Origin: a virus
DNA length: 64,000 nucleotides
Virus record (IMG/VR): IMGVR_UViG_3300045886_000052
Location: 4,080-68,079 of that record
Reading direction: 5' to 3' (one strand)
Part shown: positions 1-64,000 of the stretch, in pieces
Position numbering within the stretch: position 1 is the stretch's first letter
How the letters are laid out: each line of letters begins with the position of its first letter
Made by a program: the position numbers and the translations under genes
Notes under the pieces: generated by a model
Seen by the model: only the letters and a program-made list of their open reading frames with translations
What the model was told of the DNA's origin: nothing
The model's database searches: none

Positions 1-1
1 C

Positions 2-967
2 CCGGTTTCGCAGCCATCGGAATTTTCCGCGTCGGGCTACGCGACGATTCTCGACGTTGTGCCGAACCCGACAGTGATCGAGATCGTGAAATATACGAGC
101 AAATCCGGCAACGACTTGGTAGTTCCCACCGGCGGGCGCGGGCAGCAGGGAACCAGCGCCGCAGCGTTCAGCGCCGGCGCGGTCGTTGAGCAGCGGCCCA
201 CGCAACGTCATCACGGCGTATTGCGCGACGCCATAATTGAGATCGAGAAGAAGATCGGATACGGCAACGTATTCGCGCCGCTCGACGCGTCCGGCACGAA
301 TCAGGCAGGCGTCGATAACGACTTCTCAGGCGGACGTGGAACGGGCACCGGCATACCCGGCAATATGAGAGTCCGCTACCCGCTGATTGGCGCGACCGGT
401 ACGACCCTGCACGCGCTGAGCAATACCAGCGATGATTTCGTGCCGACCACTAGCGCCTACTCGAACACGTCGAACGGGACGGCGATTGCCAACTCGGCAA
501 GCGAAACGAGTTTGTTTACCGGCGCCGGGGTAAGCGCCGGATCGACGCGCACGATCGAGGGCGGGATCGCCAGGGCGGGCGCGGTGTATCGAATCGTAAT
601 CGCCGGAGACTTCGGCGCGACCTCGGGTCCTACCGGTCGCATCAAGTTCAAGCTCGGCTCGACGATCATCGCCGACACCAATACCTTCACGATGCCGAAC
701 TGCTCGCCGGGCGCTGGAATCTACACGATTGAATTCGACCTACTGATCAACTCGGTCGGCGCGACGGGTACGGCATCCGTCAGGGCATTGCGTGGAACGT
801 TCTCTCCAGGTAGCGGCGGACAGACACCGACATTCGCGTTTGCGTCAGGGGCGCCAACTGTTGATTTCACGGCTAATCAGACGATGGACATCACGTTTCA
901 ATGGGGCACGGCCAACTCGAACAATACGATTATTCTGACGATGGCGAGCATTCAGAGGATCAGATAG
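2..967 (+). CDS. Virion/tail fibre-like protein (5' truncated by window edge)
   Basis: Frame is open from position 2; Gly/Thr/Ser-rich, beta-type sequence; translationally coupled to downstream tail genes. Confidence 0.6.
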   Translation, partial: PVSQPSEFSASGYATILDVVPNPTVIEIVKYTSKSGNDLVVPTGGRGQQGTSAAAFSAGAVVEQRPTQRHHGVLRDAIIEIEKKIGYGNVFAPLDASGTNQAGVDNDFSGGRGTGTGIPGNMRVRYPLIGATGTTLHALSNTSDDFVPTTSAYSNTSNGTAIANSASETSLFTGAGVSAGSTRTIEGGIARAGAVYRIVIAGDFGATSGPTGRIKFKLGSTIIADTNTFTMPNCSPGAGIYTIEFDLLINSVGATGTASVRALRGTFSPGSGGQTPTFAFASGAPTVDFTANQTMDITFQWGTANSNNTIILTMASIQRIR

Positions 968-1123
968 ATGCCGAACGCGTTCGATGATTATGTATGGGAC
1001 GGCGCTGCGTGGGACGGCGGCGACGCGATAGACCTCGCGACAGCGTCAGTCGAGGAGATGTGCATTGACTGCGAAGCCGTCTGGGAGATCACGCTCGACG
1101 GTGGCGAAGTGGAGGTTTGTTAG
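968..1123 (+). CDS. Small acidic hypothetical protein (51 aa), not in ORF track
   Basis: ATG directly after the upstream TAG, and its TAG directly precedes the next ATG; MPNAFDDYVWDG...EVEVC. Confidence 0.6.
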   Translation: MPNAFDDYVWDGAAWDGGDAIDLATASVEEMCIDCEAVWEITLDGGEVEVC

Positions 1124-1501
1124 ATGCCGACGAAGGTTTTGGACATAACGACGCTGACCCGGGGCAACGACGTTGTCTTGAAGTTTACCGTCAAAACGAC
1201 CGTTGATCTGGCGTCCGCGAAATTCACGGTCAAGCGCAGCTTCTTGAATGCGGACTCGGTTGCGGCCGTCGCCAAGGTCGTCACGGTGAATCTCACGGCG
1301 GACGGGCAAATCACGGACGTTGGCGGCGCTGACGACTTGGCGATGGTTCAAATTATCCTGGCGAAAGCAGACACCGCTGCCATTCAGGCCGACCTGGATT
1401 ACGTGTGGGACTTGGAGGTCTTCGACGCGACGGTTAAAGCGACGACGCCGGTTGGCGGAAGGATCTTCATGCACGAACGCGTGAGAAAGCTGATGGGATA
1501 A
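1124..1501 (+). CDS. BppU-N/fibre-adaptor-like virion protein, paralogue of 58632-59018
   Basis: RGND...KFTVK...GQITD...YVWDLEV pattern shared with 58632-59018. Confidence 0.55.
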   Translation: MPTKVLDITTLTRGNDVVLKFTVKTTVDLASAKFTVKRSFLNADSVAAVAKVVTVNLTADGQITDVGGADDLAMVQIILAKADTAAIQADLDYVWDLEVFDATVKATTPVGGRIFMHERVRKLMG

Positions 1502-1502
1502 T

Positions 1503-2153
1503 ATGCCGCGAAAAATGCCACAGGGATGGCCGGAACTACTTGCTCGCCACGACAAACAGATTGAAACGCATTCGACGCTGCACCTGTCGGTGGACGACGG
1601 CGATATTTTGCGCGATTACTACTTCGCGACCGCGCGCCTGGTAATTGACGGAATCGAATACGAACCGCAGTTGCGCAAGGGCGGTCAGATCAAATCGAGT
1701 CTGACGCGCGCCGTGGACCAGGGAACCGTCGAAGCGCAAAACGCCGACCTGACGACCGGCCACGAATTCCTCGGCTTGGGACAATCCCTTTACGGCGCCA
1801 AGGTGGAGATCGGGATCTGGTGGCGCGATCACGTCAGCGGTGTCGAGGCTCATAAAGTATTCCAATCCGGCCCGCTGACCTCGTTGAAGGTGAATGAAAC
1901 CGTTACGGCCCTGACCTCGATCGCCGATCCTTATGCGGCCGTCTCGGTCGGCGCGACGCGGCGCGTGGATGCGCTCTGCCAGTTTGAATATAAGGACGCC
2001 GACACCTGCGGCTCAACAAGCTCGGAAGCGGTCTGCAACTTCATGCTTAACCACGAAGGCGGCTGCATTGTGCGGCACGGTGACCCGTTGTTCCGGGCGA
2101 AAAACGGCAGCTTCGCGTTCGCGAACAGCGGATCGAGGTTCAAGAGTCTGTAA
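1503..2153 (+). CDS. Tail tip/hub protein, lambda gpL/DUF2163-like with C-terminal Cys cluster
   Basis: C-terminal CQFEYK...CG...C...C; lies before the central tail protein. Confidence 0.65.
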   Translation: MPRKMPQGWPELLARHDKQIETHSTLHLSVDDGDILRDYYFATARLVIDGIEYEPQLRKGGQIKSSLTRAVDQGTVEAQNADLTTGHEFLGLGQSLYGAKVEIGIWWRDHVSGVEAHKVFQSGPLTSLKVNETVTALTSIADPYAAVSVGATRRVDALCQFEYKDADTCGSTSSEAVCNFMLNHEGGCIVRHGDPLFRAKNGSFAFANSGSRFKSL

Positions 2154-4027
2154 TGGGTAAAGAATTCGACATGGATCTGTTTGTGATCGATCGCGGGGAA
2201 CTGCCGCGGCTCGGTCCGGTTCCATTCGTCGATCCCGGCGAGATCAGCGGCGGTGGTAGTTCGATGGTCGCCGAAAAAGCCGACCAACAGATCGAAGAAT
2301 TCCACCCCGAACTCGGCGGCGTCCTGGCCAAGCCTCATGGCCGGCACGTAACTGCGGGCCACTTGATCTACCACGTTTTCACGGCAGGTTCGCCGAATAA
2401 CACCTTAATCATTTACGTCGCGCTCGGCGAGGGCGAAGGCGCAGGTGGCGGGCATGGCAAGTGGGATAGCGTCGAGAAAGTCTGGTACGCGGGCGAAGAG
2501 CTGAGCGTGTCACCGGACGCGACGACACCGGGCTATCGGTTTCACCCCGGCGAGATTAGCACGGGCGTAGATTCAGGCCCTCAGCAGGTAGATCCGTTTC
2601 AGCCGAGCGGCCTGGCCTATTCGGGAACCGCTTACGTCGCGGTGATGCTAAACGGCCCGACTGTTGAAAATCGGCCGAACGAGTTGAGAGTCCTGGCCAG
2701 ATGCCGCGAGGTTCCCGACTTCGACGCGACCGGCAGATTGCTCGGCTTCAGTTACAGCACGAATCCCGCGCGGATCGCAGCCGAGTGCGTTTTGACCTAT
2801 TGGGAGCGTAAGTTTCCAAACGACCCGGCGCTTGCGCTGCGCAAGACGCAGGAAATGATTGATTGGGAGTTCTGGACGATCTGGCGCGATGACTGCGACG
2901 AGTTGATCGAATGGTTCAACGGCGTGGAAACTGTAGAGATTCCGCGATGGGAATGCCACGTCGTTTTCACCGCAGACACGAACCTTGCCGACGCTCTCGA
3001 TCAGATATGCGCGACCTGCGCCTCGACGTGGCAGTTGGACGGATCGACAATAATCTTCCTGCCGTTCAACGAGCGCGAACCGATTCATCACTTCGACGAG
3101 TCCAATATCGTCGCGGCGTCCGACGTGGAGCCGCGCGACCTGCGGTTGCGTCCGAATTCCATCCTGATCAAATATCGCGACACCGGCGACACCTTCATGG
3201 GCGTGACGATCTCGGAGGCGCGGCGGCCGGAGCTGAGAATGCAAGCGGGCGAGATCAAGAGCGAGCGCACGATGCCGCCGATGAGCAAATCGCAGGGCGA
3301 CCGATTGGCCGAATTCCAGATGCGGTTCGAGTCCGACAACGACAAGTTGTGGCTTGTTCGCGGCGACGAGACCAGTTTGCACCTGCTGCCGGGCGATTAC
3401 GCGACGGTCTCGCACCTGCTGCCAGGCTGGCCCGATTACCAGCGCGTTCTTGTGCTGGCCGCGACGCTGGCAGGCCCGGAAGAAGCGCCTGATCACGTTG
3501 ATTTCATCCTGCAGAAAATAGAAACCCCGCTGATCGACGACACCGCGCACGGGCCGAAGCAGTTGAAGATCCAGACGCTCAACCCAACGTCGTTCACAAC
3601 TGCCGATCCGGGGCAGGGCGGCTTGGCTGTGACCGGCGCGACCAACACGGGGCACGCGACCACGTCGGCGGATGCTGCGGCCGGGGGCGGATCGCAAACG
3701 AAGACTTGCATCTGGACAGCTTTTCAGACCGTGGGCGGCGTTGTATCGTCGTTGAAGCTGAAGGTGAATTGGGCAGAAGACGGCGACGTTAGCGCTGGCA
3801 CGAATAGTTTTAGACTCCAATACAGCCTCAACGGCGGGTCGAACTGGACTACCGCTTTTGATCATATCGACGTCGAAGACCCGGATTCCGGTGAATTCTC
3901 GGTAACGCTTTCTGCCGCTCAAAATATCTCACAGGTTCAGGTCCGGGACAGGATTATCGCCCAAACGGACAATGCGACCATCGTTGGGACAATTTCAAAT
4001 ATCCGGCTGGAGGTTGAATATTTCTGA
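2153..4027 (+). CDS. Central tail-tip protein (gpJ/phage-tail_3-like)
   Basis: YSGTAYV, STNPA, CDE, IKYRD and LLPGD motifs typical of gpJ-like proteins; 624 aa. Confidence 0.8.
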   Translation: MGKEFDMDLFVIDRGELPRLGPVPFVDPGEISGGGSSMVAEKADQQIEEFHPELGGVLAKPHGRHVTAGHLIYHVFTAGSPNNTLIIYVALGEGEGAGGGHGKWDSVEKVWYAGEELSVSPDATTPGYRFHPGEISTGVDSGPQQVDPFQPSGLAYSGTAYVAVMLNGPTVENRPNELRVLARCREVPDFDATGRLLGFSYSTNPARIAAECVLTYWERKFPNDPALALRKTQEMIDWEFWTIWRDDCDELIEWFNGVETVEIPRWECHVVFTADTNLADALDQICATCASTWQLDGSTIIFLPFNEREPIHHFDESNIVAASDVEPRDLRLRPNSILIKYRDTGDTFMGVTISEARRPELRMQAGEIKSERTMPPMSKSQGDRLAEFQMRFESDNDKLWLVRGDETSLHLLPGDYATVSHLLPGWPDYQRVLVLAATLAGPEEAPDHVDFILQKIETPLIDDTAHGPKQLKIQTLNPTSFTTADPGQGGLAVTGATNTGHATTSADAAAGGGSQTKTCIWTAFQTVGGVVSSLKLKVNWAEDGDVSAGTNSFRLQYSLNGGSNWTTAFDHIDVEDPDSGEFSVTLSAAQNISQVQVRDRIIAQTDNATIVGTISNIRLEVEYF

Positions 4028-5565
4028 TGAGGCTGAGAATCGTCCCGCCAGTTTTTACAGTCTATCCCGGCGACCGGATCGAATTCACCGCGGATGCCGG
4101 GCCGCCGCCACCATTGTGGGCCTCCGTGACGAATAGCGGCGATATTCAGGCCGATTCTTCGCTGGCTATTGACGCCGGGCAGGATTCCACGAGCGCCGTG
4201 GGCGGGCACAAGCTTTTCTCTGGAAGCGGCCGGGTTGAGCTGAAGATCAACAACCTGTGCCTGCCGACCGGGTCCGGCGTGTTGAAGCTCAACGGCGACA
4301 TTACCGACACGAGCGCCTTTGTCTATCAGTACAAGATCGAGATCACGGCGACGGCCGTGACGGTCAAGAACGAAGCCGCCGCGACGATCTTCACCCAGCC
4401 TTATTCCACGGTTTCGGGGGATATTTACCAGCTCGAACTCAACGCCGGATTTCGTCTCTACCGCAAGGGCGCCGAGCTGCATGCGCGCGTCGGCTTGCCC
4501 ACGCAGATTGTTTATCCGATGGGTTACTCGTGCGAGCTGGCCGAGGACACCGTCACCGAACCCGGCGTAATCCCGCCGCCGCGGCTGATCGGTCAGGGCT
4601 GGCGGCTCGGCAATGTCGTTACGTGGACGGCGCCGGCGCACGGCTCGCTCTCGACGACCGGCCCGGGCGTGACCACGGAATATTCCGGCGGCACGGTTCC
4701 CGGTCGCTACACCCTGGCGGCCCAGGTCGAGCCGGGCGCCGACGCGACGGGGGCGCAGCGCGCGACGGCGACCATAGACATCCCGGCGCTCGAAATCCTC
4801 GGCGCTACCGAACTTGAACTGCAACCGGGCCAGAAAGTTAGGATCAAGACCAATTACGATGAGGCGCAAAATCCGCTCATCGCGCTGTCCATAGTGAGCG
4901 GCGGCGGTTCGATTTCAGGCAGCGAATTCACCGCGCCGAGCGCGCCAGGAACTACGATCGTGCGGGCAGCCGCCGCCATCAACGGCCAGGCCGCCAACCT
5001 GACGATCACGGTTCCGGCTGTCGTCGGGCCGGAGATCGGATTCGCGGCGCCGGGCGATCCGGTGGATTTCGCGACCAACCTGACAGATCCGATATGGGCG
5101 GCAAGTTTGGGCCAGATCGCCATCAGCGGCCTGTGGATAGTTCCCGACTTGATCGGACAGAAGGCAAGGATTACCGCGACCGCTGGGGGCGTTACGGTCA
5201 CGCGCGATGTCGAGATCGTCGAGAAGTTCCCGCGCTCGGATTTCAAACTGGATTGGCCGATCGATTACGCGAAGCGGGTGCTATTGAGCGAGGCGGAAGA
5301 CGGGACGCGCACATCGCGAATTAAGACCGCGGCGCGCCGATCCTTCCCGGTGGAATTGCTGGTGGACGCTGTTGAGGATCTGAACGGCAAGGCGGGACTG
5401 CGCACTATCCGCGACTTCTGGGATCGCCATCACCCAGGATTGCGATTCATCATGGAAGATCCGGAGGAGGGAATTCAGCTTGTAATGTACACGGACTCGG
5501 AATTGCGCTGGGTTCACACCGGCGCCGGAATTGAGATAGTGTTTAGGGTGAAGGGGGCTGAGTAG
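4027..5565 (+). CDS. Tail protein with Ig-like repeats and a C-terminal distal-tail (gpM/DUF2460-like) domain
   Basis: SGGGSISGSEFTAP and GQIAISGLWIVP Ig-like repeats; C-terminal EAEDGTRTSR...IRDFWDRH..GLRFIMEDP. Confidence 0.6.
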   Translation: MRLRIVPPVFTVYPGDRIEFTADAGPPPPLWASVTNSGDIQADSSLAIDAGQDSTSAVGGHKLFSGSGRVELKINNLCLPTGSGVLKLNGDITDTSAFVYQYKIEITATAVTVKNEAAATIFTQPYSTVSGDIYQLELNAGFRLYRKGAELHARVGLPTQIVYPMGYSCELAEDTVTEPGVIPPPRLIGQGWRLGNVVTWTAPAHGSLSTTGPGVTTEYSGGTVPGRYTLAAQVEPGADATGAQRATATIDIPALEILGATELELQPGQKVRIKTNYDEAQNPLIALSIVSGGGSISGSEFTAPSAPGTTIVRAAAAINGQAANLTITVPAVVGPEIGFAAPGDPVDFATNLTDPIWAASLGQIAISGLWIVPDLIGQKARITATAGGVTVTRDVEIVEKFPRSDFKLDWPIDYAKRVLLSEAEDGTRTSRIKTAARRSFPVELLVDAVEDLNGKAGLRTIRDFWDRHHPGLRFIMEDPEEGIQLVMYTDSELRWVHTGAGIEIVFRVKGAE

Positions 5566-5569
5566 GCGC

Positions 5570-5665
5570 GTGACCGAACGAACCGCAAAACTGATCGCCA
5601 TCGTAATCGCGCTGCTGATTATCCTGATCGGCCTCGCGCTGTTGATCGCGGCGCCGGCGGGGTAG
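5570..5665 (+). CDS. 31-aa single-TM peptide
   Basis: GTG start 4 nt after the upstream stop; LIAIVIALLIILIGLALLIAA. Confidence 0.4.
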   Translation: MTERTAKLIAIVIALLIILIGLALLIAAPAG

Positions 5666-5684
5666 CGGTTAAGCGGATACGTTT

Positions 5685-5984
5685 TCATCCTTCCCCCTTT
5701 TCGCCTCTGGCGCGGATCGCTTGCGCCCCGGTGGCATATGCGCGAATAAAAGTACCGCCTATAGGCGTATGGGGGTCATGCGCCTCGGAAAATTCGTCAA
5801 GAATCTTCGCGCACGCCTCCCGCTCTGCCTCGACGGCCTGCTGCTCGCCTTCGTCCAATCGGGTGAACTCGGCGATGAGGCAGGCGACATCCTCGCTGAT
5901 TCTGTATTCGGCTAGCCACTCACACGCCCGTCTCGCGGCGGCCAGGGATTGCTGGCGCTGTTCAGGTGTTATGGCTTCGCGCAT
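5685..5984 (-). CDS. Hypothetical protein
   Basis: AEREACAKI motif common in small phage ORFs; last gene of the leftward block. Confidence 0.55.
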   Translation of the reverse strand: MREAITPEQRQQSLAAARRACEWLAEYRISEDVACLIAEFTRLDEGEQQAVEAEREACAKILDEFSEAHDPHTPIGGTFIRAYATGAQAIRARGEKGEG

Positions 5985-6229
5985 AAAACCTCAGTTACGG
6001 GTACGTGCTTGTCCGTTACCCAATCCCAACACGGATTGATTGTCAACCCTCGGCCAAGTCCGAACGGAATAAAGCGCCGTCCTATGTGCTGTCCGCAGCG
6101 GTCGCACCTGTAGACAGTGCGCTGCTCTCCTTTAATCGGGTCAATCGCGCTCAATACCTCTTCGGCGGTGAACTTGTTTTCATTCTTCACATTTCCTCCG
6201 GCTAGGGATTGCTGGCGGTCAGCGGTCAT
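5969..6229 (-). CDS. Hypothetical protein with CxxC (alternative GTG start at 6190)
   Basis: Overlaps its neighbours; GGAGG precedes the GTG. Confidence 0.55.
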   Translation of the reverse strand: MTADRQQSLAGGNVKNENKFTAEEVLSAIDPIKGEQRTVYRCDRCGQHIGRRFIPFGLGRGLTINPCWDWVTDKHVPVTEVLCAKP

Positions 6230-6489
6230 TCTTCGTCTCTACCGCGAAATTGCTTGATGGCCTCGCGCAGGTCGGACTCGTAGCAGTCGCCACGCCAAGA
6301 GTTCTTTCGGCGCTCAATCACGCCCTCGCCCAGCAGTTGCCTGTTGAACACGGCGCATTGTCCGCCGCCCTCAAAGACAATGCCCACCATGGGCGTCTTA
6401 TTCTCCGGGCAGATGAATGTGGCGACATGAAAGCCTTCGCCCGCTACGCCGTTCCGGTGATAAGCGATTTTCTCAATTTTGATTTTCAT
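6226..6489 (-). CDS. Hypothetical phage protein
   Basis: HRNGVAGEGF...NSWRGD motif; ATGA coupling. Confidence 0.65.
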   Translation of the reverse strand: MKIKIEKIAYHRNGVAGEGFHVATFICPENKTPMVGIVFEGGGQCAVFNRQLLGEGVIERRKNSWRGDCYESDLREAIKQFRGRDEE

Positions 6490-6588
6490 ATTGCCTCTTG
6501 CCTCCGGCCAGGGATTGCCGGCGGGCGTTGGCTAGGGATTGCTGGCGTTGTTCGGGTGTCATAGTTTTAGTCGACGCGGAGGGGAGTT

Positions 6589-6798
6589 TCACCCCTCAAC
6601 CTGGTTACGCTTATCGAACCTGGTTCGTAACGCGCGCCGATGTCGCTTGAGCTTTAGCCGCTTCTCAAACTCGCCCGGATGGCATTCAATGAGATGCATA
6701 GCCATGCCCAATTCTTGAAAGAACCGATTGCGGCGCTTCGGACATCCACGCACGGGGCATTGAAAACCTGACCAATTTGTTTGCGCTGCGCATGCCAT
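6589..6798 (-). CDS. Small Zn-finger-like protein
   Basis: CPVRGC...HLIECH; GGAGG RBS before ATG 6798. Confidence 0.5.
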   Translation of the reverse strand: MACAAQTNWSGFQCPVRGCPKRRNRFFQELGMAMHLIECHPGEFEKRLKLKRHRRALRTRFDKRNQVEG

Positions 6799-6934
6799 GT
6801 TCTTTCCTCCATTGTTTCTGACATCCAGTAAATCCTGGGATTGCTGGCGGTCGGTGGTGGTGGTCATATGGTTTTCAAAGTGAAAGATGCGCCGCCTTCC
6901 GGGCCAACGGTAACGCTCTTATAGTGCGTCTTTT

Positions 6935-7057
6935 TTACATATGCGGCCAGCAATGAATCTCCTGCGAGAGGCAGGTGAGCGCGAGGCTCTTATCTTCGGC
7001 GCTGTCTTTGCTGTTCAGGATTTCGGCTTTCTTCTGTTCAAAGTCGGTGATTTTCAT
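6935..7057 (-). CDS. Small hypothetical protein (40 aa)
   Basis: AAGGAG RBS before ATG 7057. Confidence 0.4.
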   Translation of the reverse strand: MKITDFEQKKAEILNSKDSAEDKSLALTCLSQEIHCWPHM

Positions 7058-7070
7058 GATTCTCCTTTGG

Positions 7071-7424
7071 TTAGTATCCGCGCTCGTCGCCCGCAACGTC
7101 GCGAGTCCGCCAGTCGTTGCCCTCGTCGTCAATACCAGGAATCTCGGCTGTACCGGCGACCTGCGCGGGCGTGATTGCTTGAGAGGATTGAAATTGGCGA
7201 ATAGCGTCTTTGACGACCGAGGCGCCGCGTTCGGCTCTCACGTCAATCGTTCCGTCTGACAGGAACGCTACGAAGCCGTTGTCAATCCAGCCCTTTTTCG
7301 CCTGCGTGTTGAATTTGAGATAGAGGCGAACGCTCGTTTCTTTCGTCCACAGTTTTGCGCCGTGGTTGTCGTCCGCGTTGATAATTTCCGCTATTGCCTG
7401 GGCCGCTTCGATTCTGGTTGCCAT
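7071..7424 (-). CDS. Hypothetical protein, first gene after sigma54-type promoter P1
   Basis: GGAGG RBS; KLWTK...RLYLK motif. Confidence 0.65.
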   Translation of the reverse strand: MATRIEAAQAIAEIINADDNHGAKLWTKETSVRLYLKFNTQAKKGWIDNGFVAFLSDGTIDVRAERGASVVKDAIRQFQSSQAITPAQVAGTAEIPGIDDEGNDWRTRDVAGDERGY

Positions 7425-7453
7425 TTTCTTTTCCTCCGGTTGTTGTTTCGCTA

Positions 7454-7564
7454 TTTGGCAATCAGTAAATCCCACGACCCGATTTTCCCGCAGACCGCGC
7501 GAGCCTTGCGACTCTGACCGCGCTGTCGGTGGTTCCCATTCCGTGGGATTTACTGATTGTCAAA
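7454..7564. repeat. 23-bp inverted repeat (22/23) around a 65-nt spacer
   Basis: TTTGGCAATCAGTAAATCCCACG (7454-7476) and CGTGGGATTTACTGATTGTCAAA (7542-7564). Confidence 0.9.
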
Positions 7565-7586
7565 CAGCCCTTACGCCGGTATATAT

Positions 7587-7758
7587 AGCAATAGTCATAC
7601 CGCAGTACGTGGATATAAACCTAGTGCTGTCAATGCCGCATCGCGGCCCGTTTTCCTATCTATACTATTTGGTACGTAGATTTCGGCCATTTCGGATAAA
7701 CGTTGATAGCAATAGGGATAGCTATGCACCAAAACGTATTGCTATTAAACCGTTTGGT
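7587..7758 (-). promoter_or_regulatory. Sigma54-type promoter P1 with three upstream ACCAWWTGGT-like boxes
   Basis: CGGTATGACTATTGCT (GG-N10-GC) at 7587-7602; boxes at 7664, 7728, 7749. Confidence 0.7.
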
Positions 7759-7996
7759 GTGATAATTTGCTGACAGCGCCAACCGGACGCCCTACTGGAA
7801 GCGGTTCAAACGCTCTCAATTTAGCCAAGCCGGTCTCGGTCAAAAGTCGTCGCTTGCCGATCAAATAGAAGTCACCGGCCTCTACTGTCAGTGGTTTACC
7901 GCGATCCTCGAGCGCTTTGATCCGCGAACGGACGGAGCTGCGGCTGGTCAATCCCAGGAGCGCGGCCGCTTGTTCGTAGTTGTATATATTTTCCAT
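7745..7996 (-). CDS. Small HTH (excisionase/MerR-like) DNA-binding protein, copy 1
   Basis: YNYEQAAALLGLTSRSSVRSRI and C-terminal GRP; near-identical to 9471-9722; TACAAT 6 nt before ATG suggests a leaderless mRNA. Confidence 0.75.
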   Translation of the reverse strand: MENIYNYEQAAALLGLTSRSSVRSRIKALEDRGKPLTVEAGDFYLIGKRRLLTETGLAKLRAFEPLPVGRPVGAVSKLSHQTV

Positions 7997-8056
7997 AGCT
8001 GGATTGTACTCAATTTCCGTACCTCGATTTCTCTGTTCGTGCGGCGTGGTCCCATG

Positions 8057-8392
8057 CTAGTACTCCCTCGGTTCATAGCACATTTCGCAGCGGCGAGAAG
8101 TGCGGTGTTTCCCGCACGACTTACAAACGAAAGTTTCAGTGGCTTCGCCCATCGCTATCAATGCTCGCTCCAGGATCGGCACGTTGTGCGCGGCGTCAGC
8201 CTGCGCGGCGTCCAATTTCTCGCGGGCGACTTGCTCGTTTGCGGCCAGGGTGGAATCGAACGCGCCCAACGTCGGCATGGTCACGATCTCCAGGCTGTTG
8301 CGCTCTGTCGCCAGCGCGTTGAGCAGGTCGCGCGCGCTGACCTTGCCCGCCGCGATTCGCTCTTGCAATTTGGTTTCGTTGAGTTGCGCCAT
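8057..8392 (-). CDS. Hypothetical protein with C-terminal CxxC..CxxC
   Basis: GGAGG RBS; flanked by repeat family B. Confidence 0.6.
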   Translation of the reverse strand: MAQLNETKLQERIAAGKVSARDLLNALATERNSLEIVTMPTLGAFDSTLAANEQVAREKLDAAQADAAHNVPILERALIAMGEATETFVCKSCGKHRTSRRCEMCYEPREY

Positions 8393-8450
8393 TTCATTCC
8401 TCCCTTATTCGCGGCCTCGCCGCAGTTGTGGGGCGTGAGGCCCCGGTAGA

Positions 8451-8678
8451 TTAGTCCTCGTCGTAAATCTTCACGTTATCCATGCCGCGTAATTTCTCTT
8501 CTTTCGCTTCCTGAATTGCGCGGGCGCGAGCCGCTTTCGCCGCAGCGCGTTCTTTGGCCTTCTGCGCGCAAGGCTCGCAGGGGATAGCGTCCGCAGCCCA
8601 CGGCGTATTTGGCGCGCCGCACAGGGTGTGTTGTTCGTAGTTGAACCCGTCTCTGTATTGATGTCTGATTTCCGCCAT
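8451..8678 (-). CDS. Hypothetical protein
   Basis: GGAGG RBS; HTLCG...CEPC. Confidence 0.6.
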   Translation of the reverse strand: MAEIRHQYRDGFNYEQHTLCGAPNTPWAADAIPCEPCAQKAKERAAAKAARARAIQEAKEEKLRGMDNVKIYDED

Positions 8679-8745
8679 TTCCTTCCTCCAATTCTCGCGC
8701 GGCCCTCGCCGCAGTTATGGGGCGCGAAGCCCCGGTAGATAACAC

Positions 8746-8931
8746 TTAACCCTCAATGAAAAATGCCGAGTCTCCGTTTTCGTCGTAGGCGTTTACGAAT
8801 CCGTCGGCAGTGGTTCGCGCAAGCTCTTTGGCGCGCTCGGTGGCCGCTTTCAGCCCTTCAATGCTCTCTGTTTTTTCTTCGCCGTTGACTTTGTATTTCA
8901 ATTCGTATTTTCCAGGTTTGGTAGTTGTCAT
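8746..8931 (-). CDS. Hypothetical protein
   Basis: GGAGG RBS; bounded by family B repeats. Confidence 0.6.
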   Translation of the reverse strand: MTTTKPGKYELKYKVNGEEKTESIEGLKAATERAKELARTTADGFVNAYDENGDSAFFIEG

Positions 8932-9051
8932 CTTTCTTTCCTCCGTTTCGCGTTGTGAGTTGGGGGCGGTGAGGCCCCGGTGGATTGCTACTTGATTTTG
9001 TAACTCGCTGCACGCTCCGGCATCGTTCGCGGCGAGAGGCCCCGGTGGACC

Positions 9052-9258
9052 CTAGAAAATGCAGTGCCATTTTTGTTCAATCACCACGTCGGCGTAGCGA
9101 TCCAGCGTCGCTTGGTCTTCCTGCGACTGGCCTGGCCCGAACATTCCGCGCATGTTTGCGACCGTGAAATACTCACGCACCTGTTTCTCTGACTCAAACC
9201 GATCGCCATTGGCGAATCCGGTTGAGTCGTTAATCTCGTCAAAATCACTTCGTGGCAT
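9052..9258 (-). CDS. Hypothetical protein, first gene after promoter P2
   Basis: GGAGG RBS. Confidence 0.6.
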   Translation of the reverse strand: MPRSDFDEINDSTGFANGDRFESEKQVREYFTVANMRGMFGPGQSQEDQATLDRYADVVIEQKWHCIF

Positions 9259-9312
9259 GTCGTTTCCTCCGATTATCGCGCGGCGTCATTGCCGCTGCGA
9301 TACTTATTACTA

Positions 9313-9484
9313 AGCAATCAGCGTACCACGGTACGCAAGTATAAACTCAATAGAATCAGCGCGGGGTATTGCGCCATTCTGACCGCTACACCATTTGGTA
9401 CGTGAATTTTGGACATTTCCGGTAAACGCTGAGAATAAAAGGCTTATCAATACACCAAATGGTACAGCATTTATACCATTACGT
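9313..9484 (-). promoter_or_regulatory. Sigma54-type promoter P2 with three upstream boxes
   Basis: TGGTACGCTGATTGCT at 9313-9328; boxes at 9390, 9454, 9475 (same offsets as P1). Confidence 0.75.
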
Positions 9485-9722
9485 GCGATAATTTAGACGT
9501 AGAGCCAAGCGGACGCCCTGCCGGCAGCGGCTCGAACGCTCTCAGACGGGCCAAGCCGGTCTCAGTCAAAAGCCGCCGCTTGCCGATCAAATAGAAGTCA
9601 CCGGCCTCTACTGTCAGTGGTTTACCGCGATCCTCGAGCGCTTTGATCCGCGAACGGACGGAGCTGCGACTGGTCAGTCCCAGGAGAGCTGCAGCTTGTT
9701 CGTAGTTGTATATGTTTTCCAT
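9471..9722 (-). CDS. Small HTH DNA-binding protein, copy 2
   Basis: 83 aa, nearly identical to 7745-7996 including the upstream sequence. Confidence 0.75.
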   Translation of the reverse strand: MENIYNYEQAAALLGLTSRSSVRSRIKALEDRGKPLTVEAGDFYLIGKRRLLTETGLARLRAFEPLPAGRPLGSTSKLSHVMV

Positions 9723-9775
9723 AGCTGGATTGTACTCAATTTCCGTACCTCGGGCCGATGCCCCGTGGGTTGCTC

Positions 9776-10096
9776 TTATTCGGCTGAAACGAAAGAGCCG
9801 CCAGCCTTGCGGAACTTCAACAAAATCGTGGTCGGGTTGCCCGCCATCAGCCCGCCGCCTTTGGTGGCCAGGAAGTTGGCGATATTCTTGCCCGTCAAGC
9901 ACTGCCAATAGGAACCGGTTTCAGGGTTGTCACCGGCGTCTTCAAGTTCGCGTCGGCGAGCGTCGCTTTCGACTTGCAGGTGAGTCACGTTATCGTCCCT
10001 GTCGAACAGTCCCATGACGTGCGTTCCGTCTTTGACCAGATTGTCGGGATCGATCTCGATATTGATTGTTTCGCGGTTGACTGTGATCGTTTTCAT
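9776..10096 (-). CDS. Hypothetical protein, first gene after promoter P3
   Basis: CGGAGGAAAAGAAAATG start context identical to that of the 7424 gene. Confidence 0.6.
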   Translation of the reverse strand: MKTITVNRETINIEIDPDNLVKDGTHVMGLFDRDDNVTHLQVESDARRRELEDAGDNPETGSYWQCLTGKNIANFLATKGGGLMAGNPTTILLKFRKAGGSFVSAE

Positions 10097-10150
10097 TTTC
10101 TTTTCCTCCGTTGTTGTTTCGTTTTCAATTCCAACTGACACTTATTACTA

Positions 10151-10322
10151 AGCAATTGTCATACCACAGTATGCGCGTATAAGTCCAATGCTGCCAACGC
10201 TGCATTTCAGCTTGTCTCGGCAATTATACCACTTGGTACGTGAGTTTCAACTGGTTACGCTAAATGCTAGAAACAATAGAGATATGAATACACCAAAACG
10301 TATTACCATTAAACCATTTGGT
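10151..10322 (-). promoter_or_regulatory. Sigma54-type promoter P3 with three upstream boxes
   Basis: TGGTATGACAATTGCT at 10151-10166; boxes at 10228, 10292, 10313. Confidence 0.75.
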
Positions 10323-10394
10323 GTGATAATTGAAAAAGAGCGATAACTGGCGCGCCGTAAGCATTGATATAGCAAGAGATATATTTCGGTACAA

Positions 10395-10410
10395 TGGTAC
10401 GCTGATTGCT
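10395..10410 (+). promoter_or_regulatory. Sigma54-type promoter P4, divergent from P3
   Basis: TGGTACGCTGATTGCT, identical to the P2 core. Confidence 0.7.
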
Positions 10411-10455
10411 TGGTATAATAGCGTAGTTGATAACCAGAAAGGGAAGGGAATAGCA

Positions 10456-10818
10456 ATGATCAAACTCGAAAGCAAAACAATGACGAAGGCGATTGAAAGA
10501 GCCAAAGCAATCCACCCGAAAGTGCGCGTAATCAGCGCAACTGATCGGGTGTACGCCGTGACTGGCAGCCGGGGCAACGCTTACACCGTGCGCTTCGTCG
10601 TCGCGAACGGCCTGAAGCTCGGCTCGTGCGACTGCCCGGCGGGCCAGCGCGGTCAAATGTGCTACCACGTAGCAGCTGGGGCGGCCGTGAATATCGGCAT
10701 CCAGGGAATGCGGCAAGGGGCTCCGGCCCCTGTCGCGCCGCGGATCGTTCGCAGCGTCGAGCGAGATCAATCTGGCGCGCGGGTGGCCGTAGCTCGCTGT
10801 GATAATTGGGTAGTCTGA
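10456..10818 (+). CDS. SWIM zinc-finger protein, paralogue of 46617-46985
   Basis: CDCPAG...CYH motif. Confidence 0.8.
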   Translation: MIKLESKTMTKAIERAKAIHPKVRVISATDRVYAVTGSRGNAYTVRFVVANGLKLGSCDCPAGQRGQMCYHVAAGAAVNIGIQGMRQGAPAPVAPRIVRSVERDQSGARVAVARCDNWVV

Positions 10819-10936
10819 ATAGCAAACCTAATCGGCGGCGTGAACAAAACGCCGCACAGATCACACAGTAGCAAGTGTAAGCAGCAAACGGCGCTTACGA
10901 TCTTTGAAAATTAAACCTCTAACGCGAAGGAGACTT

Positions 10937-11170
10937 ATGAATATCATTTCCAAGTTTATGGCCGACAACATCGAAAGCGCGATTCTGGAAGACTTGAAAG
11001 CGAATCCCGGCTGGCAATGCGAGAGTATGATTCACCAACGGATATGTGGCGGTGGCGTTTGGGAGCACTTCCCAGAAACATTCTCGGCATTGGTCAAACT
11101 CAAGGAGGAAGGGAAGATAAAATCCAGTGGCAACAACGGATTCAATTCTTTCGCTTTCAAACTGGCATAG
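10937..11170 (+). CDS. Small hypothetical protein, possibly winged-helix
   Basis: AAGGAG RBS; ALVKLKEEGKI. Confidence 0.55.
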   Translation: MNIISKFMADNIESAILEDLKANPGWQCESMIHQRICGGGVWEHFPETFSALVKLKEEGKIKSSGNNGFNSFAFKLA

Positions 11171-11176
11171 AACAAA

Positions 11177-11206
11177 GCGGGCGGGGCGACTCACCCGCTT
11201 TTTTTT
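11177..11206 (+). terminator. Intrinsic terminator
   Basis: GCGGG...CCCGC stem followed by T8 at a convergent junction. Confidence 0.7.
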
Positions 11207-11466
11207 ATTCTTTTCAAAAGCTCCTGCGCCAGTCCATGCGGGCACGGCTCCTTGTTTAGCCAACTATGCGCCTGACAATGGCCTAAATGATCGAACCAGC
11301 ACTCATCGGGGTCGGTCAGATCGGCAAGCAGAGTCAGGATGCCATTGTCGCCCATTGCTATTTCCCCGGTCCCCTCGCAGGGAATCACCATCTCATCGGG
11401 TTCGCGTCCGTGTTCGGCCAGCCTCACGCAAACAAACTGGCCGCACTTTGGGCATTGTTGTTTCAT
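11191..11466 (-). CDS. Cys/His-rich hypothetical protein
   Basis: DPDECWFDHLGHCQAH motif; AAGGA RBS. Confidence 0.55.
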   Translation of the reverse strand: MKQQCPKCGQFVCVRLAEHGREPDEMVIPCEGTGEIAMGDNGILTLLADLTDPDECWFDHLGHCQAHSWLNKEPCPHGLAQELLKRIKKSG

Positions 11467-11528
11467 TGTTCCTTCCTTACTTGCAGCGTCGAGCGGGTTA
11501 AGGTCGTGCGGGGCGATAACTGGGTGGT

Positions 11529-11852
11529 TTAGGCCAGGTCGCTGTTCGGTTCGGTTGGCCACGTCTCGCTCTCTCTGACCCGTTCCACCATGAGAGCATG
11601 CCCGGCTTCGGCATCTTCCCGGGTAGTGTATCGCTCGCATTCCTCATCCAACGTTCCACCAAACACCATTGTCTCGAACAGTATTGGCGCGCCGATCCCA
11701 CTGAGGTTATGGAGAAAAACCGTGCTGATCGTGACACCGTTGATTTCGTCCAGCGCTACGAGTCGGTTTTCGGCTTGTGCTAGTCGGCTCCATTCTATTG
11801 CGCCATGGCACCGCTTTGGCGTATGCCCGTCTAAGATATATGAGTCGCCCAT
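11529..11852 (-). CDS. Conserved-looking phage hypothetical protein
   Basis: ISTVFL...PILFETMVFGG...RYTT..AEAGH; GGAGG RBS. Confidence 0.7.
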   Translation of the reverse strand: MGDSYILDGHTPKRCHGAIEWSRLAQAENRLVALDEINGVTISTVFLHNLSGIGAPILFETMVFGGTLDEECERYTTREDAEAGHALMVERVRESETWPTEPNSDLA

Positions 11853-11887
11853 GCTTCCTCCATTCCACCACGCGGGCCGGGGCGGGG

Positions 11888-12154
11888 TTATTGGCATTTC
11901 GTCTCAGTGTGGCAAGGACACGAAGGCGACTCGCATCCTTCGCTTACTACGTTTGGCGCGTTAGACCAACCGCTTTTCTCGCATCCGCAGCGCCAGCAAA
12001 ATTCAGGCTGAGTGTCCGAGCCGACCTTACCTATCACCAACAGCCTTACATATCCGACGCCTTCACGCGACTCATGCGGATGGCCCTTTGCCTCTTCTAC
12101 GGTTCCGGCGTGGAACTCGTTGCAGTGAACGCAGGGTGTAAACGTTTCTTTCAT
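11888..12154 (-). CDS. Cys-rich hypothetical protein
   Basis: Bounded by family C repeats; GGAG RBS. Confidence 0.55.
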   Translation of the reverse strand: MKETFTPCVHCNEFHAGTVEEAKGHPHESREGVGYVRLLVIGKVGSDTQPEFCWRCGCEKSGWSNAPNVVSEGCESPSCPCHTETKCQ

Positions 12155-12196
12155 GTTCTCTCCATATCCGCCGCATCCGATAAGACGCGGGCCGGG

Positions 12197-12394
12197 TTAT
12201 ATCCGTTCCGCTTCGGCGATCTGTTCAGCGTATCCGTTGGCGATAGCCCATTCAGTAACAGACGGGCCTCCGTCCCATGTTGTGTGGTCGTCTGGCGGCG
12301 CTTCTCGGTCTAGCCGTGCAACTTGTTCAAATTCACCGTTGGTGACGAGGTAAAAATCAACCACGTTACCACGGTCATCAACTTCGTATGTCAT
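12197..12394 (-). CDS. Hypothetical protein
   Basis: Bounded by family C repeats. Confidence 0.55.
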   Translation of the reverse strand: MTYEVDDRGNVVDFYLVTNGEFEQVARLDREAPPDDHTTWDGGPSVTEWAIANGYAEQIAEAERI

Positions 12395-12424
12395 TCCTTC
12401 ACCTAAGACGCGGGCCGGGTGGGG

Positions 12425-12757
12425 TTATTGCTTGCGCTGTGAATAGCAAGCAGCGGCAATGGCGCTCACCTGCTCGAACACTGGGTACATTTCTGGCGAC
12501 AGAGATAGATGCGCGCGATCCATCAACGTTTTCCAGAGTGTTAGCCGCTGCCTGTGCGAGAGGTAGAACCCGTCTTCGTCCCGCGGCTCCTGATAACGCT
12601 GCACCACGTCGGCTAGGAATTGGCGCTCAAACTCGTTAAACGCTATAGATGTTGCAAAGTCGGGATTTTCGATTAGCCATGTAAGCAGCTGCACCTCAAT
12701 GGCTGTCACCGGGACATAATGCGACCAGTCGAGTCGCGGGCGTTCGTTACTGCTCAT
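12425..12757 (-). CDS. Hypothetical protein
   Basis: GAGG RBS before ATG 12757; ends RKQ like its neighbour. Confidence 0.55.
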   Translation of the reverse strand: MSSNERPRLDWSHYVPVTAIEVQLLTWLIENPDFATSIAFNEFERQFLADVVQRYQEPRDEDGFYLSHRQRLTLWKTLMDRAHLSLSPEMYPVFEQVSAIAAACYSQRKQ

Positions 12758-12808
12758 TCTCTTACCTCTATTAAGCCATATCCGCCGCATCCGAAGACGC
12801 GGGCCGGG

Positions 12809-13162
12809 TTATTGCTTGCGAAAATCGTAAATCTCAATTCCGGCGCGCTGGGCTTCTTTGTACATATTGGCAGTTCCACGCCCGCCAGGGAATAATGCCA
12901 CGGCGTCGGCGTATCCAGCCATTTGCCGGTTTCTTCTTGGCCCCGCCGATTTACCAAAATGTTCCCATTCGGCGCAGAAGCGTTTAACAGGGATGCCATG
13001 CTTGCGCGCCCACTCTTCGCCACATTTATCCACACCAGAAGCGCCGCCGGAAACCACTTCTTCAATGGGCGCCACGAAACGGCTGAGCCGCAATTCGTCA
13101 AGCAGGGCAATATCGGCATCTGTGAATTGATAGTCTCTACCGCCTGCGATGATCAATTTCAT
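12809..13162 (-). CDS. DUF2493/YspA-type SLOG family protein
   Basis: MKLIIAGGRD...SGGASGVD...AGPRRNRQM...FPGGRGT. Confidence 0.85.
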   Translation of the reverse strand: MKLIIAGGRDYQFTDADIALLDELRLSRFVAPIEEVVSGGASGVDKCGEEWARKHGIPVKRFCAEWEHFGKSAGPRRNRQMAGYADAVALFPGGRGTANMYKEAQRAGIEIYDFRKQ

Positions 13163-13181
13163 ATATACCTTCCGGGTCGGG

Positions 13182-14012
13182 TTATTGCGCTTTCAGTTTA
13201 GATGCCAGTTCGCGCCCCTTCGTCGGATGCGCGTACAGCCCCGTCGTTGCGATGCTGGCATGCCCCACGATCTCGCTCACGTCGGCTAATGGCGCGTTCT
13301 CGGCCAGCAGGTGTGAGACGAAGGCATGTCGGAATTGATGGGGATGAGCGCCTTCAACGCCTGCCGCCTTTCCTGCCGCCTTCACGATCTTCCATGCGTT
13401 CTGCGGTGTGAAAGGGAAGGGGTGATCCTTGTCCCCGGCATTGCCCCGCATCGCTATCAAGTCCCGCCACAGTTCAGCCGACAAATACACCGTCCGTCTT
13501 TTCCCGCCCTTGCCTAAAATATGCGCCTCGCCGCCGTCTTCCATTGGTCGCAGATCGCACCAGCGCAAGCCCAAAACCTCGCTGATTCGCGCGCCGGTCA
13601 GGTACAGAAACTTCAACAGCGCATGGTGTAGGGGATCGGCTGCCGTGGCTGCAATAATGGCGCGAATCTGTTCCGGCGTAAGCAATGCGCCGTGGTCGAC
13701 GGAGCGGTCCATCTTCGCGCGCTCGATCCGCGCCAAGTTGATCGCCGTTACCTCTCGGTTGTTCAGGAAGCGGTAGAAACTGCACACGCTGGCCAGCTTT
13801 CGCGCGCGGGTTTTCTCTGCGCCGTATTCGTCCGCCAGGAACGATTGATAATCCATTATGTCGGCGGTGATGATCTGATCGAACGGCTTGCGTGTATGGG
13901 CCAGGAATGCCTTGATGTCGGCGCGATAGGCGATTGCGGTGTGCTGGCTTCGCCGTTTGCCGGTCGGTTTCAGCCATTCCGCGATCCAGAAATCAACATC
14001 TTCGATGTTCAT
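13182..14012 (-). CDS. Tyrosine recombinase (XerD-like, 276 aa)
   Basis: TGARISE (R), GKGGK (K), HQFRH, GH and LY catalytic motifs; N-terminal core-binding domain. Confidence 0.92.
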   Translation of the reverse strand: MNIEDVDFWIAEWLKPTGKRRSQHTAIAYRADIKAFLAHTRKPFDQIITADIMDYQSFLADEYGAEKTRARKLASVCSFYRFLNNREVTAINLARIERAKMDRSVDHGALLTPEQIRAIIAATAADPLHHALLKFLYLTGARISEVLGLRWCDLRPMEDGGEAHILGKGGKRRTVYLSAELWRDLIAMRGNAGDKDHPFPFTPQNAWKIVKAAGKAAGVEGAHPHQFRHAFVSHLLAENAPLADVSEIVGHASIATTGLYAHPTKGRELASKLKAQ

Positions 14013-14054
14013 ATAATTCTCGTTATATCACGGCGTCGAATTTTACACGCTTTA

Positions 14055-14261
14055 TCATCCACTCTTCCACTCGTTTATAGGCTTTTCCGCGTTTCCGCCA
14101 GCCGCCGCCACATCCAATTGCGTTTCGTATTGCTCATACGGTTCCGGTTCATCTTCCGGTTCGTAGTCGTTGAAGTTATCCAGGTGCCAAAACAGTTTGC
14201 ACGTCTCTTCGTCTCGACAATCGCAATCAATATGCGCCAGTGTGTCAAAGTCGCTATTCAC
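14055..14261 (-). CDS. Acidic hypothetical protein
   Basis: AGGAGG upstream; GTG start. Confidence 0.45.
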   Translation of the reverse strand: MNSDFDTLAHIDCDCRDEETCKLFWHLDNFNDYEPEDEPEPYEQYETQLDVAAAGGNAEKPINEWKSG

Positions 14262-14302
14262 TTGGCATCACCTCCTTTCACTCGCGCCCCTGCGAAGCCG
14301 CG

Positions 14303-14527
14303 TCAGTCGCTTCGCACGTTTACCCAATGGTCGCCAAGTTTAACCTGTCGCGCCGATCTGATCTGCGGCTTGATTAACTTAATCAGCGGATCAATCGGGC
14401 GATTACAATGGGAACATTGCTCGGGTTTATCACCATTCCGCAGCGGGATAATTGTGTGATCCCAGAAACAGCGGTAATAAAGAAAATTGTCGGCCATAAA
14501 CCAGTCGCCGTTGCAGGTGTGGTTCAT
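14303..14527 (-). CDS. Hypothetical protein
   Basis: ATGA coupling; CxxC. Confidence 0.45.
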   Translation of the reverse strand: MNHTCNGDWFMADNFLYYRCFWDHTIIPLRNGDKPEQCSHCNRPIDPLIKLIKPQIRSARQVKLGDHWVNVRSD

Positions 14528-14781
14528 ATTTCACTCCCGTCCCTCGCATCTTCAACCTCGTCGGTGGCTAGCACGATGCCGTAACAAGCCGCATCGTGAT
14601 ACGCCAGCGAATTGCGAGGAAAAATGTCTGGTGGTAAATCCATCAAGAAGAAGTGCGTCTCATGTCCTCGCACCCGGATCGGCCTACATTGAAGTCCCGC
14701 GCGGAGAGTTACCGTATGGGTAATTTGTCCCACGCGATAGTGTTTTGTGATGTCGCGTTTTACAACGTATCGCTTGCTCAT
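14524..14781 (-). CDS. Hypothetical protein
   Basis: GAGGGG RBS before MSKRY. Confidence 0.5.
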   Translation of the reverse strand: MSKRYVVKRDITKHYRVGQITHTVTLRAGLQCRPIRVRGHETHFFLMDLPPDIFPRNSLAYHDAACYGIVLATDEVEDARDGSEI

Positions 14782-14788
14782 ATTCCCC

Positions 14789-14974
14789 TCACGCCTCCGC
14801 GTCTGCATCGGATTGCTGCGCGAATCTTGCGCACCTGCAATCTCGATGCGCGCAACTTTCGTCTTCATCGTATCCGCCAAGGTGTTCCGATAGTTTGTGT
14901 CCGCAGTCGCATGTCATACCTACTGCCTCGGCGTAACTGTTGAACCCTTCGTCTTTCCAATTGAACGCGCTCAT
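14789..14974 (-). CDS. Cys/His-rich small protein
   Basis: CDCGH..H..C..C.C..F motif, also in 29286-29543; starts in repeat D. Confidence 0.55.
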   Translation of the reverse strand: MSAFNWKDEGFNSYAEAVGMTCDCGHKLSEHLGGYDEDESCAHRDCRCARFAQQSDADAEA

Positions 14975-15051
14975 TCTTTCCCCTCCGCGTCCGCACGCAT
15001 AGTCTCTACGGTGTTGCCTGAGCGTTCGTCCCTGGCGCTTCAATCTACGCC

Positions 15052-15330
15052 TTACGCTTTCAACGAACTTGTTCGCCTCTTCGCGCGTGTTGAACTTCTG
15101 GTGATGGCGAACCCCGGACTTGAAACCGCTGCTTCCAGCAATTTGATAACTCGCGCCAGCCGTAGCATACAGCCCCGGTGATAGAGAGTACCCTTTGGGG
15201 ATAGCCACGAAAAAGTGTTCCCGTTCCAGTCGTCAAAAATAAACTCATGGCAGCGGCGACAGTTGCCCGACCACTTGCTACCGGAACGCCAGCCAGCGGC
15301 GCGCAGTATTTTATATTGCTCAGTTGTCAT
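15052..15330 (-). CDS. Hypothetical protein
   Basis: Starts in repeat D. Confidence 0.45.
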   Translation of the reverse strand: MTTEQYKILRAAGWRSGSKWSGNCRRCHEFIFDDWNGNTFSWLSPKGTLYHRGCMLRLARVIKLLEAAVSSPGFAITRSSTRAKRRTSSLKA

Positions 15331-15550
15331 TCTTTCCCCTCCGCGCCCCTCGCCGCGACTCAAGAATCTTCTCGTATGCCCGCCGCCACGCCTGCGCCGC
15401 CGTATTGCCGCTCGCAAATCGCGGTGAGCCGGGTTCCAGTTTGACGAAAAACCGTGTCGGCAACGAAGTGGTATGTACAATTGGAAACCTGGAGCACACG
15501 GCACGTGGATACAATTCCAAGACCAGTCTTTTGTCCGCGCCGCCTCTCAT
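15320..15550 (-). CDS. Hypothetical protein
   Basis: Starts in repeat D. Confidence 0.5.
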   Translation of the reverse strand: MRGGADKRLVLELYPRAVCSRFPIVHTTSLPTRFFVKLEPGSPRFASGNTAAQAWRRAYEKILESRRGARRGKNDN

Positions 15551-15717
15551 TCTTTCCCCTCCGCGTCTGCGTCAACCGACAACGGTGAATGCTCGTCACA
15601 CCGCACGGTTGATTCATAACTGGCGCGTCCGCACAGTATCCATGCCGTTTCGCCCTTGACGGTTCGCGTTATCCAGCAAATACCGTTTTCGTCTCGCTCG
15701 TGTCTGGGTTCGTTCAT
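15547..15717 (-). CDS. Hypothetical protein ending VDADAEGKE
   Basis: ATGA coupling at both ends. Confidence 0.5.
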   Translation of the reverse strand: MNEPRHERDENGICWITRTVKGETAWILCGRASYESTVRCDEHSPLSVDADAEGKE

Positions 15718-15917
15718 GCTTCCCCTTTGTCGCACTTGCTATTCAAGCAGCGCCACCAGCCGCCCTTGCCACCGCAGTTGCCACACTCTTCCACTTCGCC
15801 GGGGAAACAGTTGATCGGATCGTCTTCGTAGGCGTCGAAGTACCCGTCGTCGCACCCGCTCCAACAGTCAACCCAATCCATCCCACAGCCGCATGCATTA
15901 CAGTGTGGCTCTAGCAT
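15714..15917 (-). CDS. Cys-rich (DnaJ-Zn-finger-like) small protein
   Basis: CxxC and CGNCGGKGG motifs. Confidence 0.6.
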   Translation of the reverse strand: MLEPHCNACGCGMDWVDCWSGCDDGYFDAYEDDPINCFPGEVEECGNCGGKGGWWRCLNSKCDKGEA

Positions 15918-16156
15918 TCTTTCCCCTCCGCATCTGCGTCAACCTCTTCTAAGCGTCCAAGCCTGTCGGCAATGATGTCCAGAATAATGCCGATTTCAGA
16001 ATCTTCGATATTCATCTGCTCTTCCATCCGCTCACACAGCGCATTGAACAAGTCCGCCGCTGGTAGCCTTCTGAAGTATTCGGCTTCTTCCAGATTGGTT
16101 ATCAGCCGATTGGCCCACGCTGCGTCGTATTGTCGGTTAAATTCTTCGTCCGTCAT
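15911..16156 (-). CDS. Hypothetical protein ending VDADAEGKEC
   Basis: GGAGG RBS. Confidence 0.55.
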   Translation of the reverse strand: MTDEEFNRQYDAAWANRLITNLEEAEYFRRLPAADLFNALCERMEEQMNIEDSEIGIILDIIADRLGRLEEVDADAEGKEC

Positions 16157-16193
16157 GTTCCGCCTCCAACCCTAGAGACGGACGCTTGGTTGA

Positions 16194-16397
16194 TTATGTG
16201 CAAGTATTTTTCTCCGCGTCTGCGTCATCTGGAAATTCCATAAACGCTTCAGGCGGCAAATCGTCAGGGTCGAACGGCTCGTCGCAGACACACGACGTAA
16301 GCGGCTCGTCGCATTCGTAGCACCAAACGCTTTCGTCCGCTTCCAGCCAGTCGTCCTCTTCGAGTTCAATTTGTCCATCGTATGCGATCAGGCTCAT
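16194..16397 (-). CDS. Acidic small protein, N-terminus paralogous to 16612-16824
   Basis: MSLIAYDGQIELEEDDWL vs MSLIAHDRQIEFEEDDWL. Confidence 0.6.
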   Translation of the reverse strand: MSLIAYDGQIELEEDDWLEADESVWCYECDEPLTSCVCDEPFDPDDLPPEAFMEFPDDADAEKNTCT

Positions 16398-16615
16398 TCT
16401 TTCCCCTCCACGTCTGCGTCAACCGCTACCCACTCCCCATCAAGTGAGTTCTTTAGTTTATCAATCAGCGCCAGAACGGTCGAAGGCGGATAGTATTTAC
16501 TGCCGTAATTCGGTCTTCTGGCGTCTTTTTCGAGTTGTTTGAGTTCGCGCTCGTTAAACTCTTTAAGTTCCACTTCGAGTTGGGCCAGCAGTTCTTGCTT
16601 AGTCACCGTGCTCAC
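16394..16615 (-). CDS. Hypothetical protein ending VDADVEGKE
   Basis: GTGA/ATGA coupling. Confidence 0.55.
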   Translation of the reverse strand: MSTVTKQELLAQLEVELKEFNERELKQLEKDARRPNYGSKYYPPSTVLALIDKLKNSLDGEWVAVDADVEGKE

Positions 16616-16824
16616 CCCTTATTAACGCTGCGTCGAAAGTCGCGCGCCCACTCTTCCGCCATTTCCCGCGTGTAACATTCCATGCGCATATGGTCGCCGG
16701 GCATTAGACACTCACCGGAAAAGTCGCAGCCCCATTGGTATTCTTCGTAGCCATCCGGTTCGTGTTCATCTAACCAGTCGTCCTCTTCGAATTCGATTTG
16801 TCTGTCGTGTGCTATTAAGCTCAT
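16612..16824 (-). CDS. Acidic small protein
   Basis: AAGGAG RBS; paralogous N-terminus. Confidence 0.6.
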   Translation of the reverse strand: MSLIAHDRQIEFEEDDWLDEHEPDGYEEYQWGCDFSGECLMPGDHMRMECYTREMAEEWARDFRRSVNKG

Positions 16825-16826
16825 GT

Positions 16827-17036
16827 TTACTCCTTCGGGGCGGCGTCAATGCCAGCCGCCCTGACGAATGCGGCAACGGCTTCGGCTTCGTCTGGCGTTT
16901 CTATCACCCGTTGCTGTAGTCCGGTATTTCTATCGGTGTAAACCACCCATTGATTCTCGCCGTTGTCCCACTCAAGCCATACGTAGTCCGTGGCAAGCCA
17001 GGTGTCCAGTTTGAGCAAGTCGAGAATGGTCATCAC
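16827..17036 (-). CDS. Hypothetical protein
   Basis: Coupled to neighbours. Confidence 0.55.
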   Translation of the reverse strand: MMTILDLLKLDTWLATDYVWLEWDNGENQWVVYTDRNTGLQQRVIETPDEAEAVAAFVRAAGIDAAPKE

Positions 17037-17269
17037 TTTTCCTCCTCAATTGCGGCGGTATTGCGCGCCCAGATAACTGTGTTTCTCCTACCGCGCCCCA
17101 CCTCTCGGACTTTGCCGCGCACTACCAGCGCCCGCAGGTTTGCAGAAATAACAGCAACGGACTCATAGAAATTCAAGTCCAGCGCCCGCAAAACATCCCT
17201 AGTGGTAAACGTCTCAGGCAGTTCACGCAGGATATTTTCAACGTGGATACGAGCGTGCTGCTCTTTCAC
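17033..17269 (-). CDS. Possible winged-helix protein
   Basis: FTTRDV...ISANLRALVVRGKVREVGRG. Confidence 0.55.
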   Translation of the reverse strand: MKEQHARIHVENILRELPETFTTRDVLRALDLNFYESVAVISANLRALVVRGKVREVGRGRRNTVIWARNTAAIEEEK

Positions 17270-17475
17270 CTTTCCTCCCCCTCAATCGCGCCGGGTTGCT
17301 GCGGTTGCGTGTCTTTCGCTTGTACGTCAACGCTGTTAATCATCACAACGTCGGCCTCGCCTATAACGGCGTCTAAGTCGTATTCGGCCCAGCCTTGCGC
17401 CTCTTCTGGCGAATCAGCTTCGACATTAGACTTGTATTCAAACTGTCCGCGAATCGTTACTTGATATTGGCTCAC
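17266..17475 (-). CDS. Hypothetical protein
   Basis: VEADSPEEA motif common in small phage ORFs. Confidence 0.6.
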   Translation of the reverse strand: MSQYQVTIRGQFEYKSNVEADSPEEAQGWAEYDLDAVIGEADVVMINSVDVQAKDTQPQQPGAIEGEER

Positions 17476-18634
17476 TGCTTTTCTCCTCTCTTATTGTGGC
17501 TGCGCGCAATTGAAGCTCCTCCTGCGGTTGCGGCGCGAATAGCACGCGCCCCACCTCCTCGAGCGTACTCAATCCGCCCGCCCATTTCGTACCGTCCGGG
17601 CGCTCTATTGCGAACTGATCCCAGCAGTCTTCCAGCGCGGCGCGCAACCTGTCGTTTCTCACCGCCCGCCCGTCTGCGCAGACGCGCCAGTCGTCCACGA
17701 TCTTGCGTAGTCGCTCGTTTTCCGCCTCGGCAGCGGTAAGGCTGTCTCGAAATTCACCGGCTATATTAGCCATCCCGTCTCGCTGTTGTAGTAGTGCTTC
17801 TGCCTTCGCCTCGGCTTCTTTGCACCGGCTCATCCACTCGTCGCGTTGTCGAACCGCCTCTACGATTGCTGTATCTTTTGTCTCTCTTTCCGCATCGGCT
17901 TCAACGAGCCGGACGGACACATCGTCAGAGTTTAAACTGAACAGGTCGCGCCACCTGTTGGACTCGCGGGCCATCACATCCCGCGCCGCCTCGGCTTCGC
18001 GCAGGCGCGTCAAAACCACGCGCACAGCTTCAGCCACGCATCGTAAGCCAACGCCGTAGCCGATAGGTGTTTCAAGTAATTCCGAGGCTTCCCGTAGCTC
18101 GGCTTCAAGTTTAACATTGCGCTGCTCGGCTTCGCGCAGTTGCGCTTTCATTTCCTCAAGCGCTACGAGATAGGCGCATGCGCCTTTAGCAACCGGCGGC
18201 TCATAGGGGATGTCCAGTTTTGTCGCTATGTCGCGCGCGAATTGTTCGGCTTCGCGCAGTTTCGCTTCGAGTTCTCTCACCGACGACTCGGCCAGCGCGC
18301 AGTAACGCGATTCGCCTGACTCAACGACGTGCGGACAGGCGTTATCGCGCAGCTTCGATTCGAGTTCGGTGATGCGGTCTTTCAGTGCGACTAATTCATC
18401 GTTGACAACTTTGCCAAGCGGCAGCGTGGTGGGTTCATATGTAACCCAGACTTTTACGCCGGGGCTGCCCGCGGCTATCCGCTCAGCGCATAAATCAGCG
18501 CGGAATTTAGAATAAAACTTCAAGCCCACCATTACCGGCTCGGGGTGTGTGGCGTCCGTCCAACATACTCTGAAAATGTCTCGTGTGCCCTCTTGAGGGC
18601 GCTCGTTATTGTCCATTGATTCCTCTTCGCTCAT
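17438..18634 (-). CDS. Coiled-coil protein with LREAE repeats (Ead-like)
   Basis: Repeated LEAKLREAE; shares a segment with 19256-19495. Confidence 0.7.
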   Translation of the reverse strand: MSEEESMDNNERPQEGTRDIFRVCWTDATHPEPVMVGLKFYSKFRADLCAERIAAGSPGVKVWVTYEPTTLPLGKVVNDELVALKDRITELESKLRDNACPHVVESGESRYCALAESSVRELEAKLREAEQFARDIATKLDIPYEPPVAKGACAYLVALEEMKAQLREAEQRNVKLEAELREASELLETPIGYGVGLRCVAEAVRVVLTRLREAEAARDVMARESNRWRDLFSLNSDDVSVRLVEADAERETKDTAIVEAVRQRDEWMSRCKEAEAKAEALLQQRDGMANIAGEFRDSLTAAEAENERLRKIVDDWRVCADGRAVRNDRLRAALEDCWDQFAIERPDGTKWAGGLSTLEEVGRVLFAPQPQEELQLRAATIREEKSSEPISSNDSRTV

Positions 18635-18660
18635 AATTCCCTTTCCTCCGGCTGTGACGG

Positions 18661-19125
18661 CTAGCGTTTCCGCTTCTGTTCTGCTTGCCAGTCCCGCATG
18701 ATTTCGTAACTGTATTTGTGGCTTTCGACGAACCGCTTGAACTCCTGAAGACCTTCGAGCGACATGGCAAGTTCGCGGTGTTTGATCTGTCTCACGGCGC
18801 CATCTTCAACTACCAGCACGCCGTTATCGTCCGTTTCTTCGCCTGAGTAATTCACTGATCCGCTCAGCGTGACACCGTGCGGCGTCAGTACGTTATCGAT
18901 GAGGTATTGCAACCACTCCACGTACTCGTAAAACTTCTCACCGTAATCCCATTCGATCCCTCGACAATCTTTCGTCAATTGCCATTGGCAGTATCCGCCT
19001 GGCGCATTCGGATCTTCCATTTTCCTGCCGTCGATACCTTCAAGCTCGCGCAACCGCACGATAGCTTCAGCGGGCGGCAGTTTGTCTAAGTCAAATCGTC
19101 CGTGAAATCTTGTCGTATATCCCAT
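18661..19125 (-). CDS. Conserved-looking phage hypothetical protein
   Basis: MGYTT.F.G.F...CQW...WDYGEKFYEYVEWLQYLI. Confidence 0.75.
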   Translation of the reverse strand: MGYTTRFHGRFDLDKLPPAEAIVRLRELEGIDGRKMEDPNAPGGYCQWQLTKDCRGIEWDYGEKFYEYVEWLQYLIDNVLTPHGVTLSGSVNYSGEETDDNGVLVVEDGAVRQIKHRELAMSLEGLQEFKRFVESHKYSYEIMRDWQAEQKRKR

Positions 19126-19255
19126 TGTTGAATTTCCTTTCTATGCTGCTTCTTCCACGGTGGAACCGGTTGCACGCCGCAATTTCTCGCGCAGTTCCAC
19201 GATGGCGTAAAACTGATTCACGGCCTCTTGCGAGTAGTAGGCCATATACCTATGT

Positions 19256-19495
19256 TTACTGCTTCGCTTCCCGTTGCTGGAGATCGCAGGTTGCCGGGTG
19301 AAAAGCTTCCAGCCCGCCTTGGTTGATCTCCATTTGAGGCGGGCATGCATTGCGCGTTCGTCCGTCTCGCTGCTGTGAGAGCGCTTCCGCCCTCGCCTCG
19401 GCTTCGCGCAGTTGCGCTTCGAGTTCGGCTATGCGGGCGTTGGCAGCGTCCAACTCTACTTGCGTGTCAATTAAGTCAAAGTATTCAGCGCTCAT
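19256..19495 (-). CDS. Coiled-coil hypothetical protein
   Basis: RIAELEAQLREAE; GAGG RBS. Confidence 0.5.
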   Translation of the reverse strand: MSAEYFDLIDTQVELDAANARIAELEAQLREAEARAEALSQQRDGRTRNACPPQMEINQGGLEAFHPATCDLQQREAKQ

Positions 19496-19507
19496 AGTTC
19501 CCTCTTT

Positions 19508-19819
19508 CTATTCCGCGTCCGGCTGCGCGCCCGGCGCGGTGGTTGTGGCAAAGCCGGGTCCAGTCTCAAGACTGACGCGCAATGCGTTGAGTAGCCGGCA
19601 CAAGCAGTTGCGGCATATATCGGGCGGACCGCCGAAGCCGGCTGGGTGATCCGTAAAGGACAATACCGGCCGGACCACCAGTTTGCATTGCTTTACGACT
19701 GGAAGAATATTGCCGGGGCTCGCCGAGTTGTATTCCTCGCCTATATGTTGGACGACCTCGACCCGCGCGGCGAGGTCCCACGCAGGTTCTTCACAAAGAT
19801 CGCAAAATACTTTTTTCAT
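19508..19819 (-). CDS. Hypothetical protein with CxxC pairs
   Basis: CDLC...DICRNC; ends QPDAE. Confidence 0.6.
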   Translation of the reverse strand: MKKVFCDLCEEPAWDLAARVEVVQHIGEEYNSASPGNILPVVKQCKLVVRPVLSFTDHPAGFGGPPDICRNCLCRLLNALRVSLETGPGFATTTAPGAQPDAE

Positions 19820-19833
19820 ATTTTCCTTTCTGG

Positions 19834-20106
19834 TTATGCCGCGTCCGGCTGAGTGTTCAGCATTTCAAACTGAGTGCCGATCGCGTTGTTAATCAGTCGA
19901 GCAAGGTTGCGATCTTCGTCGTTGACAATTCCCTGCCCGGTGCGAATGAACGATATAAGCCACGTCTGCCGCGCTTCAGCGTCGTCAGCTTGCATTCTGA
20001 ACTCGCCTTTAGCCGCCTGAGTCAGCATGCTTAAATGGGCCAGTGCGATCATGGTTTGCTCGTCTGAGTCAGCCAGCAATAATGGCGGCCTTGTTTTGTT
20101 TGTCAC
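19834..20106 (-). CDS. Hypothetical protein
   Basis: AAGGAG RBS before GTG; ends QPDAA. Confidence 0.5.
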   Translation of the reverse strand: MTNKTRPPLLLADSDEQTMIALAHLSMLTQAAKGEFRMQADDAEARQTWLISFIRTGQGIVNDEDRNLARLINNAIGTQFEMLNTQPDAA

Positions 20107-20428
20107 TCTTTCTCTCCTTGCAAAGTAGTCCGGCCATTTCCAGCGCCGTCCAGTTGAAGTAGCCGGCCAGCGAGTGAACTGAGTTGTCAGCCGTGGTCTT
20201 ATCCGGCTTGCGGCTGAGTACCCAGAGATACGAAACCCCATACTCAGTTTCCGCGATACTATAGCCCCGCATACGGCGGATCAGATAGCCCGACCGCTTC
20301 CGGCTTCGCTTCCATTTCGACCGTTCGTAAACAATGCCCCGCTGAGCACTCAGTTGGACGACATTATCTTTGTTTGCAGCCGGTTGCGATTTCGCCACCT
20401 GACGTTTCGCCCGGCTGACCGGAACCAC
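20069..20428 (-). CDS. Basic hypothetical protein (start uncertain)
   Basis: Open frame filling the gap between neighbours. Confidence 0.35.
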   Translation of the reverse strand: MVPVSRAKRQVAKSQPAANKDNVVQLSAQRGIVYERSKWKRSRKRSGYLIRRMRGYSIAETEYGVSYLWVLSRKPDKTTADNSVHSLAGYFNWTALEMAGLLCKERKSDKQNKAAIIAG

Positions 20429-20454
20429 TTTCAGCGACGCCGCTGAGTGTTCAG

Positions 20455-20547
20455 TTACCGCCTCAGCCACGCTATCAGCAGCAGCACCGCGAGCGCGAAT
20501 AGTACTTCCCAAACTAGGGAGCGGGTGATTATTTTGTGTCTGAGCAT
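20455..20547 (-). CDS. 30-aa TM peptide, not in ORF track
   Basis: GGAGG RBS and TAAATG coupling; MLRHKIITRSLVWEVLFALAVLLLIAWLRR. Confidence 0.45.
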   Translation of the reverse strand: MLRHKIITRSLVWEVLFALAVLLLIAWLRR

Positions 20548-21165
20548 TTACCCCTCCCCCTGGCCTTTTGGGTCTCGGTCGCTCCGCGCAAACCCGGCAA
20601 CGGGCGCCGCCGGCAACGCGGATGTCGCCTTCGACTTCAGCACGCCTTTCAACTCCTGCTCCCGCACGGCTGATAGGGTAGAGACGGTATTGATCCTCAT
20701 CTTCGAGCGAACGTCGAGCAGGATAATCCCGGCCCACGTCAGCAGCGTAGCGCCGAGGACGAGGACGGGAAGGCCGTTCGATTGATAGAAGTCGCCGAAG
20801 CCGTCCAGGTATCCGAATAGATTCTTTCTGAAGTTCAGCGCGCAGTGAAAGAGCAGGATAGTGTAGGTGACGGCGTCACCGGCCAGGCCGATCCATTTCT
20901 GCGCGTTCGTTGTGAAGAGCAGAAAGTGGCAGACGATCAGCGCGATTAAACTGCCCTCCACGCAGCCTACCGCCATGAACGCGTTGAGGTAGGCGCCCTT
21001 CCCCGCTCTGTCGCCGCCGGCTAAATCAAAGAACAAATGCCAGGAGTGGTAGGCGAGAAAAAGACTTGTCAGGATTACGAAGATGATCCCGATTCCGAGA
21101 AGTTTGTTTGAATTTTCAAGCTGGCTCTCGGCCTCTCCGAGAACGTCATTGATGTTTGTTTTCAT
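20548..21165 (-). CDS. Multi-pass membrane protein
   Basis: About four hydrophobic segments. Confidence 0.65.
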   Translation of the reverse strand: MKTNINDVLGEAESQLENSNKLLGIGIIFVILTSLFLAYHSWHLFFDLAGGDRAGKGAYLNAFMAVGCVEGSLIALIVCHFLLFTTNAQKWIGLAGDAVTYTILLFHCALNFRKNLFGYLDGFGDFYQSNGLPVLVLGATLLTWAGIILLDVRSKMRINTVSTLSAVREQELKGVLKSKATSALPAAPVAGFARSDRDPKGQGEG

Positions 21166-21293
21166 ATGCTGCTCCCTTCCCTTTTGGGAGCGGCGACGTG
21201 TAAGATTTCGTCGCCGCGTAGTTGGTTAAGTTCGGTTACGCGGTTCGTCCCCGTCCGCAGGCCTTTCGAGTCGAGCGGGCGGGGGCGTTGTGG

Positions 21294-22067
21294 TTATGCA
21301 GTCCAAAGAACTTCTTGTCGCAGGCGTTGGGCTGCGATTTCAGCGTATTTCTCTTCTATCTCGATACCTATGGATTGCAGCCCTGCATCCTTCGCCGCGC
21401 GCAATGTTGTGCCTGATCCGCAAAATGGATCAAGAACGCAGCCCGCATTGACGGCGCCTAGAATCTTTGCCGGCAACGCTAGGGGGAACGGGGCTGGATG
21501 CGCGTTAACGTCCGGTGCCATCTGCCATACGTCGCCCAGTCCCGAATCGCTTCTTGAACGCAGGCGAAAGTCCGGGCGGGCCAGGAGCAGAATCCATTCC
21601 GACGTCGGCATAAAAGCCGTCGGATTGAAGTTCATGCCGCCCGGGCGTGCCCAGGTAATGATCTGTCTAACCTCGACCTCTTCGGGAATAAGCTCGAACG
21701 GCGTCCAAAGTTTCGCGCCGATCACGCGCGGCTTGTGGTTGTAGAAAATAGCGCCCTTGTCGGTGAGTTTGCGCCAGAGTGCCCGCAGGATCGAGCGCTG
21801 CCAGTCCACGTATTGCGGCCACGGCATAGAATCGTGATGTTGGCCGTATCGTACACCGGCCGACGCGTCGGCGCCGTTCTTCCAAAAGCCCTTGCCTCCA
21901 GCAGAGCCGCCCGGTTTCCAGTGTCCTAGATGCGGCCACGGCGATGCGCCCAGGTTGTAGGGCGGCGATGTGATGACCAAATCCGCCGGGCCCAACTGCG
22001 GAATGATCTGGACGCAATCGCCCAGATATATCGTCGCAAACCCATCCTGGTAATACGGCTTCAGCAT
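21294..22067 (-). CDS. Site-specific DNA methyltransferase (N4-C/N6-A, beta class)
   Basis: TSPPYN, HPAPFP, LDPFCGSGTT, IGIEI. Confidence 0.92.
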   Translation of the reverse strand: MLKPYYQDGFATIYLGDCVQIIPQLGPADLVITSPPYNLGASPWPHLGHWKPGGSAGGKGFWKNGADASAGVRYGQHHDSMPWPQYVDWQRSILRALWRKLTDKGAIFYNHKPRVIGAKLWTPFELIPEEVEVRQIITWARPGGMNFNPTAFMPTSEWILLLARPDFRLRSRSDSGLGDVWQMAPDVNAHPAPFPLALPAKILGAVNAGCVLDPFCGSGTTLRAAKDAGLQSIGIEIEEKYAEIAAQRLRQEVLWTA

Positions 22068-22228
22068 AAGAAACACGCGCTGTGGATACACGCGCGCGAG
22101 TGTGTTTAATTTTAGTGTGGATTGTCGCCGAGCGTTTGGAAGCCGCTCGGCGCCAGTCGCCCTATTGGAAGTAGGACGACGGCAAAAGTCACGATGGCGG
22201 AAGGATTATAGCGAAAGAATTCTATTCG

Positions 22229-23785
22229 TCAATCCCGATCAGAGTCGGACTTAGCCAGAACCGTATAGGTCGTCGTGACGACTAATTTAGAACTGGATAA
22301 AAAGCCGGCCGTCCTGAGGCTCCACCACTTGCCGTTCGCGATTACCTCGATCCGCAGTTCTTCCAAATCGAGCCGCTTTCGCTCGAACGTCAACTCGCCG
22401 GCTGTCTCAGCCGCAAGCCGCGCGCAGGTCTCGTAAACCTGCTCGACGCCCACGCGCCCGCCCTGCTGCTCGCGGAGATCGCGCTCAATCTCGGACGCTT
22501 CCAGGCGCAGGCGTTCGCGCTCGGCTTCGATCTCACCAATCTCTTTTTCAATGAGCGCTGCCACGCGCCCCTCGGCTTTGCGCAATCGTTTTACCAATCG
22601 CTCTTGCTCAGCGCCGCGCTGCTCGATCTGGCTACGAACGATACCGAACCGCGACGTCAATTGCTCGACGATTCCGACCGTGCGCGCCAGGTCGAGCGCT
22701 TCGATGAGGCTGTCAGGATTGTTGACGAGCCACACGAAGCGCTCCCAGACCTCGCGCTCGATCCGGTCGGCGCGCACTGACTTTCCGCCGCAGCGCGTAT
22801 ATCCGTTGTGGTGGCGCTGAAATTCCGAGGCGCAGCGGTAGTAGTAAAGACCGTGCTGTATGGCGACGTACATCCGCGCGCCGCAGCTCGCGCAGAAGAT
22901 CAAGCCCCGCAGCAGCGCCGGTCTGCTCTGGTTGCGCAGCGCCTCGCCGCGGTTCGCGTCGAGCCGTTCCTGCGCTTTGTCCCAAACCTCGGCGTCCACC
23001 AATGGCGGAAAGATCCCGTCCGGCATTCGCAGTAGCTCGCCGCCGTGTCTGTACGCCCACGCCTCGCCCTTGTAGGCGGGATCGCGCAGCAACACGCGCA
23101 ATGTTCCGGGATGCCACTGCCCCTTGCATTCACCGCGAGATGTGAAGCTCGTCGGGACGCCCGAGCGGTTGAGATCCTTACAGATCGTTCGCAGCCCCTG
23201 CCCGGCGCAGACTTCACGGAAAATACGGCGCACGATTTCCCCTTGGGCGTCGTCTATCTCGGCAATCCCCTGCTCGCGGTTTTTCCGGTATCCGAATTTG
23301 TCCCGGCCGCCGCCCCAGATTTTTCCCTCCATCACCTTCTTGCGTTTGCCGCGCATTGTACGGTCGAGGATCTTGCCGATCTCACCGGCGGCTTCGTGTC
23401 CGGCGACGAGCGCCATGATCTTTCCGGCAATCGTCGTGAGGTCGAGCGGATTTCTTATGAATCGGACTTCGGTATTGAAGTGGCGAAATTCAACGAGCAG
23501 GTAGAAAATATCTTCCGCCTCTTCGCCGCGGATCAATCGATCCTGCGCGTAGCAATAGACGATCTGCCGCTCGCTCTTGTGCTGCTCGAGCGCGGCGCGC
23601 AATTGGCTCAGCTCCGGTATGGCGCGCAGGTCTCGCCCCGAAAACTGCACTTCGTACTCGCGGTCGGGCGTGACGCTTACGTCATCGGCTGCCGCGGCTT
23701 CACGGCAGGCGTCAAGCTGGCTTTTGATCGAATATTTTTCCTCGTCGTAGAGGTTGGACTCCCGCGTCCAGATGTAGCCGATCAT
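22229..23785 (-). CDS. Large serine integrase
   Basis: N-terminal resolvase domain (TRES, SG, DRL), FGY recombinase domain, LLRGLIFCASCG..YYRC Zn ribbon, coiled coil. Confidence 0.93.
   Translation of the reverse strand: MIGYIWTRESNLYDEEKYSIKSQLDACREAAAADDVSVTPDREYEVQFSGRDLRAIPELSQLRAALEQHKSERQIVYCYAQDRLIRGEEAEDIFYLLVEFRHFNTEVRFIRNPLDLTTIAGKIMALVAGHEAAGEIGKILDRTMRGKRKKVMEGKIWGGGRDKFGYRKNREQGIAEIDDAQGEIVRRIFREVCAGQGLRTICKDLNRSGVPTSFTSRGECKGQWHPGTLRVLLRDPAYKGEAWAYRHGGELLRMPDGIFPPLVDAEVWDKAQERLDANRGEALRNQSRPALLRGLIFCASCGARMYVAIQHGLYYYRCASEFQRHHNGYTRCGGKSVRADRIEREVWERFVWLVNNPDSLIEALDLARTVGIVEQLTSRFGIVRSQIEQRGAEQERLVKRLRKAEGRVAALIEKEIGEIEAERERLRLEASEIERDLREQQGGRVGVEQVYETCARLAAETAGELTFERKRLDLEELRIEVIANGKWWSLRTAGFLSSSKLVVTTTYTVLAKSDSDRD
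22251..22300. other. Candidate attP: 24-bp imperfect inverted arms around a central GT
   Basis: TTAGCCAGAACCGTATAGGTCGTC-GT-GACGACTAATTTAGAACTGGATAA; 16/24 positions symmetric. Confidence 0.6.
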
Positions 23786-23797
23786 AGGTGATTTCTA

Positions 23798-24364
23798 TCA
23801 AAAGAGTTCTTTGGACGCTTGAGACATCTGGACTGCATGCTTGAACGCTTTTTCAAATCTGCGCGCCGTTTCTTCGCTGTCAAAATTCAGCGCGAACTTG
23901 CTGATCATGTCGGTATAAACGCGAGGAGCGCCGTGATCGTTTTGCGCCGGGATCGTGCGCCTGATCGCCCTTTTTCCGTCTTTGGTGCTGAGTGTCAACT
24001 CATAATTCGGAGGCTCGGCGCTCACCGGTGATCGCTCAACTAGGATTTTTTCAGGATCGAGGGATATGAGCGAAAAGAGATAAGTTCCGCCATTGCCGCT
24101 TTTGAGCCCGTCCGGGAGAACTGTCTCTCCATGCGTTAAAAGCGTGCAGGAAGCGCCGTCGAATGTCGCGGAAATCACCCGCAGCGTAATAGCGCTTCCG
24201 TTCAACTTGCCTTCGTAGGCGGCCAGCGCCGGTAATTGCTGAGCAAGCCATTGAACAGTCTCGTCGAACGTCGGCGCATCCTGCCGCTTCGGTCGATCAG
24301 CCTGTCCACACGCAACAATACACGTTGAGAGTAGGAGCGCAATTGCGCCTAACATATGCTTCAT
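23798..24364 (-). CDS. Lipoprotein (candidate superinfection exclusion)
   Basis: Signal peptide with IVAC lipobox; lies between integrase and repressor. Confidence 0.6.
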   Translation of the reverse strand: MKHMLGAIALLLSTCIVACGQADRPKRQDAPTFDETVQWLAQQLPALAAYEGKLNGSAITLRVISATFDGASCTLLTHGETVLPDGLKSGNGGTYLFSLISLDPEKILVERSPVSAEPPNYELTLSTKDGKRAIRRTIPAQNDHGAPRVYTDMISKFALNFDSEETARRFEKAFKHAVQMSQASKELF

Positions 24365-24383
24365 CGCGAGTCCTTTCAAAGTG

Positions 24384-24423
24384 AAAACCCCCGCCGGAGC
24401 CCGGCGCGGCGGGGGCTTTGTTT
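24384..24423. terminator. Probable bidirectional terminator
   Basis: AAAA-CCCCCGCCG...CGGCGGGGG-CTTTGTTT. Confidence 0.55.
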
Positions 24424-24766
24424 AAGCCGTCATCAGCAAGTTTGCCAACGCGGCGGTTAGTCCTGTGAATTGGAGCATCAGGCTATATATTCTGGGCGCC
24501 CACTGCTCCGATTGTTGTAGTTGATAAAATTCCAGCACTCGCACCACACCCAGCCAACCCTGTCCCCTATAGAGCGCAATGGTAATGTTGCTATCTTGCC
24601 GTCTAACAACAATCCAATCACCTGGCGCCGGCTTGGCGTCGTAGTCAACCGTAATAAATAAGTCGCTCTCTTCAACGTGGTAAACAAGTGTCCTGAAACG
24701 GTCTGCTTTTTTAGCCTCGGCCGGGCGTGTGGGCGCGTCGGGACGAGCGCGGTCGATTGAAGGCAT
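24422..24766 (-). CDS. Hypothetical protein, weak S24/LexA C-domain-like pattern
   Basis: VDYDAKPAPGDWIVVR...LGVV. Confidence 0.4.
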   Translation of the reverse strand: MPSIDRARPDAPTRPAEAKKADRFRTLVYHVEESDLFITVDYDAKPAPGDWIVVRRQDSNITIALYRGQGWLGVVRVLEFYQLQQSEQWAPRIYSLMLQFTGLTAALANLLMTA

Positions 24767-24861
24767 AATCGATCCATCCTTTACCGAGATCGTTAATGGA
24801 AGCCGGTGGCGTGTCGCCGGCAGGACGTATGCGATGGAGTCCCGGCAGGGTGGGGGATTCC

Positions 24862-25239
24862 TTACTTGCGGCCTCCTTTCTTGTTCGACCGATCGTTGAG
24901 TGATGCGTCCGTCGTGTGATTTAGAGAAATCGTTTTGTTGATAGATTGCGTGGGAATGTTGTCAGCTTGTCGTTGTAGCGCTTGGACTATCGCAAGCACT
25001 CTTTCCTGGTCCTCTACGGAAAGCTCGTTGAATAGATTTATCAGCATCTGCTCGCGCGGGTTTTTGGAAACGGGCGCATTGTGTCGCGCCTGCCACCCCA
25101 GTACGACAAGCTGTCTTGAATATGTGCCTGGGGCGATGCCCAGCGCCTTGCCTTCATCCTCAATGGCACGTTTCAGCGAGGGCTCGACCTTTACCCCCAA
25201 GTTTTCAAGCGACGCTTTGTTGGCTTTTGATCTAGGCAT
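24862..25239 (-). CDS. Putative immunity repressor, ribbon-helix-helix-like
   Basis: NLGVKVEPSLKRAIEDEGKALG N-terminus; LINLFNELSVEDQERVL C-terminal helix; divergent position. Confidence 0.6.
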   Translation of the reverse strand: MPRSKANKASLENLGVKVEPSLKRAIEDEGKALGIAPGTYSRQLVVLGWQARHNAPVSKNPREQMLINLFNELSVEDQERVLAIVQALQRQADNIPTQSINKTISLNHTTDASLNDRSNKKGGRK

Positions 25240-25276
25240 AATTTTAGTTTACCGAAATCACGCATTAGGGACAAGC

Positions 25277-25320
25277 GTTAACGTAGGGGCTTGACAAGTT
25301 AACTTTGTAAGCCATATAGT
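25277..25320 (+). promoter_or_regulatory. Sigma70 promoter with two GTTAAC boxes; probably leaderless
   Basis: TTGACA 25291, 18 nt, TATAGT 25315; GTTAAC at 25277 and 25298; ATG 6 nt downstream. Confidence 0.75.
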
Positions 25321-25326
25321 GCGCCC

Positions 25327-25569
25327 ATGGTCGAATCCAAACCCAAACAACGTAAGCGTCGAGCCGGGCGACCACTCAAGCCGGAAGCTGAAAAATTTGT
25401 CCTCCTGGGCGGCAAAGTGCCTCCTGAAATGCTTGCCGCTATTGAGGAAATTGCGGGGGAGCGGAATTGGACACGATCTGCTGCCGTCCGCGCGGCCTGC
25501 GCCCTGCTGATCAAGCATGAGACGGCAAGAAAAAATTTGCTGGTTAACGAAAATCTCTTGACAGGTTAA
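25327..25569 (+). CDS. CopG/RHH regulator in the Cro position
   Basis: GRP...GGKVPPEMLAAIEEIAGERNWTRSAAVR. Confidence 0.75.
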   Translation: MVESKPKQRKRRAGRPLKPEAEKFVLLGGKVPPEMLAAIEEIAGERNWTRSAAVRAACALLIKHETARKNLLVNENLLTG

Positions 25570-25586
25570 CTAAAATAACCGATACT
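25543..25586 (+). promoter_or_regulatory. Second sigma70 promoter with two GTTAAC boxes
   Basis: TTGACA 25558, 17 nt, GATACT 25581; GTTAAC at 25543 and 25565. Confidence 0.75.
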
Positions 25587-25750
25587 CCGCTTGTCAGTTG
25601 ATAACGCTCCTTGAATCCCCGAATACGATAACCGCCGCGGTAGGTTGGTTGGGTGGTCACGGAGTAACGCACTCGTTAAGACGGCTCAGCGCTACGCAAG
25701 GCGGAAACGGCAACCTGGGGATTCGAGGGGCGATCAAACACGGAGACATT

Positions 25751-26044
25751 ATGAAAATCGCCACTTGCAAAATTTGCCGCCGAAGCCTGAAAAACGAAGC
25801 CAGCGTCGCCAGGGGCATTGGCCCCGAGTGCGCCGAGAGATTCGTGTGGATGAAATCGAACGCGGGCCTGACACTCGAAGCCCTCGACATTTCCGAATCG
25901 ATAGCGGCCGATCCCGTAGTCGCTCGCTGTCTCCACTTTGCCGAACTGGCTTTGCTTATTGGCAGACGGAGCGACATGGAGCGCTTCAAGATCAGCGCGC
26001 GGGACGCGGCGCGAAGAGCCTCGGCGCTGACGGAGGTTGCATGA
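25751..26044 (+). CDS. DUF6011-like Zn-binding protein
   Basis: CKICRRSLKNEASVARGIGPECA; GGAG RBS. Confidence 0.75.
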   Translation: MKIATCKICRRSLKNEASVARGIGPECAERFVWMKSNAGLTLEALDISESIAADPVVARCLHFAELALLIGRRSDMERFKISARDAARRASALTEVA

Positions 26045-26355
26045 CGCCAAAATGCCTACACTGCGAAAACGACAACGGCCGTGATTTTCCGGTCTGCGGC
26101 GACTGCGAATCCACCTGCCACTTCACCAGTCGAACGGATTGCCGCTGTCTGGCTTGCGAGGACGCGCGCGACTTGGCGCAGCTTCCGGCGGCGCTGCAGG
26201 ATCGATTCAAAGATTCCGTCCTGATCGCGACGTCCGACGACGAGCCGGACAAGGTCAGGGTTCCGTTCCGGTTTGAATATCTCAAGCCGGAAATCCGACA
26301 GCGCGTTGCTGTGGCGCTCGCGGAGACGGTGAAAGAGTGGGCCAAAGCGGCCTGA
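26041..26355 (+). CDS. Cys-rich hypothetical protein
   Basis: GGAGG RBS; ATGA coupling. Confidence 0.6.
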   Translation: MTPKCLHCENDNGRDFPVCGDCESTCHFTSRTDCRCLACEDARDLAQLPAALQDRFKDSVLIATSDDEPDKVRVPFRFEYLKPEIRQRVAVALAETVKEWAKAA

Positions 26356-26454
26356 AGCGCGCCACGCGGGCGCAATGGGCAATGGGCGACGGCAAACGTC
26401 GCGATGGCAATGGCGGGGCGGTTTGGAAGGCCGCTTCGCGGAAAGGGAGCAGAT

Positions 26455-26769
26455 ATGAACCTAATCAAGGTTGGCAATCTGATTCTAAACCTCTCGCAAT
26501 TGATCGACGCGGAATTCACGCCGGCTTCTGGCGGCGTGGACGAAGAGACAGGCCGGCAGTTCAACCGCATGGCCAAACTTGAATTGCGCTTTGCCGGTCC
26601 GCAGTCAGAGCCGCACACCAACTACGACGGCGATTACGTCGGTTTCGCCGATCATTCGCCCTACTCTCGAATCCTGCGTGGCGAAGAAGCTGAAGAAGTC
26701 TTCAGCGAACTCTGCATGAGGGACACCCGCAAGCCGAAGGAAACGGGCAGATCGCAATCTGCCGGCTGA
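26455..26769 (+). CDS. Hypothetical protein
   Basis: GGGAG RBS. Confidence 0.6.
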   Translation: MNLIKVGNLILNLSQLIDAEFTPASGGVDEETGRQFNRMAKLELRFAGPQSEPHTNYDGDYVGFADHSPYSRILRGEEAEEVFSELCMRDTRKPKETGRSQSAG

Positions 26770-27890
26770 TCTTTTCAAAGTCGAGACGACGGGGATCGTT
26801 TCGATTGCGCGGCGGACGATCACGGGGGCCGTCCAGCCGCTTTTACCGGGGCGCGGTGTGGCCATAGCAGGGAGTCACGCCGCGTCTCCGGGTTTCGATC
26901 TTTTACAAGTTTGGCCGTGGAGGCTTTTTAGCAAGTCCCACCGTTGGGAACCTGTTCCGTGCGATTGAACGCTACCCGAAAGGGCAGACTCTCTATATCG
27001 GATGAATCCCTTTAAGCGGCGATAACGCGAGCGCACGCAACGGCCAAAGACCTCGGAAGCGTTCCCACGACCGCTTCCGATTGCAGGGCGCGGCGCTGTT
27101 CGGGCAACTCGGCGCCGCGCCCGGTGGGAATGATCTTTTCCAGATTGGCGAACCGGTTATGAGAGTGGCCATCGCCAATGCCACCGGGGGCGGGTTGTTG
27201 TTGTTTGTTGCTTATTGGCGCCCGCCTCCGGTTCGATCTTTTACATTTCGATATTCCAACGGGCGGGTTCTATTGGTGACGGAACAGAGCGAGAAACCCA
27301 CGGGGGCATCCTGCGCAATCGGGGACGGCGCTGCTTACAGAACCGATAAGGGTGTGCCGTCACCAATAGAGCCCGCCCGGGTCAATTCGATCTTTTACAG
27401 TTTGGCGGCGGCGGTTGTGGATGGACACGCCGGCAAAACCGAGGAAGGCAATAGCCGAGAGCAGGAACTAGGCCGATGTACTCGGGTCGGCCAGGGCGCT
27501 CACCCTGGAAGCCGGTATCAAGCCCGGCCCGCCGCCAATCCGATCTTTTACATCTTGATATTCCAACGGGCGGCGACAGTAACCGTCTTCAGGTGATCGA
27601 CGGCGATCACGTGCGACAACGCCAAAGTAGGTACACCGGGAGACTAGCAGCCCCGGATATCCCGAGAAGGCGGACGGCCAAATGGAGTGTGAAGAGTCGC
27701 CAGCGGAAAGTCAGCGTATGCCCAACTTGCAGAAACCTGACTTGACTTCGCCGGGTGGAGAGAACCCGGCAGTTCGATCTTTTACAGTTATGGCTGCGGT
27801 ACGGTGTGCCAGCACCGCAGCCGCCCATAAACGAATCGGCAGCCGCTCGTAACGACTGCCGATGTTGCTCTGATTGAATTATCAAAGAGC
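26768..27890 (+). ncRNA. Non-coding array: seven boxA-like GATCTTTT(A/C) motifs, each followed by hairpins
   Basis: GATC at 26768, 26897, 27132, 27235, 27389, 27542 and 27776; many long GC-rich stems; no credible ORF. Confidence 0.65.
27408..27537 (+). ncRNA. tRNA-like element with an oversized central region
   Basis: Acceptor-like GCGGCGG/CCGCCGC, D-like GTG-GATGGA-CAC, T-like GCCGG-TATCAAGC-CCGGC; no canonical anticodon arm. Confidence 0.45.
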
Positions 27891-27901
27891 CAGGACACTT
27901 T

Positions 27902-28159
27902 ATGACATCCACAATCCCCCGCCACGCCGACCGAAGCGCCGATTCGCTGCGCACCATGCGCGATATGGTTGATCGTGTTGAGCGCAATCTGCGCGACGGA
28001 TGGCTTTCCGATGATCCAATCGCCAGGGAGCACGCCGAAGCGTTACTCGGAGACGCCAGACTGATCTGCGACGAATTGTTGAGAGCATGCCGTAACCCTA
28101 CACCGCTTCAACCCCACGATGAAGTGCTAATACGAACTGATAAAGCACGGGATTTATGA
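27902..28159 (+). CDS. Hypothetical protein
   Basis: AGGA RBS; coupled to next gene. Confidence 0.55.
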   Translation: MTSTIPRHADRSADSLRTMRDMVDRVERNLRDGWLSDDPIAREHAEALLGDARLICDELLRACRNPTPLQPHDEVLIRTDKARDL

Positions 28160-28572
28160 GCAGTATTCCGACACCTCACCTGAATGAAAAGTCGCTCGAA
28201 GAACTGGAGATATTCGAGCTGCTCGCAAAAGTCATAGGACGCGGAGAGGCCGCCAGGTTGGCCAGATTGTACGGTTGCAGTGAACAGACCGTGCGCAAAT
28301 GGCGCAACGATCCCGAGGCGGACGACGACAAAGAGGCCGACCCGCATGGGCGAAGAAGTCCGGTCGAACTCTTCCTGCGATTCATGGACGCGCTGAATGC
28401 GATTAGTCCGGCTCGCGCTAGCACGGTCTGGCGCAGGGTCGAGTATGAGTTCGCCGACATGCAGCGCATACAGGGTAATGACGCGATGATGAAGAGATGG
28501 CAGGCGATGAAAAAGGCCAACGACCTGGCGCGGGAGATCGTCGCGGTTACTAACGGAGACGACGATGGCTAA
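28156..28572 (+). CDS. HTH protein (CII-like regulator)
   Basis: AARLARLYGCSEQTVRKWR. Confidence 0.6.
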   Translation: MSSIPTPHLNEKSLEELEIFELLAKVIGRGEAARLARLYGCSEQTVRKWRNDPEADDDKEADPHGRRSPVELFLRFMDALNAISPARASTVWRRVEYEFADMQRIQGNDAMMKRWQAMKKANDLAREIVAVTNGDDDG

Positions 28573-28747
28573 ACGGCCACCGCTGAAAGATCACGACGTG
28601 ACGATTCCGCGCAAGGGTCGGGAACCGAAAGAATTGCCGATAAACGCGCCAAGTACCGAGGCCGCCGAAGCATTGGCGGCGCGCATTGCGAAACGCCGAG
28701 GCTGGAAGCTGTCGGGAAAACCCAAAGCGGAGGAGAAGAAACCATGA
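28565..28747 (+). CDS. Hypothetical protein
   Basis: Overlapping, coupled ORF. Confidence 0.5.
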   Translation: MAKRPPLKDHDVTIPRKGREPKELPINAPSTEAAEALAARIAKRRGWKLSGKPKAEEKKP

Positions 28748-29055
28748 ACCTGACGCAAATGGAAAACGCATACGCATTCGCTGATCCGCTGCCGGCGGTT
28801 GAGACAATTGATCGGCTGGAGGAACTGGTAACGCAGCGCCGCCGCGAGTTGATCATCGAGCACAATCGCCGGATTCAACTGGAAACATTCGACGATAGGT
28901 TCCCCGGCCCGGACTGGCAGGCGTCGGACAAGCGTGTGCGCCTCGTTGACCAGATCGCGCAATCCGAACAGCGGCGCGCGAGGATCAAGCAGGAGATCGT
29001 CGAGGTCGCGCGACTGATCGTGGCCGAGAATCACGGGGAAGGGGTGAGATTATGA
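28744..29055 (+). CDS. Hypothetical protein
   Basis: GGAG RBS; ATGA coupling. Confidence 0.55.
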   Translation: MNLTQMENAYAFADPLPAVETIDRLEELVTQRRRELIIEHNRRIQLETFDDRFPGPDWQASDKRVRLVDQIAQSEQRRARIKQEIVEVARLIVAENHGEGVRL

Positions 29056-29255
29056 ACAGAAAAGCGGAACAACCTTACACGCTGAAGAAGATTGAAGGGC
29101 TGGACTGCCTGATATGCGGCGAGCCCGCAACCTGCGCCGTGCTGTCCTGGCACAAGGTCGGCGCGGCGTGTGAGAAGCACGGGCGGCGCGCGAAGGAGCT
29201 GGGGTATGAAGTGCTGTTCCCCGGCGACGGGACGCTGACGGTCAAGAGGGTTTAA
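29052..29255 (+). CDS. Small Zn-binding-like protein
   Basis: CLICGEPA...CEKH. Confidence 0.55.
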   Translation: MNRKAEQPYTLKKIEGLDCLICGEPATCAVLSWHKVGAACEKHGRRAKELGYEVLFPGDGTLTVKRV

Positions 29256-29285
29256 CTGCCGCGAAGGCGGCGCGAAAGAAAACAT

Positions 29286-29543
29286 ATGAGCGAACAGTTG
29301 CATGTTACGCCGAACCTGATTTGCCAATGCGAACACAATCTATTGAGCCACGAACACTATCCGCCGGAGGCTGATCATTGTGGGTATCCAGGTTGCAAGT
29401 GCGATTACTTTGTCGGGAAACCCACGCCGCCAGACGTTATCGACGCAATCAAGCTGCTCGGCGCTTACGTAAAAGAAAAACACTATGCAAGCGTCAAGAT
29501 TGGGCCGGAAGGCGGCGCATATTTTGAACTGAAGATGATATGA
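29286..29543 (+). CDS. Cys/His-rich protein
   Basis: CQCEH...H...C...C.C..F. Confidence 0.55.
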   Translation: MSEQLHVTPNLICQCEHNLLSHEHYPPEADHCGYPGCKCDYFVGKPTPPDVIDAIKLLGAYVKEKHYASVKIGPEGGAYFELKMI

Positions 29544-29740
29544 GCGAATTGAAACCAATAACAGACGTGCGCGTTCCGTGCCGGTTCTGCGGAAAAGTCA
29601 TTTGGGCGCAATCGGACAATGGCGAACCGACATGCGCCGATTGCGACGAATTGGAAATGGCGTCACTGCGCGAGTCGCACGAAACCGAGTTGACGCTGCG
29701 CCCGATTACGGAATGGGCTCATCCGTGGAGCGGCGAATAA
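29540..29740 (+). CDS. Small CxxC protein
   Basis: CRFCG...CADC; ATGA coupling. Confidence 0.5.
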   Translation: MSELKPITDVRVPCRFCGKVIWAQSDNGEPTCADCDELEMASLRESHETELTLRPITEWAHPWSGE

Positions 29741-29951
29741 ACCTTTCCCACCCCCGGTCCGCGCCCGGCCGGAGTGGGAACGCAGTAATGGGCGCGGCGG
29801 TTTCGGCGTCGGTTGGGGGATCGTCGCCGAATGGATTCGGATACTTATGCAGGGCCCCGCCGCGTTGGTCTTAGAAGAATTTGCTATTCACTATCGGAGC
29901 ACAATCGCGGTGATCCCGCGTCGCGGCGGGGCGGTTAAAAGAAAGGGAACT

Positions 29952-30263
29952 ATGCTCAAAACACTCGGTCTCGAAATTATCGAAATCAACAAGGCGAACG
30001 GCTGGAATGTCACAACGCCTGATGATTGGGGCGATACATACAAAGTCCCTGGCGTGCTGGCGCTGATTCACTCTGAAGTATCAGAAGCGCTTGAGGGCTT
30101 CAGGGGCGGCGATAAGGCGAACTTCGAGGAAGAGCTTGCCGACGTGCTTATCAGGGTTTTGGATTGCGCCACCGGGCTTGGACTGGACCTGGATACAGCA
30201 GTCGCGGCCAAGCTGGACAAGAACCGGGCGCGCAGTTTTCGCCACGGAGGCAAGCGGCTATGA
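29952..30263 (+). CDS. MazG-like nucleotide pyrophosphohydrolase
   Basis: LIHSEVSEALE...EEELADVLIR...K...N..R. Confidence 0.85.
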   Translation: MLKTLGLEIIEINKANGWNVTTPDDWGDTYKVPGVLALIHSEVSEALEGFRGGDKANFEEELADVLIRVLDCATGLGLDLDTAVAAKLDKNRARSFRHGGKRL

Positions 30264-30358
30264 AACACGATCTGAATTTCTTTCGTGGGCTTATCTGGGC
30301 GGGCGTATTGTCCGCGCCGTTCTGGGTGGCGGTGATATGGTTGAGTCAGGCCCGATAG
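30260..30358 (+). CDS. 32-aa TM peptide
   Basis: GGAGG RBS; FFRGLIWAGVLSAPFW. Confidence 0.5.
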   Translation: MKHDLNFFRGLIWAGVLSAPFWVAVIWLSQAR

Positions 30359-30402
30359 TTTTTCTTGCCGCGATCGGCGGCGCAAATAACCAAGGAGTAA
30401 TT

Positions 30403-31218
30403 ATGAGTACCGCATTGATAAAGCAGGAACAAGCGAACGGACTGGTTTACAGGCCGGAACAGGTTCAACTGATAAAAGACGTGTACGCGAAAGGCGCAAG
30501 CGATAACGAACTGGCGTTGTTCATTGAGGTCGCGCAGCGCAAGGGACTGGATATATTCAGCCGGCAGGTTCACTTGGTGAAACGATACGACAGCCAATTG
30601 CAGCGCGAGGTAATGGAACCGCAAACCGGCATTGACGGCTACCGCTTAATGGCTGAACGCACCGGCAAATACGAAGGCCAGCTCGGGCCGTTCTGGTGCG
30701 GATCGGACGGTGAATGGAAAGACGTTTGGCTTAGCGACGCGCCGCCGTCCGCCGCGAAAGTCGGAACGCTGAAAGCCGGCTGTCGCGAACCGTTCTGGGC
30801 CGTCGCTCTGTACAAGGAATATGTCCAGACGCGCAAGGACGGCCAACCGAATTCAATGTGGAAAAAAATGGCCGCGAACCAGTTGGCCAAGTGCGCCGAG
30901 GCGCTGAGTCTGCGCAAGGCGTTCCCCGGCGATCTGGCCGGTATCTACACGCAAGAGGAAATGGCGCAGGCGTCGAATGTGGCGCCGGTTGAGATAGCGG
31001 CGGACGTGGAAGAAGCGGCGGCTGTTATTGATCCCGACTATGAAGACGCGCGCAACGCCATACTGGAAGAAATGCAGGACATTTATATCGGCAAGGGTAA
31101 GACGCAGGAAGAGTGGCTGAAGTACCGGAAGGGACTGGCCGCGAAGACGTGCGAACAACTGGAAGTAATGTTGGCGAATTGGCAGACCGCTGCCGAGTCC
31201 ACGAAGAACGCTGGCTGA
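30403..31218 (+). CDS. bet: Phage single-strand annealing protein (Bet/RecT family)
   Basis: GIDGYR, WKKM...LAKCAEALSLRKAFP..LAGIYT.EEM. Confidence 0.9.
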   Translation: MSTALIKQEQANGLVYRPEQVQLIKDVYAKGASDNELALFIEVAQRKGLDIFSRQVHLVKRYDSQLQREVMEPQTGIDGYRLMAERTGKYEGQLGPFWCGSDGEWKDVWLSDAPPSAAKVGTLKAGCREPFWAVALYKEYVQTRKDGQPNSMWKKMAANQLAKCAEALSLRKAFPGDLAGIYTQEEMAQASNVAPVEIAADVEEAAAVIDPDYEDARNAILEEMQDIYIGKGKTQEEWLKYRKGLAAKTCEQLEVMLANWQTAAESTKNAG

Positions 31219-31254
31219 ACTCTGGGGGCGGCCGCCCCGTTTTTACGAGACACG

Positions 31255-32418
31255 ATGGATATTGAAATCGCAAAAATCAGGCAGGATGGCGGGACGCAGC
31301 CGCGCGCGCAAATCAATCTACTTACGGTTGGCGACTACGCTGAAGAGATGCGCGCGGGCGTTAGGTTTCCCGACGTGGTTGTCTTCTTTGACGGAACGGA
31401 CTACTGGCTGGCCGACGGGTTCCATCGAGTTTTGGCGGCGACAGCGGCAAAGTTGAAAGCTATTAACGCCGACGCGCGGCAGGGGACGCGCCGAGATGCC
31501 GTTCTATTTAGCGTCGGCGCAAACGCTAGCCACGGACTGCGGCGCACGCACGAGGACAAGCGCCAAGCCGTGCGGACGCTGCTCGAAGACGAAGAGTGGA
31601 GCAAGTGGAGCGACGCAGAGATAGCGAGGCGCACCGGCACTAGCCATCCATTTGTAGGCGAGCAACGAAAAATTCTCACTTGTAACGTTACAAGTGAGAA
31701 TGGCGAGCGTCAGTATACAACCAAGCATGGGACACCCGCCGTCATGCATACCGACAATATCGGCAAATCAAGCGTGCTTCTTGATATGGTTCCCGAAAGC
31801 GACATCCTGCAGGCCGCAATGGATATTCGCATTAAGCGCGCCGTGGAAAACCGGGAGAGAATACAGGCTATTAAAGAGCAGCCTATCACTGTCCCTAAAG
31901 GAAAGTTCCAAACCATCGTCATTGACCCGCCGTGGCCAATGGAAAAGATAGACCGCGACACGCGCCCAAACCAAGTCGGCTTCGACTATCCGACGATGAG
32001 CGAAGAAGACCTAATGGACTGGCCGTTATCTAAATTCGCCGCCGACAATTGCCACCTTTACTTATGGACAACTCACCGCTTTCTACCTATGGCGATGCGG
32101 CTTGCTGAACATTGGGGCTTCACTTACCAATGCCTGATGACGTGGGTTAAGAACGTTGGAATGACGCCGTATTCATGGATGTATTCAACTGAGCATGTAC
32201 TGTTCTGTCGGCGCGGCTTCCTGTCGCTTGAAAAGCTAGGTATGCGCCTGGACTTCCGCGCCAACGTGCGAGAGCACAGCCGCAAGCCCGACATATTTTA
32301 CGAAATTGTACGTCAGGCGTCACCGGGGCCGCGCCTTGATATGTTTAGCCGCGAACCGCGTGAAGGCTTCGAGCAGCACGGCAACGAGGCCGCGAAGTTT
32401 CAGGGGGTGACGGCTTGA
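31255..32418 (+). CDS. ParB-N/HTH fused to an MT-A70 family adenine methyltransferase
   Basis: LADGFHR; WSDAEIARRTGTSHPFV; IDPPW, YPTM, HSRKP, LDMFSR. Confidence 0.88.
   Translation: MDIEIAKIRQDGGTQPRAQINLLTVGDYAEEMRAGVRFPDVVVFFDGTDYWLADGFHRVLAATAAKLKAINADARQGTRRDAVLFSVGANASHGLRRTHEDKRQAVRTLLEDEEWSKWSDAEIARRTGTSHPFVGEQRKILTCNVTSENGERQYTTKHGTPAVMHTDNIGKSSVLLDMVPESDILQAAMDIRIKRAVENRERIQAIKEQPITVPKGKFQTIVIDPPWPMEKIDRDTRPNQVGFDYPTMSEEDLMDWPLSKFAADNCHLYLWTTHRFLPMAMRLAEHWGFTYQCLMTWVKNVGMTPYSWMYSTEHVLFCRRGFLSLEKLGMRLDFRANVREHSRKPDIFYEIVRQASPGPRLDMFSREPREGFEQHGNEAAKFQGVTA
31672..31701. repeat. Perfect 30-bp palindrome inside the ParB-MT-A70 gene
   Basis: ATTCTCACTTGTAACGTTACAAGTGAGAAT is its own reverse complement. 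Confidence 0.95.
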
Positions 32419-33002
32419 ACGGATACTCGAAGGATCGCGCCTTTTCCGATCTTTTTATTCCGGCTATCAAGCAAATTGTCGGCCCGTATTTAATCGTTCC
32501 CGCCGACCTGAAGGCAGACATAAAACAAGCTACGGATATGACGATCTTGACGGCGCGCGATATTACGATCGCCTGTCGCATACGACGACCTGGATTCATT
32601 GAACGCTTTGGATGGCAATTCACGATCCGAGCCAAGCGGGACTCTGGCGCTGAAACAGAACTAACCAAACTTGTCAACGGATGGGCGGACTGGATGTTTT
32701 ACGCCTTTGCAAAATCAAAAGAGGTCACGGATGGCTTTGAGCGATGGTTCTTGATCGATCTTGATGTATGGCGGGCGCATATGATTCGGCGGGACAAGCG
32801 AATACAGTGGGGCGACACGCCCAATGGGGATGGAACCCATTTTAGATGGTTCGATCTACGATCCTTCCCGCCTACGCCGTCTGTTCTAATTGCTTCTAGC
32901 GTGCATTTGCCACTATCCCCTACAACGCAGGCGCCGATTGCCAATGCTGCCAATTCGCGCATTGAGCGACCGGTTGAGCAAATGTTTCCCGGTTTCGATT
33001 GA
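32415..33002 (+). CDS. Hypothetical protein, possible degenerate PD-(D/E)xK nuclease-like partner of the MTase
   Basis: D...TD...IACRIR...FTIR...TELTKL...GWADWMFY; coupled to the MTase gene. Confidence 0.5.
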   Translation: MNGYSKDRAFSDLFIPAIKQIVGPYLIVPADLKADIKQATDMTILTARDITIACRIRRPGFIERFGWQFTIRAKRDSGAETELTKLVNGWADWMFYAFAKSKEVTDGFERWFLIDLDVWRAHMIRRDKRIQWGDTPNGDGTHFRWFDLRSFPPTPSVLIASSVHLPLSPTTQAPIANAANSRIERPVEQMFPGFD

Positions 33003-33003
33003 T

Positions 33004-33711
33004 ATGACCCTCTGGCTTCGACTTTATACCGACGTTCTCGACGATCCGAAAGTGCAGCGGCTCGACGGTGAACTGTTCAAAGCCTGGATCAATTTACTTT
33101 GTCTCGCCAAAGCAGGTGACGGCTTGTTGCCGTCCATTGAAGACATAGCGTTCAAACTACGGTCAGGCTCCGAAGAGAACGCAAAACGTCTTACCGATGA
33201 ATTGGTTAAACGTGGACTGCTGGACTCGGACGGTATGAACTTAACCCCTCATAACTGGCATGGACGCCAGTTTGACTCGGACAGTTCCACCGAAAGAGTG
33301 CAACGCTACCGAAACGTTACACGAAACGTTTCTGAAACGTTAGAGAGCAGAGACAGAACAGAGCCAGATCCAGAGCCAGATCCAGAGCAGAGAGCTGCGA
33401 CTTCGCGCGCAAAGCCGCGCTCAGTCCGCAAACCGGTTCTTCCTGACGACGAATGGCTGGACAACCTGCAGAAGAACCCGGCTTTTTCTTCGCTAAATGT
33501 CCGGCTTTGCTATCACAAAATGCTTGCCTGGTGCGAAGTGAATAACAGGCAACCCAGCAGAAGAATGTTTATCAACTGGCTTAATCGCGAAGACAAACCA
33601 ATGGGTAACGGCAATGGAAAAACTCAAACTGGTAAAACGAATGACGCCGCTAAAGACGGCGCTCGAAAAACTACAGAAGACTATGGAATCCGTCCCCCTA
33701 GAGAAATTTAG
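33004..33711 (+). CDS. Replication initiator/replisome organizer
   Basis: WLRLYTDVLDDPKV...HNW..RQ..S..S.ERVQRYR; C-terminal FINWLNR; precedes the DnaC-like gene. Confidence 0.8.
   Translation: MTLWLRLYTDVLDDPKVQRLDGELFKAWINLLCLAKAGDGLLPSIEDIAFKLRSGSEENAKRLTDELVKRGLLDSDGMNLTPHNWHGRQFDSDSSTERVQRYRNVTRNVSETLESRDRTEPDPEPDPEQRAATSRAKPRSVRKPVLPDDEWLDNLQKNPAFSSLNVRLCYHKMLAWCEVNNRQPSRRMFINWLNREDKPMGNGNGKTQTGKTNDAAKDGARKTTEDYGIRPPREI
33311..33390. repeat. Iteron-like repeats (candidate origin)
   Basis: GAAACGTT x3 (33311, 33323, 33334), then CAGAGCCAGATC x2. Confidence 0.55.
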
Positions 33712-34372
33712 GCCGGCGGAAGAGATATTCACCTGCGTTACCTGTTCCGATACCGGCTGGGTTGTCATTGCTGATCGCGGCGCGAAACAGTGTGAGTGTT
33801 TGCGGACGAAGCAGCGGGTAAGACTACTGGACAGAATACCGCCAGAGTACCGCGGCTTGGATCTCGAAACTATCCGTCCCGACGCTACCCGGCACCCGGA
33901 TCAAGAGTCACTGGTAAACGCGTTGCGCGCCGATCCCGATATGAGCCTGCTGTTATCCGGCCGCGTCGGCTGCGGTAAAAGTCTCATCGGTTGGCTTCTC
34001 TACAAACGCGCGATAGAAGCCGATCGGCCAAGCGTCGCATTGCCGTTGGCCGAACTACTCGGACAGTTTCGCCGCTACGAATGCGGGTCCGATACGCTGC
34101 CGGCGGTAACGTCGGAAAACCTGCGCGACAGCCGCCGCTGGTTTCTCTTCCTTGACGAATTCGATAAAACGCGTCCGACAGAGTTCGCGGGCGAACAACT
34201 GTTTTTGCTTATGGACGCGATTTACACGTACAGACACCAGTTAGTCGTAACGTCCAATGTCGGCAAAGACGAACTGCGGTTTAAGTGGTCGCAAGCGAGC
34301 GAACAGTACGGCGTCTCGATAATGCGGCGCCTGCTGGAATTGAACAGTGTGCGCTACAAGGAAATGTTTTGA
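33614..34372 (+). CDS. DnaC/IstB-like helicase-loader ATPase
   Basis: CVTCSDTGW..CEC; Walker A GRVGCGKS; Walker B LFLDE; VVTSN. Confidence 0.85.
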   Translation: MEKLKLVKRMTPLKTALEKLQKTMESVPLEKFRPAEEIFTCVTCSDTGWVVIADRGAKQCECLRTKQRVRLLDRIPPEYRGLDLETIRPDATRHPDQESLVNALRADPDMSLLLSGRVGCGKSLIGWLLYKRAIEADRPSVALPLAELLGQFRRYECGSDTLPAVTSENLRDSRRWFLFLDEFDKTRPTEFAGEQLFLLMDAIYTYRHQLVVTSNVGKDELRFKWSQASEQYGVSIMRRLLELNSVRYKEMF

Positions 34373-34459
34373 GTGTGGGCGCTTGAGCGAGACGCCCGCA
34401 ATGGACAACGGCCGCCGGTATAACTACGAGTTCTGATCCGCGGCCGTTGTCCGAAAATT

Positions 34460-34732
34460 ATGGTCAAAACCAAAGAGAAAACCGAATACCGCGACGGAAC
34501 GCTTGGCTGGTGGCTTATGGAAGCCGGCTGGTCGCCGGTGGAAGTGCTTTGCAATAGCGGCGGCAGTCACAAACTGGACGCGCACGGACGCTGCGAACAT
34601 TGCCGGATATTGCCGCATCCGCTTTGGCGATACGAGGAATTCGGTCCCCGGCTGACGGGGTGGGAAGCGAGACGGTTGGAACTGCTGAGAATACACGACG
34701 AATTCAAACGGAAGGCAAGCAATGTTCACTGA
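34460..34732 (+). CDS. Hypothetical protein
   Basis: Overlaps the next gene in the operon. Confidence 0.45.
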   Translation: MVKTKEKTEYRDGTLGWWLMEAGWSPVEVLCNSGGSHKLDAHGRCEHCRILPHPLWRYEEFGPRLTGWEARRLELLRIHDEFKRKASNVH

Positions 34733-35102
34733 CGCGCTACAAGAAAAAATACTCGGCGGCATTGAGAGACTGGCCGAAGCGAATAACGCGCACCACCTGG
34801 CCGGCGTCGAACATGCGCATGCCGAGCACGCATACCGCCAGTTGCGCGCGAACGAGTTCGTCAAGGTAAGTCTCGACAAGGACGACAACGGCAAGAAACT
34901 CACCGACACGCATAAGAACGCGCTGGTGGACATCGCCACCGACAAGGCCATGTACCGCGTTCGCATTGCCGAGGCTGAGCACGAGGCGGCATGGGAACTG
35001 GTGAAGAGTCTTAAAACACAGATCAGCGCGCTACAGAGCTTGTTAAACGCTGTCCGCGCCGAAGCGGAAGCGGTGACATATAGACAGACAACAGGAGCGT
35101 AG
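34722..35102 (+). CDS. Helical hypothetical protein
   Basis: Coiled-coil pattern; QISALQSL. Confidence 0.6.
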   Translation: MFTDALQEKILGGIERLAEANNAHHLAGVEHAHAEHAYRQLRANEFVKVSLDKDDNGKKLTDTHKNALVDIATDKAMYRVRIAEAEHEAAWELVKSLKTQISALQSLLNAVRAEAEAVTYRQTTGA

Positions 35103-35104
35103 AA

Positions 35105-35317
35105 ATGACCACAGCAACAGCCCCAGCGCCCTCGATCACCTGGGCCGAAGCCGGACCTGAGATAGAGCGGCGCCAAATAAATATCACGCACATTGACGAC
35201 GACACCTGGTGCGCCGACTGCCCCGGCCCGGAGTGGAAAGTGCGGCGCGCGTTCGGCTCGTCGGCGCTGGAGGCGGTCGAGAAACTGTTGAGGGAGATAG
35301 GAGGCGAGAATGGTTGA
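35105..35317 (+). CDS. Small HicB-N-like/hypothetical protein
   Basis: DDDTWCADCPG...AFGSSALEAVEKL. Confidence 0.5.
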   Translation: MTTATAPAPSITWAEAGPEIERRQINITHIDDDTWCADCPGPEWKVRRAFGSSALEAVEKLLREIGGENG

Positions 35318-35480
35318 AGGCGACACCAAAACCGTCGACGGCATCACCGTCGACATTCACACGATAACCGAGGATCAGGTGTATTTCGCGCGGTATCGAG
35401 AGGAAGGGCGGGGTGAGGGCTGGCCGTTATATCGAATGAACCGCGCCGACTTTGAACGACTGTGGGAGGCGGAGACATAG
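35310..35480 (+). CDS. Hypothetical protein (56 aa), not in ORF track
   Basis: GGAGG RBS; overlaps the previous stop. Confidence 0.45.
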   Translation: MVEGDTKTVDGITVDIHTITEDQVYFARYREEGRGEGWPLYRMNRADFERLWEAET

Positions 35481-35672
35481 AGTGGGCTACAGCAAGCGTG
35501 ACATGGAAAGAATCCGCCTTGGCGTTTGCCTGGACTGCGGCGAGCGTGAGGCGTGGAAGTATAGGCGCTGCGTGCAATGCCGCTCGCGCACGCCGTTTCA
35601 GCGCACGCAGCGGAGATTGGCATTGCGGCGGGTGTCGTATGCGTTTTTGAAAGCACGGGGAGGCGTAAAAGC

Positions 35673-35981
35673 ATGACGCGAGTATTTGAAGACTTCGGAC
35701 AACAGGCGGTATTCGAGGCGCTTGTTAGCCGTGGAGCCCAGAAGCACGAAGCGCAGAGCGCGGCGAATAAAACGCCGAAGTGGGATTCCGCCGAATGGGA
35801 GTCCATTGAGAAACATATCGAGGACGCCGCGAAGCAAGTGCGCGTAGGGCTGGACGAGCGCCACACCAAGTTGCTGCGCAAACGCGAAGAACTGGAAAGC
35901 AAGATAACGACAATCGAGGACGAGATCGGCGAGATCGAAGATCGCAAACTCGCCGAGCTTGAAGCGGAGGCGAAAATATGA
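35673..35981 (+). CDS. Coiled-coil hypothetical protein
   Basis: GGAGG RBS; ATGA coupling. Confidence 0.55.
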   Translation: MTRVFEDFGQQAVFEALVSRGAQKHEAQSAANKTPKWDSAEWESIEKHIEDAAKQVRVGLDERHTKLLRKREELESKITTIEDEIGEIEDRKLAELEAEAKI

Positions 35982-36400
35982 CCGACCGTATCACCACAAC
36001 CGAATACCGCAACCTGCGGCGCGCGTCCGAGTCGCGGCTTGAGTTCACTATCCCCGGCCTGCGCGTCGTCAGCGAAGCCAACCTGCGCGACTCATGGCCT
36101 GCGCGGTTCCGTCGCAAGAGAGCGCAGCAATTTGAGGTCCACGCCGAATGGAAGCGGAACGCGCGCGGCGTCAAGATTACTCTTCCCTGCGTCGTGCGAT
36201 TGACTCGCATTGGCCCGCAGCGGCTCGATGACGACAACCTCGGCTCTGCGTTCAAGGGGGTTAGGGATCAGATCGCCAAAGAGATAGGCGTCGATGACGG
36301 CAGCGACCGGATCAAGTTCGAGTATGCGCAGTTGGCGGTGGGCAAAAGAATGTATGGGGTGCAGGTGCAAATTTATTGCGGGGAAACAAGCCAGTGCTAA
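35978..36400 (+). CDS. RusA-like Holliday junction resolvase
   Basis: RLDDDNL..AFK.VRD...GVDDG. Confidence 0.7.
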   Translation: MTDRITTTEYRNLRRASESRLEFTIPGLRVVSEANLRDSWPARFRRKRAQQFEVHAEWKRNARGVKITLPCVVRLTRIGPQRLDDDNLGSAFKGVRDQIAKEIGVDDGSDRIKFEYAQLAVGKRMYGVQVQIYCGETSQC

Positions 36401-37380
36401 ATGCGCCATTTCCATATTTCGGAGGCAAGTCGCGCGCGGCTGAACTGATCTGGTCGCGATTCGGTAGAGTCGTCAATTACGTCGAGCCCTTCTTTGGTTC
36501 CGGCGCTGTCCTTCTTGGCCGTCCGCGTCCGTTCGCAGGCGTGGAGACGGTCAACGATATAGACGGGCTGCTTGCGAACTTCTGGCGGGCGTTACAGCGC
36601 GATCCTGAAGCGGTCGCATTCCACGCCGACAACCCGGTAAATGAAAACGACCTGCACGCGCGCCATATCCGGCTCGTCGAGAACCGCGAAACAACCTCGC
36701 GCAGGCTTGACGGCGACCCGGATTACTTCGACGCCAAACTTGCGGGTTGGTGGGTTTGGGGTATTGCGTGCTGGATCGGCTCCGGCTGGTGCAGCGGCAG
36801 CGGCCCCTGGCGCGCAGTCGAAGACGCCGAAGGCTTTCGCCAGCTAGTCCACCTTGGCGATCAGGGACGGGGCGTGAACCGCCAGCTAGTCCACCTTGGC
36901 AATCAGGGCCAGGGCGTGAACCGCAAGCGAGTCGAGTTGATCGAATATTTTTCAGAACTTGCCGACCGCCTGCGCGAAGTGCGCGTCTGCTGCGGCGATT
37001 GGCGGCGCGTCACCGGGCCGAGTGTGACGACGAAGCATGGCCTAACCGCAATGTTGCTCGACCCGCCATATGCTGACACCGCCGGGCGGCAGGCGGAACT
37101 CTACGCAAAAGATTGCCTGCGGATCGCGCACGAGGTTCGAGAGTGGGCGATTGCGAACGGCGACGACCCGCTTATGCGCATCGCGCTTTGCGGATACGAA
37201 GGCGAGCACGACATGCCCGGCAGTTGGGAATGCGCCGAATGGCATGCGCGCGGCGGCTATGATGGACAGAGCAAAGATAAATCCACAATCGGACAGAACC
37301 GAGCGAAAGAGCGGGTGTGGTTTTCGCCATATTGCATACAGGAAACGCTGCCGCTTTTTATGGAGGCAACCAATGGATGA
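36394..37380 (+). CDS. Dam-like (D12 class) DNA adenine methyltransferase
   Basis: PFPYFGGKS, YVEPFFGSGAV, ETVND, LDPPY. Confidence 0.9.
   Translation: MLNAPFPYFGGKSRAAELIWSRFGRVVNYVEPFFGSGAVLLGRPRPFAGVETVNDIDGLLANFWRALQRDPEAVAFHADNPVNENDLHARHIRLVENRETTSRRLDGDPDYFDAKLAGWWVWGIACWIGSGWCSGSGPWRAVEDAEGFRQLVHLGDQGRGVNRQLVHLGNQGQGVNRKRVELIEYFSELADRLREVRVCCGDWRRVTGPSVTTKHGLTAMLLDPPYADTAGRQAELYAKDCLRIAHEVREWAIANGDDPLMRIALCGYEGEHDMPGSWECAEWHARGGYDGQSKDKSTIGQNRAKERVWFSPYCIQETLPLFMEATNG
36838..36921 (+). repeat. 42-bp in-frame tandem repeat x2 inside the Dam-like gene
   Basis: RQLVHLGDQGRGVN / RQLVHLGNQGQGVN. Confidence 0.9.
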
Positions 37381-37609
37381 CGTAATTATTTTCCTATTCT
37401 TCCTTCTCGCCGTCGTCGTCGTCGTCTCGATGGTCGTCGCCGCCTACCGTGGCGGCAGGAAAGAGGGCTACGAAGAGGGCGTCGCGTTCGGGATCTTGTC
37501 CGAGCGGCTGCGGCGGCTCGAACTGGAGCGCGAAGTGGAGGACAAAATGGTAAGGCGGGCGATGCGGGGCGAGGAAGACGAGTTTTCAGAGACGGAGATT
37601 GACGCCTGA
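37373..37609 (+). CDS. Single-TM small protein
   Basis: GGAGG RBS; hydrophobic N-terminus. Confidence 0.55.
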   Translation: MDDVIIFLFFLLAVVVVVSMVVAAYRGGRKEGYEEGVAFGILSERLRRLELEREVEDKMVRRAMRGEEDEFSETEIDA

Positions 37610-37648
37610 TATGGCGCTTTGCAGTGTTGCGGATTATTGGAGGAGGTA

Positions 37649-37948
37649 ATGGGAAAGCATTGGAGGAGTCGAGGCATTGATGACGCATCGGAGTGGCTCT
37701 ACAAGAATCTTTTGGAGAGACAGGGCGGCGCATGTATCTGCGGAAAACCCGCGATGCCGGACGGGGAGACGCTGGTGCTTGATCACAGTCACCGAACAGG
37801 AAAGGCGCGCGCCGTGCTTTGCATTCCTTGCAATCTAAATTTAGGGCGCATTGAACATGGTAAGACAAACGCAGTTTTTAACTCGGGATGGTCATATTTT
37901 GAAAAGCGCGAGGTAGACCCGGAGATAGTCGAGTCTCTGATTGACTAG
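37649..37948 (+). CDS. Endonuclease VII-like protein
   Basis: QGGACICG...LDHSH.TGKARAVLCIPCN..LG. Confidence 0.8.
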   Translation: MGKHWRSRGIDDASEWLYKNLLERQGGACICGKPAMPDGETLVLDHSHRTGKARAVLCIPCNLNLGRIEHGKTNAVFNSGWSYFEKREVDPEIVESLID

Positions 37949-38058
37949 CCTCCGCCTCAATGCCCATTGCTGAGCCACAGAGGGCGCTGGCTGAACGAAC
38001 GGCGTCTGGGGCGGGGGATGGTATGCCGAAATCGGCGGCGGGCTTCTATGGCGAAATT

Positions 38059-38712
38059 ATGACGAAAGGCAAACCGAGACTTTTAGACCTCTTTTGCGGC
38101 GCCGGTGGGTGTACTGCCGGATACCAGCGCGCGGGGTTCTGGGTTCGCGGCGTGGATATAAAACCGCAGCCGAGATATTGCGGGGATGAGTTCGTGCAGG
38201 CTGACGCGCTGGAATATCTGCAAGGGCTGATTGATTCGGGAGAGGTTGAAGAGTTCGACGCGATACACGCGAGCCCGCCGTGTCAGGGCTACGCGGCAAC
38301 AAAGGTGCTAAACCCAACAGAACACCCGCTGCTTCTAGAAGACACGCGCCGGCTGTGCAATGAAAGCGGCAGGTTCTACGTGCTTGAAAACGTACCGGGC
38401 GCGCCGCTGCTGAATCCTGCGCGGCTGAACGGGCAACTCTTTGGCTTAATGGTGGACAGAGAACGCTGGTTTGAGTGTGGCGGCTTTGAAGTGCCATTCG
38501 TGCTTCTGCCATCACCACGTAAGGCCGTGAAAATGGGGCGGCAAGTGCGAGAGGGCGACGTTATACAAGTCGTCGGTAATTTTAGCGGCGTTGATTACGC
38601 GCGCCGGGCAATGGGTGTTGATTGGATGGTTCGTAATGAACTCTCGCAAGCAATTCCCCCGGCCTACACCGAATTTATAGGCAAGCAACTGATTGAGGCA
38701 ATAACGCGATGA
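38059..38712 (+). CDS. Short C5-cytosine methyltransferase-like protein
   Basis: LDLFCGAGG, ASPPCQ, ENV, QAIPPAYT. Confidence 0.85.
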   Translation: MTKGKPRLLDLFCGAGGCTAGYQRAGFWVRGVDIKPQPRYCGDEFVQADALEYLQGLIDSGEVEEFDAIHASPPCQGYAATKVLNPTEHPLLLEDTRRLCNESGRFYVLENVPGAPLLNPARLNGQLFGLMVDRERWFECGGFEVPFVLLPSPRKAVKMGRQVREGDVIQVVGNFSGVDYARRAMGVDWMVRNELSQAIPPAYTEFIGKQLIEAITR

Positions 38713-39071
38713 ACGACGCGAAACCCAAAACCATATTCGACGAGCGCGATCAGCTGCAACGCGACAACGAGCGGCTGCTCACAGCATTCGAGAACAAGAC
38801 GCTTGAATGCGTCGGATTGCGCAACCAGCTCGAAGCCGCGCGCAAAGAGATAGCCAACCTGGAAGCGCAGCGGAATATCTGTCTTGCCGTGGCTAACAGC
38901 GCCGAAGCCGCGCGCAAGGTAGCGGACGCGGCGGTGGCGTATTTCGAATTTTTTGGCATTCGGAAACATGTAAGACTTGGCGGCGTGCTCGCAGACGCCG
39001 TGCGCGAATACCGCAAACTGAAGGAGGCATCGAATGAGCAAGTCAAGAGAACCGAAGCTAACGCCGATTGA
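38709..39071 (+). CDS. Coiled-coil hypothetical protein
   Basis: Shares EAARKVADAAVAY and AVREYR with the next ORF. Confidence 0.55.
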   Translation: MNDAKPKTIFDERDQLQRDNERLLTAFENKTLECVGLRNQLEAARKEIANLEAQRNICLAVANSAEAARKVADAAVAYFEFFGIRKHVRLGGVLADAVREYRKLKEASNEQVKRTEANAD

Positions 39072-39354
39072 ACAGCAAGCGGAAGAGATAGTTCGCTCGA
39101 TGGTTCCGCAAAGCTGGAACGAGAGCATTGAGACTGTCGCCAATCTTCTGCGCGAACACGAAGCCGCGCGCAAGGTGGCGGACGCGGCGGTTGCGTATTG
39201 GGACGTTGACGACGGGACTGCCGAATGGGACGCGCTGGCATTCAACGCGCTTGAAACCGCCGTCCGCGAATACCGCGCGCTCACCGAACCGCCGCCGCTG
39301 GAGGCGCGCATCGAGGCGGCGATCGAGAAGGCCGCGCCGGGATGGGGGGAGTGA
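39034..39354 (+). CDS. Hypothetical protein, partial paralogue of the previous ORF
   Basis: GGAGG RBS; shared motifs. Confidence 0.55.
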   Translation: MSKSREPKLTPIEQQAEEIVRSMVPQSWNESIETVANLLREHEAARKVADAAVAYWDVDDGTAEWDALAFNALETAVREYRALTEPPPLEARIEAAIEKAAPGWGE

Positions 39355-39409
39355 GCAGCAAGGCGGCGACGGCGCCGTAATTATTAACCAAGCAACAAAG
39401 GAGACTTGA

Positions 39410-40021
39410 ATGCTTAAAACGGTTGAAGTGACTTTGGTCGGGAAAACCCCATTGCTACTAAGTTCTCCGGCGACAATGCTGATGGATACAGACGCAGAGC
39501 CGGCAGCGACGAAGAAGGCAAAGAAACTTACGCGCGAACAGGAAGCGGAATTGCGAGCCTATCGCAACGACAAGGGGCATTTAGTGTTCCCGCTGATGGG
39601 GATTCGCAAAAATCTGATTCTCGGCTGCGCCGGCTACAAACTGCCAAAGAAGCGAGAGGGTATCAGTTCATACCTGATGCACATTCGCCCAGTTTCAATC
39701 AACGGCTCAACAGAGGAATTCACGCCGATCCTGAACGGCAAAGGCAAGCCGATCACCAACTACATTATTGACACGCGGCGGGCGGTCAATCGCAATTCAA
39801 AACCGCCGGCGGGGATCATTGTCCATAGGCCACGGGTTGACGAATGGCAGATCGTCGCGCGGTTCTTCTATGACCCGGAAGCGATCCCGGTTGATGACCC
39901 GGTTGCGGTGTTGATGCAGATGTGGAGCAACGGCGGAAACCGCGTGGGCATTGGCAGTTTCAGGCCGCAGTGTCAGGGGTATTTCGGGTTATTCGACGTG
40001 AAAGAGATCATTGAAGTTTAG
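39410..40021 (+). CDS. Stand-alone Cas7/RAMP-like protein (203 aa)
   Basis: N-terminal VEVTLVGKTPLLL, GHLVFPLMGIRKNL, C-terminal Gly-rich loop GGNRVGIGSFRP..QGYFGLFDV; AAGGAG RBS. Confidence 0.7.
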   Translation: MLKTVEVTLVGKTPLLLSSPATMLMDTDAEPAATKKAKKLTREQEAELRAYRNDKGHLVFPLMGIRKNLILGCAGYKLPKKREGISSYLMHIRPVSINGSTEEFTPILNGKGKPITNYIIDTRRAVNRNSKPPAGIIVHRPRVDEWQIVARFFYDPEAIPVDDPVAVLMQMWSNGGNRVGIGSFRPQCQGYFGLFDVKEIIEV

Positions 40022-40027
40022 ATTCAT

Positions 40028-40271
40028 CGCGTTGCTACGTGGCGCGAGGCCACGCCTCGCATCGCGGCGCTTCGCTCTGTGATGCATAGCGCAATCTCAA
40101 CAATTGCCGGTGAGGGCTTATGGCCCGATCCGGGAGTCGTTGAGGCTCCGAACGCGGCGAGGCGGCGCAACGCGCGCCGAGGTTTTGCCTTGTGACGCGG
40201 AGCACAGCATAGAGCAATCTTCAACGATTGCCGGTGAGAAGTCGTCAGGCTTCAATCCGGGAGTTGTTGAA
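40028..40271 (+). ncRNA. Two-unit RNA array: 5-nt-periodic NGY-NN tract plus conserved hairpin
   Basis: Tract 1 40028-40092 (13/13 NGY), hairpin 40096-40144; tract 2 40156-40215 (10/12 NGY), hairpin 40220-40271 with compensatory changes. Confidence 0.75.
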
Positions 40272-40286
40272 ACAGAAAGGAGAATT

Positions 40287-40973
40287 ATGATCCAGGAAGT
40301 CGAAGTCGCAAACTTGATTTTAGATTACAACATTTATCCGCGAACCGCCGTTCAGGATGTCCACGTTAGATCGATGATCGAAGCGGGCGAGTCGGGCGTC
40401 ACGTTTCCGCCTATTCTCGTTGATCACAAATCAATGCGAATCGTTGATGGTTTTCATCGCTACGCTCGCGCAATCAAGATCGGCCAGAAAACGATTCAAG
40501 CCGAATTGCGCACATTCAAGAATGAGCAGGAAATCTTTGAGGCGGCCGTAGCGGCGAACGCCAACCACGGGAGACCCTACGCCCCTTTTGACCGGGCGCG
40601 GATTATTTCCATCGGCCTGCAACTGAAAGTATCAAAGCAGAAACTTGCCGCCGCGCTCAGCATGCCGGTTAGCCGAGTGGAAGAAATCCGCCTCAGTTTC
40701 GCAAAGGTTGGCAGGGATGATGAGCCGACAGAGCCGCTGAAGATGACGATTCGCAATCAGTTTCAGGGCAAGCGACTGACGCACGCACAGGCGCAGGCGC
40801 AGCGCAAGCTCGGCGGACAGCAGGCCACGTTCTACGCGAATCAACTCGTGATTCTGATCGAGAATGATCTATTGAACGTGAAGAACCCGAATATTCTGGC
40901 GACGATGCATAAACTGGCATCGTTGATTCTGGATCGAGTTCCGATGCCGGAGACAATGAAAGACGCGGCTTAA
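40287..40973 (+). CDS. ParB/Srx N-terminal domain protein
   Basis: IYPR...FPPILVD...IVDGFHR...N..HG; AAAGGAG RBS before ATG 40287. Confidence 0.8.
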   Translation: MIQEVEVANLILDYNIYPRTAVQDVHVRSMIEAGESGVTFPPILVDHKSMRIVDGFHRYARAIKIGQKTIQAELRTFKNEQEIFEAAVAANANHGRPYAPFDRARIISIGLQLKVSKQKLAAALSMPVSRVEEIRLSFAKVGRDDEPTEPLKMTIRNQFQGKRLTHAQAQAQRKLGGQQATFYANQLVILIENDLLNVKNPNILATMHKLASLILDRVPMPETMKDAA

Positions 40974-40981
40974 AGGAGTGA

Positions 40982-41212
40982 ATGACCCCTTCGCGTGACC
41001 AACAACCCGACTTCATCCCCGTCCGTTGTCCGCACTGCAACGCGAAGTTATTCAGCGTCGCGCGGACCGCGTACAGTTTCGCCGTGCGCATCAAATGCCG
41101 GCGCTGCACGAGTCGCCGTCACGTCCCGGTGTATCTACTACTTACTATTTCGCTTGAACCGCTGCTATCACCAGATATAGACTTGGTGACTGAAAATTCT
41201 GCGTGCGCATAA
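40982..41212 (+). CDS. Com-like Zn-ribbon regulator
   Basis: VRCPHCNAKLF...IKCRRC; AAGGAG RBS. Confidence 0.65.
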   Translation: MTPSRDQQPDFIPVRCPHCNAKLFSVARTAYSFAVRIKCRRCTSRRHVPVYLLLTISLEPLLSPDIDLVTENSACA

Positions 41213-41268
41213 TTCGCGCCTTCGACCGCTACGGATCGTTGGCGCTTTTTGTTTGTTATCCCCTAATT

Positions 41269-41457
41269 ATGATTGATCTGCTCGGTTTAATTTGTTTGGT
41301 AATTTTGCAAGGGCTTCACGTTTATCGCGATCATATGAAATTCAAAGCTCACGCGAACGAGATCAAGGACTTGAAGCGCCGGCAGGATTGCTGCGATCAG
41401 GGGAAGGGCGATGGTGATCAAAACTGCATTCCTGCTTCGCGGGTGAAGCAAACATAA
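41269..41457 (+). CDS. Small TM protein
   Basis: N-terminal hydrophobic helix. Confidence 0.4.
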   Translation: MIDLLGLICLVILQGLHVYRDHMKFKAHANEIKDLKRRQDCCDQGKGDGDQNCIPASRVKQT

Positions 41458-41554
41458 ACCTATGGTTTTTCCCCTTCCCCCCGGAAAGGCGCCAATGAGG
41501 GCATTAATGGCTCGAAACGGGAGCGGCACCGCGCCGTTCCTATTACACCTAAAC

Positions 41555-41872
41555 ATGGCTGAAGAGAGAGATTTTTGGCAGCAATTCAACCGACAAACCG
41601 CGACCCTCGCGCGAATAGACGAACGACAAACCACGATGTCGCGCGACATCACGCGGTTGCTCGACGCCGACGCCACGTTCCAGGCGCAGCGCGAAGCCGA
41701 TCGCGAGTGGAAAAGAAAGATCGAGGAACGATTACAAGCTATCGAAGCCTCCGGCATTACCGCATGGTCGTGGCGAAAACTCACGCAGGCTGTCGCGCTC
41801 ATTTCCGCCGCCGCCGTCCTGCTTGCATTTATCTTTGAATTCGCTCGATGGTTTGCGGCGCACTGGAAGTAG
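41555..41872 (+). CDS. Holin/XhlA-like protein
   Basis: LARIDERQ coiled coil plus C-terminal TM segment. Confidence 0.5.
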   Translation: MAEERDFWQQFNRQTATLARIDERQTTMSRDITRLLDADATFQAQREADREWKRKIEERLQAIEASGITAWSWRKLTQAVALISAAAVLLAFIFEFARWFAAHWK

Positions 41873-41874
41873 CG

Positions 41875-42345
41875 ATGATCGAAATAGCGATCACTATTTT
41901 TGAACTTAACCGAATCGCCGAGGCGATTGAAAAACTGGCGTTGATCCAGTCCGCCGCGCGATTCACTTACACACTAACGTTTGGAGAGAACCTAATGGCT
42001 GTATACAAAAGTGACAGGCCCGATTTTGATTTTATGGTCGCCATCGCCGCGACTGACAGCGAAGGCAACGTCATTGCCGACGCCCCGGTTCCCGCCGGCC
42101 ATACGCTCAGCGTCATGAGCGACAACCCGGCGGCTTTCAGCGTCACGCAGGACCCGCTCAATCCAAAGCTCGTTCATGCCCACGTCGGCGGCCCCAACTC
42201 GGACGGCACGCCGAGCCAGTCGAACGTCACGGCGAATCTGACCGACCCGGCCAACAACCTCGTGGCGACCGGCGCCGCGCAGGTCACGGTCACGGTCGGC
42301 GACCCGGCTTTGATAACCGCGATCACGCTCAATCTGCCGGAGTAA
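41875..42345 (+). CDS. Ig-like domain protein (possible internal start at 41995)
   Basis: AATDSEGN...SDNPAAFSV beta-rich pattern. Confidence 0.55.
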   Translation: MIEIAITIFELNRIAEAIEKLALIQSAARFTYTLTFGENLMAVYKSDRPDFDFMVAIAATDSEGNVIADAPVPAGHTLSVMSDNPAAFSVTQDPLNPKLVHAHVGGPNSDGTPSQSNVTANLTDPANNLVATGAAQVTVTVGDPALITAITLNLPE

Positions 42346-42349
42346 CTGA

Positions 42350-42772
42350 ATGCAAATACTTAACTATCTGCGCGAGAACCGCGCGAAACTGATCCGCGCG
42401 TTCATAATCGCCGCCGGCGCGCTGCTGTTCGCCCTGCTGATCTGGTGCGCCGCCGAATACGTGGCGAGCGCGAGATCGGCAAGGAAAATAGCAGCGGCCG
42501 AAGCGGTCGAGCGCGAGGCCTCGGCAAGAGCTAAAAGCCTGGAAGCGGAAGCCAACGAACTCAAAGCCGCCAAGGAAGCGCTGGAGATCGAACTGCGCGA
42601 ACTCGAAAGCCGCGCCGCCAACGCTGAAGACGCGCTACGCAATGCGCGCGGGAAAGTCGTAACACTCAAGGAAGAATATGAAACCATTCGTTATAGGGAT
42701 GTTCCTACTGATCCTGTGTCCGTCGTGGACATTTGCGGGAAACTTTCAGGACTTGGTTATTCCTGCGAATAA
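42350..42772 (+). CDS. Rz/i-spanin-like protein
   Basis: N-terminal TM plus long coiled coil and C-terminal Cys. Confidence 0.5.
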   Translation: MQILNYLRENRAKLIRAFIIAAGALLFALLIWCAAEYVASARSARKIAAAEAVEREASARAKSLEAEANELKAAKEALEIELRELESRAANAEDALRNARGKVVTLKEEYETIRYRDVPTDPVSVVDICGKLSGLGYSCE

Positions 42773-43133
42773 AGCGCCGACCTGCGAAGGGCTCGCGCGA
42801 GCCTGCAACGCAGCCGCCGATGAACTGATCGCGGCGCGCAAGCTGATCGTCGGCTACGAAAATGAGATCGTCGCTCACGACGCCAGGATCGAGATCGCGC
42901 GCAAGGAAATCGCAACGCTGAAGTCTATCGGTGCGCTCGAAGCGGAACGCGCCGCGAAACTCGAAGCCGTAATCGCCGCCGAGCGTGAGGCGAAAGAAGC
43001 TCTGCGCGCGAAGATCGATCTGCAGGAAAAGCGGATTGCCAAACTTGAAAAGAGCGCCGGACGCTGGCGCAGGTTCGCGCTGATTACGGGCGTCGCGGCG
43101 GGCGTCGCGATCCTCGTTGGCGCAAGGAAGTGA
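42678..43133 (+). CDS. Overlapping spanin-partner-like protein
   Basis: Signal peptide, coiled coil, C-terminal TM; overlaps the previous gene. Confidence 0.5.
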   Translation: MKPFVIGMFLLILCPSWTFAGNFQDLVIPANKAPTCEGLARACNAAADELIAARKLIVGYENEIVAHDARIEIARKEIATLKSIGALEAERAAKLEAVIAAEREAKEALRAKIDLQEKRIAKLEKSAGRWRRFALITGVAAGVAILVGARK

Positions 43134-43230
43134 GCGATCGGACAGACGCTCATTCGTGGGTAGGGGAGTGAGGAATTCGGGGCAACTTTCAAACGTCCTT
43201 ATCCGCCCCACGTAACAACAAAGGAAAACC

Positions 43231-43800
43231 ATGAAAGCATTTCTGAAATTACTTTTTCGACCAATCTATCGAATGGGGCTGCGCGACGCGGCGCAAATCG
43301 CGCAGGACTATGGCTATGACATAGTTGGCAAACCGGATCATCCTGAGCCGCTGCGCGCCAAAGCTTACAGCCACACCGCGCAGATGGTTGCGGCTACGAA
43401 TATCGCCAGTTTGATCCGCCATCGCGCGCTGCCGAGACCTTTATGGCCGGTCTCGCTCAAGTGGCGATGGCGCGAACGGGATTACGCTAAACGCTATCAG
43501 CAACGGACGCACATTTGCGATGGCGCGAACGGACAACGGAACGCTGGTCGAGTTGTACACCTGTGGGCGCTGAAAGTCGTATTCGGTCTATTCCTCGTTG
43601 CCGCGATTGCGACCGTCACGACGTATTCACAGGACAATGGCCAGGACACCGGGAGGCTGTCGTTCATTTATCTGCGCACCGACATCCTCTTCCGCAACGG
43701 CCAGTACATGGGCATGGGTTCCGGCGTCGAGAACCGCAACGGCTTTGCCGCGGAAGCTGACGTGAAAGTGTTCGGGCGCAAAGGCTTCCGTGCGTCTTGA
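43231..43800 (+). CDS. Hypothetical protein, possibly chimeric or truncated
   Basis: AAGGA RBS; internal signal-like segment followed by beta-strand-like sequence. Confidence 0.45.
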   Translation: MKAFLKLLFRPIYRMGLRDAAQIAQDYGYDIVGKPDHPEPLRAKAYSHTAQMVAATNIASLIRHRALPRPLWPVSLKWRWRERDYAKRYQQRTHICDGANGQRNAGRVVHLWALKVVFGLFLVAAIATVTTYSQDNGQDTGRLSFIYLRTDILFRNGQYMGMGSGVENRNGFAAEADVKVFGRKGFRAS

Positions 43801-43979
43801 TTGAACAATCGCAAAATAATTCATCCGCCCTTATAAAGGGAGTGACGGCAAGCGCCGCCACTTAGTTCTTTAAGCGTAACTACCGGCTTTGGGCTGTTTA
43901 TGCTAGTCGGTAGAAAATCCGATAAGGGAAGGGCGCCGGGGGTACGTCAATACCAGCGCCCGACCCGCACAAGGAATAA

Positions 43980-44645
43980 ATGAAACGAATTCTTCTCTTT
44001 ATCATCGTGGCGCTGGCGGCAGTTACCGCCGAGGCGCAGGTCAATACGTTCTTTGAAGCCGGACTTGCGGGAAGCTACGGCTCGAACAGTCGCCAAAAGT
44101 CTTTCCCCGAAGTCTATGGCGCCGCCGGGCTGAAGTTCGCCGAGTTTCGTGGCGCAACCGTACAGGCTCGCGTCCGCGGCATCTGGTCCGAAGCCGCGCA
44201 GTATGCCGACCTCTTCACGCGCGACGATAACCCGGAACGAAAAGCGAGTAGCCAATTGATTCTCGGCTTCGGGTTGCGCGCGAATCTTTCGACGGAGAGC
44301 TTTTTCAAGCCGTTCGTTGAAGGCGGCAGCGAATACACGCGGCACTTCGGTTTGCCGAGCGAGCCCCATCACGCGCTCAGTCCCACGCTGACTTTCGGAA
44401 CCCGCATTGGTTACGGTTACGAGTTGACATATACCCGACTGTTCGAGGATCGGCTCGGTTATTCCCGCCTGCGCGGAGATCGTCTGGCAGCGTCGTATTC
44501 GATTAAGCTCGCCGGCAAGTTTCATTTCAAATTCGGCGCCGAGGGTGATTACGTGAGCTTCCGCGCGTGCTCGGATAAGGACTGCGATCACTATCGCGAG
44601 CATGACTACGTTGTAAGACCGTTCGCGGCGATTTCGATTTATTGA
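43980..44645 (+). CDS. Outer-membrane beta-barrel-like protein
   Basis: Signal peptide ending AEA-Q; amphipathic strands; C-terminal aromatic residue (FAAISIY). Confidence 0.65.
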   Translation: MKRILLFIIVALAAVTAEAQVNTFFEAGLAGSYGSNSRQKSFPEVYGAAGLKFAEFRGATVQARVRGIWSEAAQYADLFTRDDNPERKASSQLILGFGLRANLSTESFFKPFVEGGSEYTRHFGLPSEPHHALSPTLTFGTRIGYGYELTYTRLFEDRLGYSRLRGDRLAASYSIKLAGKFHFKFGAEGDYVSFRACSDKDCDHYREHDYVVRPFAAISIY

Positions 44646-45325
44646 TGAAGAAGAAGGCGACCGGAACAGAAAAAAACGACCTCTATAGAGACAGACTTAT
44701 AGAGGTCAAAACGATGCGCGCCGGCGATGTGGCGCCGCATCCGAACAATCCGCGACTTCATCCGCCGGCGCAGCTCGATCCATTGCGAGGACTGCTCGAA
44801 GCGGTCGGAAAGGCCGGAACGCTAAGCGCCTATTACTCAAAGCGAAACGGCGGCAAGCTGACCTATTGGGACGGACATGGAAGAAGGGATTTAGGGCCGG
44901 GCGAACTCTGGCACGTGGCGATTTACGACCTGACCGACGAAGAGGTCGATCTGCTTCTCGTTTCCCATGATGAAATTACCCTGCTGGCCGAGAGGGACGC
45001 GCGGTTGCAATCGCAATTGCTCGCCGGCCTGGAAGCCGAAGATCAGGCGCTCGACGCGCTGCTCGATCAATTGAGACTGGACGCGCAGGCCGCTGTCGAT
45101 GGCGATAACGGCGAAACGAATGAGACCGGCGCGGGGCGATTGACCGCCGGCAAAAACCAAACCGTCAAGGCCGTGATAGTGGCCAAGCAGGCGGCGATTA
45201 TCGAAGCTGCGTTGATGGAAACCGGGTTGAGAAATCGCGGCGAAGCGCTGACCGAGATTTGCCGGGAGTATTTGCTTGCAAAAGGACAACTCGACATTTT
45301 TGAGCAAGAAGAAATTGCGGCATGA
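44645..45325 (+). CDS. ParB-N-like protein
   Basis: PHPNNPRLHP...WDGHGR. Confidence 0.65.
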   Translation: MKKKATGTEKNDLYRDRLIEVKTMRAGDVAPHPNNPRLHPPAQLDPLRGLLEAVGKAGTLSAYYSKRNGGKLTYWDGHGRRDLGPGELWHVAIYDLTDEEVDLLLVSHDEITLLAERDARLQSQLLAGLEAEDQALDALLDQLRLDAQAAVDGDNGETNETGAGRLTAGKNQTVKAVIVAKQAAIIEAALMETGLRNRGEALTEICREYLLAKGQLDIFEQEEIAA

Positions 45326-45881
45326 GTTGCTGAAGCTCGTTCCCGACTCGGTTGTAATGGAGACTCACGGCGGAACCGGTAAACTGTGGCAAGCTTGTTA
45401 TTCGCACATCGAGCGCGGGGTAGTATTTGAGAAAGACCCGGATAGAGCGGCGCTGCTGGCCAAGCAAAGGCGCACTTGGTCGGTTTATGAGGGTGAATGC
45501 GTTGCGGCAATATCCGCCGGTTTCGGCGCGCATTTACCGGTAAACTTTTTTGATATTGATCCCTACGGCAGCGCATGGCCGATCGTGGACGCCGTCCTGG
45601 GCCGCGCAAAAGCCGAGTCGGTCGGACTGGCGGTCAACGACGGGCTTCGCCAGAAGATTCAATTAACCGGCGGCTGGGACGTTGAATGTTTGGAAAATGC
45701 CGTTCGTAAATACGGCAATCGGCTCTTTGATATTTATCTGGACGTATGCCGGGAAATGATGGAAGAAAAAGCGGCCCGGGTTGGCTATGCCCTGAGCCGC
45801 TTTTGGGGAAATTATGCTGGCCACAATGGCGTAATGACGCACTACGCGGCGGTGCTGAAGCGCACCGGCGCGAGCAGCTGA
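45276..45881 (+). CDS. SAM-dependent methyltransferase-like protein
   Basis: METHGGTG, VFEKD, FDIDPYG. Confidence 0.6.
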   Translation: MQKDNSTFLSKKKLRHELLKLVPDSVVMETHGGTGKLWQACYSHIERGVVFEKDPDRAALLAKQRRTWSVYEGECVAAISAGFGAHLPVNFFDIDPYGSAWPIVDAVLGRAKAESVGLAVNDGLRQKIQLTGGWDVECLENAVRKYGNRLFDIYLDVCREMMEEKAARVGYALSRFWGNYAGHNGVMTHYAAVLKRTGASS

Positions 45882-46603
45882 CCCGGCATCTGCATGTATT
45901 TCATTTGTCGCCCGTCTTCTTCGATCACGTAGGGGCGCATTTCCGTACGATGCGCGGCGTCCTGTTTGAAAAAGAATGCGACTCGATGGGTTTTGCACTG
46001 GTCGCGAATGTCGCGCGCCCACTCCTGACGCATCGGACGGTAGCCGGAACCGCTTTCGCCGCCAACGATGATCCAGTGGAGGCGGTCGAGCCACGGACTG
46101 AGATCGAGCGGACCGAGCAGAGGCTCAGCGCTGACGAAGCGGATGCGGGCCGGTACGGTGACGAGATCGTCAAGCCGCGATGTCCAGCGTTGATTCTCGA
46201 CACTGACGCCCTGCCATATGTTCGGTGTCCATTCGAGCAGCGGCGCCAGTTTTCGCAATCGCTCGCTCCGCTTGGTCAGCACCTGGAATTGATGACCGAG
46301 TCCGCGTGCGTGAGATTCGTTCATCACGTCGAAGACCCGCTTGATATTATCGAGCGGTACTTCCTCGAAATAGAGGTCGGACATTGAGTTGACGAAGATC
46401 AATTTCGGCTCTTTGAGCTTGAGCGGTTCGCTGAGCTTGTGCCAGCGATAGGTGAGGTCGAAGCCGCTCGGGAACGCTTTCGTTCCGCGCTTGTTCTCGC
46501 TGAGGGTTTTAGCGTAACAGTGGGCGCAGCCGGGCGAGACTTCCCTGCACCCGCTCCAGACGTTCCATGTGAGGTCTGTCCAACTGATAATTGTTTCGTT
46601 CAT
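45842..46603 (-). CDS. DUF5131 (phage Gp37/Gp68) family protein
   Basis: ISWTD.TWN..SGC.EVSPGCAHCYA, FVNSMSDL, LTKR, SAEPLLG, GGESG, FFFKQ. Confidence 0.92.
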   Translation of the reverse strand: MNETIISWTDLTWNVWSGCREVSPGCAHCYAKTLSENKRGTKAFPSGFDLTYRWHKLSEPLKLKEPKLIFVNSMSDLYFEEVPLDNIKRVFDVMNESHARGLGHQFQVLTKRSERLRKLAPLLEWTPNIWQGVSVENQRWTSRLDDLVTVPARIRFVSAEPLLGPLDLSPWLDRLHWIIVGGESGSGYRPMRQEWARDIRDQCKTHRVAFFFKQDAAHRTEMRPYVIEEDGRQMKYMQMPGQLLAPVRFSTAA

Positions 46604-46616
46604 AGGTTCTCCTTGC

Positions 46617-46985
46617 TTAAATCGCCCAGCCGTTGCAGCGGACGACCGTGTAGCGCTGGCCTGAGCGATCAGATTCGATACTACGTTGGATGCGGGCGGC
46701 GATGGGGGCCGAAGCCCCCTGCCGCATTGATTGAGTCATAATGTTTACCTGCGCGGCGGCTGCCAGGTGGTAACATGCCTGACCGTTATGCCCTGCAGGA
46801 CACGTGCACGCGCCGAATTTCCGGCCGTCCGCGTCCACGGCGAACACGACCGTGTAGGTCGTCCCGGCGTGACGAGCGGACTCGACGGCGAAGCGGCGCT
46901 CGCCCATGAATTTAACGTGCGGGCGAAGTTGACGCGCTCGGTCAATTGCCCTCATCATGCTTTTGTTGCGCTCTAATTTGATCAT
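46617..46985 (-). CDS. SWIM zinc-finger protein, paralogue of 10456-10818
   Basis: CTCPAG...CYH; GGAGG RBS. Confidence 0.8.
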   Translation of the reverse strand: MIKLERNKSMMRAIDRARQLRPHVKFMGERRFAVESARHAGTTYTVVFAVDADGRKFGACTCPAGHNGQACYHLAAAAQVNIMTQSMRQGASAPIAARIQRSIESDRSGQRYTVVRCNGWAI

Positions 46986-47128
46986 TTGAAACCTCCGTTT
47001 GTTCGTTAAAGTCAACATCATCAATAACTTACAGGCGGATAGTATCACGGGTCAGGTTGGGGCGCAACAAAAAAACGCTATAACATCAATAAAATCAACA
47101 ACTTGTAAGTATTGCGAGCAGGTGGGTT

Positions 47129-47653
47129 GTGGAAGATAGTTCGGCGCAAACTGCAAAAAAGACGCCTAAAAAACGCAGATCAGGTGTGCAGCTCGACACA
47201 ACCTGGCATGCGCGCTTCCTGCAACTCTTCGCTCGGTCGCTAAACGTTCAATTGTCGTGTCGAGGCGCCGGTGTTGGTCGGGATGTCGCGTATATCCACC
47301 GCAAGCGATTTCCTGAGTTCGCAGCGGCATGGGAAGAGGCGCGCAAAGCCGCGGTGGAAAACCTCGAAGCTGAAGCATTTGCCCGCGCGAAAAGACAGTC
47401 GGACGTGCTCTTGATCTTTCTGCTCAAATCGCATGCGCCGGAGCGTTACCGAGAAATGAAAAGTGAGGGCGCGATCACGATGGCAACGTTGATGCGGATA
47501 GTCGAGCAAATGGGGGCCGACTTAGTTGGCGCGCTAAATGAGCAAGGGTTTTCTACAAGTCAATCTGACGAACTCCTCCGGGCAGTTGAAACCCGTTGGC
47601 GATTCATCCGGGTGGATGCCCCCGGGCGAGCAGGCGATTCAAGGGATTCGTAG
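47129..47653 (+). CDS. Terminase small subunit
   Basis: FAAAWEEA...LEAEAFARA...SDVLLIFLLK..PERYR. Confidence 0.8.
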   Translation: MEDSSAQTAKKTPKKRRSGVQLDTTWHARFLQLFARSLNVQLSCRGAGVGRDVAYIHRKRFPEFAAAWEEARKAAVENLEAEAFARAKRQSDVLLIFLLKSHAPERYREMKSEGAITMATLMRIVEQMGADLVGALNEQGFSTSQSDELLRAVETRWRFIRVDAPGRAGDSRDS

Positions 47654-49079
47654 AGCGGAGCACCAGCAGGTCGTTGCCGTCCCTGTTTGGCAACCCCAGC
47701 TCGGCCCGCAATCCGACGCCTACAACAGCCCCGCTGACATCATCGGCTACGGCGGGGCGGCAGGCGGAGGGAAGAGTTTTCTAGGGCTCGGCTTCGCCAC
47801 AACAAAGCACCGCCGATCGATCATCTTCCGCCGCGTGTTTCCGTCGGTCCGCGGACTGATCGAAGACTCCCGTCAGATCCTCACTCGGCCAAGCGACCGC
47901 TACAACGACACCCTCCATATCTGGCGCACGGCGGACGGCCGCATGGTCGAGTTCGGCGCTGCCCAGTACGAGACCGACCGCAAGAAGCACATGGGCCAGG
48001 CGAGAGATCTGTTCGTCTTCGACGAGGCGACAGAGTTTTCCGAATCCATCGTGCGGTTCCTGATCGGATGGAACCGCACAACCGTCCCCGACCAAAAATG
48101 CCGCGTGCTGCTCACCTTCAACCCGCCGATGGACGACGCCGGCGATTGGGTTACGCGATTCTTCGCGCCGTGGCTCGACAAGCAGCATCACAACCCGGCG
48201 CAAGATGGCGAACTGCGCTGGTTTGCGATGGTGGACGGCGAGGAGAAGGAGGTTGCGCCGGAGCCATTCGAGCATAACGGCGAAACGATTCAGCCCAAAA
48301 GCCGCACGTTCTATCACGCATCTCTGCGCGACAATCCTATCCTCGCACAAACCGGCTACGGCGCCACGATTGATGCAATGCCGGAGCCGTTGCGCTCTCT
48401 TCTTCGTGGAAACTTTGACGCTGCGCGCGTCCTCGATCCGTGGCAGGTAATACCCGGCGATTGGGTGAGATTGGCGCAAAAACGATGGCGGGAACGCGGA
48501 CGACCGGACGTGTTATGTTCGTGTCTTGGCGTTGACGTGGCGCGCGGCGGCATCGCAAAGACCGTGCTGGCCAAACGCTATGCCAATTGGGTGGCGCCGC
48601 TGAAGAAGTATCCAGGCAAAGCGACGCCGAATGGCCCCTCCGTCGCCGCGCTCGTTCAAGCCGAGATCGAAGGCGAGGAGATCGTCCAGATTGACGCGAT
48701 CGGTGTGGGAACCTCGCCTTATGACATCCTCCGCGAGAACGGCGTCAACGTTAAACCAGTTATCTCCAGTGAGGGATCGAAGCAGACTGATCGCACGAAG
48801 AAACTCAAATTCCGCAATCTCCGGGCTGAAATGTGGTGGAAGTTCAGGGAAGCGCTCGACCCTGCTAACGGTGATGATCTTATGTTGCCTGACGATCCCG
48901 AGTTATTAGCCGACCTCTGCGCGCCGAAATGGAAACTCTCGACGGCGGGAATATTGATTGAGTCGAAGGATGAAATTGTCGAGCGGATCGGACGCTCGCC
49001 CGACTGTGGGGACGCGGTCGTTATGGCATGTTGGATCGATCGGCGCGGCGAGTTCGAGCAATGGGACTATTTTCGCTAA
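47616..49079 (+). CDS. Terminase large subunit (start uncertain)
   Basis: YGGAAGGGKS, FDEATEF, TFNP, GVDVARGG, SPDCGDA. Confidence 0.92.
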   Translation: MPPGEQAIQGIRRAEHQQVVAVPVWQPQLGPQSDAYNSPADIIGYGGAAGGGKSFLGLGFATTKHRRSIIFRRVFPSVRGLIEDSRQILTRPSDRYNDTLHIWRTADGRMVEFGAAQYETDRKKHMGQARDLFVFDEATEFSESIVRFLIGWNRTTVPDQKCRVLLTFNPPMDDAGDWVTRFFAPWLDKQHHNPAQDGELRWFAMVDGEEKEVAPEPFEHNGETIQPKSRTFYHASLRDNPILAQTGYGATIDAMPEPLRSLLRGNFDAARVLDPWQVIPGDWVRLAQKRWRERGRPDVLCSCLGVDVARGGIAKTVLAKRYANWVAPLKKYPGKATPNGPSVAALVQAEIEGEEIVQIDAIGVGTSPYDILRENGVNVKPVISSEGSKQTDRTKKLKFRNLRAEMWWKFREALDPANGDDLMLPDDPELLADLCAPKWKLSTAGILIESKDEIVERIGRSPDCGDAVVMACWIDRRGEFEQWDYFR

Positions 49080-49181
49080 AAAGACTTGTAATAATTGCGC
49101 ATTATCTTTTAGACTGAAACTTCGATCCGAAAATCTCCGCGCGCCGCCGAGCGCCAAGCGGGACAGAGCCTCTTTATTACG

Positions 49182-49224
49182 GGCCAAGCACCTGGAAAAC
49201 AGGTGTCTTGGCCCTTTTCGTTTT
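49182..49224 (+). terminator. Terminator/attenuator-like hairpin immediately before the portal ATG
   Basis: GGGCCAAGCACCTG-GAAAA-CAGGTGTCTTGGCCC-TTTTCGTTTT. Confidence 0.5.
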
Positions 49225-50679
49225 ATGGCCGACGAGTTGAAAAACAAGCCGAATTATTGCTGCGCGGCCTATGGCAGAATGGCGCCGGATTGGCAAATTG
49301 TCAGGGACGTAGTCGCCGGCACGCGCAATCTGCGTGAAAAGGGGCCGATCTACCTACCGACTGAGCCCGCCGAGAAGACCGATCACTACGAATACCGCCG
49401 GACGCGCGCAATTCTATTCAACGCGACCGACCTGACGCTAAACGGCATGGTGGGGATGGTTTTCAGGAACGATCCGAAGCTCCTGGAAAACGTGCCGGAA
49501 GTAATACGCGGCAGGGAGGCGGCGGAAGGGCAATCGGCCGTCGAAGGTCATTGGAACAATATAGACAACGTCGGCACGCCCGGCGCGGTTTTCGCCAAAG
49601 AACTGTTCGCCGATGCGATGCGCGACGGACACGCCGCGATTCTCGTCGACATGCCGCCGAAGCTCCAGGAAGGCGCTACCCGTGCGGATGAATTAAACGC
49701 CGGGCGCCGTCCCTACTGGATAAGCTATTCCGCCGATCAGATTATCAATTGGCGCGTGAAGGTTGTGAGTGGGCAGACCATGCTCGACCTGGTTGTTTTC
49801 AAGGAATGCACGCAGGAGCCTGACGGGGAATATGGCGAGAAGATGGTCGTTCGCTATCGCGTGCTGAGGCCCGGCAGTTGGGCGCTGTACCGCGAGTCGG
49901 ACGATCAGAGCAAGGAGATCGTGTTCGAGAGCGGCGGCCCCATGTCTCTTGCCGAGATCCCGGTCGCCGTCGCATATAGCCGCAAGCGCGGCATTCTGAC
50001 GAGCTGCCCGCCTCTACTTGATCTGGCGATGACCAATGTTGCGCATTACCAGAAATACAACGACTTTTCGATTTATCTTCACGTCGCCAGCCGCCCGATC
50101 CTGTGGTTTCGCAACCGTGACGCCAGCAAGAAAATCGAGGCGATCAGCGCTTATACGGCAATCGACGTCGGCGCTGACGGCCACGTCGACTTCGCCGAGA
50201 CGACCGGCGCGGCGCTCGGGGCCGCAAGCCAGGACATCAAAGACCTCGAAGAGCGAATGAGCGTCATGGGTCTCTCGTTGCTCGTCAAGCGCACGGGCGG
50301 GCCGATCACTGCGACCGAAGAGAAAAACGACCAGCTTGAAGAATCGTCCGATCTCGCGACCGCGGCCCGCAGCCTGCAGGGCGCGCTCGAGCTCGCGCTC
50401 AAATTCCACGCTCAATATCTCGATAAAAACGCGACGACGGGCGGCGATGTCGAACTCGGCGCGGCGCTCGACGAATTGACGATGACGCCGCAGGAAATGA
50501 CCGCGTGGTCGAACGCCGTCGCCGCGAATCAGTACTCGGTCGAAACGATGTGGGACGTGTTCGGCGCGGCCGGATTGAATCCGCCGGATTTCGACAAGGA
50601 TCGCGAGAAAGAGCGTATCGCGAAAGAACAGCAGGCCAGACGCAAATTCGAGAGTGTGCGGGATGACGACATTGCGTAG
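49225..50679 (+). CDS. Portal protein (DUF4055-like)
   Basis: Y..RRTRA..FN, ILVDMP, RPYW, IINWR, PPLLDLA..N.AHYQ, TATE. Confidence 0.88.
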   Translation: MADELKNKPNYCCAAYGRMAPDWQIVRDVVAGTRNLREKGPIYLPTEPAEKTDHYEYRRTRAILFNATDLTLNGMVGMVFRNDPKLLENVPEVIRGREAAEGQSAVEGHWNNIDNVGTPGAVFAKELFADAMRDGHAAILVDMPPKLQEGATRADELNAGRRPYWISYSADQIINWRVKVVSGQTMLDLVVFKECTQEPDGEYGEKMVVRYRVLRPGSWALYRESDDQSKEIVFESGGPMSLAEIPVAVAYSRKRGILTSCPPLLDLAMTNVAHYQKYNDFSIYLHVASRPILWFRNRDASKKIEAISAYTAIDVGADGHVDFAETTGAALGAASQDIKDLEERMSVMGLSLLVKRTGGPITATEEKNDQLEESSDLATAARSLQGALELALKFHAQYLDKNATTGGDVELGAALDELTMTPQEMTAWSNAVAANQYSVETMWDVFGAAGLNPPDFDKDREKERIAKEQQARRKFESVRDDDIA

Positions 50680-50761
50680 CGTCGAAAAATGAATATTCGG
50701 CGCGTAGCGCCAATAACCATGGCGGGCAGGACGCCCGCCATAGCCAACCGGGAGGGTTGCA

Positions 50762-51529
50762 ATGCCAGTTAAACAGGTTTTTGACAAGAAAGAAGACGCG
50801 CCGGAGTGGTTGCGCGGCTCGCTGCTCGAACAGGATGGGAAATTCGTGTTTGAGGCCGAGTTGCCGACCGAGACGGCGGGATTGAAGAGCGCGCTGCAGA
50901 AAGAGCGCGAGGCCAAGGCTGCATTCGAGAAGTCTTTGAAGGCGTTCGAGGGAGTCGATCCCGAAGAGGCGAAGCGATTGAAGGCTGAAGCCGAACAGGT
51001 CGCGGCCGATAAGCTGAAAAACAAAGGCGATTGGGATACGCGCGAGAAGCAACTGAAAGAGCAGTTAGCCTCCGACTTGCAGAAGCGGGAAACGCATTTT
51101 CAGACCGAATTGAAAACGCGCGACGACCGGATCGCAAAGCTACAAAGCTCGCTCGAAAAGAGCCTGATCGAAGCGGAGGCGACGACGGCAATCGCGGCCG
51201 CAAAGGGAGCGCCGGAACTGCTGCTTCCCCATGTGCGACAGCACGTCAAAATCGTCGAGAACAACGGTGAATTCGTCGCTCGCGTGCTGGACGCGCAAGG
51301 GCAACCGAGAATCGCCAACGTGAAAGGCGATCCGTTTACGATTGCGAATTTGATTGAGGAGATGAAAGGCAACGCCGTTTTTGGCCGCGCTTTTGACGCA
51401 TCCGACGCGGGAGGCAGCGGGGCGCATAAACAAACATACCCAAGCGGTGGGATGGGCACTTCGGAATTCTTGAAGCTCTCGCCGACCGAACAACTGAAAC
51501 ACGCCCGCCAAAGCGGGGCGAAGCAATAA
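50762..51529 (+). CDS. Head scaffolding protein
   Basis: GLKSALQKER coiled coil; GGSGA C-terminal motif; precedes the capsid gene. Confidence 0.8.
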   Translation: MPVKQVFDKKEDAPEWLRGSLLEQDGKFVFEAELPTETAGLKSALQKEREAKAAFEKSLKAFEGVDPEEAKRLKAEAEQVAADKLKNKGDWDTREKQLKEQLASDLQKRETHFQTELKTRDDRIAKLQSSLEKSLIEAEATTAIAAAKGAPELLLPHVRQHVKIVENNGEFVARVLDAQGQPRIANVKGDPFTIANLIEEMKGNAVFGRAFDASDAGGSGAHKQTYPSGGMGTSEFLKLSPTEQLKHARQSGAKQ

Positions 51530-51568
51530 CGGCCTTGTCGCTGGTGGGCAGGGCGAGGAGATTTAGCG

Positions 51569-52501
51569 ATGGCAATGACATTGATTGAGGCTGCAAAACA
51601 GGCCGCGAACGGCGGCGCGCAGTTGCGGGCCTCGATAATCAACCTCTACGCGCAGAATTCCGACATTCTGCGAACCCTGCCTTTCGACGACATTCAGGGG
51701 AACGCGCTGCAGTACAACCGCGAGGAAGCGCTGCCCGGCGTTGGTTTCCGCGGCGTCAACGAGGCGTATTCCGAAGATGTCGGCGTGATCAATCCGTTGG
51801 TCGAGCCGCTCGTGATCGCGGGCGGCGACCTGGACGTCGATACGTTCATTCTGCAAACGATGGGCGACGGACAGCGCGCCACGCGGGAAAACATGAAAGT
51901 CAAGGCCCTCGCCCACCGCTGGACGAAGGCTTTTATCAAGGGCGATCAGACCTCTGACCCGCGCGAGTTCGACGGACTGCAGGTCCGCCTTACCGGGACT
52001 CAGAAGATCCAGGCGGGCGCGACCGCGAACGGAACGGCGCTGAGCCTGGCCAAGTTGGATGAACTGATCGACTCCGTCGACAACCCGACCAACCTGGTCA
52101 TGAACCGCACGATGCGTCGGCGTTTGTCAGCCGCCGCGCGTCTTACCACCGTGGGCGGCTTCGTGCAGTACACGTTGGATGAGTTCGGGCGTCAGGTCAC
52201 GGTCTATAACGGACTCCCAATTCTTCTCGTAGATCAGGACAACACCGGAACCGAAATTCTGCAATTCAACGAAGCGGCGACATCGGGAACCGCGACCGCG
52301 ACCTCAATCTACTGCGTCAGTTTTGGCGAGGGAATGCTGCAGGGCATCCAGAATGGCGGGATCATGGTGCGAGACCTCGGCGAATTGCAGGCGAAGCCCG
52401 TCAAGCGCACTCGCGTCGAATGGTATCCGGGCGTCGCGCTCTTCCATCCGCGCGCCGCATCGCGCCTCTGGTCAATCGCCGACGCCGCCGTTACAGCCTA
52501 A
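51569..52501 (+). CDS. Major capsid protein
   Basis: MTLIEAAK, LPF, FRGVNE, GGDLDVD, FDGL, LDELID. Confidence 0.88.
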   Translation: MAMTLIEAAKQAANGGAQLRASIINLYAQNSDILRTLPFDDIQGNALQYNREEALPGVGFRGVNEAYSEDVGVINPLVEPLVIAGGDLDVDTFILQTMGDGQRATRENMKVKALAHRWTKAFIKGDQTSDPREFDGLQVRLTGTQKIQAGATANGTALSLAKLDELIDSVDNPTNLVMNRTMRRRLSAAARLTTVGGFVQYTLDEFGRQVTVYNGLPILLVDQDNTGTEILQFNEAATSGTATATSIYCVSFGEGMLQGIQNGGIMVRDLGELQAKPVKRTRVEWYPGVALFHPRAASRLWSIADAAVTA

Positions 52502-52552
52502 GAGTGAATAACCCGCGCGGGTTATCGCTCGCGCTTTCGTGAGGATAGAAAA

Positions 52553-53029
52553 ATGCGTTACACAAGTGCAAAACACAGACCTGCCTACACCTTCGATATC
52601 AATCTTCAACTGAAAGACGCCGGATTGATCGCAGCCGATGCCGCCGCTCTGGTCGGCGGCGCCGCGAAGGTGCTCGACCTGGGTGTCGGATTGGTCGAGG
52701 GCGACGTTGTCATCGACGTAAGCGCGGTCGAGATCGCATCGGGCGACGAGCGCTACACGATCATCGCGCAGTTCAGCAGCAGCGCTACGTTCGCTTCAGA
52801 CATCGTGATCGGCTCGTGTATTCCGATTGGCGACGGCTCGACCATCGGCACCGCGTTCGGTGGATCGGGCGTGGACGTCGACGATACGGCTGGGCGCTTC
52901 ATCCTGCCGTTCCGCAATGAGCGCAACGGCGTGTGGTATCGCTATATGCGGCTCTGGACTGACGTGACCGGGACGATCGCGACCGGCATCAACTACACGG
53001 CCTTTGCGGCTATCCAAAAAGGCAGCTAA
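52553..53029 (+). CDS. Capsid cement/decoration-like protein
   Basis: Directly after the capsid gene; C-terminal RYMRL beta pattern. Confidence 0.6.
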   Translation: MRYTSAKHRPAYTFDINLQLKDAGLIAADAAALVGGAAKVLDLGVGLVEGDVVIDVSAVEIASGDERYTIIAQFSSSATFASDIVIGSCIPIGDGSTIGTAFGGSGVDVDDTAGRFILPFRNERNGVWYRYMRLWTDVTGTIATGINYTAFAAIQKGS

Positions 53030-53041
53030 CCGGAGGGGTAA

Positions 53042-53665
53042 ATGCCTGATCCTGGAATTTATAAGCCGCCGACCGAGTTCGAGATCGCCCAGGCCGTCGC
53101 GATGATTTCGCCCACGGCCGGGGGCGAGATCGGGCTTGTCACTCAACCGGCTTCGGGCAGCATTACGCACACCGTGCGTCGCTTCGGCCCGTTCGTCGTT
53201 ATTGATTTCGCGCTGAGCGCCGCCCGCCTTTCCGTGACCGATGCGGGCGCGCCGGGTTCGTTCGGAACCCACGTCCTGTTCACCTTCGCGCAGGCGGCTA
53301 TTTCGTTTCTCGGCGCTCGCCAGAATTACACGGCCTTCGCCGAGGGCGCGGCGCTTACCACTGGCGCGGGCGACGCGGTGTTCGAGATCGGAGTCGGAAC
53401 GACCGCCATTTCGGCGGCGGCTGACGGCACGCTCGGCAACGGAGTCAATGAAAACGTTGGGCAAGCGGTTGCGGTGACGGACTCGGGCGGCACGGGCGCG
53501 GGCACTGCGGTTGACGGGACGAAGGCGACAGCGCTCGACGGCACGGCGACCGCGCTCAAGCTTAACCTGAACTGGTCGGGATCGGCCGCGACGATTGACG
53601 CGAACAGCACAATCGACGTGACCGGCACGATCACTGTCGTCTGCGCGCTTTTGGGAGACGACTAA
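53042..53665 (+). CDS. Virion structural protein
   Basis: Ala/Thr/Gly-rich beta protein in the head module. Confidence 0.6.
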   Translation: MPDPGIYKPPTEFEIAQAVAMISPTAGGEIGLVTQPASGSITHTVRRFGPFVVIDFALSAARLSVTDAGAPGSFGTHVLFTFAQAAISFLGARQNYTAFAEGAALTTGAGDAVFEIGVGTTAISAAADGTLGNGVNENVGQAVAVTDSGGTGAGTAVDGTKATALDGTATALKLNLNWSGSAATIDANSTIDVTGTITVVCALLGDD

Positions 53666-53765
53666 AAATATGGGCGCGGCAGTGGGTGGAGCCACTAGCG
53701 AGAGTGTTCGAGCGGAGCCCGTTCGATTCGGGAGCGCGCCCGTAATCAATTTCGATTTTCGATTT

Positions 53766-54140
53766 ATGGCGGAAATAAAAGCTCAAACCACGCGCGGGAA
53801 AATGCTTGGCGAGAAACCGCCGGAAGTCTGGACGGTTTACGCGCCGGATGGGACGCCGCACAAGTGCGCGCCCTGCGACGCCCGCGAAATCCTGGCGGCG
53901 GGGCTCGGATATACGTCCGAGCCTTCCGCCGCCGCGCCTCTCACCGGAGAGACGATTATTGATGCAGCCTACGCCGAGGTGTCGAAACATGAACAACAAT
54001 CAGAACAACAATCAAAGCTTGGTGACAGTGTTACCGGCGCCGAGGCCGCCGGCGCGGCAGGCGCCAAACCCGACGATTCAGGTAGCGCGAACGCCGCAGG
54101 CCAAACCGGCCCCGGCGCGCGTAATAAGGCCCGGAAGTAG
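53766..54140 (+). CDS. Hypothetical protein
   Basis: In operon; low-complexity C-terminus. Confidence 0.5.
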   Translation: MAEIKAQTTRGKMLGEKPPEVWTVYAPDGTPHKCAPCDAREILAAGLGYTSEPSAAAPLTGETIIDAAYAEVSKHEQQSEQQSKLGDSVTGAEAAGAAGAKPDDSGSANAAGQTGPGARNKARK

Positions 54141-54144
54141 ATAG

Positions 54145-54408
54145 ATGGCAAGACATCAACGGCCGCAAATAAATGACGATGGATGGACGGATTGGATTTA
54201 TCCGCATATGGACGACTACAAGCTCGCTTGCTGCGATTGCGGCCTGGTTCACGATATGCAGCTCAAGGTTGTTCGCGTCAAGCATCTGTCGAATAAAACC
54301 ATGCTCGTTAAAGAATCGCGTTCATCCGTTTTGGCCGTGTCGTTCCGAGCGCGGCGAAATGTGCGGGCGACGGCCCAAACTCGAAGATGGCAGAAGAAGA
54401 TCGGGTAA
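54145..54408 (+). CDS. Hypothetical protein
   Basis: YKLACCDCGLVH motif. Confidence 0.65.
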   Translation: MARHQRPQINDDGWTDWIYPHMDDYKLACCDCGLVHDMQLKVVRVKHLSNKTMLVKESRSSVLAVSFRARRNVRATAQTRRWQKKIG

Positions 54409-54430
54409 CAAACACGGGGTCAGTAGATAA

Positions 54431-54991
54431 ATGCCAAGCGCGATCATTACGACAATCGGCGCTGCGGACGCGAATAGTTATCTCGATATCGAGCAGGCCG
54501 ACGTTTATTTTGACGACCGGCTCAGCCCCGCCGGATGGACGAGCGCCAATGCGGACGACCGAACGCGGGCGCTGTTGCAGGCGGCGAGGCGGCTGAACAG
54601 CGAAAACTGGCTGGGCGACCGGGCAATGCAGGATCAGGCGCTTGCCTGGCCGCGCGCGGGCGTGATCAAGCCTGACGGTCTCGGCGCCGGATCGGCAGAC
54701 TTCATTCCAGGCGCGGGCGCATTGCTTTATCCGCGCACCGGCTACGGCATCTATTCGGGCGGCTATGGCGAACAGTATGCTTCGACTGAAATCCCGCAGG
54801 TCGTCAAAGACGCGCAGTGTGAACTTGCGTTGGCCTACCTGGAAGGCTTCCCCGGGTCGGTAGTCAAGGGGCTTGTCTCCGGCGGCGTCACCGTCGAAGT
54901 CGAGCATTCGGCTGTAATGGGGGGCTTGCCTCCGGCCGTGACGCGATTGATAGCCGGATTGATCGGGGGAAATAGGTTGATACGAGGTTGA
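54431..54991 (+). CDS. Head-tail adaptor (DnaT-like phage family)
   Basis: ANSY...AD.YF...QALAWPR...IPQVVKDAQCELAL. Confidence 0.8.
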   Translation: MPSAIITTIGAADANSYLDIEQADVYFDDRLSPAGWTSANADDRTRALLQAARRLNSENWLGDRAMQDQALAWPRAGVIKPDGLGAGSADFIPGAGALLYPRTGYGIYSGGYGEQYASTEIPQVVKDAQCELALAYLEGFPGSVVKGLVSGGVTVEVEHSAVMGGLPPAVTRLIAGLIGGNRLIRG

Positions 54992-55045
54992 ATCGCGCTC
55001 CGCGCTGGAGGAAATGCGCGCGATGGTCGCGAGGCTTGTTTAATT

Positions 55046-55315
55046 ATGGCGGTACTGACAGATACAGACTATGGCGAAATCCGGCGGTCGGTCTACACGG
55101 CCGGGCAGGGCAAGGAAGAGCTGAAGGCGCTGGCCAGCGTGCCCAACCAAATGCTACTTAAGGCCGCATTCCAAGTGCTCGAAGATTTCTGGAGCAACAA
55201 CGCCGCGACGGTGAAGGCTGACATGGAAACCGCGCTCGGCTTCTCGATCTCAGGCGCGCTCGCCAAAAAGATCGGCCTCGCCTGGTTGATCTGGAAAGTC
55301 AGTAAGGGGGGCTAA
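55046..55315 (+). CDS. Hypothetical virion-associated protein
   Basis: In operon. Confidence 0.55.
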   Translation: MAVLTDTDYGEIRRSVYTAGQGKEELKALASVPNQMLLKAAFQVLEDFWSNNAATVKADMETALGFSISGALAKKIGLAWLIWKVSKGG

Positions 55316-55318
55316 TAG

Positions 55319-55837
55319 ATGGCGACGCATAGGATTCCAATTCTCAGCAACGTCAAGCCCGACCCTGCCGTATCCCTTGCGCTCGTCGGTTCGCAGATTA
55401 CGGCGGCGACAGCGCCCTCTGTCGGCAATCAATATTGCTACGTGATAGCGGATGCGGGGGCGGACGTAGGCGTAAATGCTCGCTTCGACGTTCCAAAGAA
55501 TTACGTGGGAAGTCCGGCGCTCATCGTTAAGGGAATTCTCGACGGCGCGCCCGGAGCTTCCGACACGCTCGGCTTCGGGTTGCGCAAGCGAGCCGTGGCG
55601 AATAACGAAGCGGCGGACGGTACTTTCGACGCCGAAGAGGTTGTGTCGTCCACGATCGGATCAAGCGGCAGCAATCACGCCGACGAAGACGAGGTCGAAT
55701 TGTCAATCTCGCTCACGGCGGGACATTACTCCGCGGACGATCAGGTTTTCTACTACTTGTTTCTCGATACCTCCGGCTCGAATTACGCCGGGAATTTCCT
55801 GCTGACCGGGGCTTATTTTCAGTACGTTGACGTGTAA
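55319..55837 (+). CDS. Beta-rich virion protein
   Basis: FDVPKNY; TAATG coupling. Confidence 0.6.
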   Translation: MATHRIPILSNVKPDPAVSLALVGSQITAATAPSVGNQYCYVIADAGADVGVNARFDVPKNYVGSPALIVKGILDGAPGASDTLGFGLRKRAVANNEAADGTFDAEEVVSSTIGSSGSNHADEDEVELSISLTAGHYSADDQVFYYLFLDTSGSNYAGNFLLTGAYFQYVDV

Positions 55838-56724
55838 TGGCCGACATTAAGTTTTCAGACGAGACCAAGATAAGCGCGCTCGCGCTCGATGACAGAATTC
55901 CGATCATCGACATGAGCGCCGGCCCTCTCGATCGCCACTACACGCCTGAGCAAATGCGGGATCTCATCACCCCGCGCGGATACATCTTTGGCCTGAAGAT
56001 CGCTAACAACGGGACCGATGCGGCGAACGATATAGACATTGCTGGCGGCGAGGCCCAGGCCGAGAGCCACGACAATGTGATGACGCTCAGCGGCACGATC
56101 GTCAAGCGTCTCGACGCGGCATGGGCGGTCGGAACGAATCAGGGCGGACTCAATACCGGCGCCGAGGCTGCGAACACTTGGTACGAAGTCCATTTGATCA
56201 AGCGCACTGACACGGGCGTTGTGGATGTGATGTTCACGACGACCGCCAATCGCACGACGCTGCCCACTAACTACGACAAGCAGCGGCGAATCGGATGGAT
56301 ACGGAATGATGGGTCTTCAAATATCCTGGCATTCACTCAGGTTGAAGATCACTTCACGCTCGTGACGCCGATTAATGATGTGGGCGTTGCGTTCACGACC
56401 ACGCTGACCGCCGTAACGCTCACCGTGCCGCCAAATACTATAGCGCGGGTCAGAGCCGGTGGCGGACCGTTCACGACATCTGGCGTTGTCGGCGCGTTGA
56501 GGTTCTATGAAGCGGGCGAGAGCACGTCCGTTGCGCCAAGTACGACGGATGGCAACGCCAGTTTGGGGCTTGACGATTCCGCGACTTACAACGCGGGCCA
56601 CTATGACATGCGGGTCAACGCATCATCTCAGATCAGTCACGATTCCACCACCGTGGGCGTGGGCGCTCTCGATATTTCAACTTATGGCTGGATAGACTAC
56701 CGCAGACGTTTGGATGCGGTTTAA
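55837..56724 (+). CDS. Fibre-like protein
   Basis: GYIFGL.IANN.TDA.NDIDIA.G...KRLDAAWAVGTNQGGL...LPTNY...RRIG motif typical of phage fibre domains. Confidence 0.7.
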   Translation: MADIKFSDETKISALALDDRIPIIDMSAGPLDRHYTPEQMRDLITPRGYIFGLKIANNGTDAANDIDIAGGEAQAESHDNVMTLSGTIVKRLDAAWAVGTNQGGLNTGAEAANTWYEVHLIKRTDTGVVDVMFTTTANRTTLPTNYDKQRRIGWIRNDGSSNILAFTQVEDHFTLVTPINDVGVAFTTTLTAVTLTVPPNTIARVRAGGGPFTTSGVVGALRFYEAGESTSVAPSTTDGNASLGLDDSATYNAGHYDMRVNASSQISHDSTTVGVGALDISTYGWIDYRRRLDAV

Positions 56725-56736
56725 CTGGAGGACTAT

Positions 56737-57000
56737 ATGGCAGACATAATCATTAGGATAGAAGCATGCCAGACGCCGTCGGAAGGTGACGCCGTGAAAA
56801 TCGAGGGGATGGCGCGCTGCACGGGCATGGACCCCGAGGACATGGACGTAACTTGGTCGGTAGAGGTCGATCCCGGCGATCTCGCTGCGACGATCAACGC
56901 CGCGGTCAAGGATGCCGCAATCGCTGCCGCTGACGTGAGGGGGTATACGGTGGGCGCGCTCGATAAAAAGACCCTGATCGGGGGCGCGGTCGGTCTGTGA
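56737..57000 (+). CDS. Hypothetical protein
   Basis: GGAGG RBS. Confidence 0.55.
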   Translation: MADIIIRIEACQTPSEGDAVKIEGMARCTGMDPEDMDVTWSVEVDPGDLAATINAAVKDAAIAAADVRGYTVGALDKKTLIGGAVGL

Positions 57001-57003
57001 TGA

Positions 57004-58632
57004 ATGAGCCTTCGCTTCGACAACGCTGCCGATTACTTGGAGCGCACAACCGGCGCGCCGTCTCGAACCGCCTTCACGATGATGGGCTGGTTCAAGATCG
57101 TGGTAGATACGAACGCGGTCGCCACGTTCCTGCGGTTCAAAGCGTCCGGCTCCGCTGACAACTTCGTCGTCTCGACCGACGCGGACGGCGTGACGCTGAT
57201 GGTCTTCAACAACAGCGTCACCGATACAGGAACGGCGCTGAACGTCGGCGATTGGAATCATATCGCGATGGTTGGTGATGATACCAACGTCACGATCTTT
57301 CTCAACGGGATTCAGGATTGTCAGGTTGCGCAAGCCACGCTGACCCTCGCGCATATCCAGGTAGGCAACGCGCCGGAGTTCTCGGAGTTTCTGAACGGAC
57401 TAGCAGCGGCGGTCAAAATCTACGATGTGGTTTTGACCGCCGCCGAGATCCTTCAGGAATCGCTGCAATACGCTCCCGTGCGCTTCGCCGATCTCAACGC
57501 GTGGTATCCGATGATCGACCACGCGACGGCGGACGCCGCGAAGGATTACTCGACGTTCAAGCGGGACTTCACGGTCAACGGGACGCTCGCGATCGAGAAC
57601 GGGCCGCCGATTCCGTGGATTGTCGAAGACGAATTATGGGTGCCCGCGATCACGCTGCCGCAGACCGGCTTTTACCTGCGGGAAGATGGAACCAGCCGGT
57701 ATCTGCGGGAGGACGGTTCTAGTTTTTATCTGCGCGAAGGCGGGGCAGAGGACGGCGCATTAACGATTAATCCCGCCGGCATTGCATCGGCTGAGATTTT
57801 CGGAAGCCACACTGTTAGCCCAGGCGCTGTAACGATCACGCCGTCGGGAATCGCGTCGGCTGAGGCGTTCGGCACGGCATCGGTTAATCACGTTATCGCG
57901 CCAACGGGAATCGCAAGCGCCGAAGCATTTGGGACGGCGGCGCTGAACCTAAACATTGCCGCCACTGGCATCGCGTCGGCCGAAGCGTTCGGGAGTCACA
58001 CTCTCGCGGCGACCTTCACGATCACGGCGAATGGGATTGCGTCCGCCGAAGCATTCGGCTCTCACGCGATCACGGTGGCCGCGCTGACCGTCAGCCCCGC
58101 AGGGATCGACAGCGCAGAGGCTTTCGGATCGCACACGCTGACGACGGGCAACGTAAATATCCTGCCCGGCGCGATTGCTTCCGCTGAGGCGTTCGGTAGC
58201 CACACCGTCGAAGTCGGCGCACTGTCGGTCAGTCCGAACGGGATCGCGAGCGCGGAGGCGTTTGGATCGCACACAGTAACGCCAGGCGCCGTAACGATCA
58301 CACCGTCGGGAATCGCGAGCGCCGAGGTGTTCGGGTCACAGGTTGTAACTGCGACCTACACGATCACTTCGACGGGCATTGGTAGCGCCGAGGCCTTCGG
58401 ACAGCCGACGATCAATTTATTGCTCGCGATCCTGTCGCCGCTGGGCATTGCAAGTCTTGAAGTCTTCGGCGCTGTCGTCGTAACGGGCGGCGGGATTCCG
58501 AAGGCGCTGGCGATTGACAATAGAACGTTTGCCGTGGCGTTGAACGACGAGAGGTCGATTGCGACCAGTCTGACGGATAGCCGCTCTATCCAGGTCTCGT
58601 GGACAGATGATCAAACGATCGATTTAGGATAA
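57004..58632 (+). CDS. LamG/ConA-like domain plus about 12 GIASAEAFG repeats (fibre)
   Basis: FTMMGWFK, WNHIAMV, IFLNG, IYDVVLTAAEI; tandem 18-22-aa repeats at about 57770-58480. Confidence 0.8.
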   Translation: MSLRFDNAADYLERTTGAPSRTAFTMMGWFKIVVDTNAVATFLRFKASGSADNFVVSTDADGVTLMVFNNSVTDTGTALNVGDWNHIAMVGDDTNVTIFLNGIQDCQVAQATLTLAHIQVGNAPEFSEFLNGLAAAVKIYDVVLTAAEILQESLQYAPVRFADLNAWYPMIDHATADAAKDYSTFKRDFTVNGTLAIENGPPIPWIVEDELWVPAITLPQTGFYLREDGTSRYLREDGSSFYLREGGAEDGALTINPAGIASAEIFGSHTVSPGAVTITPSGIASAEAFGTASVNHVIAPTGIASAEAFGTAALNLNIAATGIASAEAFGSHTLAATFTITANGIASAEAFGSHAITVAALTVSPAGIDSAEAFGSHTLTTGNVNILPGAIASAEAFGSHTVEVGALSVSPNGIASAEAFGSHTVTPGAVTITPSGIASAEVFGSQVVTATYTITSTGIGSAEAFGQPTINLLLAILSPLGIASLEVFGAVVVTGGGIPKALAIDNRTFAVALNDERSIATSLTDSRSIQVSWTDDQTIDLG

Positions 58633-59018
58633 TGCAGACAGGCGTAAAAATAACAGTTATTGCGATCGGCGATGCGAAACGCATCGAGCGGACTTACACA
58701 ACTCTGCCTCCCGGCATAACGATCGAGAAGGCGTGGATGACGGTAAAACTGAGCGATAGGCAGTTGGATGCCGATGCATTATTTCAAAAAGCGATCACGA
58801 TCAATTCGTCTGCCGCAGGTCAGATTACGGACGCAGATAGCACAAACGGCGACTTGGCGATGTTTTTCGATCTTGTCAAGGCTGACAGTTTGAACGCAGT
58901 TCCGGGCCGGCTGTATTTATACGATATACAAGTCAAGCGCACCGGTGAGAGCAAGGCTCACACTCTTGAGATGGGCACAATCACATTCGTTCGCGGCATA
59001 ACGGACGCGGACACATAG
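58632..59018 (+). CDS. BppU-N/fibre-adaptor-like protein
   Basis: GD...AWMTVK...GQITD...YLYDIQV; paralogue of 1124-1501. Confidence 0.6.
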   Translation: MQTGVKITVIAIGDAKRIERTYTTLPPGITIEKAWMTVKLSDRQLDADALFQKAITINSSAAGQITDADSTNGDLAMFFDLVKADSLNAVPGRLYLYDIQVKRTGESKAHTLEMGTITFVRGITDADT

Positions 59019-59028
59019 AGGGGGCGGC

Positions 59029-59436
59029 ATGGCTAACGCTTTGTACGACGCAGGCAGGGAAGGATTTCTTGCAGGGGACATTGATTGGGACGCAAACGAC
59101 ATTCGCATCATCCTGATCGACGAAGCCGACGATACTATTGACTTGGCGGTTGATAACTTTCTCGATGACCGCGCGGTCGCTTCGCGTGTGGCTACCTCAA
59201 CGGCGCTCGCCTCGAAGACGACCACGGCTGGCGTGGCGGACGCTGCCGACAAGACGTTTACCGCAGTGACGGGTGATCAATCCGAATCTATTGACGGCTA
59301 CAAGCACACCGGCACGGAATCAACGAGCAATCTGATTTTCAATATTGACACGGCGACCGGGCTGCCGGTCACGCCGAACGGCGGCGATATAACCGTCGCT
59401 TGGGATAATGCGGGAAACCGTATTTTTAAACTCTGA
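59029..59436 (+). CDS. Minor virion protein
   Basis: MANALYD.GRE.FL.GDIDW...TGLPVTPNGGDITV.W.N..N.IFKL. Confidence 0.7.
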   Translation: MANALYDAGREGFLAGDIDWDANDIRIILIDEADDTIDLAVDNFLDDRAVASRVATSTALASKTTTAGVADAADKTFTAVTGDQSESIDGYKHTGTESTSNLIFNIDTATGLPVTPNGGDITVAWDNAGNRIFKL

Positions 59437-59780
59437 TGCTGCAATCTCTCACAATCAGGCGCGAAGGCGAGAAAGTACTGTTGCTATCGGGCGGCGTACT
59501 AATTGCTGAAATGCCGTGGCGGGCCGCTGATGACTTGGCCGCCGCGCTGAAGGCAAAGGCCCGGCTTGCCGAAGAGGAAGAGAAGGGCGAGGAGATCGCC
59601 TATGACAGCGCGATCTTGATGCGGGCAGGCGTCCCATTTTCCTTCAGCAGCAGGCCCGACATATTGAAAGAGGCGGTAAAAGAGGCGGCCTGGAATTGCA
59701 ACCTGCGGCGCTATATGCCCGGCGGCGTGAGGTCGAAACAGGTATTCGGCGCGCCAACGGTAACCAGGCATAAGAGGTGA
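59436..59780 (+). CDS. Hypothetical protein
   Basis: TGATG coupling. Confidence 0.55.
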   Translation: MLQSLTIRREGEKVLLLSGGVLIAEMPWRAADDLAAALKAKARLAEEEEKGEEIAYDSAILMRAGVPFSFSSRPDILKEAVKEAAWNCNLRRYMPGGVRSKQVFGAPTVTRHKR

Positions 59781-59784
59781 AGAA

Positions 59785-60021
59785 ATGGAAGAGACGATCA
59801 ATTTCTCCGAACTGTCAATCGAAGAATTGAGAGAAAAGCTCGCCACGGCAAACGCGGCGCGGGACAACATATCGAAAGTCGCCAAGTCGATCACTAAGCA
59901 TATCGATATGAAATTGGCCGCCGAGAAGATCGCGGCAATGCCCGAAGCTGAGAAGGCCGCGCTCTTGCAGACTCTGCAGGCGCAAGGCGTTTCGAGCGGC
60001 GAAGAATTCGGCAAGGTCTAA
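59785..60021 (+). CDS. Hypothetical protein
   Basis: GAGG RBS; ends GVSSGEEFG, echoing the fibre repeat. Confidence 0.55.
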   Translation: MEETINFSELSIEELREKLATANAARDNISKVAKSITKHIDMKLAAEKIAAMPEAEKAALLQTLQAQGVSSGEEFGKV

Positions 60022-60024
60022 CTA

Positions 60025-60417
60025 ATGCCGGGAACGCTCACACAATCACACGCTATACGTCTCGATACGCTTCACCGCGTCCGCCACGTTTTGCAGGGCG
60101 AGTCGGGCACGATCACGCTGTTGAAGCGCAACGCGGCGACGGGCGCGCTGATCGAACTGCTCTCGATCGATCGCGGCTGGACATACAGCGACCGCGACGC
60201 CAATGGAGGCATGCTGCCGCCGCACGTAATGTTCGAACTGCAGGTCGCGGAAGAATTAGTCGCAACCGCCGACGTGCGCCAAACGTGGGCAATCAAACAC
60301 GGCGCGCAGGTTTTCAAGATCGCGCAGGCGGGACTCGGCGAGCCGGGGATATTCCAGCCGTCAGGCTTTAATCGCTTCTGGCGCTTCTGGATTACGCCGC
60401 TGGAGGAGGTCGCATGA
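60025..60417 (+). CDS. Putative head-closure protein
   Basis: Size and position before the gp10-like gene. Confidence 0.45.
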   Translation: MPGTLTQSHAIRLDTLHRVRHVLQGESGTITLLKRNAATGALIELLSIDRGWTYSDRDANGGMLPPHVMFELQVAEELVATADVRQTWAIKHGAQVFKIAQAGLGEPGIFQPSGFNRFWRFWITPLEEVA

Positions 60418-60791
60418 ACGTCAAAATAGTCGTCGGGCCGGGATTCAACGCGGCAGTCGAGCGCCAGATGAAACGGATCATTCTGGACAAACTTAACGAC
60501 GTGCGGAACTTCATGATTGAGGAATTCAGTCAGCCGAAAAGCGGGCGCATTTACCGCAGGCCAGGCGGTGGCAGTTACCAGGCGTCGGCCCCGGGCGAGC
60601 CGCCCGCCGTGCGAACGGGCCGACTGCGGGACTCGATCAGCGAGCCGCGGATCGCGCATTCCGGCAATACCGTCGCCGGCGAGATCAGGATCAGGGCGCC
60701 CTATGCGGGGCGTTTGGAATTTGGGAGAGGCATAGCGGCTCGCCCGTTTGTAATACCAGCGATTGAGGAAATCTTGAGGAGGCGTGTTTAG
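60414..60791 (+). CDS. HK97 gp10-like neck protein
   Basis: ASAPGEPPAVRTGRLRDSI...YA..LEFG...RPF..PA. Confidence 0.8.
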   Translation: MNVKIVVGPGFNAAVERQMKRIILDKLNDVRNFMIEEFSQPKSGRIYRRPGGGSYQASAPGEPPAVRTGRLRDSISEPRIAHSGNTVAGEIRIRAPYAGRLEFGRGIAARPFVIPAIEEILRRRV

Positions 60792-61294
60792 TGGCGAGCG
60801 AGATCGAAATCAGGGCGGCGATTGTCGGACAGATCGCGACCGCGCTCGCGTCATTCACGCCGCCGCCGCTCGTTCTCGACCGCGACATTACCGGATTCCT
60901 CGAAAGCGGCGCGATTGAAGGATTGACGGACAGCGCCGGCCTCGTCCACTGCATAACCGTCACGCAGCGCTCGATGACGCCCGACGAGGAATATAAGAGC
61001 CAGGCCGGGACGAAGTACGACCTGGTTTACGACGTGATTCAGTGGAAACAGTATCGCTCGGGCACGGACGCCTCGAACTCGGACAGGGAAGCGAGCCTGG
61101 AGCGCGACGCGCTGATCGGAGCCTTTGGATCGAAAACCGCGCTGCCTGTGATCTTGAAAAGGGCGAACGTCGAGCCGATCGAATGGCCTGCCGGAGCGCT
61201 CAATAAGCCGAGGCCGATCATAGGCGGCCAGGTATGGGTATCGAGCGCGATCCTGCGAGCGCAAATATTTTACGGCCCTGTGGGCTGCAGTTAA
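60791..61294 (+). CDS. Putative tail terminator
   Basis: EIRAAIV N-terminus; position before the tail tube gene. Confidence 0.5.
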   Translation: MASEIEIRAAIVGQIATALASFTPPPLVLDRDITGFLESGAIEGLTDSAGLVHCITVTQRSMTPDEEYKSQAGTKYDLVYDVIQWKQYRSGTDASNSDREASLERDALIGAFGSKTALPVILKRANVEPIEWPAGALNKPRPIIGGQVWVSSAILRAQIFYGPVGCS

Positions 61295-61307
61295 ACGGAG
61301 GGGAATA

Positions 61308-62741
61308 ATGCCGAATGACCATTTTTTAGAGGACGCTGAGCTATACATCAGCGACCGTGAGGGCGCATTCAATACGCCGAACACGGACGGGACGAAATAC
61401 CAGCGCGCGGGCTGGCAGAATGCCGCCGTTCTGATCCCTGAACCTGAATTCTCCACCGATCAGGGACGGTCGGGCATAACGTCGGAGTTTCAATCGGGGC
61501 AGTGTCTAAAGCGATTCCTTAACGCCTCCATTGGGCTTGCCGACCGCGCGAACTTCAACCTGTACGGCAAGATCGGCATGCGGGCATTCGGGGGAACCCC
61601 GGCCGCGCCCGCAGAAATAACGGCGGGCGTCGCCTACCGGCATTCCGCCGCGATCAAACCGAAGACCAGCGGCACGCAACTGCCGTCATTCAACGCGATC
61701 ACTGTCGCCGGCGGCGCTTCTACGCTCTGGCCTGGAACCGTCGTAAACGACTTCTCGCTCTCGCAGAACGTCGACGAGGACTTTCAGATCGCGTTCAGTC
61801 TGCTTACCTCCGGTAAACACCGCATCCCGCATCTGATCGGAACCCGGCAGGTCGAGACGAACACGGTGATTGTTACGACCGTCGGCGCGGGCAACGCCAA
61901 GGCCGTAGTCACGGCGGCGGGCATGAACAGTTCGCCGCGCACGGTTATTTTTGCAGTAGCCGGCAGCGATACCGACGCGCAGGTTGCAGGCAAGGCGCGC
62001 ACGGCGCTGACGAACGATCCCGAGGTGAGCGATTTCTTCGTTGTGTCGGGCGCGAGCACGGCTGTAGTGATCACGGCGCGTCACACCGCCGCCAACGATA
62101 CGACGATGAACCTGGAAATCAGCAACGATACCTCGACCGGCATTACGACGACGCAATCAGCCAACACCACGGCGGGCGTTTTCACGCTGCCGGCGGAACC
62201 TGCCTTTGCGTGCCTCGATCCGCAGCCCTTCCTCGAATACACGGACGATGTCGGCTTGCGCGCCTTGGCGACCGACTGCCGCTGGCGCAGTTGGTCGGTC
62301 GGATTCAGCAATAATCACGATGCGACCCTGGCCCGCTGCGGGGGCGATCCGAAGCAGGCGCCGGGCGATTACGCCGTGACGACCGGAAGCGTCCTCGGAG
62401 CCTACGCCAATAAGAGCGTTCGCGGACGCCGCACGCTGCAGGGTGAGATCACGTACTTGGTAGGGAGTCGCGTTGTGGAATGGGAGAAATTGTGTAACTC
62501 CATCCAGCTCACCGGCCTGCGCTTCGGCGCCCGCGGCGCGCAGCTCGATGATTCGCCGCTGACTTACGAAGAACTGTCAATCGTAATTCCCAAGGCCAAA
62601 TTCAACGGCGTCCGGGGCGACAATTTCAACGGTTATGCCGCGTTCCGCTTTACGTTCGCCACGGAAATCGATGCGGCGACGAGCGGCGCGAAGATCGAAG
62701 TCGTCAACAACCTTGCGGGCGTGTCGCCTCTTTATAACTGA
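61308..62741 (+). CDS. Major tail (tube) protein with an inserted beta domain
   Basis: GGAGG RBS; YRHSAAI..QLPSF..GTVVNDFSLS; LSIVIPKAKF; position. Confidence 0.7.
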   Translation: MPNDHFLEDAELYISDREGAFNTPNTDGTKYQRAGWQNAAVLIPEPEFSTDQGRSGITSEFQSGQCLKRFLNASIGLADRANFNLYGKIGMRAFGGTPAAPAEITAGVAYRHSAAIKPKTSGTQLPSFNAITVAGGASTLWPGTVVNDFSLSQNVDEDFQIAFSLLTSGKHRIPHLIGTRQVETNTVIVTTVGAGNAKAVVTAAGMNSSPRTVIFAVAGSDTDAQVAGKARTALTNDPEVSDFFVVSGASTAVVITARHTAANDTTMNLEISNDTSTGITTTQSANTTAGVFTLPAEPAFACLDPQPFLEYTDDVGLRALATDCRWRSWSVGFSNNHDATLARCGGDPKQAPGDYAVTTGSVLGAYANKSVRGRRTLQGEITYLVGSRVVEWEKLCNSIQLTGLRFGARGAQLDDSPLTYEELSIVIPKAKFNGVRGDNFNGYAAFRFTFATEIDAATSGAKIEVVNNLAGVSPLYN

Positions 62742-62748
62742 GGGTTTT

Positions 62749-62985
62749 ATGTCTGAAGAAATGGAAGAAATGGCCGAAGCGGCGTTCGTCGAAGAAGCGG
62801 CGCCGGAAGTCGAAGAGACCGCCGCGCAGCACGATGAGCGGCTGAAACGTGAGGACTACGCGCGGCGAAACGCGCAGGCCATCAAGGAACGCGAGGACAT
62901 TCTGCGCCGTAACAACGTCCTCAAGCCTGGCGAAGCGCTGACGATGGATACCGAGGCGGCGATAAGGCAGCGATGCTGCGCGTAG
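62749..62985 (+). CDS. Acidic hypothetical protein
   Basis: GAGG RBS. Confidence 0.5.
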   Translation: MSEEMEEMAEAAFVEEAAPEVEETAAQHDERLKREDYARRNAQAIKEREDILRRNNVLKPGEALTMDTEAAIRQRCCA

Positions 62986-63212
62986 CAAAGGCCCGAAGCT
63001 TTCTGTGCGCCGTCTGGTCATTCTTCTGGTACGGCGACGCGCCGCTCGTTGATCACGACCGCAGGCAGGCGATCTGCCTTCGCTGCGAACATCTGGAAGT
63101 AACGGCGACAGGCGTGTTTTGCAAGGCGTGCGGATGTCCGCACTGGGCGGTCAGCGATCTTAGAACGAAATGGCGGATGCGGGACATCAAGTGTCCGCTG
63201 GATAAATGGTAA
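62973..63212 (+). CDS. Cys-rich small protein
   Basis: R.AICLRCEH...CKACGC...CPLDKW. Confidence 0.65.
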   Translation: MLRVAKARSFLCAVWSFFWYGDAPLVDHDRRQAICLRCEHLEVTATGVFCKACGCPHWAVSDLRTKWRMRDIKCPLDKW

Positions 63213-63224
63213 ACGAGGAAAGTC

Positions 63225-63440
63225 ATGTTTCATTCAGGCGACGGTTTGTATTTCGAGAAATTACCCGATGCTGGCGTCAGAATTCTGAAAAGAAGCGGAA
63301 ATGACGAGGATTCGCCCGTGATTTTCGATCACGTTCTCGACAGGGTTCAGTGGGACATCGTTGTCGCGGGGATCAAGCACGGCTTCAACGTAGAGGCCGC
63401 CGTAGTGCGGCAGCCTGACCTACCGCCGATTGTAGATTGA
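63225..63440 (+). CDS. Hypothetical protein
   Basis: GAGGA RBS. Confidence 0.55.
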   Translation: MFHSGDGLYFEKLPDAGVRILKRSGNDEDSPVIFDHVLDRVQWDIVVAGIKHGFNVEAAVVRQPDLPPIVD

Positions 63441-63544
63441 TACTCATCGGCTCGCTTACTCGCGTTGTACGCCGCGAGGACAGGCGCAAACCTTGGGGCG
63501 CCGGCGGGCCGATCCATCACCAGGGCAAGCCTACAAGGAGGCAT

Positions 63545-64000
63545 ATGGAAGCAGCAGCGATAGAAAAACTCAAAGATCTTATCACCGAAAGCCAAACCGA
63601 AGACGAAGCGCCCGAAATCGCGCCTATCCTTTTCCCGCTCGACCTACCCGAGAGAACGGTCGAACTCGAAATCGTCGACGACGATTTTAGCCTGACATTC
63701 GCGCACAAGATCAAGTGGCCGACGCTTGAGAAGCTGAATGAGCGGGAGCAGCGGATACCTCGACAGCAAGTAGTGCTCGGCCCGAACCGGATCAGGTCCC
63801 AAAGCGCCGACGCTGTTGGGGCAAACGCGCTGCTCTGGGACAAGTTCCGCTCGCAGGTGAAGGGTTATGGATGGGAAGAAAAAGGAATCAACCCCGATCA
63901 GTGGGTAACGGTTACGCCCGAACTCGCGGAAGAGATTCCAGCAGAACACAAATCGGAGGCGATCGTCGCGATGTTCGCGTCGGAGTTCAAGGTCGAGCGA
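63545..64000 (+). CDS. Putative tail assembly chaperone (3' truncated), not in ORF track
   Basis: AAGGAGG RBS; frame MEAAAIEKLKD... open to the window end. Confidence 0.55.
   Translation, partial: MEAAAIEKLKDLITESQTEDEAPEIAPILFPLDLPERTVELEIVDDDFSLTFAHKIKWPTLEKLNEREQRIPRQQVVLGPNRIRSQSADAVGANALLWDKFRSQVKGYGWEEKGINPDQWVTVTPELAEEIPAEHKSEAIVAMFASEFKVER

Follow-up and report, generated by a model that had tools for sequence, protein, structure and literature searches.

The window analysed here is a 64,000-nt stretch of a complete 68-kb phage record (68,079 bp), and the locus of interest is a 1.1-kb array flanked by genes on the plus strand. Two promoter-like sites lie upstream of the array on the same strand, TTGACA-18-TATAGT at 25291..25320 (11/12 positions) and TTGACA-17-GATACT at 25558-25586; both were located by consensus scan only and could serve the array as early-right promoters. 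The last open reading frame (ORF) before the array spans 26404..26769 (+, codon score 0.218) and matched no family in Pfam and PHROG searches, and a GGGAG box ahead of the ATG at 26455 suggests that this codon is its likely start. Downstream, the first ORF (27902..28159, +) is followed by an HTH protein (28156-28572) and then by MazG, RecT, a methylase and replication genes, so that the placement of the array in the early operon, as proposed in the preliminary description, agrees with the recombination and replication genes that follow it. The array was also correctly described as non-coding, with each of the six reading frames containing 6-13 stops and giving negative codon scores. A 171-aa ORF at 27081-27596 was rejected as a gene due to its low codon score (0.041), the lack of a Pfam family and the occurrence of the repeated motif described below in three different frames, and a 32-codon open frame in the second unit of the array was rejected because it has no start codon and every difference among three related phages changes an amino acid. 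The evidence thus supports a non-coding, structured array of 1.1 kb in the early operon, where this temperate soil phage has its recombination and replication genes.

The array is punctuated by seven same-strand copies of GATCTTTT(A/C)(A/C)A between 26768 and 27786, a motif that is absent from the rest of the record. Written as GATCTTTTMMA, it has seven matches in the window, all on the plus strand (26768, 26897, 27132, 27235, 27389, 27542 and 27776), where 0.09 would be expected by chance; none of 100 shuffles reached seven and the highest-scoring shuffle contained two. Both the number of copies and their spacings (129, 235, 103, 154, 153 and 234 nt), as first reported, were recovered exactly from the coordinates. 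Five copies have the form (T/C)CGATCTTTTACA and two the form TGATCTTTTC(A/C)A. Across the whole 68,079-bp record, CGATCTTTTACA occurs five times, always in the forward orientation and always within the array, compared to zero matches for the control, while allowing up to two mismatches in the motif yields 10 further matches in the window against 10.1 by chance. The five near-identical copies should be regarded as paralogues and not as independent events. The part common to the repeats measures 11-14 nt, or 47 nt in two of the units, and the spacings of 103-235 nt are irregular. CRISPR repeat-spacer arrays and tandem antitoxin RNA repeats, which have repeats of ~25-40 nt at regular spacing, were therefore rejected on the basis of the short common part, the irregular spacing and the mutually unrelated sequences between motifs.

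The array folds far better than either shuffled sequences or neighbouring genes. The strong folding noted in the preliminary description is reflected in plus-strand z scores of -4.35, -2.15, -4.10, -5.56, -2.42, -1.80 and -4.09 for units 1 to 7, compared to -1.72 to +1.20 for same-sized pieces of the flanking genes (n=12). Unit 1 (26779..26894, +) consists of three hairpins in series, with a minimum free energy of -65.0 (minus strand, -48.4). The core of unit 2 (26908..27049, +) is a 140-nt module that is closed, as originally claimed, by TTTGGCCGT/ACGGCCAAA and is kept in two related phages (L119 and L167). It is followed at 27053..27122 (+) by two hairpins, TCGGAAGCG../..CGCTTCCGA and GGGCGCGGCGC/GCGCCGCGCCC, the latter an 11-nt stem with 100% complementarity. 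Unit 3 (27143..27232, +) contains the two hairpins ATTGGCGA..TCGCCAAT and CCGGGGGCGGG..CCCGCCTCCGG, while unit 4 (27246..27386, +) forms a single long hairpin whose 27-nt arms (27260-27286/27353-27379) are 93% complementary. Unit 5 (27400..27539, +) is closed by TTGGCGGCGG/CCGCCGCCAA (10 nt, 100%), so that all of the stems quoted from the letters alone proved to be real. Unit 6 (27553..27773, +) ends in the hairpin CCGGGT-GGAGAGA-ACCCGG, and unit 7 (27787..27889, +) contains three hairpins, its last 17 nt being kept in L119. A long-range closing helix is clear in units 2, 4 and 5 and partial in unit 6, while units 1, 3 and 7 each comprise several local hairpins in a row and are not single closed units. 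No known RNA family was matched by these structures: the Rfam/Infernal check proposed for the array produced no matches in the window at the gathering score and only chance-level matches within 26300-28300, and ARAGORN identified no tRNA or tmRNA.

The motifs occupy a consistent position relative to these folds. A hairpin precedes the motif by 7-13 nt in all seven copies (motif 1, for example, sits 8 nt past GGCAGAT-CGCA-ATCTGCC), and in units 2, 3, 4, 5 and 6 a strand of the closing helix begins 1-19 nt past the motif. In the predicted folds the motif appears to be single-stranded, with all seven copies falling within the 93rd to 99th percentiles of predicted unpaired probability among the 1113 11-mers of the array (93 for motif 1, 99 for motif 2, 95 for motif 3 and 99 for motif 7), although AU-rich linkers within GC-rich RNA appear accessible regardless of their role. 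No terminator-like site (a GC-rich stem with an immediate T run) was found on the plus strand of the array; the T run of the motifs begins 7-13 nt past the stems, which does not make an intrinsic terminator. The array is also G-rich (348 G versus 310 C) and tightly folded, and G-rich, tightly folded RNA is a poor substrate for Rho loading in any case.

The likeness of the motif to boxA was examined using a matrix derived from 41 unique rrn leader and spacer sites at 38 16S loci of other bacteria. When both strands of the window are scored, the array copies rank 2, 4, 5, 6, 9, 10 and 17; six of them (14.9-19.8 bits) fall within the top ten of the window, and there are 10 sites in the window scoring at least 14.9 bits compared to 0 or 1 in each of 20 shuffles. 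Motifs 2, 4, 5 and 7 (TCGATCTTTTACA; 26895..26907, 27233..27245, 27387..27399 and 27774..27786) score 17.2, 19.8, 17.5 and 17.5 bits, respectively, followed by motif 6 (CCGATCTTTTACA; 27540..27552) with 15.9, motif 1 (CTGATCTTTTCAA; 26766..26778) with 14.9 and motif 3 (ATGATCTTTTCCA; 27130..27142), the weakest copy, with 12.6, all on the plus strand. Motifs 4 and 6 run on into the leaders TTTCGATATTCCAAC and TCTTGATATTCCAAC, and the longer leader said to be common to these units was found to extend over 47 nt at 87% identity, including GATATTCCAACGGGCGG. Since the sites in the matrix were picked with a pattern that fixes the core, only a test of the tail is independent; when only the flanks and tail are scored, the copies take places 2, 5, 6, 8, 9, 11 and 16 in the set of 46 sites with the same core. 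The resemblance to boxA therefore appears to hold for the tail as well as for the core, and the boxA reading of the motif is supported at the level of sequence.

Comparison with natural sites is consistent with this reading. The G-A-TCTTT arrangement is a natural form of rrn boxA, with GATCTTTGACAATTG and its relatives occurring in the leader and/or spacer of several loci (L175, L176, L178, L181, L200 and L202-L205). The form found in the window, TTTT-ACA, is absent as such from the 38 rrn loci surveyed, where the nearest forms are one or two changes away, and none of the matches to GATCTTTKAMMA in five bacterial genomes is near rRNA. According to excerpts of one study, G35, C38 and U39 are critical positions of the lambda nutR boxA (PMC2800207), and in our alignment the bases matching these three positions are kept in all seven copies. 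In the rrn operons of Bacillus subtilis, as described in part of another, a small hairpin is followed at once by the boxA-like AUGAUCUUUGAAA, which associates directly with NusB (PMC13753749). The best boxA-like site of the window is separate from the array, a 6-bp hairpin followed at once by GATCTTTGAAAA (10877..10910, +, 22.9 bits). This site lies between two genes of a small plus-strand operon. Strong matrix matches in L140 were rejected as boxA sites because they are antisense inside a coding gene.

Shorter arrays occupy the same place in L119 and L167, where one or two boxA-like sites are present and the genes on both flanks are likewise on the plus strand. The unit 2 module is common to all three phages and is 84-90% conserved (L119 5175-5322; L167 1940-2087, minus strand). 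The boxA-like form in both relatives is a hairpin plus TGATCTTTGAACA. In addition, the second hairpin of unit 3 resembles the hairpin that ends the L167 array, hairpins with the same base as that of unit 5 occur in both relatives, and the terminal hairpin of unit 6 together with motif 7 matches positions 1800-1845 of the L167 reverse complement. The gain and loss of units between related phages that the preliminary description had looked for is thus seen. Its suggestion of covarying stems fared less well: among the three sequences of unit 2, the only unit that could be compared, 1 of 42 pairs is compensatory, a thin covariation that favours neither strand.

The difference in modules between relatives is also relevant to the possibility that the motif acts as DNA, either as one-orientation protein-binding sites (road-blocks), as Dam-linked sites or as recombinational junctions for module exchange. 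Road-block sites of the stoperator type are found in cluster A mycobacteriophages, and the motif in the array is asymmetric, one-oriented and tightly conserved; moreover, each copy contains GATC, and the phage encodes a D12-class adenine methylase. However, GATC is common everywhere (7.2 sites per kb across the window, 9.8 within the array), the spacings are irregular, and none of the copies is close to the promoter-like sites, the expected place of action of an immunity repressor. The borders of unit 2 are exact in relatives that lack an adjoining motif, so the motif is not the junction at which unit 2 was exchanged. Overall, a role at the DNA level is considered very unlikely.

Relatives beyond these two phages were not recovered from the collections searched. 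A blastn comparison of 26300-28300 with 50,697 phage records found no relatives, nor were any found among viral contigs when the two ORFs flanking the array or the protein adjoining the L167 array were used as queries. The HTH protein alignment had no match in genome contigs or metagenome contigs, and the L119 contig was its sole match among viral contigs. A 14-mer scan of viral contigs gave single chance matches only, among the matches listed, and when 47 sources (594 kb) were searched with a covariance model of unit 2, the three sequences used for training were the sole matches. Next to RecT, the motif was present in 0 of 36 viral loci, and unit 2 was common to L119 only. The L119 array had no Rfam match at E values up to 1 and the L167 array had one (E 0.73). 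A tRNA-like reading of L119:4996-5183, made by eye, was rejected as ARAGORN and Rfam found nothing and the fold z score was -1.07, and a 20-mer match to unit 2 in L155 proved false, lying inside a tape-measure gene. With regard to the host, TerL relatives (41-51% identity) are scattered over several hosts, proteobacterial and other, the RecT loci belong to nine genomes from diverse phyla, and a search of 56 genomes of the order with the nearest rrn boxA (resembling GATCTTTGACAA) turned up no close TerL.

RNA from part of the array was detected in a soil metatranscriptome (run X10), in which one contig with a depth of 8.4 is an exact match to 27571-27889. Adapter-like letters are joined to the contig at 27571, and it may derive from either strand; the 22 letters are presumably the end of an Illumina adapter and, if the library was of the dUTP-type stranded kind, would mark the 5' end of a plus-strand RNA. 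It is also important to note that gaps in X10 coverage within 24500-30500 are uninformative on expression. In DNA runs X7-X9, loose ends and one joint fall within GC-rich hairpins and were taken as contigs of other organisms. The X10 contig crosses motif 7 uncut, joining units 6 and 7, and the units are therefore not all separate RNAs. Both this observation and the finding that units 1, 3 and 7 are not closed argue against the original proposal that each unit is its own small RNA. At least this part of the array, units 6-7, probably accumulates as a discrete RNA.

It is possible that the motif is another kind of single-stranded RNA signal, such as an RNase E-type cleavage site or a site for another RNA-binding protein, and that it resembles boxA by coincidence. 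The U-rich motif sits in open linkers flanked by strong hairpins, modules have been gained and lost as blocks among the relatives, and the sharp end of the contig at 27571, at the foot of a helix 19 nt past motif 6, would fit processing or trimming near a linker. The uncut passage of the same contig across motif 7 argues against cleavage, the tail of the motif, and not just its U run, fits natural boxA, and the variants in the relatives (TGATCTTTGAACA) shift towards the boxA consensus. Furthermore, no candidate RNA-binding protein or nuclease was recognised in 108 ORF translations scanned with Pfam (23 + 85) or in 23 scanned with PHROGs. This alternative is regarded as unlikely, although it stands ahead of the other competing explanations.

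The 27889 end of the contig raises a further question, since a boxA-like sequence on the minus strand at 27879..27890 (GCTCTTTGATAA, 18.4 bits) points into the array and ranks third in the window. The functional transcript could be partly minus-strand, a leftward non-coding RNA that starts near 27890 and is headed by a canonical boxA, in which case the plus-strand motifs would be secondary. In L119, the homologue of this site (GTTCTTTGAAAA, 21.3 bits) is the best of that 14.7-kb locus, and the two sequences differ only where natural boxA sites also vary. Units 2 and 7 fold better as minus strand, as does 27571-27889 as a whole (z -5.0 versus -2.3), and the consensus fold of unit 2 is slightly better in this orientation (-54.4 versus -48.8 kcal/mol). 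Nevertheless, no minus-strand promoter-like site was found within 24800-28600, no minus-strand counterpart of the 27890 site was found in L167, the flanking genes of all three phages run in the plus direction, and the contig has its fixed end, the one joined to the adapter letters, at 27571 and not at 27889. Units 1 and 3 fold much better as plus strand (by 12-17 kcal/mol), and per-unit energies summed by hand give a plus-strand total that is ~22 kcal/mol lower. A leftward functional transcript is consequently considered improbable.

The explanation that we favour, to which we would assign somewhat less than an even chance (roughly 45%), is that the motifs are boxA-type RNA signals, putative sites for host NusB/NusE (S10), distributed along an untranslated, folded early rightward transcript. 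Motif 1 overlaps the TGA stop codon of the upstream ORF (26767-26769) and would thus begin at the point where ribosomes leave the RNA, and each later motif would occupy a short open linker just past one hairpin and just ahead of the next folded module. This layout, in which a hairpin and boxA precede the 5' strand of a closing helix, would be that of an rRNA operon. Each boxA may load or reload a Nus antitermination complex onto RNA polymerase, which would then traverse the untranslated region and reach the recombination and replication genes with no loss to Rho. Each module would have its 5' strand tethered until the 3' partner is made, and long-range helices might form more readily as a result. 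The motif and its statistics, the lack of coding signal, the predicted folds, the resemblance to natural boxA and the homologous arrays of two relatives are shown, and binding of Nus factors, antitermination, a chaperone action and the strand assigned to the observed RNA are inferred. Counting against this explanation, the relatives have only one or two sites, and seven are therefore unneeded for read-through; the poor suitability of the array for Rho loading, the contig that crosses motif 7 and the strong boxA-like site on the minus strand also count against it.

The same surplus could indicate that the array acts as a decoy (sponge), a plentiful phage transcript that diverts NusB/S10 from the rRNA operons of the host or adjusts the supply of Nus factors for the phage, and the RNA that was detected does carry motif 7 in an open linker. 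However, the hairpin before and the closing helix after each site, and the location of the first site at a stop codon, fit action in cis, and arrays as short as those of the relatives could hardly titrate anything. A sponge therefore seems highly improbable. Returning to the boxA signals, the folded array is cut into seven by a boxA-like sequence, and the phage may therefore make stable RNAs as its host makes rRNA. A broader version, which is possible but doubtful, is that this temperate soil phage and at least two relatives carry in their early operon a miniature 'stable RNA operon' in the style of an rRNA operon, in which each module is launched by its own hairpin and boxA. The phage would borrow the antitermination and chaperone complex that the host uses for ribosomal RNA, both to carry polymerase over 1.1 kb of uncovered RNA and to help phage RNAs of an undescribed kind to fold and be released, and the opposite-strand boxA might permit the stretch to be transcribed convergently as well. 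If this were true, the use of the Nus machinery would extend to making phage non-coding RNAs, and a hairpin, a boxA and a folded RNA in succession would provide a simple sequence flag for RNA islands in uncultivated phages. The unit 2 module, kept in three phages over 140 nt with no Rfam match, together with the RNA at 27571-27889, is a candidate new phage RNA.

BoxA and the Nus complex are textbook knowledge for rRNA operons and the lambda N system, with one or two sites per transcript. Judged by titles and abstracts, the literature searched contained no description of boxA-punctuated arrays of the present kind. BoxA outside rRNA, in the suhB leader and elsewhere, controls Rho on ribosome-free RNA according to excerpts of PMC5725501, and CRISPR arrays are mentioned together with boxA in PMC13753749. 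The gammaproteobacterial search pattern given there, GYTCTTTAANA, is near the motif, which departs from it at two positions. The suhB-type cases in these excerpts have a single boxA per transcript, whereas in the phage array the signal punctuates the RNA. Lambda-type nut sites, in the portions of PMC2800207 and PMC10250234 that describe them, likewise place boxA-like elements near hairpins, past an early promoter and before recombination and replication genes; in addition, the hairpin loop preceding motif 7 is purine-rich (GGAGAGA), as are its L167 counterparts. In contrast to nut, the order in all seven copies is the rrn one, hairpin and then boxA, instead of boxA and then boxB, all seven copies are on one arm with none on the leftward arm, and no N-like protein family was recognised among the early ORFs by Pfam and PHROG. 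A close parallel is the rrn operon, with boxB-boxA-boxC in the leader and in the 16S-23S spacer, leader-trailer helices and the rrnTAC. As passages of PMC10250234 and PMC13753749 describe, a hairpin comes first there too, a single-stranded boxA-like element next, and a folded non-coding RNA enclosed by a long-range helix last, and the signal recurs before each of the RNAs that follow one another in a transcript. In excerpts of PMC10250234, boxA and boxC are spaced by 18-19 nt and an anchoring model is discussed; this distance may be compared to the motif-to-helix gap of 1-19 nt in the array. Compared to the rrn operon in these sources, the phage carries seven signals in 1.1 kb as opposed to two in 5 kb, and its modules, which are phage-borne, are 90-225 nt long and not all closed by one helix.

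The window takes in bases 4080-68079 of a complete virus record (68,079 bp, with direct terminal repeats) and carries GATCTTTTMMA seven times, all on the + strand (26768, 26897, 27132, 27235, 27389, 27542 and 27776), compared to 0.09 copies expected by chance, and none of 100 shuffled sequences contained seven. All five exact copies of CGATCTTTTACA lie within this array (26768-27889), with none elsewhere in the record, and allowing up to two mismatches added ten matches in the window, the number expected by chance. The motif spacings and two motif spellings quoted in the preliminary description agree with the sequence, as do the long stem of unit 4, the helix closing unit 2, the GC hairpin and the leader common to units 4 and 6, where a unit is the folded sequence following each motif. 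Further dispersed repeats were observed at 5944-6840, 14971-16396 and 17990-19405 in the window; among these other repeats, AGGGATTGCTGGCG and CTCGGCTTCGCGCAGTT each occur four times, and TCATTCTTTCC..TCCCCTCCGCGTC occurs four to five times, preceding small minus-strand ORFs. In an unrelated RecT-bearing viral contig (L125, a 14.6-kb locus), ten copies of the 13-mer TAAAGTAACTTTA, all on one strand, and six of its near-palindromic partner, TAAAGTTACTTTA, are scattered over the locus.

The array had been described as non-coding, which is borne out by stops in all six frames (6-13 in each over 26770-27889) and by negative codon scores (-0.06 to -0.25 vs +0.27 for 18 confident genes). The longest ORF (27081-27596, 171 aa) was rejected as a gene: its codon score is 0.04, it matches no Pfam family, the motif falls in three different frames, and the ORF is missing from the relatives. 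A 32-codon open frame in the conserved module was likewise rejected, as it has no start codon and every difference among the three phages compared alters an amino acid. The claim of strong folding also held, with + strand z-scores for units 1-7 (-4.35, -2.15, -4.10, -5.56, -2.42, -1.80 and -4.09) that in every case lie below those of 12 same-sized pieces of flanking genes (-1.72 to +1.20). A single long-range helix is predicted to close units 2, 4 and 5, and units 1, 3 and 7 are predicted to be strings of hairpins. A local-folding calculation ranks all seven motifs in the top 7% of the array's 11-mers for being unpaired, a predicted accessibility that is partly due to the motifs being AU-rich. 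No Rfam family or tRNA matched the array. The T run, located 7-13 nt from the stem, and a terminator scan both argue against intrinsic terminators.

Natural boxA sequences were collected from leaders and spacers at 16S loci drawn from 61 genomes in a single phylum and 56 in a single order. The rrn forms include GCTCTTTAACAA, GTTCTTTACAATT and G(C/T)TCTTTGACA; G-A-TCTTT forms also occur in nature, namely GATCTTTGACAATTG in the leader and/or spacer of five bacterial loci (L175, L176, L178, L202 and L203), as well as GATCTTTAAAAA, GATCTTTAACAA, GATCTTTCACAATC and GATCTTTCAAAATC. Scored over both strands of the window with a matrix of 41 unique rrn sites from other bacteria, the array copies rank 2, 4, 5, 6, 9, 10 and 17, and ten sites in the window reach at least 14.9 bits vs none or one in each of 20 shuffles. 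Since the core was fixed in the pattern used to choose the matrix sites, the flanks and tail were scored separately, and on these the copies rank 2, 5, 6, 8, 9, 11 and 16 of the 46 core matches in the window. The proposed likeness to boxA is therefore one of sequence, in both core and tail. As for the host, TerL relatives (41-51% identity) belong to phages of several hosts, RecT loci are spread over diverse phyla, and no close TerL was found in the order with the nearest rrn boxA. One search pattern given for gammaproteobacterial boxA is GYTCTTTAANA (PMC5725501). In the lambda nutR boxA, G35, C38 and U39 are reported to matter for NusB:NusE binding (PMC2800207), and the bases aligned with these in this study are kept in all copies. 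The top boxA-like site of the window, GATCTTTGAAAA (22.9 bits), directly follows a 6-bp hairpin (GTAAGC..GCTTAC), the pair spanning 10877-10910 on the + strand, in a small + operon between a SWIM-like ORF (10456-10818) and an ORF (10937-11170) at whose end, also that of the operon, lies a strong terminator-like site (11179-11208). Because of this site, the hairpin-boxA pair seems to be used elsewhere in the phage too.

The phage is temperate, and its serine integrase (22229-23785) points leftward, as do the other genes there. Two rightward sigma-70-like promoter matches (25291-25320 and 25558-25586) are separated from the array by a weak ribbon-helix-helix ORF and two unknown ORFs, and the array is followed by a small ORF, an HTH protein, MazG, RecT, an MT-A70/ParB methylase and replication-loader genes; together, the promoter matches and flanking gene order place the array in an early rightward operon. 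The nearest upstream ORF ends in a TGA that overlaps motif 1. Two integrases, one tyrosine and one serine, are encoded by the phage, together with four methylase domains acting on DNA (N6_N4; MT-A70 joined to a ParB-like part; D12 class; C5), the integrases and methylases being located at 13182-14012, 21294-22091, 22229-23785, 31255-32418, 36376-37380 and 37960-38712. On the best-supported account, given a probability of approximately 0.45, the motifs may be signals of the boxA type within the early rightward transcript, ordered like those of an rRNA operon and supporting polymerase continuation across untranslated RNA. The first signal would be placed at the end of translation and the others ahead of each module; they would keep Nus-modified polymerase moving over the untranslated RNA and may aid long-range helix formation. 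It is very improbable that the array instead acts as a decoy for Nus factors, and equally so that the motifs are sites acting at the DNA level.

Relatives of this phage are scarce in the collections searched, with two found. L119, a complete 59.5-kb virus record (RecT 76% and HTH protein about 61-65% identical), has a gene-poor gap (~4960-5580) in the same place as the window array, at the head of which stand a hairpin and a single TGATCTTTGAACAA, the sole site of that kind in the record. In the reverse complement of L167, a 71-kb metagenome contig, an array of ~890 nt follows a small early gene and contains CGATCTTTTCAAG and TGATCTTTGAACAG, each preceded by the hairpin GCCGG-(A/G)(A/G)AGA-CCGGC. 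The window array has seven boxA-like sites, vs two in L167 and one in L119. The 140-nt module of unit 2 (26908-27049) is common to all three phages at 84-90% identity, far above its flanks, and the homology ends exactly at the closing helix. Hairpins based on TTGGCGG/CCGCCAA are present in each of the three phages, L167 has an equivalent of the GATATTCCAAC leader, and the second L167 site is matched by motif 7 with its hairpin and the ACAGTTAT that follows. As judged from these shared elements, the arrays are homologous and evolve by module gain and loss. Covariation of stems, which the preliminary description had proposed to check, proved thin in unit 2, where 1 of 42 predicted pairs changed on both sides (UA to CG), another becomes a wobble, 10 of the 13 variable columns are unpaired, and a GNRA loop varies (GAAA vs GCAA). 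The consensus fold does not indicate the strand, because the reverse strand folds equally well or better, and a unit 2 covariance model identified no further members in 594 kb of loci. L119 4996-5183 (+) is tRNA-like by eye, with a 7-bp acceptor-like stem (CGGACTG/CAGTCTG), a T-arm-like GAAGG-TTCGATT-CCTTC and ACCA directly before the unit 2 homologue; L167 has a stem and TTCCA at that place. The piece was rejected as a tRNA, having no ARAGORN or Rfam match and a fold z-score of -1.07.

Ten soil runs, nine of DNA and one metatranscriptome, contain the stretch; in the metatranscriptome, coverage of 24500-30500 was limited to 27571-27889. This RNA evidence consists of one contig from one run, which may be DNA and carries no strand information (341 letters, depth 8.4, exact match to 27571-27889). 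The contig is joined at 27571 to 22 extra letters, which we take to be an Illumina adapter end; if so, library fragments repeatedly ended at 27571. If the library were of the usual dUTP-stranded kind, this would suggest a + strand RNA whose 5' end lies at 27571. Within 27557-27571, GATATT in the leader shared by units 4 and 6 ends 9 nt before this fixed end and by its sequence could be a -10 box; no -35 was found at a usable distance. The sharp end lies at a helix foot 19 nt past motif 6, as might be expected if the motif were a different single-stranded RNA signal, for processing or for another binding protein. However, the contig runs uncut across motif 7, and the flanks and tail of the motif, not the core alone, rank high against natural boxA, making this alternative unlikely. 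Less likely still, the real product would be a boxA-led RNA from the minus strand, arising by leftward or convergent transcription. The region 27571-27889 does fold better as the minus strand (z -5.0 vs -2.3), and on the minus strand at 27890-27879 there is a canonical boxA-like GCTCTTTGATAA, which ranks third among such sites in the window, with the homologous place in L119 (~5558-5569, minus) reading GTTCTTTGAAAA, the top site of that locus; both lie at the right edge of the array and are directed into it, adjoining, in the window, the contig end at 27889. Nevertheless, no minus-strand promoter-like site was found near the array, and its flanking genes are all on the + strand. The opposite-strand site is absent from L167. 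Read on the + strand, GCTCTTTGATAA and GTTCTTTGAAAA are boxA complements that could pair with a boxA, and in L119 8 + 4 pairs were found by eye between the right-edge and head sites.

No description of such arrays was found within the literature searched. BoxA is described as necessary and sufficient for the rrn antitermination complex, and in the model presented there it tethers the leader strand until the trailer has emerged (PMC10250234). In B. subtilis rrn operons, a small hairpin is followed immediately by the boxA-like, NusB-associated AUGAUCUUUGAAA (PMC13753749); the L119 and L167 sites have the same layout and nearly the same sequence. On the proposed reading, the array would follow the rRNA-operon order of a hairpin, boxA, the 5' helix strand and then folded RNA.
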